DNA from: an uncultured virus (IMG/VR IMGVR_UViG_3300030060_006470) | Lineage: Duplodnaviria; Heunggongvirae; Uroviricota; Caudoviricetes | Length of the DNA: 20,000 bases | Reading direction: 5' to 3' (one strand) | IMG/VR virus record: IMGVR_UViG_3300030060_006470 | Shown here: positions 1-20,000 of the stretch, in pieces | Layout: every line of letters starts with the position of its first letter | Position numbering within the stretch: the stretch's first letter is position 1 | Made by a program: the position numbers and the translations under genes | Notes under the pieces: generated by a model | Told to the model about the DNA's origin: nothing | The model's database searches: none | The model's input: the letters and a program-made list of their open reading frames with translations, nothing else

Positions 1-1
1 G

Positions 2-163
2 GAAATAATATTAAAAGAAGAATTATTTGAAGACTTGACTCAAGGGTGGAAAGAAGAGGAACATTTATCTCAATCAGATGTGTATGTTTACAAAGAATTA
101 CTTGCTGAAGTTAGAACTCTAAAATGGTTCTTACATATTCTAATTAAAGAAGGAAAAGATTAA
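2..163 (+). CDS. 3' part of a hypothetical protein, truncated by the window edge
   Basis: Open frame EIILKEELFEDLTQGW...KEGKD* ending at TAA 161-163, translated by hand. Confidence 0.6.
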   Translation, partial: EIILKEELFEDLTQGWKEEEHLSQSDVYVYKELLAEVRTLKWFLHILIKEGKD

Positions 164-179
164 AAAAAATTACTATGGA

Positions 180-211
180 TTTGGTTATTAATATAATTTT
201 ACTTATCTTAG
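180..211 (+). promoter_or_regulatory. Bacteroidota-type sigma-A promoter (-33/-7)
   Basis: TTTG-N20-TATCTTAG; the known consensus is TTTG-N19-21-TAnnTTTG. Confidence 0.65.
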
Positions 212-260
212 GACTATATATAATGAGAAACTTATTTTTAGAACTAAAACAAGAAGACGT

Positions 261-380
261 ATGAAAAAATTAGATTTATTTTTAACACTATTGGTTGGGC
301 TTACAATGATTACAAGTGTGTTACATTACATAGAGAAAAGCTACCTATTTGTTGCTGGTAGACTTAAAAGAATTAAATAA
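261..380 (+). CDS. 39-aa hydrophobic peptide
   Basis: MKKLDLFLTLLVGLTMITSVLHYIEKSYLFVAGRLKRIK, between a promoter and a terminator; below the ORF-track cutoff. Confidence 0.4.
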   Translation: MKKLDLFLTLLVGLTMITSVLHYIEKSYLFVAGRLKRIK

Positions 381-408
381 TATTTTTGTTTCTGTTTTAT
401 TGGTTAGG

Positions 409-439
409 AGGGTGCATCTTTTAGGTGCATCTTTTTTTT
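409..439 (+). terminator. Intrinsic terminator
   Basis: gggtgcatct-ttt-aggtgcatct stem with G-U pairs, followed by a T-run. Confidence 0.6.
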
Positions 440-446
440 GTTTTAA

Positions 447-478
447 TTTGGTAGTTTAAATATAATTCCTTATATTAG
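447..478 (+). promoter_or_regulatory. Bacteroidota-type promoter
   Basis: TTTG-N20-TATATTAG, then tattctaaac. Confidence 0.7.
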
Positions 479-503
479 TATTCTAAACAGAAAAATATAA
501 GAG

Positions 504-710
504 ATGGTAAAAGATTTAGAGTATTATAGATTGAATTGCGAAGAAAACTATTTACATACACCAATAAGTGTATTGAGATATATTAAAGAATTGGAAAAGA
601 ATAATGAGAAAGTAAAAAGTGTAGTTTCTGAATTAAGAGATATTGCGTGGGATAATGCTACTGACAACTTTACCTATACAAGAATAAATGATTTATTAGA
701 AGATGTTTAG
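504..710 (+). CDS. Hypothetical phage protein (68 aa)
   Basis: ORF downstream of a promoter, A-rich start context. Confidence 0.75.
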   Translation: MVKDLEYYRLNCEENYLHTPISVLRYIKELEKNNEKVKSVVSELRDIAWDNATDNFTYTRINDLLEDV

Positions 711-714
711 TTAA

Positions 715-766
715 TTATAACGGTATAAGTAAATACCGTTTTAATGGAATTTAATTAATGTTATAC
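715..766. other. attC-like recombination site S1
   Basis: TAAC(718)...GTTA(760) with inner stem taaataccgtt/aatggaattta; left spacer 2 nt longer than right. Confidence 0.6.
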
Positions 767-784
767 ACTTTAAAATTAATATAA

Positions 785-967
785 ATGGAAAAGACAATTA
801 ATGATTTAATAAAAGATTTGCAGGCACTAAAGCCAGAGTTAAGAGAATTACCCGTAAAAATAAAAGCTGAAAATGGTTTGTTGTTTGAACCTAAAGCAAA
901 GGTTTTAGTAAATGAGAACCAAACGTTTATACATGAAGCTGAACAAATGATAATAACTTACGATTAA
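785..967 (+). CDS. Hypothetical protein (60 aa), cassette-borne
   Basis: ORF lying between attC-like sites S1 and S2. Confidence 0.75.
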   Translation: MEKTINDLIKDLQALKPELRELPVKIKAENGLLFEPKAKVLVNENQTFIHEAEQMIITYD

Positions 968-976
968 TTTTATTGT

Positions 977-1069
977 TTATAACGTTGAGTATAAATGCCG
1001 TTGCGATATACGGCACTAAATTAAAAAGATATGAGTAAAGAAAGCAATGGAATTTATACAGTGTTACCT
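977..1069. other. attC-like recombination site S2
   Basis: TAAC(980)-N5-gtataaatgccgttgc...gcaatggaatttatac-N3-GTTA(1063); 14 of 16 stem positions Watson-Crick. Confidence 0.65.
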
Positions 1070-1237
1070 ACCGTTTATCCTTTGATTGATAATAAACGAT
1101 GGTACGCTGAGAATGGAACAGTTTATAATGAAGCGGATGAAGACTTTAGAATCTTAATGGTTTGCGGAGAAAATAGTGAAATGAACTTACCTAATGATGT
1201 AGCAGAAAAAATAGCTGAATATCTAAATGGTAGGTAA
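1031..1237 (+). CDS. Hypothetical protein (68 aa), cassette-borne
   Basis: ATG lies in the loop of S2; the stop codon is the TAA of the terminal TAAC. Confidence 0.7.
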   Translation: MSKESNGIYTVLPTVYPLIDNKRWYAENGTVYNEADEDFRILMVCGENSEMNLPNDVAEKIAEYLNGR

Positions 1238-1292
1238 CAACTATGTAATGACACCTTTGCAGAGTCCATATAAACTGTAAATCAATTAATTA
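1235..1292 (+). repeat. attI-like array-end site with IHF-consensus box, copy 1
   Basis: 35 of 42 nt identical to the reverse complement of 18304-18345; AATCAA-TTAA-TTA at 1280-1292. Confidence 0.6.
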
Positions 1293-1305
1293 AACTGTTA
1301 TTTAA

Positions 1306-1337
1306 TTTGTTATATTAAATATTATTCCTTATATTAG
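1306..1337 (+). promoter_or_regulatory. Bacteroidota-type promoter, probably leaderless transcript
   Basis: TTTG-N20-TATATTAG-N4-ATG. Confidence 0.7.
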
Positions 1338-1341
1338 TATT

Positions 1342-1530
1342 ATGAAAAGATATTACGAGCAATGGATGGGTGGGAAGATTAAATATACAGTTAATTTCCA
1401 CGATGGTGTGCAAACACATAAGGATGGTTCACCGTTCTATGGTGTAGCCGTATTTAAAAACAAAAGAAAAAAGAATGACTTCGTTAAGAGGTTAGTTAGT
1501 GAGGGTTATACCATAAGACCTAACTATTAA
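1342..1530 (+). CDS. Hypothetical phage protein (62 aa)
   Basis: ORF directly after a promoter. Confidence 0.8.
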   Translation: MKRYYEQWMGGKIKYTVNFHDGVQTHKDGSPFYGVAVFKNKRKKNDFVKRLVSEGYTIRPNY

Positions 1531-1554
1531 TACTGTAATGAGCTACGTATTTAA

Positions 1555-1586
1555 TTTGTTATATTAAATAATATTTACTATATTAG
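1555..1586 (+). promoter_or_regulatory. Bacteroidota-type promoter, probably leaderless transcript
   Basis: TTTG-N20-TATATTAG-N4-ATG; near copy of 1306-1337. Confidence 0.7.
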
Positions 1587-1590
1587 CGTT

Positions 1591-1857
1591 ATGGAATTAT
1601 TTATAGATATTAAAGATAAGGTACACAATTCAAGTGGTATAGAAAAACCTCAAAATTATTATTGGGGTAAAGATGTTACTACTAATGGTATGTATTATCT
1701 TATAAGACTTATTGATGAAGATGAAATTCATGAAGAAATAAGAGAGTTCTTATATGCTAATGATAATCTACCTAATATTAGTCTGGATGAAATACCTTTG
1801 GATACATTTACAACTGAACAATTAGAACGTAGAGATTTTTTTATGAGTATGTTTTAA
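1591..1857 (+). CDS. Hypothetical protein (88 aa)
   Basis: ORF directly after a promoter. Confidence 0.75.
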   Translation: MELFIDIKDKVHNSSGIEKPQNYYWGKDVTTNGMYYLIRLIDEDEIHEEIREFLYANDNLPNISLDEIPLDTFTTEQLERRDFFMSMF

Positions 1858-1878
1858 TTTGTTAATAAAACGTGAATT

Positions 1879-2097
1879 ATGATAAAAATTGGTGAAAAAG
1901 TTAAAATGTCAGATGACCTAAAAGAAGGTTTGGTTAAAAACGGTTGTATAGACCACGTTAAAGAATTTGGGAATTGTGAAGGTATGGTTGAATCATGGGT
2001 TTATCCAAATACAGATATAAAAGAAGTGAATGTTAGGTGGAAACCCTCAAATCTAAGGTACGCATATGATATTGATATGTTGACCAATGTTTTATAA
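1879..2097 (+). CDS. Hypothetical protein (72 aa), possibly SH3/KOW-like and a decayed cassette
   Basis: IKIGEKVKM...EGMV...VNVRW pattern; flanks resemble cassette ends. Confidence 0.7.
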   Translation: MIKIGEKVKMSDDLKEGLVKNGCIDHVKEFGNCEGMVESWVYPNTDIKEVNVRWKPSNLRYAYDIDMLTNVL

Positions 2098-2142
2098 TGC
2101 TACAACTAAACACAGTTATAAATATTATTTCTTATAATATTG

Positions 2143-2213
2143 TAATGAGTTAGGTCATCTCACAAGGTGGTAAATCTCGGATATTACGTGGCGTCTGAGT
2201 GCCTAACCCATTA
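2143..2213 (+). ncRNA. Candidate structured RNA (long hairpin)
   Basis: taatgagttaggtcatctca pairs with tgagtgcctaacccatta; relatively GC-rich, intergenic, upstream of a terminator. Confidence 0.35.
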
Positions 2214-2242
2214 TTAAATAATAGACACATTTGTGTATATTG

Positions 2243-2278
2243 AAAAAGGGAGAGCGGATAAACCACTTTCCCTTTTTT
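2243..2278. terminator. Bidirectional intrinsic terminator
   Basis: aaaaagggagagcgg-ataaa-ccactttccctttttt between convergent units. Confidence 0.65.
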
Positions 2279-2431
2279 AGTTTAAACCAATAAAACTAAT
2301 CTTATCCAATTAATATCATAACTTGTTGTCCAGTCCAGATTATATTATCTAACTTGCTAGACTTATGCGAATGTAATAATAATTTACCACTAACCCAAAT
2401 TATACCACAAAATAATATCTTATTCATCTTT

Positions 2432-2665
2432 TTAAATTATAGGTGTTATTGTTTCAATAGTAACTGTCTTCAAGTCTTCATCACCACTTATACACATACC
2501 ATCAATATGATTACTAACACTACAAGAGTGTTGCTCATTTAGACAGAATATGTTTGTATCTGAAAACATAACTTGTTCTTGTACCCACTCAAAAATATCA
2601 TCAAATGATGCTTTTTCACTAAAGAAAAGTGTTGTGGAATTTCCGTTTATAAATATCTGTTTCAT
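2432..2665 (-). CDS. Hypothetical protein (77 aa)
   Basis: Own minus-strand promoter at 2670-2701. Confidence 0.75.
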   Translation of the reverse strand: MKQIFINGNSTTLFFSEKASFDDIFEWVQEQVMFSDTNIFCLNEQHSCSVSNHIDGMCISGDEDLKTVTIETITPII

Positions 2666-2669
2666 AATG

Positions 2670-2701
2670 CTAATATAAGAATTAATATTCGATTTACCAA
2701 A
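2670..2701 (-). promoter_or_regulatory. Bacteroidota-type promoter, probably leaderless transcript
   Basis: Minus strand TTTG-N20-TATATTAG-catt-ATG. Confidence 0.7.
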
Positions 2702-2721
2702 TATTAAATAAAATAAAAATA

Positions 2722-2795
2722 TATTAAATAATATTAGGAATATCTAAATAAGTTTATTATCTTAGTACTCTAACCAATTAAAACAAATAACAATG
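2722..2795 (+). promoter_or_regulatory. Promoter plus leader block, near-identical to 3139-3212
   Basis: TTAG-N20-TATCTTAG-tacTCTAAC...aaaacaaataacaATG. Confidence 0.7.
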
Positions 2796-3086
2796 AGATT
2801 AATTACAAAAAAATCAGTTGAAGCTTTTAATAACGCTAAAGCATTTAAGAATTCTAATACAGAAATTGAGGTATTTCCAAACGTAACTGTAATGAAGTTA
2901 TTCGGTAACGAAATAGCATATAGATATAACGACCCTAAGAGAACGCTAAGTATAACGAATTGTGGTTGGAAGAGTAATACGACAAAGGAAAGATTAAACG
3001 CTATTAGTGGTGTTAATATACAACAAAAAAAGGGTGTTTGGTATTTGAACGGTAAAGAATGGAACGGTAACTTAATTGATGTTTGA
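2793..3086 (+). CDS. Hypothetical phage protein (97 aa)
   Basis: Promoter-ORF-terminator unit; LFGNEIA and GWKSNTTKERLNA resemble a recurrent phage family. Confidence 0.85.
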   Translation: MRLITKKSVEAFNNAKAFKNSNTEIEVFPNVTVMKLFGNEIAYRYNDPKRTLSITNCGWKSNTTKERLNAISGVNIQQKKGVWYLNGKEWNGNLIDV

Positions 3087-3109
3087 AAATAAGGTTTAAA
3101 GTTAGATTA

Positions 3110-3139
3110 AAAGGGTAGTTTAAAAGCTATCCTTTTTTT
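3110..3139 (+). terminator. Intrinsic terminator of the repeated family
   Basis: aaagggtagt-ttaaaa-gctatccttttttt. Confidence 0.8.
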
Positions 3140-3212
3140 ATTAAATAATATTAGGAATATCCAAATAAGTTTTTTATCTTAGTACTCTAATCATTAAAAC
3201 AAATAACCAATG
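3139..3212 (+). promoter_or_regulatory. Promoter plus leader block, near-identical to 2722-2795
   Basis: TTAG-N20-TATCTTAG-tacTCTAAT. Confidence 0.7.
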
Positions 3213-3467
3213 CAAAACGAAAAACTTACATTCTTGAAGTCTGACGCTATTGATATAGTAACTAAGAATTACGAATACTTCTCTAGTATGATTATGTGTT
3301 CTGTTATGGGTAAAATAAACCTAGATGAAGCAGGTATTAAATTGTCAGAACTACAAGAATATACAAAATTATTAAGTGAACAATTAACACTAATTTATGA
3401 GATTGATAACCCTATAATGGAAATACCTAAACATTTATTTGATAGGGTAAAAGAATTAAAGTTATAA
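3210..3467 (+). CDS. Hypothetical protein (85 aa)
   Basis: Promoter-ORF-terminator unit. Confidence 0.8.
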   Translation: MQNEKLTFLKSDAIDIVTKNYEYFSSMIMCSVMGKINLDEAGIKLSELQEYTKLLSEQLTLIYEIDNPIMEIPKHLFDRVKELKL

Positions 3468-3480
3468 CACCCAACACAAT

Positions 3481-3700
3481 TAAATTAAAGGTAGTCCAAT
3501 CGGCTACCTTTTTTTATGACCAGGAATTAATTATAAGACCATTTTAAAGCCATTTAAGACACTATTATAATTAAATGGATATAGATTACCACTTAATTAA
3601 TAAACCACCTTAAAACCTATTAATTAATTAAATAAAAAAATATTACTTTTTATTTGCATATGTCAAATATTCTTATATATTTTATTATATAGGGAAATTG
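3481..3700 (+). repeat. ~220-bp intergenic repeat U1 (terminator, inverted-repeat module, TTTGCATATGTCAAA...TATAGGG core)
   Basis: Collinear with 4023-4242, 5880-6102 and 6659-6880; terminator at 3487-3515. Confidence 0.85.
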
Positions 3701-3745
3701 ACATTTAAAATTATCTTGACCAGGGAAAAATTTTTAAAAATAAAG

Positions 3746-3790
3746 CTTGTGGGGACAAAATAAAATTACTATATTAGTGGTCTAACTTTT
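3746..3790 (+). promoter_or_regulatory. Bacteroidota-type promoter with TCTAAC start motif
   Basis: CTTG-N20-TATATTAG-tggTCTAACtttt. Confidence 0.65.
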
Positions 3791-3802
3791 AAAGTTTGAA
3801 TT

Positions 3803-4009
3803 ATGAGAGGAATTTATTACAATGAACTTAACGGGAACACTTACTTAGTTCTTAACGTGGAAAACAATGTTGTTCATGTTAATAGTGTAGTGGTTAGCAG
3901 AATAGGTACTATGCTAAAAGTATTGGACGGTGTCAGAGGTATACCTTTAGATGTTTTTGAAAAGTTTAAACATAGTGGAAACTATACTAAGGAAGACATA
4001 AATGATTAG
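3803..4009 (+). CDS. Hypothetical protein (68 aa)
   Basis: Promoter-ORF-terminator unit. Confidence 0.8.
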   Translation: MRGIYYNELNGNTYLVLNVENNVVHVNSVVVSRIGTMLKVLDGVRGIPLDVFEKFKHSGNYTKEDIND

Positions 4010-4022
4010 TCTTCTTTAAACT

Positions 4023-4242
4023 CTAATTAAAGGATAGTTAATAGCTATCCTTTTTTTATGCTCAGTAATTAAATCTAAGGTTATTTTTAAGCCACCTATA
4101 AAACCTTTATAATTAAATGGACATAGATTATAGTATCATAACTGAACTTGCCTTAAAACAGCTTTAAATATTAATTTAAATAAATATTAATTATTATTTG
4201 CATATGTCAAAATTTTTTTTATATTTTATATATAGGGAAATT
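4023..4242 (+). repeat. Intergenic repeat U2
   Basis: Terminator 4029-4057, arms 4076-4091 and 4152-4166, core 4197-4241. Confidence 0.85.
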
Positions 4243-4250
4243 TCAGATAT

Positions 4251-4273
4251 AAAAAAAGGGAGCAACTGCCCCC
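4251..4273 (-). terminator. Intrinsic terminator
   Basis: Minus strand ggggcagttgctccc followed by T7, downstream of ORF 4300-4554. Confidence 0.6.
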
Positions 4274-4299
4274 ATAACCAATAAACCAAATTAATACCT

Positions 4300-4554
4300 T
4301 TACTCCTCATTTAAATCCCCCCATAACATCTTACATAATATGTCTGAATCATTTTCAACATCTTTAATTCTTTGCTTAATCTTTTTTCTTAACTCAAGAG
4401 TTTCCTCATCAGTATCACAACCAAGCCAAGCGTCATCAAGTTCAGACTCGTGAGCATCTTTCAATCCCCATAAATCTTTAATAGTGTCCTCAACTAAAAC
4501 CTTATTGTTGAAATCGAACTTGTCCATGTTTGTTAATATTCTAAATCCATTCAT
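4300..4554 (-). CDS. Hypothetical protein (84 aa)
   Basis: Own promoter TTTG-N19-TAACTTAG-taaTCTAAC at 4611-4572 and a terminator. Confidence 0.8.
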   Translation of the reverse strand: MNGFRILTNMDKFDFNNKVLVEDTIKDLWGLKDAHESELDDAWLGCDTDEETLELRKKIKQRIKDVENDSDILCKMLWGDLNEE

Positions 4555-4657
4555 AATGTTACTGTTTTAAAGTTAGATTACTAAGTTAATAAATTTATTT
4601 CATTCAACAAAATTTAATATACACATTTGTGTATATATGTGTGAGGGGAAAGAAGGA

Positions 4658-4828
4658 CTAAATAAGTCCCTCTTCCTCCAATGCTCTCAATTCAAAACCT
4701 CTAACATATAATCTGTTAGCCTTATCGAATTCTTTCTTAGCTAGAGCCTTTTGCCCCTTTTCATAAAGTTTCCAACCTTTGTCAAGAGCCTTTAATCCTA
4801 ATTTTTCGTACTTGTTGTCCTTAGCCAT
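4658..4828 (-). CDS. 56-aa helical hypothetical protein, not in the ORF track
   Basis: MAKDNKYEKLGLKALDKGWKLYEKGQKALAKKEFDKANRLYVRGFELRALEEEGLI; own promoter TTTG-N20-TATATTTA-catTCTAAC at ~4886-4846. Confidence 0.75.
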   Translation of the reverse strand: MAKDNKYEKLGLKALDKGWKLYEKGQKALAKKEFDKANRLYVRGFELRALEEEGLI

Positions 4829-4939
4829 ATTATTACCGTTTTAAAGTTAGAATGTAAATATAGTAAATTAACATCATACCACCAAATTTATTTTACTGTC
4901 ACTTATTAACATTTAATTGTTAATAAAGAAATCTTCTAA

Positions 4940-4990
4940 TTTATTTTGATATGTCAAATATTCTTCTATATTTTTATTATATAGGGAAAT
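4940..4990 (+). repeat. Core-only copy U3 of the intergenic repeat
   Basis: ttttgatatgtcaaatattcttctatatttttattatatagggaaat. Confidence 0.75.
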
Positions 4991-5209
4991 GTAGTTTTTT
5001 ATTATTTAAAGGTCAAAAAAATAATTAATAAATAAGTAAAAATAAATGTTAAAAAATTAGGAAAATCCAAAAATCCACTGAAGCCCCTTTTTAGCCCTTT
5101 TAAGGCACTTTTACCCTTTTTAGGTATCAGTATATCACTTTTTAGAGAACTTAAAAAACCTCTGTAACTTACTGTAAATCAGTAACTTATAAATTAGTTT
5201 AAAAATAAA

Positions 5210-5259
5210 TTTGGATTGTATGCTACTATTCACTATATTAGCAGTCTAACTTTTAAAAC
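5210..5259 (+). promoter_or_regulatory. Bacteroidota-type promoter with TCTAAC start motif
   Basis: TTTG-N20-TATATTAG-cagTCTAACttttaaaac; IHF-like AATCAG-TAAC-TTA just upstream at 5177-5189. Confidence 0.7.
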
Positions 5260-5267
5260 TTATAAAA

Positions 5268-5864
5268 ATGGCAAATTTTATTATTACAACTACTGACGAA
5301 TTGGCAACTTTTATTACTAACGAGGGAATTAAGGCTACTAAATTTAGTGCTATTTACTTTACAGAAGAAAGTAAAAGTAGAACAAAAAATAAGGTTAAAA
5401 CCGTTAACAAACTTGTTAAAACTGAAATGAGGTTGGCAGAAAGTTACCAAAACAAAATTGAAAACAGAATTAACGAGGATTACAAGCCCGATAGCCCTAG
5501 AGGTTTAGAGTATGTTAGCCCTTTCTTTTTTAGAGGTATTAAGGCAGGCGATTTGAGGTTGAACGCTTATTCTAGTGGTTACATACCAACAACTAAATAT
5601 TACCATAGTGGTACTGTTAAAACTATTGAGGAATTAAAAGGTTTAGATTTATTAAGCCCTTCATTTTTTACTAAAAAAGAAACTGTTGGGAAAGGTAAAG
5701 TTAGCGAAGAAGATGATTTCTTTGTTACTAGACTAAGGTTAAACAGAGTTATTATGTTTACTTACAAAAAGAAAACTTTTGTTAATGTTGAGGGGTTGAA
5801 AAATTACCTTGAAAATGTTGAGGAGGTTAACGAGAGTATTAAGCCTTACGTTGAAATGATTTAA
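5268..5864 (+). CDS. Hypothetical phage protein (198 aa)
   Basis: Promoter-ORF-terminator unit. Confidence 0.9.
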   Translation: MANFIITTTDELATFITNEGIKATKFSAIYFTEESKSRTKNKVKTVNKLVKTEMRLAESYQNKIENRINEDYKPDSPRGLEYVSPFFFRGIKAGDLRLNAYSSGYIPTTKYYHSGTVKTIEELKGLDLLSPSFFTKKETVGKGKVSEEDDFFVTRLRLNRVIMFTYKKKTFVNVEGLKNYLENVEEVNESIKPYVEMI

Positions 5865-5879
5865 TAGGGTTAATAAGAT

Positions 5880-6102
5880 AAATTAAAGGGTAGTTTAAAA
5901 GCTACCCTTTTTTTATACCCTAACATTAAATCTAAGGCTATTTTTAAGCTATCTAATGAACTATAATATTTATATGGATATAGATTATATTATCATAATA
6001 AAAAATCGCTTAAAACAGCCTTAAATGATATTTTAATTAAATATTAAATAAAGTTTGCATATGTCAAATATTCTATTATATTTTAATATATAGGGGAAAT
6101 TT
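5880..6102 (+). repeat. Intergenic repeat U4
   Basis: Terminator 5885-5914, arms 5933-5949 and 6008-6023, core 6054-6100. Confidence 0.85.
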
Positions 6103-6122
6103 GAAATTAAATTAAATATTGT

Positions 6123-6162
6123 TTTGTATAACTCAAGTATTTTTTTATATTTGTGGTCTAAC
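6123..6162 (+). promoter_or_regulatory. Consensus Bacteroidota promoter
   Basis: TTTG-N19-TATATTTG-tggTCTAAC. Confidence 0.8.
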
Positions 6163-6191
6163 CAATATTTTTTAACTTAAATTTTTTTATT

Positions 6192-6641
6192 ATGGACAAC
6201 AGAAACATAGAAGTAAAATTAGCAAATTCTTTTCATTATGAAATTGAAAACTTGTCTTTAGATGCTCAAAAATTAATTAGAACTCAAGAAAGTGGTAAGT
6301 ACGATACTTTTTCTTTTGTTAATGCACCCGCAAAGGTTAATTGGTGTGGCACTTGTAACGGTACAGGTAAAAGAAGTATTTATGATGTGCAAGGTTATGA
6401 TATTGACAGAATGATGAATACAGGAGATTACGAGGCAGATATGGAATTTAGAGAAGATTATTTTGGTGGTAAAACTGATACTTGTTGTGATGTTTGTGAA
6501 GGTACAAAAATTCAAAATGAAGTAGATTACGATTCATTGAATGAATTACAAAATGAAATTTTTGAAGCTAATTGGAAATGTTATAGGGAAGAAGCGCAAG
6601 ACAGAGCAGAAGAAGAAGCAGAGAGAAGAGCAGGTTGTTAA
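6192..6641 (+). CDS. DnaJ-type CxxCxGxG zinc-finger protein (149 aa)
   Basis: CGTCNGTG and CDVCEGTK motifs; no J-domain HPD motif. Confidence 0.75.
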   Translation: MDNRNIEVKLANSFHYEIENLSLDAQKLIRTQESGKYDTFSFVNAPAKVNWCGTCNGTGKRSIYDVQGYDIDRMMNTGDYEADMEFREDYFGGKTDTCCDVCEGTKIQNEVDYDSLNELQNEIFEANWKCYREEAQDRAEEEAERRAGC

Positions 6642-6658
6642 TTTGCTCTTATAGTTTA

Positions 6659-6880
6659 TAAATTTAAAGGTAGTCTAATAGGCTACCTTTTTTTATGTCT
6701 AATAATTAAATCTAAGACTATTTTTAAGCTATCTAATAGAATATAATACTTAAATGGATATAGATTACCACTTAATTAATAAAACACTCTTAAAACAGTC
6801 TTAAATGATATTTTAAATAAATATTAAATAAAGTTTGCATATGTCAAATATTCTGTTATATTTTATTATATAGGTAAAAT
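6659..6880 (+). repeat. Intergenic repeat U5
   Basis: Terminator 6666-6694, arms 6713-6728 and 6789-6803, core 6834-6880; an extra core variant follows at 6899-6945. Confidence 0.85.
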
Positions 6881-6960
6881 AAAAAAAATCACTTTTTATT
6901 TGGTAGTGTTAAATATTTTTCTATATTCTATTATATAGGGCAAATTAAATTAAATATTGT

Positions 6961-7004
6961 TTTGTATAAGTCAATTATTTTTTTATCTTTGTAGTCTAAC
7001 TTTT
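6961..7004 (+). promoter_or_regulatory. Consensus Bacteroidota promoter
   Basis: TTTG-N19-TATCTTTG-tagTCTAACtttt. Confidence 0.8.
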
Positions 7005-7016
7005 AATTTTATTTTT

Positions 7017-7361
7017 ATGAAAACTGTTTATTCTGAAATTTTTGAAAACGAAACTGAAATGGTAATTGAGTTAAAAACTGCACTTTATAATAGATTAGGA
7101 GATTCAAGTCTTTTGACTGATGGAATTTATTATTCTATTGCTGAAGCTATTGGAGAATGGGAACGTGATTGTTTAAAGGATTTTAAAGAGGTTTCCAATG
7201 AGAAGTATATAGGTTGGGAAGTTAGGGTTTCGGGAAATTACGATAACATTGAGAGAGTTGTAAAACCGTATTTACCAAGTTGGATTATGGACGCTAAAGT
7301 TAAAAATTACAAGCACGCTAAAAACCTATTTAATAAATATTTAAGGTTTGCTGAGATTTGA
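7017..7361 (+). CDS. Hypothetical protein (114 aa; start moved from 6957)
   Basis: The ATG at 7017 lies downstream of the promoter, while the TTG at 6957 precedes it. Confidence 0.8.
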   Translation: MKTVYSEIFENETEMVIELKTALYNRLGDSSLLTDGIYYSIAEAIGEWERDCLKDFKEVSNEKYIGWEVRVSGNYDNIERVVKPYLPSWIMDAKVKNYKHAKNLFNKYLRFAEI

Positions 7362-7377
7362 TAATTTTATAGCTTAT

Positions 7378-7490
7378 AAATTTAAAGGTAGTCTAATAGG
7401 CTACCTTTTTTTATGTCCAAAAAATAAATATTAAATATTATTTGCATATGTCAAATATTCTGTTATATTTTATTATATAGCAGAAATTGA
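7378..7490 (+). repeat. Intergenic repeat U6 (terminator and core, middle module missing)
   Basis: Terminator 7384-7412 identical to that of U5; core 7441-7488. Confidence 0.8.
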
Positions 7491-7577
7491 AATAAATAAT
7501 ATGTAGAATAGTTGCATCGTATTATAAGCCATTCTAAGAGCCTTTTATTTCTTAGATAGGTAAATATACCACTATGA

Positions 7578-7660
7578 CCCTACGGAGGGGGGAGGGGGTC
7601 TTATACCCCCCATAGACCCCCCCCTGTAAGCCCCCTTATAGTACCCCCCGTACCGTGTCG
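7578..7660. other. G/C homopolymer island (potential G-quadruplex or hairpin)
   Basis: G6 and G5 runs, then C6-N5-C8-N6-C5-N8-C6, in otherwise strongly AT-rich DNA. Confidence 0.7.
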
Positions 7661-7790
7661 TATATGGCCAGTTGATGCTGTAAACAAAAATTTTCTGGTA
7701 ATTTTTTTGGTAAAAAGGTAAGTCATATATATTAACCCTATTTATAAAAAATATTTTTTGGAAAATTTTTGACTTATTTTTTAGAGTTTA

Positions 7791-7798
7791 TATTTATA
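7791..7798 (+). promoter_or_regulatory. Putative phage late promoter TATTTATA
   Basis: Same octamer upstream of six leader-bearing genes. Confidence 0.6.
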
Positions 7799-7804
7799 TG
7801 ATAT

Positions 7805-8227
7805 ATGAAGTCACTTATAAAGAAGTTATTGAGGGAAGAATTGGTAAATAAATTAATCAGGTTAGAGATTGACGAGGTTCATAAACCTGGTGAATATACT
7901 CACGAAAATGTAAAGTTAGAAGACTTATATGTTTTAGAAAAAAATATGAATGAAGCTTGGAACATTAAGGGTGGTTCTAAAACTAAAGACCCCTTAGAGG
8001 TATTTCAAATGTTAGATAATAGTAAATTTTTACTTGACGGTCATCATAGGGTTTGTGATTATATAATTAAAAGTGGTATTATAGATAAAGAAGAAATTCT
8101 TAAATTAGAGATATATTCTAATATATTACAAACACCTATTAAAAATTCGATAGAAGCTTTAGGTGCAAAACTTTTTAATGGTTACATACCCTTTATTGAA
8201 TGGTTAAAAAAAATTAACATATATTAA
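7805..8227 (+). CDS. ParB/Srx-like N-terminal-domain protein with conserved leader
   Basis: DPLEV...LLDGHHRV motif; N-terminus MKSLIKKLLREEL. Confidence 0.7.
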   Translation: MKSLIKKLLREELVNKLIRLEIDEVHKPGEYTHENVKLEDLYVLEKNMNEAWNIKGGSKTKDPLEVFQMLDNSKFLLDGHHRVCDYIIKSGIIDKEEILKLEIYSNILQTPIKNSIEALGAKLFNGYIPFIEWLKKINIY

Positions 8228-8273
8228 GTCTCTTTTTAAAAAAATATTTTTTGGTAAATTTTTGGTTAATTTT

Positions 8274-9080
8274 TTAGGGGGTAGTAATATTTTCAATACT
8301 AGTAACTAATACTTTCTTAACGCTTATTTCGGTTTCTTTATCTGTGATATTTCCTGTTGTAATATCTTTAGGGTTAAATTTAAAAGTAATTAATACTTCT
8401 TCATCAGCTAATTCTGAATAGTAATCTAAAACATATTGTTTATTTAGTGATAGATATATACCGTTACCTGGCATGGTAAGGACTTTACCTACTTTAATGT
8501 CTAGATTTAGTCTGGCGTTTGCGCCAGATGATATTTTACCATTTATAAGTGGCATAACCTTGTAACCCGTTAAAGTTGTATTAGTTTGGTTTGTTGATTC
8601 GTCTAATGACATTAATATTCTGTCTTGTGATATATCAGCAACCTTATAAAACCCATATTTGTTTGCTAATATTTTGGCTAACTTTGGGTTTATAACATCT
8701 ACCTCCATTTTAAATTCATCACCATACATGTCTTTTCTAAAATTAAACTCGTCAATGGCAGCTTGAATTAGTTTGTGTGATAACCCCATATTTTGATACC
8801 CATAATCTATTGCTATATCAAATGAAAAGTTTTCATTATCATTGTTAATCCAAATAGCGCCAATAACTCTATTATTATTTGTATCTATTAGTAGTCCGTT
8901 AAGTTCTTTATCTCTAAGTATGGTAACCCCTCCGTCTTTAGCTATTTTTTCAGCTTCATCTGCAGCTTCATATTCATCAATATCAAACTCAGATAAATCA
9001 ACATCGTCATGATAAGATACTAATTCATATTTTTCATTTAGCAGTCCTTCTCTAAGCAATTTTTTGATTAATTGTTTCAT
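8274..9080 (-). CDS. GNAT acetyltransferase plus possible ART-like C-terminal domain, with leader
   Basis: VIGAIW...FDIAIDYGYQNMGLSHKLI matches GNAT motif A; C-terminal GYKVM...GIYLS...ETEISV; leader MKQLIKKLLREGLLNE. Confidence 0.7.
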   Translation of the reverse strand: MKQLIKKLLREGLLNEKYELVSYHDDVDLSEFDIDEYEAADEAEKIAKDGGVTILRDKELNGLLIDTNNNRVIGAIWINNDNENFSFDIAIDYGYQNMGLSHKLIQAAIDEFNFRKDMYGDEFKMEVDVINPKLAKILANKYGFYKVADISQDRILMSLDESTNQTNTTLTGYKVMPLINGKISSGANARLNLDIKVGKVLTMPGNGIYLSLNKQYVLDYYSELADEEVLITFKFNPKDITTGNITDKETEISVKKVLVTSIENITTP

Positions 9081-9093
9081 GTATTAATTGTTT

Positions 9094-9663
9094 TTATTTC
9101 CACAATGATTTATCAGTAGGTGTTATATTGTAAACATCATTACCAAATATAACGTTGGTTACTTTAAATAGGCTTTTATCAAACAAACAAACATCATTAT
9201 ATGGTTGATTCATAATTTTCATATCAGTGAACCAAGAATCGTAATTTGTATTTTGTTTAAGGTATGGTGCTAGGTCTGCAAAATGATTCAAATCAAGTTC
9301 ATAAATCATTTCTTCCATCTCATCCCATGTTGTTTTAAATGTATTTTTTGCGTATGATTCAGCTTCAACTAAAAAGAGTAGTCCTCCACCGCTCTTATCA
9401 GATTTAAGACCAGCAAATTCCCTACCTGTAGATATATCATCTGTAAACCAATAGAAACCATCTTGTACCCTAGATTGGATATATTTTTGGAAAAAGTTAT
9501 TAATCTCAACCTTATCTGATGATAAGTTGTTCTTACTTAAAAAATCTTCCAATTTCCATATACCTGGTATAACGCCCCCATGATATAGTTTTGAATTAAG
9601 CCCTTCTTTGGTTATTTCACCTAATAATGATTCTCTTAGCAATTTTTTGATTAAGTGTTTCAT
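9094..9663 (-). CDS. Divergent ADP-ribosyltransferase-like protein with leader
   Basis: LYHGG...FYWFTDD...EFA...YDS...VCLFD; leader MKHLIKKLLRESLLGE. Confidence 0.6.
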   Translation of the reverse strand: MKHLIKKLLRESLLGEITKEGLNSKLYHGGVIPGIWKLEDFLSKNNLSSDKVEINNFFQKYIQSRVQDGFYWFTDDISTGREFAGLKSDKSGGGLLFLVEAESYAKNTFKTTWDEMEEMIYELDLNHFADLAPYLKQNTNYDSWFTDMKIMNQPYNDVCLFDKSLFKVTNVIFGNDVYNITPTDKSLWK

Positions 9664-9680
9664 CTATATATAAATATAAG

Positions 9681-10550
9681 TTAAAGATATGGGTTTAATG
9701 GTAATTCCCTATCATCTGGGTTATATTTGATTAATTGTTTATTTATTATATTTAGTTTATTTGCTTTATATACACATACGATAGGATTACCCCAATTAGT
9801 TGTATAGACTCCATCAATACCTAACTTAAGGAAAAACATTGTTGCCTTTCTAAGGCTATTAAAATGTGCTGCAATATAAAAATATAATGCATTAAAATTA
9901 GTTTCTAAATCTTCAAGACGTAATTCATTATAATAATCGTCCACATTTGGTGCAATGTCACTCAAATATATTTCTTCTTTATAATCAATCGTATTAACGG
10001 TTTTTAAAAAGTTAAAAACTTCTTCTTCACCTTTTAAATTTTTAGCCACCTCTTTATTTGTTTTTTCATCCCAAATAACCCACGTATTTGGTTTATAACC
10101 GTCATCTATAGCCCATTGTGGTAGTTCATCACCAAACCTATCCCAAGTATATGATATGTTATTTTCACCAATATGTAGACTATCAAAATCAAAAGTATCT
10201 AAAAGGTTAGATTCAAAAAATTTATAAAAATTAGGTATTTTATTAACTTTTTCTTTAATATAATCTGGTATGTCTCCGTGAAAATTTATTAAGTTCATAT
10301 TGGGGGGCATTTCTAAAGTATAAAGGTAACCATCCTTACTATCCTTTAATGCATACCCTTTAGCTTGGTCAATTTCTGGGGTTATATATACACCGTAACC
10401 TTCTGTAGCCCACCCAGGCTCATCTGGTGAATCACCCCATTTTAATTTAGGATATGGACTTCCATGATAATATCTATCATTTTTTGGGTTAAATTCATTT
10501 TTCTCATCCAACAACCCTTCTCTAAGCAATTTTTTTATTAAGTGTTTCAT
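9681..10550 (-). CDS. ADP-ribosyltransferase-like (ART-PolyVal-type) protein with leader
   Basis: YYHGS...GYGVYIT...AKGYA...GYLY...GIDGV; leader MKHLIKKLLREGLLDE. Confidence 0.7.
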   Translation of the reverse strand: MKHLIKKLLREGLLDEKNEFNPKNDRYYHGSPYPKLKWGDSPDEPGWATEGYGVYITPEIDQAKGYALKDSKDGYLYTLEMPPNMNLINFHGDIPDYIKEKVNKIPNFYKFFESNLLDTFDFDSLHIGENNISYTWDRFGDELPQWAIDDGYKPNTWVIWDEKTNKEVAKNLKGEEEVFNFLKTVNTIDYKEEIYLSDIAPNVDDYYNELRLEDLETNFNALYFYIAAHFNSLRKATMFFLKLGIDGVYTTNWGNPIVCVYKANKLNIINKQLIKYNPDDRELPLNPYL

Positions 10551-10581
10551 CTGTATATAAGTTAAGGTTCATAACCTAGAT

Positions 10582-11913
10582 TTAAGTTTTTTCTATTCTT
10601 TTTTTATGGGCTGACATAATATCTTGGAGGATATGGTCATTATTTAAGCGTTTAATAAAATCTTTATCATTAATCATCAAATTGTACATCTTTTTTGGGT
10701 TAGGATGATATTTTAACAATTCATCTATAGCCCCTTTGTCCTTATATAATTTTTCTCTAAAATCTTTGTTTTTAAATATAGTATCCACAATTTCTTCTGG
10801 ATTTTTAAAGCTGTTAGAAAAGTAAGCCAATGCTGTGTTCATTTTAGATATAACACTATCATAGCTTAATAATAATTTAACTAAGTTATTTTTGTCATTA
10901 CCCTTCATATCTGGGACCTCTATAAAATATGCCATATCTTCACTATCAATTATACCATTTATTTCATCTTCTGTTAAGTTGTTGATAAATTTATCAAACT
11001 CATCACCAAATTGCCTTAATATTTGTGGGTTTTCTGAGGTTTTTAAAATATTTAACATTTCAGCCTTGTCAATTAAACTTGGTCTGTTCTTTAACAGGTA
11101 TTTAAAGTTTTCTTCAGAAAAATCACCTACACTAAAGTTTCCAATTGAATCATATGATTCGCTCGTTCTTAAATCGTGAACCATATTACTATCTACCAGT
11201 AACCAAAGGATATATTTATGATATTTTTCATTTGGTTTTTCGTTACTTTTACCTCTTATTTGTATAACATATTTTTCTGTTGGGTGCCAATCTATTGTAA
11301 CATGCTCCCTGTTGTTTTTACGTAAGTGTAATAAATACATGCCATCATCTTGGGCTTCCCCACAATGACCCATAGATTCTTTAGACTTTTCACAATAATT
11401 ACTTTCAGTTAAAGCCCAATAATAACCATCATTGAATTTGTGAATTACTTTAACATTATCATCAATACCTTTAATTTCACCACCTACTTCAAGTGACTGG
11501 TGCCATTTGTCTGACATTTTAATAGCTTCATCCCATGTATATTGTTTTAGGTTAACTGAAGGTGTGCTTGGAGCTTCGCTCCAGTCTGTAATATACTTAT
11601 ACGATGGTAAAAGAGAGTCTAGTACTTCCTTAAAACTTAATTTATTTATATTAATATTTGGTTTATTTGTTGTTGTGAAAAATTTGATTATTTTTTCAAG
11701 GTCACGTCTTTTTTCAATTAAAAAACGTTTAGGGTCCTCTGGGTAATTAACCTTAGCTTGATTAGCTATCCATATAGAGTATTTATCAGATATATCGTGC
11801 GAAATATCAGCAGCCTCTTGGTCTAGGCCAATTTTATTTATAATAACCTTCCTATTATCCTTTTCGGTTAACAGCAGTCCTTCTCTTAGCAATTTTTTAA
11901 TTAAATGTTTCAT
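10582..11913 (-). CDS. PcfJ-like domain protein with leader
   Basis: MGHCG...LLHLRK...HVTID...IQIRGKSN; paralog of 15424-16910. Confidence 0.7.
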   Translation of the reverse strand: MKHLIKKLLREGLLLTEKDNRKVIINKIGLDQEAADISHDISDKYSIWIANQAKVNYPEDPKRFLIEKRRDLEKIIKFFTTTNKPNININKLSFKEVLDSLLPSYKYITDWSEAPSTPSVNLKQYTWDEAIKMSDKWHQSLEVGGEIKGIDDNVKVIHKFNDGYYWALTESNYCEKSKESMGHCGEAQDDGMYLLHLRKNNREHVTIDWHPTEKYVIQIRGKSNEKPNEKYHKYILWLLVDSNMVHDLRTSESYDSIGNFSVGDFSEENFKYLLKNRPSLIDKAEMLNILKTSENPQILRQFGDEFDKFINNLTEDEINGIIDSEDMAYFIEVPDMKGNDKNNLVKLLLSYDSVISKMNTALAYFSNSFKNPEEIVDTIFKNKDFREKLYKDKGAIDELLKYHPNPKKMYNLMINDKDFIKRLNNDHILQDIMSAHKKRIEKT

Positions 11914-11924
11914 TATTTGTTTTT

Positions 11925-13682
11925 TTAGATTCCTTCCGCACCGAATATTTTCATCACTTTTTCAGGGTGCTTTGAAAAGCTTATTAGTCTTCGTTTACTT
12001 TTTTCGTCTACATTATCAATAAATTCTTTACCTATAACCCCTAATATGTTCATTATCTTTTCTGGTTCTTCGGATTTAGTCAGTAGAAAATAAAACCTAT
12101 CTTGATTTTCTTCACCTCCTCCACCTAAAGAAGTTACAAATTCTTTACCTACATCCCCTAGTAAGTTATACAACCTTTCAGGTATTTTTGATTTTATTAG
12201 TAGAGCACGTATAATGCTATAAGAATCTGAGTCTTTTAGATTAGAGACATATTCTTTAAACTTATCACCCAACATATTTGCCACCTTTTCAGGTTCTTTT
12301 GAGAGGTTTAATAATTCATTTACCGTCATCATGCCACTAATATCCAAAATTCTACCATCTACTCTTGTCATCTTTAAATCTAAATTAGATATAAAATCTT
12401 TATGGTTTAATAACATATTAATCACCTTTTCGGGTTCTTCTGAGGATGTTACTAACGTGGTCACACCTAAATCGTTTGAATTACTTATATACGCATTCCT
12501 TTCTTTTTCTGGTAATAAAGATAACTCACCATATGTCAATCCTTCATACTTTTGTAGTTTAATTCTAATAACCCTTAATTGTTGTTTTGTAGATAATAAA
12601 TTAGTTTGTTCTTTACCCTTTGCTAAAAAATAACCACTTTCAATTAATGAATCCAACACTTCTGGTCTAAGCGATTTAATATTTTCATTACTTATTTTTA
12701 TATCTTCGGCATATAAATCTCTAATAAAATCTTTAGCTTCTACTTGACTACCATTAATAATTAAACCCTTTATTTCCTGGTCAATATAACCCTGTAGATT
12801 ATCATCATCATACCCCTTTGCCCATTTTATTATGTCTTCGTATCTTTTCTCATCCTCACTAATTTCTTGATATGGAAAATATTCTTCCAAACCGTAAAGG
12901 TTTGGTATTTCATTTTCTATATATTCCCATGATTCGTTATCGTCTTGGTTACCTCCAGCTCTGTCACCTTCATTACTTCTATCAGCAATAGCGTAGCCAT
13001 CTGGGTAATGCATGATAACTAATTTATGCTCGTCACCTTCTACGTTTTTTTGTAATACAAAATAAGGGGTAGCTCTATATTTAACTCTATATGTATTATA
13101 GAAATTTTCTTCAGCCTCTGAAATACACCATGATTCGCCTTGCCCGTATCTAACACACTTCGCTTTTGTGTTTGTGTCAAGTATAATAATGTCATCGTCT
13201 TCATAAACAACATCATCATCTTTAGGGTTATATATATCATTATCTTGCTTAATCGAAGTATCTTTAATCCATTTATTATTATTCACCAAATCAACCAAAC
13301 TCTTTTCTATTTTATCATTCATAGTCTTATTAGTTGGAAAAGGTCTGGCCTCATCGCCAAGTGATTTAATGTTTTTAACATAAGCATCAAGAAACTTCTT
13401 GGCTAAATCTTTATTATCAATAAATGCTGTAGTTTTAATCATTTTATTGATAGTGCTGTCGTACCAAGATTTAAATAAAGTGTCTAACTGGTCTTTAGAT
13501 TTAATTTGTTGTATATTACCAAAACTATTCTTAAATAAACCAGCAATGGCTAATTTATTTAATGTATCATCTGAAGAATCACCAATCTTTTTGGTAACGC
13601 CATTAATTATTTTATCGTTATATAAACTATTTTCGGTTAATAACAGTCCTTCTCTAAGCAATTTTTTGATTAAGTGTTTCAT
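11925..13682 (-). CDS. 585-aa protein with WCI motif (PcfJ-related?), C-terminal helical repeats and leader
   Basis: CVRYGQGESWCIS...FYNTY...PYFVL; five S-x-x-P-E-K/R repeats; leader MKHLIKKLLREGLLLTE. Confidence 0.65.
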   Translation of the reverse strand: MKHLIKKLLREGLLLTENSLYNDKIINGVTKKIGDSSDDTLNKLAIAGLFKNSFGNIQQIKSKDQLDTLFKSWYDSTINKMIKTTAFIDNKDLAKKFLDAYVKNIKSLGDEARPFPTNKTMNDKIEKSLVDLVNNNKWIKDTSIKQDNDIYNPKDDDVVYEDDDIIILDTNTKAKCVRYGQGESWCISEAEENFYNTYRVKYRATPYFVLQKNVEGDEHKLVIMHYPDGYAIADRSNEGDRAGGNQDDNESWEYIENEIPNLYGLEEYFPYQEISEDEKRYEDIIKWAKGYDDDNLQGYIDQEIKGLIINGSQVEAKDFIRDLYAEDIKISNENIKSLRPEVLDSLIESGYFLAKGKEQTNLLSTKQQLRVIRIKLQKYEGLTYGELSLLPEKERNAYISNSNDLGVTTLVTSSEEPEKVINMLLNHKDFISNLDLKMTRVDGRILDISGMMTVNELLNLSKEPEKVANMLGDKFKEYVSNLKDSDSYSIIRALLIKSKIPERLYNLLGDVGKEFVTSLGGGGEENQDRFYFLLTKSEEPEKIMNILGVIGKEFIDNVDEKSKRRLISFSKHPEKVMKIFGAEGI

Positions 13683-13729
13683 CTATATATAAATATAAGA
13701 TAATTTTCGTTTATAAAAAAAAATTTTTC

Positions 13730-13757
13730 AAAAAAAATGGACCTCAAAAGAGGTCCA
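13730..13757 (-). terminator. Intrinsic terminator
   Basis: Minus strand tggacctc-tttt-gaggtcca followed by a T-run. Confidence 0.8.
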
Positions 13758-13783
13758 CCAATCGTTAGTGATAATATATTATA

Positions 13784-15352
13784 TTATATTCTTTTCATTA
13801 ATTTTCTAACAATTCTTTCATGAAGTTCTTGTATATCATTTTTAAATGTATCGTTATAAATATCCTTAAGGTCGTTTGAGATGTCCTTTATCGAAGGCAC
13901 ATTAACCTTTATTATACCGCCTTCATTTTCTGATACATTTAAATCCCCAGACCTCTTTAAATTACCTTCAACATTAGTTATTAAGTGTTTTACGGAAGCA
14001 TTAACTAGTTTAGCGATATCGTTTATCTTTTTTTGAGCTTGATATTTATCAGATGATTGTGAACCAAAAAGTAAATTTCCGTTTACATCTTGCATACTAA
14101 AGGTTATACCAAAAGCTTCACAGAACTGCCAAGATGCCAGTTCACTTTGTTGGGTTTGTGATGCTGATGTTTTTATTTCTGGCGCTAATTGAGCAAACAT
14201 ACCACCTTTTTGTGTTAGGTAACCGTTTAGGATTTTACTAAGAATACTTTTAGCTAAGTCCTTTGTTAACCTGGCACTAGTGATATTACCTGAATCTTGT
14301 ACTGGAATACCAACACTTTCAGCGTATTCTTTAAGTCCATTATATATTTTACCTATACGTTCACTATCGCCAGATGTTTCTACATCATCACCTAAACCAC
14401 CAATAGACTTTAATCTTTCTTTAGCTGAACTCATTTTTTCTATTTCAGGGCCAATATTATCAGTTCTACCTTTCATTAATACAGTGTCAGAATAATCGTA
14501 GTTTGCAATCCACGTATAAGTACCCTTTTTATTATATGAATCTGGTCTGTTATTTTGTAAAGACCTTAATTTTTCTTTTTCTAGGGCTGTTAATTCACTC
14601 CTAGTCTTACCTAACCCGCTCAGGTAATCACTAGTGATATTTGCGTCCTCTGAATACCCAGCCATTTTAGTTAAAACGAATATCTTTTTAGCGTTAGGTT
14701 TGATTTTAAATCCCCATTCTTGCCATTTTCCTGGAGCGGCTACTATTGTTGCGTCTGGTTTTTGATTTCTTATAGCTAATGAGTTTTGCCCACTATGTTT
14801 ATACCCCTGACCTCTTTCTACAGCTGTCATTAACTTCATTTTCTCATGTAATTCATCACTAGATGCAAAAGAAAGTAATCGTTTTCTAAAGTTCTCTAAA
14901 TTATCAGTTATTTCTTTTTTTTCTTCTGGTGTTGCTTGATTAGGAACACCTTCGGTATGTTTTGAAAGACTTTCGATTAACTCTTGAAATACTAAATCAT
15001 ATTTATAGAATTCATTAACTTCATTAATTATCTGTTCAGCTGTACTATAGGCTTTGCTTGTATCGTATGAGCCATCACTTTCTGGTCTAATTGGAATATA
15101 CCATGCTCTAAATTTACTTTTAATAGTACGTGTTTTTTTATCTTTGTATTTTTTATAATCAGCTTTAAGTCCATATTTTTTCATTAGACCGCCCTTTTCA
15201 CCAGTAACTTCAGCTTTATTTTTTAAAAATTTATTTAGTTCTGAAGTGTTACCATATATGTATAGTCTTTTACTGTTACCAAATTTACTTTTTATTTCAT
15301 CAGTAATTCCAAACCCAAAATCATCTTTATTTTCAGTTATCAAAAATTTCAT
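13784..15352 (-). CDS. ArdC-like protein (ssDNA-binding ArdC-N domain, degenerate peptidase-like C-terminal region)
   Basis: YKHSGQNSLAIRNQKPDATIVAAPGKWQEWGFKIKPNAKKIFVL matches the ArdC-N pattern; no HExxH. Confidence 0.65.
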   Translation of the reverse strand: MKFLITENKDDFGFGITDEIKSKFGNSKRLYIYGNTSELNKFLKNKAEVTGEKGGLMKKYGLKADYKKYKDKKTRTIKSKFRAWYIPIRPESDGSYDTSKAYSTAEQIINEVNEFYKYDLVFQELIESLSKHTEGVPNQATPEEKKEITDNLENFRKRLLSFASSDELHEKMKLMTAVERGQGYKHSGQNSLAIRNQKPDATIVAAPGKWQEWGFKIKPNAKKIFVLTKMAGYSEDANITSDYLSGLGKTRSELTALEKEKLRSLQNNRPDSYNKKGTYTWIANYDYSDTVLMKGRTDNIGPEIEKMSSAKERLKSIGGLGDDVETSGDSERIGKIYNGLKEYAESVGIPVQDSGNITSARLTKDLAKSILSKILNGYLTQKGGMFAQLAPEIKTSASQTQQSELASWQFCEAFGITFSMQDVNGNLLFGSQSSDKYQAQKKINDIAKLVNASVKHLITNVEGNLKRSGDLNVSENEGGIIKVNVPSIKDISNDLKDIYNDTFKNDIQELHERIVRKLMKRI

Positions 15353-15367
15353 AATATCACTTTTTAA

Positions 15368-15407
15368 TATAAATATTATATTTTAATGTAAAAATTAAAT
15401 ATTTATA
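15368..15407. promoter_or_regulatory. Divergent pair of TATTTATA putative late promoters
   Basis: TATAAATA at 15368-15375 serves the minus-strand gene; TATTTATA at 15400-15407 serves the plus-strand gene. Confidence 0.6.
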
Positions 15408-15423
15408 TTTAAAATAACACTTT

Positions 15424-16910
15424 ATGGAAGTAAGCATAAAACAAATTATAAGGGAAGCCTTGCAATCTGAACAAGAAAGAATAGACAAAAAAATACTTGC
15501 TAAGCAAAAGATTGTTGATAAGCTTGGTGTTTCCGATGAAATTTCTGACTGGGCTTTTGAGTTAAATCCTAAACTAGCTTTTTGGGTTGTAAAAACACTT
15601 AAAGAAAAGCATAAGCAAGGTCTGGCCGTAACGATAAAGAAAGTTTAGATGAATACTACCAAACACTAACCAATGGTTATCAAGATTTCTTTGATTTGTT
15701 AAAAGAAACAAATAGGCCAGCTATTCAGCCAAAACAAAATAGTTACGATTCGGCTATAGATTTGGTTAACAAATACAGTCATATTAGACAATGGGTAGAA
15801 AACCCAGATTCAGACTACGTTGATTTAAAACGTTTTACATGGGACGAAGCACTTGCAACTGCGGAAAGGTGGCATGAGGGTCTTGTTGTAACTAAAGTTT
15901 ATGATATAAATAAAAAATCAGAAATAATTCCAGGTAGTAAAGCTATGGGTAATGGTTTTTATTGGGCGTTAACTAAAGATAGCGTTAGTAGGGATTCTGC
16001 AAATGCTATGGGTCACTGTGGTACGGCAAATAAGCGTGATATGTGGCTTTTACATTTGCGTAAAGAAGAAGAGGAGTTTATTACAGCTGACTGGCACCCA
16101 ACCGATAACTTCGTGATTCAATTTAAGGGTAAAGGTAATAAGAGACCTAAAAAAGATTATCATAAATATATAGAGTGGCTTTTAAAAAATTGGGACATTA
16201 AAAAATTAAGAACTACTGAGGGATATAAACCAGAGACTAATTTTCAATTAGGTGATTTAGAACCAGAAAAAGCTATTGAGATATACTATGGTAAACCAGG
16301 AATAGTGGATGATAAAATTTTGATTGATTCTGCCCCAGTTGAAAATAAAGGTAAGCTTGTAACTAATTTATTAAAGAATGAGTCGTTTTTATTAAGTTCG
16401 ATACCAAATAAATTTTTTGATTATTTAAATATGGTTAAGGGTGCGGATGTATTTTCATTGTTAGCTGTCATATTAAAAAGCCCAAAGTTCTTTAAAGACA
16501 TGAGCATTTATGGGGGATACTTAAAGGAAACGCTTACTAGAATGCTTGATGCGGTACCAAAGAAAGATAAGTTAATTGATGCCATTATAAATGTTGATGG
16601 TATGTTAGATATTATCGGAAAAGAAGAAGTTGATTTACTTAGGCTTAACTATAGTGACCAAGATAAGTTAAATGAGATATTTGATAATTATGAAAATGGA
16701 ATTATGGCTTATGTTGATGGTAAATTAGAAATGGTTGAGGATGATTGGGATGAGGATGAATATTATGATGATGAAGAGCCTGAAGATGAAGAACTTGAGT
16801 CAGAAACCGAAGAGGATGAAAAGGAGGGTGAAGAACAGTTGCCAGAATCACATAAGCGTAAATTAAGAATAATAAAGGAGCTTAGAAATAGATTTGGCAA
16901 TCTACTATAA
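15424..16910 (+). pseudogene. Frameshifted PcfJ-like gene (74-aa and 404-aa ORFs are one gene)
   Basis: Both parts align in order to the 443-aa paralog; the second frame is open from 15615, before the first frame stops at 15646-15648. Confidence 0.75.
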
Positions 16911-17396
16911 GTTAAATAGTTGTGCATGTACAGACTTGTCGACTGGTGTAAAATATAGTCTTATTTTCATATCATGAGGTGCACCTTTTTCATCGTCACC
17001 ATCTTGTTCAAAATATGGGTATAGGTATCTACCTATTTTATATTTACTATTATCATCAAATACAATAAAGAATGGTTCTTCAGTCTTTGCTGCACCTAGT
17101 TTTTCCCATGGTATTAATTTCCCATCTCTATATTGGTAAGAATATATTCCGAATTTATGATTACCCTCATATATAAAGCCATATCTATCTGAGTTTTTAT
17201 GGTGCAATAGGTTGCCTATTCCGAATATCTTTTGGACTCCTAGTGTTTGTACTTCACATGATTTATCCATTATTACACCCACCTGGAATGGTTTTTGGGT
17301 TTTGAAAAAGACTTTAAAGAACCAAAACCCAGAAAAGTTCATATTCTTTCTGATTTTATAAAGTCCGTTATTTTTTGTGAATAATTTATGTATCAT
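16905..17396 (-). CDS. Hypothetical protein (163 aa)
   Basis: ORF starting 4 nt after the gcvH stop. Confidence 0.8.
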   Translation of the reverse strand: MIHKLFTKNNGLYKIRKNMNFSGFWFFKVFFKTQKPFQVGVIMDKSCEVQTLGVQKIFGIGNLLHHKNSDRYGFIYEGNHKFGIYSYQYRDGKLIPWEKLGAAKTEEPFFIVFDDNSKYKIGRYLYPYFEQDGDDEKGAPHDMKIRLYFTPVDKSVHAQLFNL

Positions 17397-17400
17397 AATT

Positions 17401-17778
17401 TTATTCGGTTAAGTTTTTATATTCTTCTGTTGACATTAGGTTATTTAATTCTGATGTGTCTGACATTTTTATTTTAACAATCCATCCATCACCGTAGGGG
17501 TCGTTATTGATTAGTTCTGGGTCATCTTCCAGGTTTTCATTTACCTCGAATATTGTACCTGTGACTGGTTGAAATAGGTCTGAAACGGTTTTAACTGCTT
17601 CTATTGTTCCGAATACTTCATCAGCGTCAAGTTCTTCGTCTAGGGTTTCCACTTCAACGTATACTATATCACCTAGTGCTGATTGTGCGAAGTCTGTCAC
17701 TCCAACTGTTGCTATATCGCCATTAACTTGAACCCATTCGTGTTCATTTGTGTAGTATAGATTTTCTGGTGTTTTCAT
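17401..17778 (-). CDS. gcvH: Glycine cleavage system H protein (lipoyl carrier)
   Basis: YTNEHEW, VGVTDFAQSALGDIVYVE, IEAVKTVSD (lipoyl lysine), INNDPYGDGW. Confidence 0.97.
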   Translation of the reverse strand: MKTPENLYYTNEHEWVQVNGDIATVGVTDFAQSALGDIVYVEVETLDEELDADEVFGTIEAVKTVSDLFQPVTGTIFEVNENLEDDPELINNDPYGDGWIVKIKMSDTSELNNLMSTEEYKNLTE

Positions 17779-17791
17779 GTTATATAGTTTA

Positions 17792-18022
17792 TTATTTTCT
17801 ACAGTCTTTAAGTTCCAGTTTAGGTTTTATGTCTAATAATTTCTTTATACTCTTAGTTGATAGTTGTCCATATATCTCTTTAAGGTCCAGATAGTAGTGT
17901 GTTGGTTCTTTTAGAAATCCTTCACCCTTAAGTACACCTATTCGTCTATAAGTACCTACATCACTTAATATTAGGTCGCTTAATAATTTTTCTCTTTGTG
18001 ATTCAAATATTTCTTCTTCCAT
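17792..18022 (-). CDS. Hypothetical protein (76 aa)
   Basis: First gene after the promoter at 18040-18071. Confidence 0.75.
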   Translation of the reverse strand: MEEEIFESQREKLLSDLILSDVGTYRRIGVLKGEGFLKEPTHYYLDLKEIYGQLSTKSIKKLLDIKPKLELKDCRK

Positions 18023-18039
18023 CTTAATTTATTTTTTAT

Positions 18040-18071
18040 TAAATATAAGTAAAATATTCTTAACTACCAAA
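18040..18071 (-). promoter_or_regulatory. Bacteroidota-type promoter for the gcvH operon
   Basis: Minus strand TTTG-N20-TATATTTA. Confidence 0.6.
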
Positions 18072-18085
18072 ACTAATTAGGTTAA

Positions 18086-18310
18086 TTAGAATGGTAAATC
18101 TATTTGTTTAGGTTTAACTAGATGTTTTCTTAGTTTAGTTAATGAATAGAATTTACCTCTAATATTATATCCTATACAAGCATTCTTTAGTACTTGTTTT
18201 AGTTCTTTATTTCTTTTAGAATTTATACACTTTTTACATTTAGTAAAGACATACTCTGGAGCAAAATCTAATTCATAAACATAAGTGTAAGTTACTGATA
18301 CTGAGTTCAT
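18086..18310 (-). CDS. Basic hypothetical protein (74 aa)
   Basis: Starts inside the attI-like site and reads away from the array. Confidence 0.75.
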   Translation of the reverse strand: MNSVSVTYTYVYELDFAPEYVFTKCKKCINSKRNKELKQVLKNACIGYNIRGKFYSLTKLRKHLVKPKQIDLPF

Positions 18311-18345
18311 ATTGGTTCTGTAAAGGTGTCGTTACATGGTTGTTA
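18288..18345 (-). repeat. attI-like array-end site with IHF-consensus box, copy 2
   Basis: Inverted copy of 1235-1292; minus strand TATCAG-TAAC-TTA at the same 45-nt offset. Confidence 0.6.
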
Positions 18346-18378
18346 TAAGTAATGCTACGTTTCTACTTCGTATTGAGT

Positions 18379-18765
18379 TTATTTTTGTAATTTTACAAAA
18401 TCATTAAAAAACAAAATAACTGTTTCAATTATATTTTCATCAATTAAATCATTATATGAAAACTCTTTATATTCAATATGTTCTCGATTTAATTTTATTA
18501 AACTTAAATCAGTTATTTCACCAGAATAAACATTTAATTTTTTATCATAAAAATCATAGTTATTTATAAAATTAATGTTTTTTGGGATAAAACCAATTTC
18601 TTCTAATGATTCACGCTTTAAGCAATCTAAGTTTGATTCGTTATTATTTCTTAAACCACCGATTAATCCAAATTTGTTTTTAAAATATTTATTATATTTA
18701 GGGTTTCTTTTAAATAAAACCACTTTATTATTATATAATATCAATAATAGCGATATATTTTTCAT
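18379..18765 (-). CDS. Nudix hydrolase
   Basis: Complete Nudix box G-LRNNN-E-SNLDCLK-RESLEEIGF. Confidence 0.9.
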   Translation of the reverse strand: MKNISLLLILYNNKVVLFKRNPKYNKYFKNKFGLIGGLRNNNESNLDCLKRESLEEIGFIPKNINFINNYDFYDKKLNVYSGEITDLSLIKLNREHIEYKEFSYNDLIDENIIETVILFFNDFVKLQK

Positions 18766-19412
18766 TTCTTTATTTTATATGTATTAATTACATTAATTTT
18801 ATCACCACTGAATAAAACATAATTAGTACCTTTTGCGTGTGTTTTATCACCAACTTTTAAAAACTGACCAATAGGGTAAAAAATACCATCAAATCCAATT
18901 TCTGATAGTTTTTCGGAAGTTAATTTATCAGAACCGAAAATTATGGATAAATTTTCATATAGAAATTTACCATTTGGGTAATAATCAAGTGCTTCTTCAA
19001 TAGGTTTTTTTATTATTTCTACCTTATTTTTTACTAACATTTTTTTTATAGGTAATTCATTGATATTTATTTTTTTTAAATTATTAAGTAATTTACTTTT
19101 AGTATCAATATCAAGTTTACCGTACCAATCAAAAAGAGTTAAACTGTTAGTTTTAACAACATATACAATACCATCATCACCACCTAACATGTTGGCATAA
19201 AATTTTGCCACTCCTTCATTATCTGTAAAATATAAACCATAACCAAAGGATTGATTACCTTCACCACCACCAATATTTTTCGTAGAAAATTTAATAAACT
19301 CATGACTTGAACCATGATATAATACTAAATTGTTATTAATCTCTTCGTTGAGTAATCGTTGTTCATTCAAATGTTCACGTACAGTAGTTGCTATAAATTT
19401 TCTTAGTTCCAT
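18762..19412 (-). CDS. ADP-ribosyltransferase-like (ART-PolyVal-type) protein with variant leader
   Basis: LYHGS...GEGNQSFGYGLYFTD...AKFYA...GFDGI...NYVLF; leader MELRKFIATTVREHLNE; TATTTATA at 19432-19439. Confidence 0.75.
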   Translation of the reverse strand: MELRKFIATTVREHLNEQRLLNEEINNNLVLYHGSSHEFIKFSTKNIGGGEGNQSFGYGLYFTDNEGVAKFYANMLGGDDGIVYVVKTNSLTLFDWYGKLDIDTKSKLLNNLKKININELPIKKMLVKNKVEIIKKPIEEALDYYPNGKFLYENLSIIFGSDKLTSEKLSEIGFDGIFYPIGQFLKVGDKTHAKGTNYVLFSGDKINVINTYKIKK

Positions 19413-19486
19413 AATATTAAATTGTTTATTATATAAATATTAAAATTCTACCCTAAAATACTTTTTGTTTTTTCATAATAAACGTT

Positions 19487-19551
19487 TTATAACAAGGTTT
19501 ATACTCCATATTCCGCTACGCTCCATACGTAGCATACACTAATCGTTATAT
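19487..19551. other. attC-like site S3
   Basis: TAACAA(19490)...CGTTA(19544), inner stem gtttatact/agcatacac, spacers 3 and 5 nt. Confidence 0.6.
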
Positions 19552-19590
19552 TTAATGCGGTGGTAGCGACTTTCTTTATTGCAATAGTCC

Positions 19591-19662
19591 TCATGTTAAC
19601 CAAGACCTAATTTCAATTGCGTGGCACTCGCTCAATGTTGCAATCATTGTTTTACCTATCAT
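19591..19662 (-). CDS. Possible 23-aa cassette peptide
   Basis: MIGKTMIATLSECHAIEIRSWLT in the S3-S4 cassette; may be non-coding. Confidence 0.2.
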   Translation of the reverse strand: MIGKTMIATLSECHAIEIRSWLT

Positions 19663-19687
19663 ACCAACAAGTTTTTACCGCACTAAA

Positions 19688-19742
19688 ATATAACAATATA
19701 TATAAGCCATAGAAAAAACGGCTCATATAATAACCGTTATAA
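19688..19742. other. attC-like site S4
   Basis: TAACAA(19691)...CGTTA(19735), stem tatataagcca/cggctcatata. Confidence 0.65.
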
Positions 19743-19880
19743 AACATTATCACGTAAATAATCTTTTGCTAATTTCCATGCGTGTGGAGTAATATAACAA
19801 CTAAACCCTTTAATACATACACCATTTTTCCAAATAGATGCTCTAAACTTTTCATATTTTATTTCTATTTTATCTTCCAT
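19737..19880 (-). CDS. 47-aa cassette-borne protein, not in the ORF track
   Basis: MEDKIEIKYEKFRASIWKNGVCIKGFSCYITPHAWKLAKDYLRDNVL; fills the S4-S5 interval and stops inside the site core. Confidence 0.7.
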   Translation of the reverse strand: MEDKIEIKYEKFRASIWKNGVCIKGFSCYITPHAWKLAKDYLRDNVL

Positions 19881-19892
19881 TTTTAAAACGTT

Positions 19893-19953
19893 TTATAACA
19901 ATGTATATAATTAACTCCATTTCATTCCGCAAATCATATACGGAACGTTATAA
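19893..19953. other. attC-like site S5
   Basis: TAACAA(19896)...CGTTA(19946), stem gtatataatt/aatcatatac, spacers 3 and 5 nt. Confidence 0.65.
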
Positions 19954-20000
19954 GCCATTAAGTATTTGCCATAAACTAATTAAATCGTTTTTATTTAGCT

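Follow-up and report, generated by a model that had tools for sequence, protein, structure and literature searches.

Phage genomes are mosaics, but little is known of how single small genes pass from one phage to an unrelated one. Only two proposals have been made so far for movement of this kind: the PeSLs of T4-type phages and a small number of attC clusters.

The attC sites of integrons are imperfect palindromes of 50-150 nt. Their inverted core of AAC and GTT triplets is followed by a spacer without pairing, a paired L-type stem and a top that varies between sites. One of the two strands, marked by extrahelical bases, is the one that folds and recombines, and the sites form arrays with single small ORFs, in which the first bases of a cassette pair with its own inverse core. 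In sedentary chromosomal integrons of the “inverted integrase” group, integrase and cassettes have the same orientation. REP elements are abundant, short, imperfect extragenic palindromes with a strand-specific structure, dispersed in the genome and associated with HUH tyrosine-transposase-like partners.

CALINs are groups of two or more neighboring attC sites that have no integrase close by. Qi et al. 2023 reported attC clusters in virulent phages, with 17 CALINs in 10,705 phage genomes according to the part of that paper used here (PMC9892861). The definition of attC applied below is the general one, compared with the aadA7 site printed in Table S3 of the same paper. PeSLs, as described by Arbiol et al. 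2010 (PMC2839356) and Comeau et al. 2014 (PMC4122927), consist of a sigma-70 promoter and a G/C-rich terminator and act through about 100 bp of homology. They are repeated intergenic stem-loop motifs that flank ORFans in hyperplastic early regions and mark indel or replacement boundaries between phages, and mini-circles have been proposed or detected. The section of the IntegronFinder 2.0 paper used here describes the Bacteroidetes as almost devoid of complete integrons and names only Salinibacter ruber (PMC9024848).

The window analyzed here is a stretch of 20,000 nucleotides from an uncultured virus. Its left-hand region is best read as part of a single-gene cassette array in the early region of a marine phage whose host is presumably a member of the Bacteroidota. 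On the sequence evidence, it seems somewhat better than an even chance that the genes between its hairpins are integron-like cassettes of a phage that itself lacks an integrase, as in the phage CALINs of Qi et al. 2023.

Hairpin sites of the window and their family

The sites were scored with R1, a covariance model built from other phage contigs alone, with the window excluded. The features of the window are:

448-476, + strand: sigma-70-like promoter, TTGKTA-N17-TATATTAG, of a separate repeat family that belongs to the array context and is not part of a hairpin site; further copies at 1307-1335, 1556-1584 and, on the minus strand, 2700-2672
708-771, + strand: hairpin site 1, a weak member (R1 25.4 bits; E 0.001 for a search of the window), with TAACG at 718-722, TGTTA at 759-763, two mismatches in the upper stem and a GTTTTAAT-like loop
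785-967, + strand: cassette ORF 1, 60 aa, no known family
970-1074, + strand: hairpin site 2, long form (R1 53.5 bits on the + strand versus 15.8 on the - strand), with TAACG at 980-984, 15-nt stem arms at 989-1003 and 1045-1059, and TGTTA at 1062-1066
1031-1237, + strand: cassette ORF 2, 68 aa, no known family
1062-1077, + strand: left arm of a cassette-end inverted repeat, TGTTA plus CCTACCGTTTA, within codons 11-16
1224-1239, + strand: right arm of the same repeat, TAAATGGTAGG plus TAAC, containing the stop codon
1235-1300, + strand: decayed third site (TAAC-AACTAT-GTAATGAC...), unconvincing as a hairpin
19482-19960, - strand: right array, with three strong sites at 19960-19888, 19749-19683 and 19558-19482

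R1 finds both of the imperfect palindromes that the initial annotation had placed at 715-766 and 977-1069, although ungapped self-complementarity of these stretches holds at only 18 of 52 and 32 of 93 positions. In the R1 alignment, TAAC stands at 718-721 in site 1 and at 980-983 in site 2, and GTTA at 760-763 and 1063-1066. A 3′ end of site 1 at 761-773 was dropped; the alignment agrees with GTTA at 760. Site 1 is a direct repeat of site 2 and an irregular, weak member of the family. It also resembles a weak terminator, followed by TTTTAA. Site 2 shows compensatory changes relative to the L035 copy, and a short-form homologue is present at 6748-6810 of contig L035.

The loop of site 2 contains a local hairpin (996-1015), an A-rich leader, the ATG at 1031 and the first 10 codons of cassette ORF 2. 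The sites do flank single small ORFs, as had been annotated, but site 2 is not simply a separator, since the start of an ORF sits in its loop. The third site reaches only 9.2 bits with R1 (1225-1308) and a fold energy of -3.8 kcal/mol. The three sites of the right array score 55.1, 49.5 and 44.3 bits and have one 47-aa ORF and one tiny ORF between them. The window holds five members of the family, two in the left array and three in the right. With sites 262 nt apart on the left (708-1074), three within 480 nt on the right (19482-19960) and no integrase in the 20 kb, both clusters would be CALINs only if the sites count as attC-like.

The base of the hairpin, TAACG...TGTTA, is conserved across the family; above it come an asymmetric internal loop (4 nt versus 2 nt) and an upper stem that covaries. 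Members fall into several loop classes and are 45-110 nt long. A pattern scan of the viral_contigs set found at least 128 loci and at least 110 distinct elements, of which 99 have a stem of 10 bp or longer. Cellulophaga phages carry members, Polaribacter phage P12002L has five, and copies are found in many Bacteroidota genomes. Among 104 aligned copies, 220 cells were changed on both sides, compared with 80 in shuffles, and none of 500 shuffles reached the observed covariation score. The attC-like anatomy proposed in the initial annotation is supported by the paired base, the asymmetric loop and the covarying stem, and the inverted core, the spacer, the paired stem and the variable top of the attC definition are all present. 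No attC-type bulged bases were identified in the hairpins. Like integron attC sites and CALINs, the family has the AAC/GTT inverted core and arrays of single small ORFs, and one of its strands appears to fold better.

The link to phage CALINs is direct in one case: P12002L_attC1 (PMC9892861) corresponds to 30005-30059 of contig L181, a match to the family covariance model, and belongs to this family. According to the legend of figure 2, it was predicted by HattCI only, and of the six phage sites tested there with IntI1, it alone failed to recombine (PMC9892861). It is the sole family member ever assayed at the bench. Unlike the phage CALINs reported in that part of the paper, the present family is far commoner, and its tested member was inactive with IntI1. 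Our literature search located no description of this hairpin family or of integron-like arrays in Bacteroidota.

The structure is specific to one strand. On the folding strand, 99 cells are G-T or T-G versus 4 that are A-C or C-A, and model scores drop by about 30 bits on the reverse strand. In phages, genes lie on the folding strand at 59 of 67 elements, whereas in bacteria this holds at only 12 of 71 elements for the downstream gene and 19 of 71 for the upstream gene. Since the gene strand is opposite in the two settings, the folding bias follows the DNA and not the mRNA, and the hairpin structure is selected on one DNA strand whatever the direction of transcription.

This result bears on the idea that the hairpins are RNA processing or stability signals (RNase III-like), with the gene ends forming a 5′-3′ panhandle in polycistronic early transcripts and mobility being incidental. 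The RNase III sites of phage T7 are of similar size and have an asymmetric internal loop, as do these hairpins of about 25-30 bp in total. Moreover, in phages the folding strand is mostly the sense strand, G-U pairs are kept at two positions, in 97 and in 72 of the 104 copies, and the covariation of the gene ends described below fits selection for pairing. However, the genes of the bacterial arrays are mostly on the other strand, and the G-T pairs of the folding strand become A-C mismatches in their mRNA. Rfam, which has no attC family, gave no family match for the window and 11 hairpin-bearing loci at E up to 1, the sole match being a chance one to snoR143. The junctions at the boxes and the neighboring recombinase would also go unexplained, and this explanation is considered very unlikely.

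The family also recalls REP elements in being abundant, short, imperfect, intergenic and strand-specific, if the general description of REPs is followed. Unlike REPs, these hairpins bracket single genes with gene-specific complementary ends, and their partner is a tyrosine recombinase and not an HUH enzyme.

Single-gene units in unrelated phages

At 96-100% identity, the unit at 980-1238 is found again in phage contigs that are unrelated elsewhere, which supports the movement of single genes proposed for this array. A complete 79.9-kb phage has only this unit (97.7%) in common with the window, even by tblastx. Another contig shares 1045-1243 (96.5%) and one 21-codon match over a right-array hairpin (19480-19542), and nothing else, again even by tblastx. 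Cassette ORF 2 is found at 96-100% nucleotide identity in L034, L035, L043, L044 and L042; contigs L043, L044 and L045 provide further contexts for the unit, and L042 begins exactly at 980. Cassette ORF 1 has a 70% identical homologue with unrelated flanks in L032/L033, and the unit at 718-983 is present at 100% identity in sequencing run X4, with a different upstream flank. Neither product has a real match in Pfam or PHROG, and the 30 protein clusters matching ORF 2 are all unnamed or “hypothetical protein”.

On the right, homology with L034, L043, L044 and L045 stops at 1237-1239 and that with L035 at 1243; the right junction of the mobile unit is the TAAC at 1235-1238. In runs X3 and X5, contigs continue into other sequence at 1235/1236, and contigs from public runs do so at 717/718 and 765/766, with a break also at 983. 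The public-run contigs are short unitigs, able to reveal junctions but not circles or rare variants. The exchange junction is mostly at TAAC, and the hairpin moves with its downstream ORF. The comparisons show movement of single-gene units of about 260 bp from one phage to unrelated ones, the junctions falling at the boxes.

The crossover at G^TT that had been suggested for these sites fares less well. Most junctions are indeed at a box, namely TAAC, but in most comparisons they are not at GTTA, and some are off the AAC/GTT triplet altogether (1017, ~1062). The left junctions of the cassette ORF 2 unit are staggered (968, 980, 1017, ~1034 and ~1062), which counts against the integron-like reading, since a single crossover point does not predict a stagger. 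Homologous exchange between conserved sites probably adds further junctions.

Such exchange is at the heart of the main rival explanation, in which the hairpins serve between genes as conserved elements with a regulatory or structural role, such as terminators, attenuators or processing signals, and short homology drives a PeSL-like shuffling by general phage recombination, with no dedicated site-specific recombinase in the phage. In the part of PMC2839356 used here, composite motifs that flank ORFans recombine, delete or insert ORFans and make mini-circles. As this explanation would have it, the staggered junctions at 968, 1017 and ~1062 lie within the conserved leader or blocks of conserved sequence, and the hairpins are built into expression: an RBS and ATG lie within the loop at 980-1066 and likewise in that of a second gene, in L045. 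True terminator-promoter repeats also occur in the window. The promoter motif TTGKTA-N17-TATATTAG has 11 matches versus 2.6 expected and belongs to the direct-repeat family D1/D2; a terminator at 406-436 is followed by the promoter at 448-476, and these, with the 230-bp repeats, are PeSL-like units.

However, no promoter motif was found within the sites at 718-763 and 980-1066, which thus lack the combination of promoter and terminator that makes up a PeSL. When the hairpins themselves were considered as sigma-70 or Bacteroidetes-type promoters, the spacing was wrong, as judged by eye. The strand bias independent of transcription also speaks against PeSL-like shuffling, and the conserved blocks, at 14-16 nt, are short for homologous exchange of 97%-identical units in unrelated flanks. 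The family sites are like PeSLs in their repeated intergenic stem-loops, their place beside ORFans and their coincidence with indel boundaries. They differ in having no promoter, a stem based on AAC/GTT, complementary ends specific to the cassette and bacterial relatives beside a recombinase. PeSL-like shuffling is considered rather unlikely as the explanation for this array, though a contender to be taken seriously.

Searches elsewhere gave a few limits to the distribution of the sequence. No homologue of cassette ORF 2 was found among 301 sampled genomes of the class, a sample that does not prove absence. ORF 504-710 had no relative in viral_contigs, an exact 47-nt string of the window was absent from the same set, and neither blastn with window positions 1-3000 nor tblastn with a 522-aa window protein gave a match in 50,697 phage records. 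Loci with the Kyano_Gp96-like gene (2793-3086) were discarded from the boundary analysis; only that gene is common to them and the window. A joint that “goes back” from 1699 to 1301 in one contig of run X3 was rejected as a sign of a circle, as it sits in the promoter repeats.

Complementary cassette ends

An inverted repeat that continues the TAAC/GTTA boxes brackets each gene between sites. The coordinates and counts given for these repeats in the initial annotation are correct: 760-780 pairs with 963-983 at 18 of 21 positions, and 1063-1075 with 1226-1238 at 12 of 13. Comparison with dinucleotide shuffles of window positions 1-2200 separates the two. A repeat of 18/21 or better at a distance of 100-400 nt was found in none of 30 shuffles, whereas one of 12/13 or better is unremarkable on its own (three in the real sequence, a shuffle mean of 1.7, and three reached in 8 of 30 shuffles). 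The second repeat nevertheless extends to 15 of 16 paired positions (1062-1077 with 1224-1239) and covaries. Where the window has CCTACCGTTTA/TAAATGGTAGG, distant homologues in L046-L051 carry CCTGCTGTTTA/TAAATAGCAGG. The difference amounts to two compensatory double changes, both of them made at the cost of an amino-acid change, and they show that the pairing of the cassette ends is under selection. It follows from this covariation that both ends must meet in one folded site.

The pairing is general in the family. When the 8 nt after the GTTA of one site were compared with the 8 nt before the TAAC of the next, 7 of 27 consecutive pairs matched at 8/8, 3 at 7/8 and 7 at 6/8, versus 1.0%, 3.9% and 10.7% in controls. 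In a second set, which includes bacterial arrays, 11 of 36 pairs reached at least 7/8. The fourth base of the box covaries as well across cassettes (GTTG..CAAC, GTTC..GAAC). An outward extension of the stem within the same hairpin was rejected, as the two flanks of a given site are not complementary above the level of the controls, with 8/8 pairing in only 4 of 124 cases. In the window, the ends of the right-array cassettes pair at 8/8 (19887..19750) and 6/8. The strict 8-nt ends of the first left cassette pair at only 5/8, which, like the weakness of site 1, counts against the integron-like reading. Pairing of a cassette's first bases with its own inverse core is found both in the window and in the family, as in integron cassettes.

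These data contradict the notion that the pattern arose by chance from AT-rich intergenic DNA and ordinary terminators, with TAAC being a stop codon TAA followed by C. The TAA does end the gene at 1235-1237, as it does in 22 of 67 phage elements, site 1 is terminator-like, and a lone 12/13 repeat is within chance. However, the family has at least 110 distinct covarying members, the window-free model gives 53.5 and 55.1 bits to sites of the window, the 18/21 repeat is not matched in shuffles, and the end signature is far above controls. Chance is considered extremely improbable. In PeSL-like shuffling, exchange anywhere within a site would likewise preserve the end signature; the covariation of the cassette ends under selection counts against it.

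Recombinases and the proposed movement

Under the preferred integron-like reading, the TAAC...GTTA elements would be attC-like recombination sites that form imperfect hairpins. The conserved base, TAACG paired with TGTTA, would carry the AAC/GTT triplets as the point of strand exchange, and above it would lie an unpaired spacer and then a stem and loop that vary. By recombination between two such sites, one unit, C-hairpin-GTTA-gene-TAA, would be excised or inserted. In the excised circle, the two ends of the gene would together rebuild the base of one site, which may be why they stay complementary; excision and insertion of units in this way may also be why neighbors differ between phages. 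The enzyme would be a tyrosine recombinase that acts on the folded single strand, and circular intermediates would be expected.

The initial annotation ascribed the insertion of these ORFs to an IntI-like recombinase encoded in the phage or its host. On the phage side, none was found: no PF00589 gene is present among the 30 ORFs of at least 55 aa in the window, and no tyrosine recombinase was found in 10 viral records. Both results count against the integron-like reading, and the second fits PeSL-like shuffling. Eight of the ten are known hairpin carriers and six are at least 90% complete; G003, one of these six, and G004 were chosen through a gene homologue, and neither is known to have the hairpin. 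The integrase of phage phi13:2 is not IntI-like. Since the phage records searched encode none, such a recombinase would probably be supplied by the host.

Bacterial chromosomes of the Bacteroidota offer a candidate. At 8 of 11 loci examined (G006, G007, G008 with two loci, G028, G040, and G041 with two loci), co-oriented arrays of the same sites adjoin the gene of a tyrosine recombinase with XerA and IntI as relatives, as arrays adjoin a recombinase in integrons; such a neighbor would not be expected from PeSL-like shuffling. At two of the 11 loci, G014 and G048, direct scans found no hairpins beside the recombinase homologue, which counts against the integron-like reading. A genome-wide model search, in which 150 candidates per genome were scored, had missed sites near several recombinase homologues that direct scans of the stretches found. 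The arrays lie 3′ of the XerA/IntI-like gene and on the strand opposite to it. In these six genomes, the recombinase gene and the cassette ORFs are on one strand with the arrays downstream, as in the “inverted integrase” integrons; unlike in that group, the recombinase is not a curated IntI. In L319, one hairpin lies 0.3 kb upstream of a recombinase gene.

The best NCBIfam models for the bacterial recombinase are the integron integrase and XerA. Its scores against TIGR02249 are 197-203 bits, below the cut-off of 265, and the match comes in two stretches that skip model positions 180-240, the IntI-specific segment. An adjacent IntI with the IntI-specific domain, as in a complete integron, was found neither in the window and the 10 viral records nor in the bacterial arrays. 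What stands of the annotated IntI-like enzyme is an IntI-related gene, lacking the IntI segment, beside bacterial arrays. The phage arrays differ from integrons in other ways, too: it is the folding (“bottom-like”) strand that carries the ORFs, each hairpin moves ahead of the ORF to which it belongs, on its upstream side, and some sites enclose a start codon. The opposite orientation of the ORFs and the lack of a cassette ORF 2 homologue in the 301 genomes give no support to a cassette pool shared by phages and bacteria, and count against the integron-like reading.

Taken together, the hairpin family and the bacterial arrays beside a recombinase suggest that these phages shuffle single genes much as integrons do. 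A bolder version, which we regard as tentative and a little short of an even chance, is that the Bacteroidota have a widespread, unrecognized integron-like system, consisting of a XerA/IntI-related recombinase without the IntI insert and its own attC-like sites. Marine phages of this phylum would have packed their early regions with hundreds of cassettes bounded by such sites, and the host enzyme or some phage enzyme would swap single early genes between unrelated phages.

The site family, the selected cassette signature, the near-identical 260-bp units and the candidate recombinase of the host phylum make this a question that can be tested at the bench. If true, integron-type gene capture would extend to the Bacteroidota, where the standard finder reports almost none, and to the early regions of lytic phages, where counter-defense genes accumulate. 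It would also provide a simple sequence rule to delimit mobile phage genes in metagenomes. The early genes swapped in this way would possibly be counter-defense genes, such as the DNA methyltransferases of P12002L, which are flanked by sites of this family.

Hairpin sites in the window and in other genomes

Positions 1–2200 of the window form a series of small ORFs, all on the plus strand, with two repeat systems between them: a sigma-70-like promoter repeat and hairpin elements bounded by TAAC and GTTA. Relatives of ORF 1031–1237 in L034 (a locus of phage G001) and in locus L035 bear similar elements at further gene junctions, and these look-alikes supplied the family pattern TAAC-N5-GTATA...TATAC-NN-TGTTA. 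A scan of viral contigs with this pattern gave at least 128 loci, corresponding to at least 110 distinct elements, 99 of which have a stem of at least 10 bp; several contigs contain two or three copies, spaced 250–1400 nt apart. Cultured Cellulophaga phages have members of the family too, and Polaribacter phage P12002L has five sites, flanking DNA methyltransferase genes. No Rfam family matched the window or 11 loci with hairpins. When one genome per prokaryote species was scanned, the same pattern was found at 123 or more loci, mostly Bacteroidota (Flavobacteriales, Saprospiraceae, Cytophagales and others) among the matches listed; stems reach at least 10 bp in 81 of the 126 matches listed, and the poor-stem matches are probably due to chance.

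In 104 aligned viral copies, covariation was scored in free columns only, the conserved letters of the pattern being invariant by construction. Six pairs of the upper stem have changes on both sides, with 220 such cells against 80 in shuffles, and the observed score was reached in 0 of 500 shuffles. The upper stem is 96% paired, and 27–56% when the partner is slid. G-T closes the lower stem in 97 of the 104 copies, and a second G-T is retained in 72. A covariance model of these copies, all from outside the window, recovered five window sites, including both palindromes of the initial annotation.

Hairpin sites in the window (covariance-model score)
708–771, plus strand: site 1, 25.4 bits
970–1074, plus strand: site 2, 53.5 bits
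19482–19558, minus strand: right-array site, 44.3 bits
19683–19749, minus strand: right-array site, 49.5 bits
19888–19960, minus strand: right-array site, 55.1 bits

Wobble cells are strongly one-sided (99 G-T/T-G vs 4 A-C/C-A), and the score drops by about 30 bits on the opposite strand, which identifies a single folding strand. Phage genes flanking the hairpin lie on this strand at 59 of 67 evaluated elements (the other 43 of the 110 were too close to a locus end), whereas bacterial genes mostly lie opposite, being sense at only 12 of 71 elements downstream and 19 of 71 upstream. Because the strand bias does not follow transcription, it indicates that single-stranded DNA, and not mRNA, carries the structure. 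An RNA role for the hairpins would suit the phage orientation but not the bacterial one, and we judge it very improbable.

The AT-rich ATTAATTTTATTGTTTATAAC ahead of TAAC 980 (963–983) recurs in G001 at L034 5657–5678, there as the coding 3' end of a different gene, and the stretch before TAAC 980 agrees with the family's conserved 5' flank (...ATTGnnnnTAAC). A recurrent long site form of about 143 nt in bacterial arrays (L197, L316, L319, L206, L219) is perhaps a nested insert; the long forms of phages instead enclose a gene start (window 980–1066, L035 5910–6030, L045 1149–1259).

Cassette ends and movement between phages

The ends of each cassette had been proposed to be complementary to each other, and the counts were right: 18 of 21 for 760–780 against 963–983, and 12 of 13 for 1063–1075 against 1226–1238. 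In 30 dinucleotide shuffles of positions 1–2200, no inverted repeat of at least 18/21 arose at 100–400 nt, but repeats of 12/13 are unremarkable (3 in the real sequence vs a shuffle mean of 1.7). The second repeat is longer than first described (1062–1077 against 1224–1239, 15/16), and 715–740 and 977–1002 are direct repeats of one another.

Across the family, complementarity was scored for consecutive sites, between the 8 nt that follow GTTA in the first and the 8 nt that precede TAAC in the second. Pairing was 8/8 in 7 of 27 pairs (1.0% in shuffled flanks), 7/8 in 3 (3.9%) and 6/8 in 7 (10.7%), while the two flanks of one site pair no better than controls, with 8/8 in only 4 of 124. A second set of 36 pairs, from model hits including the window, P12002L and bacterial arrays, gave 8/8 in five and 7/8 in six; most of the pairs that fail span several kb, and sites between them were probably overlooked. 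Among these pairs, those of loci L314 and L315 are partly non-independent, some cassettes being duplicated. The proposed pattern is present in window and family. Chance or other explanations, with which the ordinary 12/13 repeat would agree, keep a small remainder of probability.

Cassette-end pairing in the window
764..979, plus strand: only 5/8
1063..1238, plus strand: 8/8
19682..19559, minus strand: 6/8
19887..19750, minus strand: 8/8

The fourth base of the box follows the cassette, GTTG going with CAAC and GTTC with GAAC across the gene and not within the site, in 4 of 6 close variant pairs. Homologues of ORF 1031 in L046–L051 (56–64% amino-acid identity) have CCTGCTGTTTA...TAAATAGCAGG in place of the window-type CCTACCGTTTA...TAAATGGTAGG. 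The difference consists of two compensatory double changes. Each costs an amino-acid substitution, near the N-terminus from T to A and at the C-terminus from G to S, and the pairing is under selection.

Complete, terminally repeated phage G001 (79.9 kb) has only 980–1238 in common with the window (97.7%), and contig G002 only 1045–1243 (96.5%) and one 21-codon match over the hairpin at 19480–19542. Sharing stays so limited even by tblastx, and G+C differs among the three (28.6%, 34.0% and 32.2%).

Metagenome contigs sharing the cassette
L042: identical to the window, starting exactly at 980
L043: 1017–1238, 98.6%
L044: 968–1237, 96.7%
L045: 1034–1239, 84.5%

Right junctions lie at 1237–1239 (1243 in L035) and left junctions at 968, 980, 1017, about 1034 and about 1062. 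Four public runs supplied short contigs in which junctions were also read: the unit 718–983 occurs at 100% identity with another upstream flank, joined at 717/718, in a contig that stops at 983, and in others the joints with foreign sequence lie at 765/766, 964/965 and 1235/1236. About 20 runs from 15 studies contain part of the window stretch. Homologues of ORF 785–967 in loci L032 and L033 are 70% identical and have no common flank and no hairpin. From such limited shared units in unrelated contexts, single genes, usually with the hairpin upstream of them, are concluded to have moved between unrelated phages. Junctions at the cores had been expected; most do fall at TAAC boxes, but some lie elsewhere.

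G001 has a second junction repeat, TAACGAATTTGGGTATGSTTAGATTTTTAACGATT, at L034 5233–5270 and 6203–6240, behind two different genes about 970 nt apart; one copy is directly behind its copy of the window cassette.

The recombinase and its precedents

A tyrosine recombinase in the phage, as the initial annotation allowed, was not found among the 30 window ORFs of at least 55 aa, nor in any of 10 viral records; six of these are 90% complete or more, and two (G003 and G004) were chosen for a gene homologue and are not known to have hairpins. An ordinary integrase lies 1 kb from the hairpin of phage phi13:2; it is not IntI-like.

The integron-integrase model has its best match near site clusters in five site-bearing bacterial genomes. 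Direct scans found arrays of co-oriented sites 3' of the recombinase gene. The sites lie on the strand opposite to it, and the cassette ORFs share its strand. The sites are 4.4 kb from the gene in Rufibacter (G006) and 3.5 kb in Tenacibaculum (G007), and a Saprospiraceae genome (G008) has two loci, one an array of at least 11 sites. Ten of 41 sampled Flavobacteriales genomes encode a homologue. Among six more copies scanned directly, the same geometry was seen at G028, G040 and G041 (two loci), and no sites at G014 and G048. The best NCBIfam models are integron integrase (197–203 bits, cut-off 265) and archaeal XerA/integron integrase (196–204 bits, cut-off 220). Because the protein scores below these cut-offs, aligns to IntI in two stretches that skip model positions 180–240, and is equally close to solved XerA and VchIntIA, it is related to IntI but does not pass the curated test. 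The integron-like array of the initial annotation was a real signal, and its kind was rightly named.

Screening 10,705 phage genomes, Qi et al. 2023 report 17 attC clusters without integrase, one of them in P12002L, and IntI1 recombined 5 of 6 phage sites tested (PMC9892861). The sole failure there is P12002L_attC1, predicted by HattCI only; it corresponds to L181 (P12002L) 30005–30059, a match of the present model. The IntegronFinder 2.0 account names one complete integron in Bacteroidetes (PMC9024848), and the literature searched yielded no description of this hairpin family or of the Bacteroidota arrays. The other precedent is that of PeSLs, promoter and stem-loop regulatory cassettes of T4-type phages, as outlined in PMC2839356 and PMC4122927. 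Junctions away from the boxes would fit sites that serve only as short homology for PeSL-like shuffling, but the complementary cassette ends and the bacterial arrays speak against this reading, which we consider rather unlikely. With modest confidence, we favor integron-like cassettes that a tyrosine recombinase, not encoded by the phage itself, would exchange at folded AAC/GTT sites.

Other repeats and genes of the window

The window (G+C 26–34%) has no tRNA genes, and its phage-type genes are a Kyano_Gp96-like gene, NUDIX, ART-PolyVal and GcvH. Blastn of positions 1–3000 against 50,697 phage records gave no match. The promoter repeat, TTGKTA-N17-TATATTAG, has 11 matches vs 2.6 expected.

Promoter repeats
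448, plus strand: sigma-70-like repeat
1307, plus strand: the same; 1307–1342 to the ATG
1556, plus strand: the same; 1556–1591 to the ATG
2700, minus strand: the same; 2700–2665 to the ATG

Since the -10 box ends only 7 nt ahead of the ATG of ORFs 1342–1530, 1591–1857 and 2432–2665 (minus), their mRNAs may be leaderless. At 2119–2280, a promoter-like repeat, about 130 nt without ORFs and a terminator (2246–2277) possibly encode a small RNA. A composite intergenic repeat of about 230 bp has four copies (3470–3805, 4015–4300, 5865–6195, 6645–6960; mean column identity 72%), each a terminator hairpin with T-run, a conserved spacer and a promoter-like TTTGCATATGTCAAATATTC...TATATAGGG, and resembles PeSLs as a terminator-promoter unit.

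Six adjacent proteins of 140–585 aa (7805–13682) have near-identical first 14 residues (MKHLIKKLLREGLL; MKSLIKKLLREEL in the plus-strand protein) and differ in the remainder; they matched no PHROG and no Pfam family beyond weak sub-threshold GNAT, STN and PcfJ. This common leader may act as a signal for targeting or processing. The glycine-cleavage H protein gene (17401–17778; PF01597, 160 bits) lies within a phage-like region and is a possible auxiliary metabolic gene.

Follow-up and report, generated by a model that had tools for sequence, protein, structure and literature searches.

A candidate attI-like target site closing hairpin-bounded cassette arrays in Bacteroidota-type phages

What kind of site closes the two cassette arrays that face each other, 17 kb apart and in inverted orientation, in the genome of an uncultured tailed virus? 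The window analysed here (20,000 nucleotides of IMG/VR record IMGVR_UViG_3300030060_006470) is apparently part of a large AT-rich phage from marine metagenomes, to judge from its numerous small promoter-led genes and recurring N-terminal leaders; its host, judged from its relatives, is probably a member of the Bacteroidota. The left terminal attI-like site (1235-1292, + strand) is of a gene-less form and consists of a TAAC core (1235-1238) followed by an IHF-consensus box, WATCAR-N4-TTR (1280-1292). The right terminal attI-like site (18288-18345, - strand) has its core at 18345-18342 and its box at 18300-18288 and overlaps the start of a 74-aa gene. The match reported by the earlier note between 1235-1276 (+) and 18345-18304 (-), 35 of 42 positions, was reproduced. 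No inverted pair in the window is longer, and the best inverted 42-mers of six simulated windows with the same dinucleotide make-up reach 29-32 positions. The similarity starts at TAAC, as had been claimed, the 30 nt preceding the two cores being identical at just 10 of 30 positions, and in both copies the box begins 45 nt from the T of TAAC (1280 on the + strand, 18300 on the - strand). The reported absence of a closing palindrome also holds: a fold scan for AAC...GTT hairpins gave none starting at either core, and at neither does an attC-type closing GTT pair with the opening AAC. A weak second half-site is visible in the left copy (T at 1246, A at 1253), and in all site classes described below offset 11 is T and offset 18 is mostly A. 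In the right copy the ATG of the 74-aa gene lies at offset 35, with the box within codons 4-8. The box alone is common in the window (12 matches to WATCAR-N4-TTR versus 5.2 +/- 2.4 expected), so only its fixed position is informative. Rfam has no match anywhere in the window.

Each terminal site closes an array of TAAC...GTTA hairpins and cassettes with complementary ends, and in both arrays the cassette genes are oriented toward the terminal site. The left array, on the + strand, follows an anchor (442-720) made up of a repeated element that is presumably a promoter (442-491) and a 68-aa gene (504-710), which stops ahead of the first core; no cassette start is seen in the anchor. Next come an attC-like hairpin site read from the sequence (718-763, TAAC...GTTA), the body of which is also found in other arrays, a cassette with a 60-aa ORF (760-983, ORF 785-967), a second hairpin site (980-1066) and the last cassette (1063-1238), whose 68-aa ORF (1031-1237) begins within the hairpin and whose ends are complementary over 10 nt. 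The right array, on the - strand, contains a hairpin site located by the fold scan (19896-19950), a short cassette whose ends read as complementary over 10 nt (19736-19899), a hairpin site (19691-19739), a 150-nt cassette without an ORF of at least 50 aa (19545-19694), a hairpin site read from the sequence that the fold scans did not call (19490-19548), and the last cassette (18342-19493), which carries a 216-aa ART-PolyVal-like gene and a 128-aa NUDIX gene and has only 7 complementary nt at its ends. The arms of the hairpin recombination sites between cassettes are asymmetric and in this differ from canonical attC arms. The sense strand gives the better fold in 284 of 349 hairpin sites, a set that had been selected on the sense strand. 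In every site class the cassette ends are complementary over 9-10 nt (GTTA plus 6) and never over 11-12, a cap that suggests a defined 6-bp stretch beside the core. One cassette (354 nt, 86%) is common to right-type and left-type arrays (L210/L218 versus L179), and the two types would thus use one recombinase pool.

The earlier note took the terminal site for the primary insertion site of the cassette system, a claim that homologs without adjacent cassettes, or a match reflecting no more than a decayed start of the 74-aa gene, would undo. A degenerate site pattern recovered 52 metagenome loci, which sort into 23 gene-less left-type loci (21 full, one at a contig end and one split), 8 right-type loci, 4 whose 74-aa gene lies farther off, and 17 chance matches, so that 35 of the 52 are true homologs; the chance matches served as controls. 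Exact site patterns found nothing in viral contigs, and a search of GenBank phages with the terminal site and one hairpin gave no convincing relative; phage P12002L, treated below, came to light through a publication. Among the homologs the sequence is conserved after TAAC and varies with the cassette before it, and near-identical copies become unrelated exactly at TAAC. Distinct closing flanks are present in 18 of the 21 gene-less copies and in all seven exact right-type copies, and 19 full-length copies of the gene-less form, one of them from the window, show tight conservation while the cassettes turn over. At an orthologous left locus (L213) the anchors and the cassette with the 60-aa ORF are shared, with a different cassette in the position of the window's last one, and two further loci (L019 and L032) differ by whole units of hairpin, GTTA, gene and TAAC. 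Contigs from three runs (those with small word shares were set aside) stop or diverge at the cores.

In a more formal comparison, the 12 nt ending in the core were matched against the start of the upstream cassette, with complementarity of at least 8 nt taken as a match; duplicates, loci with less than 600 nt upstream, three loci for which no core fell within range, and 12 of 80 recombinase loci with no start called were left out. A matching upstream cassette end was found for 17 of 18 gene-less, 32 of 34 74-aa-type and 43 of 52 recombinase-type sites, counts that are slightly inflated because cores in viral loci were picked by best complementarity, and that are not independent because the sequences are related. 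Among the controls, matches were seen for none of 13 chance matches and for 5-16% of swapped flanks. The single gene-less exception among the 18 (L196, 0 to +1170 from the core) retains the core half of the site, has no upstream cassette end, and has its box split off by about 1 kb; it is the only such homolog. Homologs therefore nearly always adjoin a cassette end and differ exactly up to TAAC, in support of the insertion-site claim, and a gene-less form that recurs in 23 contigs and is so conserved is not a private decayed gene start.

Neither the ORFs nor a profile search revealed a recombinase gene within the 20-kb window. A candidate came from 50 records picked by the hairpin pattern alone (50 of 80 loci with flanks), five of which contain PF00589; four of these genes begin just past the last core of the array. 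All four adjacent recombinases score 133-155 on TIGR02249 (cut-off 265), are matched in two stretches and lack the IntI-specific insertion, and in three of the four the XerA/XerC/XerD models outscore TIGR02249. Their viral relatives have a core about 35-60 nt before the start codon. The top matches in bacterial genomes are mostly from Bacteroidota, and none of the 14 bacterial relatives inspected, out of 80, shows the site by eye. Records selected through the 74-aa gene contain a tyrosine recombinase in 1 of 19 and 1 of 5 cases (four of the five being 74-aa loci), with open frames of 414 and 433 aa, respectively; the 414-aa frame encodes a long phage-type integrase at a distance from the array. 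The largest array encountered belongs to a 170-kb phage record (IMGVR_UViG_3300043411_001575; L043/L064/L070, ~76-116 kb), where hairpin sites extend across ~40 kb and end at an Xer-like recombinase.

Relatives of the adjacent recombinases also occur in the cultured phages Freya, Leef and Ingeline, and the Freya isolates offer a comparison between close relatives at the equivalent site. Freya 6 is longer than Freya 5 by 472 bp, and Freya 10 exceeds Freya 9 by 307 bp; each difference is one whole cassette, located exactly at the AAC that precedes the recombinase gene. At this AAC Freya 9 carries ~2.9 kb, and Freya 1 is without 1.7 kb ending at the same AAC, a less secure case in which the junction spans the start of the record. 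These differences represent gain or loss, the direction of which cannot be read from the comparison, and they add to the support for an insertion site. Cassettes in the Freya records (L400-L408) often have CAAC/GTTG cores instead of TAAC/GTTA. In the main text of the isolation paper the integrase is read as a sign of lysogeny, and cassette, integron and insertion are not mentioned there (PMC8776804).

A second cultured phage, P12002L of Polaribacter, has two arrays closed by one site, the copies being identical for 69 nt with the box at 44; one copy is gene-less, and the other precedes a small gene weakly similar to the 74-aa family (E 2e-4; profile probability 12%). Qi et al. 2023 (PMC9892861) cloned the gene-less copy, from the CALIN of this phage, as 'attC2', called it a divergent attC and tested it with the class 1 integrase IntI1; the portions of their paper available to us mention neither an attI nor a native recombinase nor an IHF box in connection with P12002L. 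IntI1 recombined the bottom strand of attC2 at G|TT and the top strand not at all, and attC1 of P12002L was the one site of six that was not confirmed (PMC9892861). By our comparison attC1 is a true hairpin of the present cassette-system family, and the published attC2 can be re-read as its terminal site. Since IntI1 also uses non-canonical sites (10.1101/2022.09.11.507474), the attC2 result is weak as support. No description of this site or system as such was found in the literature searched, which covered few subscription journals.

We put at roughly 85% the probability that an integron-like cassette system of Bacteroidota-type phages uses both copies in the window as its fixed target site. 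Sequence comparison shows the boundary at the core, the unit, the recombinase link and the gain or loss at the site. An Xer-like tyrosine recombinase without the IntI insertion would join the terminal site and a cassette hairpin at the AAC core, probably cutting at TAA|C, with the double-stranded terminal site and the folded single-stranded hairpin as the likely substrates. Some phages encode the enzyme beside the site; the phage of the window would receive it in trans. The unit gained or lost is hairpin, GTTA, gene and TAAC, and the cassette that changes is the one adjoining the site. A host IHF/HU-family protein may bind the box and bend the DNA, helping synapsis or controlling the following gene.

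The site resembles the attI of integrons. In both, a fixed site with an AAC/GTT core lies at one end of a hairpin-bounded cassette array, cassettes are gained or lost at that core with the adjacent cassette turning over, and a recombinase gene may lie beside the site and point away from the array. The differences concern the enzyme, which here falls below the TIGR02249 cut-off, is matched in two stretches and has no IntI signature, and the cassette, in which the hairpin lies upstream of the gene and the genes run toward the site, whereas an integron cassette has the gene before attC and is transcribed away from attI. Cassette ends are complementary over about 10 nt here and over 7 nt in integrons; moreover an IHF-type box lies at a fixed distance from the core, and the site often stands with the NUMOD4-like gene described below, or alone. 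With no IntI signature and a reversed cassette layout, the site works like attI but is not a member of the integrons, and since the cassette genes point toward it, it should be unable to carry their promoter as attI/Pc does.

The identity of the box is a separate matter. WATCAR-N4-TTR is the IHF consensus of E. coli. Perfect forward boxes are confined to offset 45; 15 of 20 gene-less sites have one, as do 20 of 42 74-aa-type sites (11 of 23 after clustering at 85%; four loci left out), where shuffling gives fewer than one. With a perfect box the start codon is found at offset 29, 32, 35 or 50, and some cases with one mismatch have it at 57-62; since the box offset stays fixed while the start codon moves, the box tracks the core. 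Serine within the box is coded by TCA in 16 of 18 genes, compared with 23 of 66 other serines. A box is present in 20 of 62 recombinase-type sites, among them 12 with a forward box at 30 and five with a reverse box at 27, against an expectation of about one after shuffling. The offset differs by class (45 versus 30 or 27), and the box is found in none of 284 internal hairpins. The consensus is under constraint at the DNA level, not universally so: it is missing from one clade of 74-aa genes with full arrays and from 42 of 62 recombinase-type sites, Freya has no perfect box, and four full-length gene-less copies carry AACCAA, a mismatch in the box.

A putative binding site for an IHF/HU-family protein is, in our judgement, a somewhat better than even assignment for the box. 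For the role in recombination that had been attributed to IHF, the positional and codon evidence is favourable and the clade without a box is not. IHF/HU-assisted tyrosine recombination at lambda attP or in CTnDOT likewise involves a box at a fixed distance from the core, but the site described here spans ~60 bp, its partner is a hairpin and its box is a putative binding site. In CTnDOT integration the factor is BHFa, an IHF/HU-family protein of Bacteroidota (PMC6606824).

The alternative that survives best leaves the site as a target and makes the box a purely regulatory or coding feature of the following gene, with no part in recombination. It is a credible reading, though we hold it to be the less probable one: IHF weakly activates the promoters of class 1 integrons (PMC8876359), in gene-linked sites the box always lies near the start codon, and full arrays exist without it, but the distance is kept to the core and not to the start codon, the box persists in the gene-less copies counted above and in a locus whose gene breaks off after ~13 codons (L215), and the sole empty site found (a single case) is the one split from its box. 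Elsewhere in the window, a near-palindromic box at 5165-5189 (TAACTTACTG-TAAAT-CAGTAACTTA) contains WATCAR-N4-TTR upstream of a 198-aa gene, with no TAAC core 44-45 nt ahead of it.

The 74-aa gene at the right site (18086-18310, - strand) sits where complete systems have their recombinase gene. Its product has 60 close relatives and belongs to a family of 244 clusters at 50% identity, mostly stand-alone, and among the best 150 relatives a length of 72-80 aa prevails. The structure model (pLDDT 87) has as its top fold match the N-terminal NUMOD4 domain of the homing endonuclease I-HmuI (PDB 1u3e; Z 5.6, rmsd 2.6 over 57 residues; next match Z 2.3), which, at a Z under 8, is suggestive of a NUMOD4-type DNA-binding fold. 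Foldseek returned nothing significant for the model (E 2.2), Pfam, PHROGs and NCBIfam offered no usable name for the family, with no match to Pfam NUMOD4, and GenBank phage searches gave no convincing relative. Unlike I-HmuI, the 74-aa protein has no HNH nuclease domain and belongs to a mostly stand-alone family. The domain also lies inside longer proteins (P0175 and P0200; L012 1384-1920), the first two of which start with what we take, by eye, to be a GIY-YIG/T5orf172-like nuclease region. A single 74-aa query found no viral locus; family alignments found 32 and 21 viral loci, partly overlapping, nearly all with a core shortly upstream. For the neighbouring 163-aa gene a single viral relative came up (L411), and neither the site nor a 74-aa gene is present in 20 kb there. 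Since gene-less sites keep turning over their cassettes, the 74-aa gene is not needed in cis.

That the terminal site is a leftover, either the left arm of a broken hairpin or a chance AAC of the first landing, and the left copy what remains of a 74-aa gene start, we regard as improbable. Some terminal sites do look like hairpin arms at offsets 10-18, the P12002L copy was called an attC by Qi et al., and in two loci (L202 and L218) the promoter-like element found after the left site of the window lies downstream of the site and gene, so that the gene-less form may have arisen by deletion of the gene; descent from the gene-linked form by deletion may also be reflected in L215. A leftover would, however, have to account for a site geometry found before two unrelated genes and also before none, for a core 20-60 nt upstream in all 21 divergent 74-aa loci, for the conservation of the gene-less copies despite cassette turnover, and for variation among the Freya isolates that is anchored at the terminal site. 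Whatever its origin, the gene-less form is, as its sequence conservation indicates, a conserved site in its own right. A reading of these elements as MITEs was rejected; the passages of PMC11602168 available to us do not describe them.

The suggestion that the two copies could invert the intervening 17 kb found no support and is likewise improbable. The copies are inverted, have the core in common and close array types that share a cassette, but the orthologous locus retains the window's left arrangement, no joint between the two cores is present among 15 of 52 joints listed from four runs (contigs, which drop rare forms, not reads), and the P12002L pair is direct, so that inversion is not a conserved purpose.

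If the fixed-target reading is correct, the missing platform site of a widespread Bacteroidota-type phage cassette system would be identified, and existing cultured isolates (Freya on Polaribacter) would show its activity. Cultured phages with the same site class make the model testable. Questions opened to experiment are the way in which hairpin cassettes are processed by a tyrosine recombinase lacking the IntI insertion, the need for a host bending protein, and the means by which accessory genes, methylases for instance, are renewed in lytic phages. More tentatively, and with considerable doubt, the site may be the platform of a separate, phage-based integron-like lineage, in which an Xer-like recombinase with no IntI insertion would recombine hairpin cassettes into a site bent by host IHF/HU, phages without a recombinase would keep several such sites and stock them in trans, and the NUMOD4-like protein would act as a site-binding accessory or directionality factor. 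Such a lineage, if real, would be a living relic of the transition that led from Xer recombinases to integron integrases, or else a living parallel to it.

Other features of the window were noted along the way. Five adjacent, unrelated genes (8274-13682, - strand) share an N-terminal leader, MK(H/Q)LIKKLLRE, together with its DNA, and two more genes (7805-8227 and 15424-15648, both + strand) have looser versions; the leader is possibly a shared expression or packaging signal. A glycine cleavage H protein is encoded at 17401-17778 (- strand; Pfam E 3e-47). Finally, the region 440-7500 is densely filled with repeated promoter-like and terminator-like modules around single small genes, and three relatives (L198, L200 and L217) shuffle and invert these module blocks.

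Follow-up and report, generated by a model that had tools for sequence, protein, structure and literature searches.

Orphan attC-like sites of reversed handedness between small genes of a presumed marine phage

The attC sites of integrons are bounded by R'' and R' cores of consensus RYYYAAC and GTTRRRY, in which AAC and GTT are invariant; the folded site is an imperfect hairpin that combines a closed R box, an unpaired spacer, an L stem bearing extrahelical bases and an apex that varies. Integron sites also occur, rarely, in phages, where Qi et al. reported in 2023 a total of 17 integrase-less attC clusters in 10,705 genomes (PMC9892861). Such a cluster, termed CALIN, is taken there to consist of at least two neighbouring attC sites without an integrase close by. 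According to the passages of that study that deal with recombination, attC1 and attC2 of Pseudoalteromonas phage H101 recombined with attI1 under IntI1, the bottom strand more so than the top, and five of the six virulent-phage sites tested did the same, again better as bottom strands; the integron cut site is quoted there as G|TTRRRY, and the cloned strands of the phage sites and of the aadA7 control read RYYYAAC-G/A ... TT-GTTRRRY (Table S3, PMC9892861). A different kind of intergenic hairpin is represented by the PeSLs of T4-type phages, which are described, in the part of the literature that concerns their structure, as conserved composite motifs of promoter plus terminator at the borders of indels and replacements, and which are thought to be driven by homologous recombination (PMC4122927).

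The DNA analysed here, called the window throughout, is a stretch of 20,000 nt from an uncultured virus (IMG/VR record IMGVR_UViG_3300030060_006470) and is read as part of a large marine phage. It has a G+C content of 22-34% and is densely packed with small ORFs, the majority without a known family in Pfam or PHROGs; one encodes a member of the phage family phrog_554, and near-identical DNA is present in marine metagenome runs. Phage records gave no match to positions 15000-20000 in blastn and none to the 522-aa protein of the window in tblastn, and the single match of the 404-aa protein was to a Salicola jumbo phage, at 30%. A scan of the window for tRNAs found none, and an Rfam search of it at E up to 1 returned one weak, irrelevant sRNA match. 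Near its right end, where the minus strand carries every ORF of 16905-19880, lie three co-oriented sites, S3, S4 and S5, within 470 nt (Table 1); no integrase was found in the window, and only S3 is a confident attC by the covariance model described below. The reading that we favour, with about an even chance of being correct, is that S3-S5 are orphan attC-type sites that delimit small gene units in the genome of a marine phage. The closest known sites are those of H101, and orphan attC clusters in phages are therefore a kind already known.

The likeness to the H101 CALIN (PMC9892861) extends to several features. S3 aligns with attC1 and site 3 of H101 over the two cores and over an apical 10-mer, GAGCGTAGCG, that is the same in all three; the TATAAC and TTGTTATA cores are identical, the length (54-77 nt) and fold energy of the H101 sites are similar, their handedness relative to genes is the same, and no tyrosine recombinase was found in H101 either. 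The two differ in that H101 has a gammaproteobacterial host, that no H101 match arose in the blastn and tblastn searches with the window, and that the H101 sites score far above S3-S5 with the covariance model (43-53 versus 17-29 bits).

Table 1. Positions of the sites, units and neighbouring features in the window (R1, covariance model described in the text; X1, a metagenome run; L120, a metagenome contig)
Feature	Position	Strand	Basis or remark
Weak attC-like site	715-766	plus	R1 13.5 bits, E 0.28, mostly R box; gene-sense orientation
TATAAC core with TTGAGTATAAA after it, like site 6971 of L120	977-982	plus	X1 contig starts at 977
Second, degenerate copy of the unit found after the 18341(-) core	1232-1290	plus	three-way alignment A3
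Glycine-cleavage H protein	17401-17778	minus	
TATAAC core downstream of Nudix gene, mosaic junction	18342-18347	minus	L120 divergence, contig ends
Nudix hydrolase	18379-18765	minus	
ART-PolyVal protein	18762-19412	minus	
Conserved extension TTGTTATAAAACGTTT, 3' side of S3	19480-19495	minus	16-mer repeated at 19886-19901 after S5
S3, attC-like site	19487-19551	minus	pattern match, both cores and apical 10-mer, R1 score, DNA fold
ORF-less unit, S4-S3 interval	19552-19687	minus	terminal inverted repeats prolong the cores; frames of at most 23 codons; no Rfam match
S4, attC-like site	19688-19742	minus	pattern match, fold, R1 17.9 bits
47-aa cassette ORF, S5-S4 interval	19737-19880	minus	stop TAA 19739-19737 inside S4 core
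S5, attC-like site	19893-19953	minus	pattern match, fold, R1 16.6 bits
3' end of frame entering from past the window	19948-20000	minus	stops at S5 core TAA

Each of the three sites consists of an inverted TATAAC/GTTATA core that encloses an imperfect hairpin. The plus-strand form, TAACAA..CGTTA, on which the original prediction was built, is present as described at 19490-19548, 19691-19739 and 19896-19950; the window holds five such matches where 0.64 are expected. The remaining two, at 13807-13856 and 17475-17506, fall inside coding frames and were treated as chance. On the minus strand S3 has the bottom-strand-like form ATATAAC-G..GAGCGTAGCG..TT-GTTATAA, S4 has an R box of TTATAAC/GTTATAT with a 13-pair stem and a loop of 9, and S5 reads TTATAAC-GTTCC-GTATAT..ATATAC-ATT-GTTATAA. 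The cores of all three, (T/A)TATAAC and GTTATA(A/T), keep AAC and GTT and fit the attC consensus RYYYAAC/GTTRRRY at 5-6 of 7 positions, and on the gene-sense strand they have the reading of the cloned phage and aadA7 strands. The forward primers tabulated for those strands were taken as bottom strands because the aadA7 reverse primer presumably runs into the 3' conserved segment. At their right and left ends S3-S5 show the direct-repeat families D1-D4 (18-27 nt at 78-92% identity), of which D3 (92% over 24 nt) holds the copies of TTGTTATAAAACGTTT at S3 and S5. In IMG/VR this 16-mer gave at least 119 single matches, with no arrays among those listed, and they are accordingly read as chance.

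That S3-S5 are no more than AT-rich intergenic DNA with TAAC..GTTA pairs, sharing no common function, is very improbable. The TATAAC word is indeed without enrichment in the window as a whole (40 occurrences against an estimated 33 or so), two of the five pattern matches lie in coding DNA, and the scattered single matches of TTGTTATAAAACGTTT add to the same impression. Against this, five matches were reached in 0 of 200 shuffles, S3-S5 are co-oriented and were ranked first to third by a model built from unrelated bacterial sites, the apical 10-mer of S3 recurs in H101 sites, and junctions between relatives, discussed below, coincide with the cores. A search of the window for enrichment of the AACGTT palindrome did not reveal any.

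When the gene-sense strand of S3, S4 and S5 is folded as DNA, the minimum-energy structure of each has a closed R box. S3 folds at -6.4 kcal/mol, with the flanks from R box to apex pairing poorly, S4 at -6.2 kcal/mol (z -3.9; opposite strand -3.9) and S5 at -6.8 kcal/mol versus -4.8 on the opposite strand; the span of the phage sites of Qi et al. (-3.6 to -17.5) takes in these values, -6.2 to -6.8 kcal/mol. When both strands of six of the present sites were folded, the gene-sense strand was the better in five, with one tie. The 2-nt spacer asymmetry that had been claimed for all the sites is borne out by the fold of S4 (3 versus 1 unpaired bases beside the R stem), appears in S5 by manual pairing only (5 versus 3) and is not seen in S3; the spacers of chromosomal integron attC folds, in contrast to those of S4 and S5, are roughly symmetric.

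The arrangement of sites and genes on the minus strand is regular: a stop codon, TATAAC-G, a hairpin, TT-GTTATA(AAACGTTT), 11-13 nt, and ATG. The 47-aa ORF between S5 and S4 starts 13 nt past the GTTATAA of S5, and 51 open codons run into the TAA of the S4 core. It has three clusters of homologues, at 100, 96 and 87% identity, and the upstream parts of two homologues, P0022 and P0024, translate from the TTGTTATAAAACGTTT motif; an alignment query found no relatives of this ORF in IMG/VR. The frame that stops in the TAA of the S5 core is open for 16 codons, up to the window edge. All ORFs of 16905-19880, the conserved 47-aa ORF included, thus lie opposite to the strand that reads TAACA..CGTTA, as had been proposed for the cassette ORFs. 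The ends of the units had also been described as self-complementary. For the S5-S4 unit this is correct (19736-19748 versus 19887-19899, 12 of 13, inverted repeat I10), while the pair at the ends of the S4-S3 unit is gapless only at 19542-19553 versus 19686-19697 (11 of 12, I15), and the longer span claimed for it needs one indel.

Placement of this kind would also suit regulatory RNA hairpins between co-directional genes, acting as weak terminators, as processing sites or to stabilise mRNA 3' ends, and perhaps carrying a box that resembles a promoter. We regard this explanation as rather unlikely, though it is the weightiest of the alternatives. It gains from the position of S3-S5, directly past stop codons and 11-13 nt ahead of the next start, from the better folding of the strand that has the mRNA sequence, and from the wealth of other repeated promoter and terminator modules in the window. 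Like intrinsic terminators, the sites are hairpins just past a stop codon, and S4 was flagged terminator-like twice in a simple terminator scan. S3 and S5 went unflagged, and both are without the GC-rich stem and T run of an intrinsic terminator, whereas clear terminators with these traits are used elsewhere in the window, at 3487, 4029, 5885, 6666, 7384 and 13759. Nor are conserved cores and apex traits of terminators: termination leaves unexplained why the AAC/GTT cores and the GAGCGTAGCG apex are conserved from phages to many bacterial phyla, and it offers no account of the activity of IntI1 on H101 sites in the assays described (PMC9892861).

The conservation across bacteria emerged from a scan of one-genome-per-species contigs with the pattern ATAAC-N10-35-GAGCGTAGCG-N5-35-TTGTTAT, which returned at least 123 loci against about 55 expected by chance on a uniform-composition estimate. 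The taxa include Shewanella, Simiduia, Chlorobium, Syntrophaceae, Desulfobacterales and Spirochaetaceae. In these loci attC hairpins are evident, with the motif lying at their apex, and more than 80 bacterial attC-like hairpins carry the features of S3 (both cores and the GAGCGTAGCG apex). Aligned, 31 of these sequences give a consensus of 14 pairs, eight with compensatory changes. Three of the five bacterial genomes tested have an integron integrase above the family cut-off, which in Simiduia is 15-22 kb away from the sites, and two further genomes have intI fragments about 1-5 kb from a site. The chromosomal integron attC sites with a GCGTAGC apex are like S3-S5 in their R-box AAC/GTT cores, bulged stem, apical motif and size, and often have a stop codon in the TAAC of the gene-sense strand; they differ in their opposite handedness, higher GC, stabler stems and, in some genomes, an integrase nearby.

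A covariance model, R1, was built from the 31 bacterial sites, which represent one class only (GCGTAGC apex). Over 258,683 nt it found all four H101 sites (E 1e-8 to 1e-11) and S3 (28.7 bits, E 1e-4), followed by the third TJE1 site and then by S4 and S5. Of the TJE1 sites, used as positive controls like those of H101, the third (1462-1519) was found and the two tested ones were missed. With filters off, the four best matches in the window together with L120, a 9.6-kb metagenome contig, were S3 (E 1.2e-5), S4 (0.015), S5 (0.037) and the plus-strand site at 715-766 (0.28), each of them lying on the gene-sense strand; R1 missed the site-like sequences of L120 itself. The score of S3 is partly circular because the scan pattern was derived from S3 and H101, and the scores of S4 and S5 come mostly from the R boxes. 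Another covariance model, made from the eight phage sites of Qi et al., was dropped when its alignment put the stems out of register. As judged from sequence and structure, S3 is a clear and strong member of a widespread attC class; the membership of S4 and S5 in the attC family, under this model, is marginal. A single attC class with a GCGTAGC apex appears to be common to many bacterial phyla and to dozens of viral contigs. The postulate of a distinct class of site is supported, the class being shared by phage H101, by attC1 of Polaribacter phage P12002L and by many IMG/VR contigs. A literature search on the apex motif gave primer lists only.

The original prediction also held the ORFs to be inverted with respect to attC, and a control was available in the bacterial sites. 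All pattern matches were read bottom-like, and the longest non-overlapping frames of at least 60 aa within 900 nt, from naive ORF calls, were assigned to strands. At 69 of 81 bacterial sites more ORF lies on the opposite strand (71,064 nt of ORF opposite versus 16,464 nt on the same strand), which is the canonical orientation of integron cassettes. The viral set, from IMG/VR, comprises 52 loci and 49 distinct sites, those of H101 included; here 37 of the 49 have more ORF on the same strand, 11 on the opposite strand and one is a tie (42,576 nt on the same strand versus 17,940 nt opposite). The difference is marked, with a Fisher p of 1.5e-12, the viral sites not being independent. Moreover, 33 of 49 viral sites, against 10 of 83 bacterial ones, have a frame of at least 50 codons that stops in the TAA of the 5' ATAAC core (p 8e-11); 29 of the 49 viral sites belong to one single-linkage cluster at 80% identity, and counted by cluster the figures are 7 of 13 versus 4 of 46. 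The annotated genes that surround the four H101 sites are all on the bottom-reading strand, P12002L attC1 has the same handedness as H101, and the TJE1 sites are canonical. The genes of the window, too, are on the bottom-like strand, where a canonical gene cassette has its ORF on the top strand of attC and ahead of attC in that reading. The window follows the viral pattern, and the inversion is therefore real, without being peculiar to the window. Three features seem to be new: that viral copies are systematically mirror-handed, that the core holds a stop codon, and that one apex class spans bacteria and viruses. They are unmentioned in the literature found and in the text passages of Qi et al. 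(PMC9892861), as distinct from figures, subscription journals and the Dryad annotation file. A bias of this kind in viruses could alternatively reflect selection for the stabler transcript hairpin, as the regulatory explanation would have it.

The comparison with relatives bears on whether sites of this type act as junctions. A search with the ART protein found no related loci in IMG/VR and 37 in metagenome contigs; L120 alone among these is close, being 98% identical to the window over the ART and Nudix genes. This identity ends exactly after TTATAACA at 18341, at the TATAAC core downstream of the Nudix gene. Past this point L120 has about 1.65 kb of its own with five small genes, several of them preceded by xATAAC-G hairpin sequences, and it rejoins the window inside a 74-aa gene. 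Another breakpoint of L120, at 18206, is within a coding frame. Contig pieces end at 18341 (runs X1 and X2) and at 18347 (runs X3 and X4), with unlike DNA past both positions. On the left of the window, the core at 717-722 of the weak attC-like site is a break point, at whose last base an X1 contig ends, and in the degenerate copy at 1232 homology starts directly past TAAC, the DNA upstream being unrelated. Logan contigs of four runs were placed on the window; among the 32 pieces listed, beyond which there are 1071 more, six of the 64 ends coincide with the edges of cores, these being at 722, 977 and 18341/18347, and other ends lie at internal repeats. Since breakpoints fall at these cores, the cores are junctions in this lineage. 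Variation among relatives at the level of cassettes, the absence of which had been named as part of a refutation, was accordingly found, with its junctions at the TATAAC cores 722, 977 and 18341/18347. For S3-S5 themselves the documented variation is confined to whether the block is there as a whole: L120 lacks it and has a 297-aa gene in its place upstream of the ART gene, and the nearest breakpoints, 19472 (L120) and 19447 (X2), are 16-40 nt off the S3 core and outside it.

If the hairpins were regulatory, their attC likeness would be a matter of shared hairpin design, and the junctions would result from short-homology recombination at intergenic motifs, in the manner of PeSLs. The precedent is apt in that PeSLs, in the sections that describe them, are likewise short intergenic hairpin modules that flank small orphan genes, within variable regions, and that coincide with borders of indels and replacements between close relatives (PMC4122927). 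However, the junctions of the window share only about 6-8 nt, the sites are attC-like, and no early-promoter consensus was identified in S3-S5, in contrast to PeSLs. Only about 8 nt are common to the two relatives at the 18341 junction, which is too short for homologous exchange.

A platform for site-specific recombination, which in a complete integron comprises intI, attI and the Pc promoter beside the array, was sought in the same sequences. No tyrosine recombinase or integrase (PF00589) was found in 19 window ORFs searched with Pfam, 31 searched with PHROGs or 17 L120 ORFs searched with Pfam, and neither intI nor an attI platform was found in the 20-kb window and the 9.6-kb L120. The complete H101 genome gave no PF00589 match, and an integron integrase was found in none of five viral records, two of which are rated 100% complete. 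The attI-like end towards which the array had been supposed to be transcribed proved to be an ordinary phage gene, that of the ART-PolyVal protein, to the left of S3, with no attI-like platform; and of the several mini-arrays envisaged, the model picked up, beyond S3-S5, only the site at 715-766 on the plus strand, weakly (E 0.28). The lack of a visible recombinase in the scanned window, L120, H101 and viral records is a further point for regulatory hairpins. It equally invites the suggestion, which we hold to be improbable, that the sites are substrates of some other enzyme acting on single-stranded DNA (an HUH/Y1 transposase, IS200/IS605 or REP-associated, or an unknown phage recombinase) and that the units are small non-autonomous mobile elements. 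The units do abut a fixed word, TAAC, and begin with a subterminal hairpin, their geometry is strand-specific, and the phage records examined are without integrase; yet no HUH-type or similar enzyme was seen in the window or L120, the R-box and stem architecture with its compensatory changes is of the integron-site type, and members of the class in H101 work with IntI1 in the assays reported (PMC9892861). Given that no integrase is seen in the phage sequences, any recombination must use a host enzyme or something unrecognised.

On the reading of S3-S5 as orphan attC-type sites, they would be imperfect single-strand DNA hairpins closed by the inverted TATAAC/GTTATA R-box core, in the mirror-handed, mainly viral form of attC, so that the gene-sense strand corresponds to the recombinogenic bottom strand. 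This strand would fold into an attC-type hairpin with the GCGTAGC apex as nucleus, GCGTAGC being a stable GNA-loop mini-hairpin. The stop TAA of the upstream gene would lie in the 5' core at the integron exchange point, AA|C, which on the bottom strand is the complement of the G|TTRRRY quoted in the cited passage (PMC9892861). Because this point directly follows the stop TAA, a unit made up of hairpin, short leader and gene could be exchanged without damage to frames, and recombination at the core would swap, insert or delete such units between related phages. By analogy with attC1 and attC2 of H101, S3-S5 may be recombined by an integron integrase, most likely that of the host acting on single-stranded phage DNA. 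More speculatively, the strand that folds would be the non-template strand and, for genes co-oriented with replication, also the lagging-strand template, and would often be single-stranded.

A bolder proposition, about which we are doubtful, is that phages hold an attC lineage of their own, mirror-handed, from which host integrases cut and paste units without breaking frames. If this were true, a folding strand that is also the non-template strand would make the units far more mobile than the cassettes of bacterial arrays, the sites would be a possible source or sink of integron cassettes, and the unsolved origin of attC sites and cassettes would become directly testable. Should the handedness hold with curated models and proper gene calls, it would set the phage version of the element apart from that of integrons. 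It would also suggest a mechanism by which small orphan genes are shuffled in the variable regions of phages, and would help to trace the origin of cassettes and attC sites and their passage between phages and bacterial integrons.

The intergenic DNA of the window also contains several families of repeated promoter- or terminator-like modules besides the canonical GC-stem/T-run terminators. A 19-mer of the class-B intergenic repeat occurs at 22 loci, none of which shares proteins with the window. A sigma-70 scan of the window gave 128 sites against 125.6 expected and no consistent promoter. The TTGTTATA motifs at 1307 and 1556 were considered as attC-like and set aside, as they belong to a repeated promoter-like module (TTG..17 nt..TATATT; repeat families D13/D15) and are not attC-like hairpins. 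The promoter consensus of Bacteroidota is TTTG-N19-21-TAnnTTTG, which we take the modules at 1307 and 1556 to fit, and it is these promoter-like TTTG..TAnnTTTG motifs, the one indication of a host, that suggest a member of the Bacteroidota.

Our covariance model R1, built from 31 bacterial attC-like sites of one class, detects a third attC-like site in Tetrasphaera phage TJE1 (20.8 bits, E 0.02), yet the same search missed the two TJE1 sites tested by Qi et al. 2023 (PMC9892861); R1 thus covers only part of attC diversity. In Pseudoalteromonas phage H101, two sites differ solely in their first two bases, and this near-identity suggests that a unit was recently duplicated or moved within the phage. 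Contig L120, a close 9.6-kb metagenomic relative of the virus, contains a 137-nt near-perfect hairpin (folding energy -23.9 kcal/mol, z -4.7), flanked by AACTAAC-GG and ATT-GTTGTAT. This hairpin resembles a long attC, with a size as in Vibrio repeats, but was not detected by R1.

Within the window, at least six proteins in a row share the near-identical N-terminus MKHLIKKLLREGLL, and a repeat search matched DNA repeat families D5, D8, and D11 to these N-termini. A related leader, MELRKFIATTVREHLNE or MKDLKKFIATTIREYLNE, begins the ART protein and one protein of L120. The bodies behind the common leader are unlike one another (GNAT-like, PcfJ-like, and ART-PolyVal), and the leader looks like a shared targeting or packaging signal on separate domains of the "polyvalent-protein" type.

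Features of the window and of related sequences
Feature	Window	Other sequence
Leader-bearing proteins	7805-13682, 15424-15648, 18762-19412	L120 4895-5788
TTTGCATATGTCAAATATTC/TATTATATAGGG module	3618-3718, 4162-4262, 4909-5009, 6019-6119, 6799-6964, 7406-7506	
TTTAATTTG..TTATATTAG module	442-491, 1301-1350, 1550-1599, 18042-18070(-)	L120 8760-8805
ACACATTTGTGTATAT	2222-2244, 4617-4640	
G/C-run stretch	7560-7650	
Glycine cleavage protein H	17401-17778	
Acyl-CoA dehydrogenase		L120 2279-3574
Long hairpin		L120 7475-7611
Third TJE1 site		TJE1 1462-1519(-)
Near-identical sites		H101 26529-26585, 27931-27987

The intergenic regions hold further repeated elements. A module of ~100 nt with TTTGCATATGTCAAATATTC and TATTATATAGGG boxes occurs in seven intergenic copies (families D1, D6, D7, and D12), usually preceded by a AAAGGTAGTC..GGCTACCTTTTTTT terminator, and a 19-mer of this module occurs several times in a single unrelated 152-kb IMG/VR contig. 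Another promoter-like module, TTTAATTTG(G/T)TA followed after 17-20 nt by TTATATTAG, lies immediately 5′ of small genes (families D13 and D15); TTGTTATA at 1307 and 1556 is part of this module rather than of hairpin sites. The near-palindromic word ACACATTTGTGTATAT, present in two intergenic regions, could be an operator; positions 2140-2280, around its first copy, contain neither an ORF nor an Rfam match. A stretch with runs of G and of C (GGGGGGAGGGGG .. CCCCCC .. CCCCCCCC), within a 443-nt intergenic region of DNA that is otherwise 28% G+C, may represent an end of the genome, a site for packaging, or a feature of an origin.

The phage lineage of the window and L120 also carries host-like metabolic genes: one for glycine cleavage protein H in the window (E 3e-47), and a full acyl-CoA dehydrogenase in L120.
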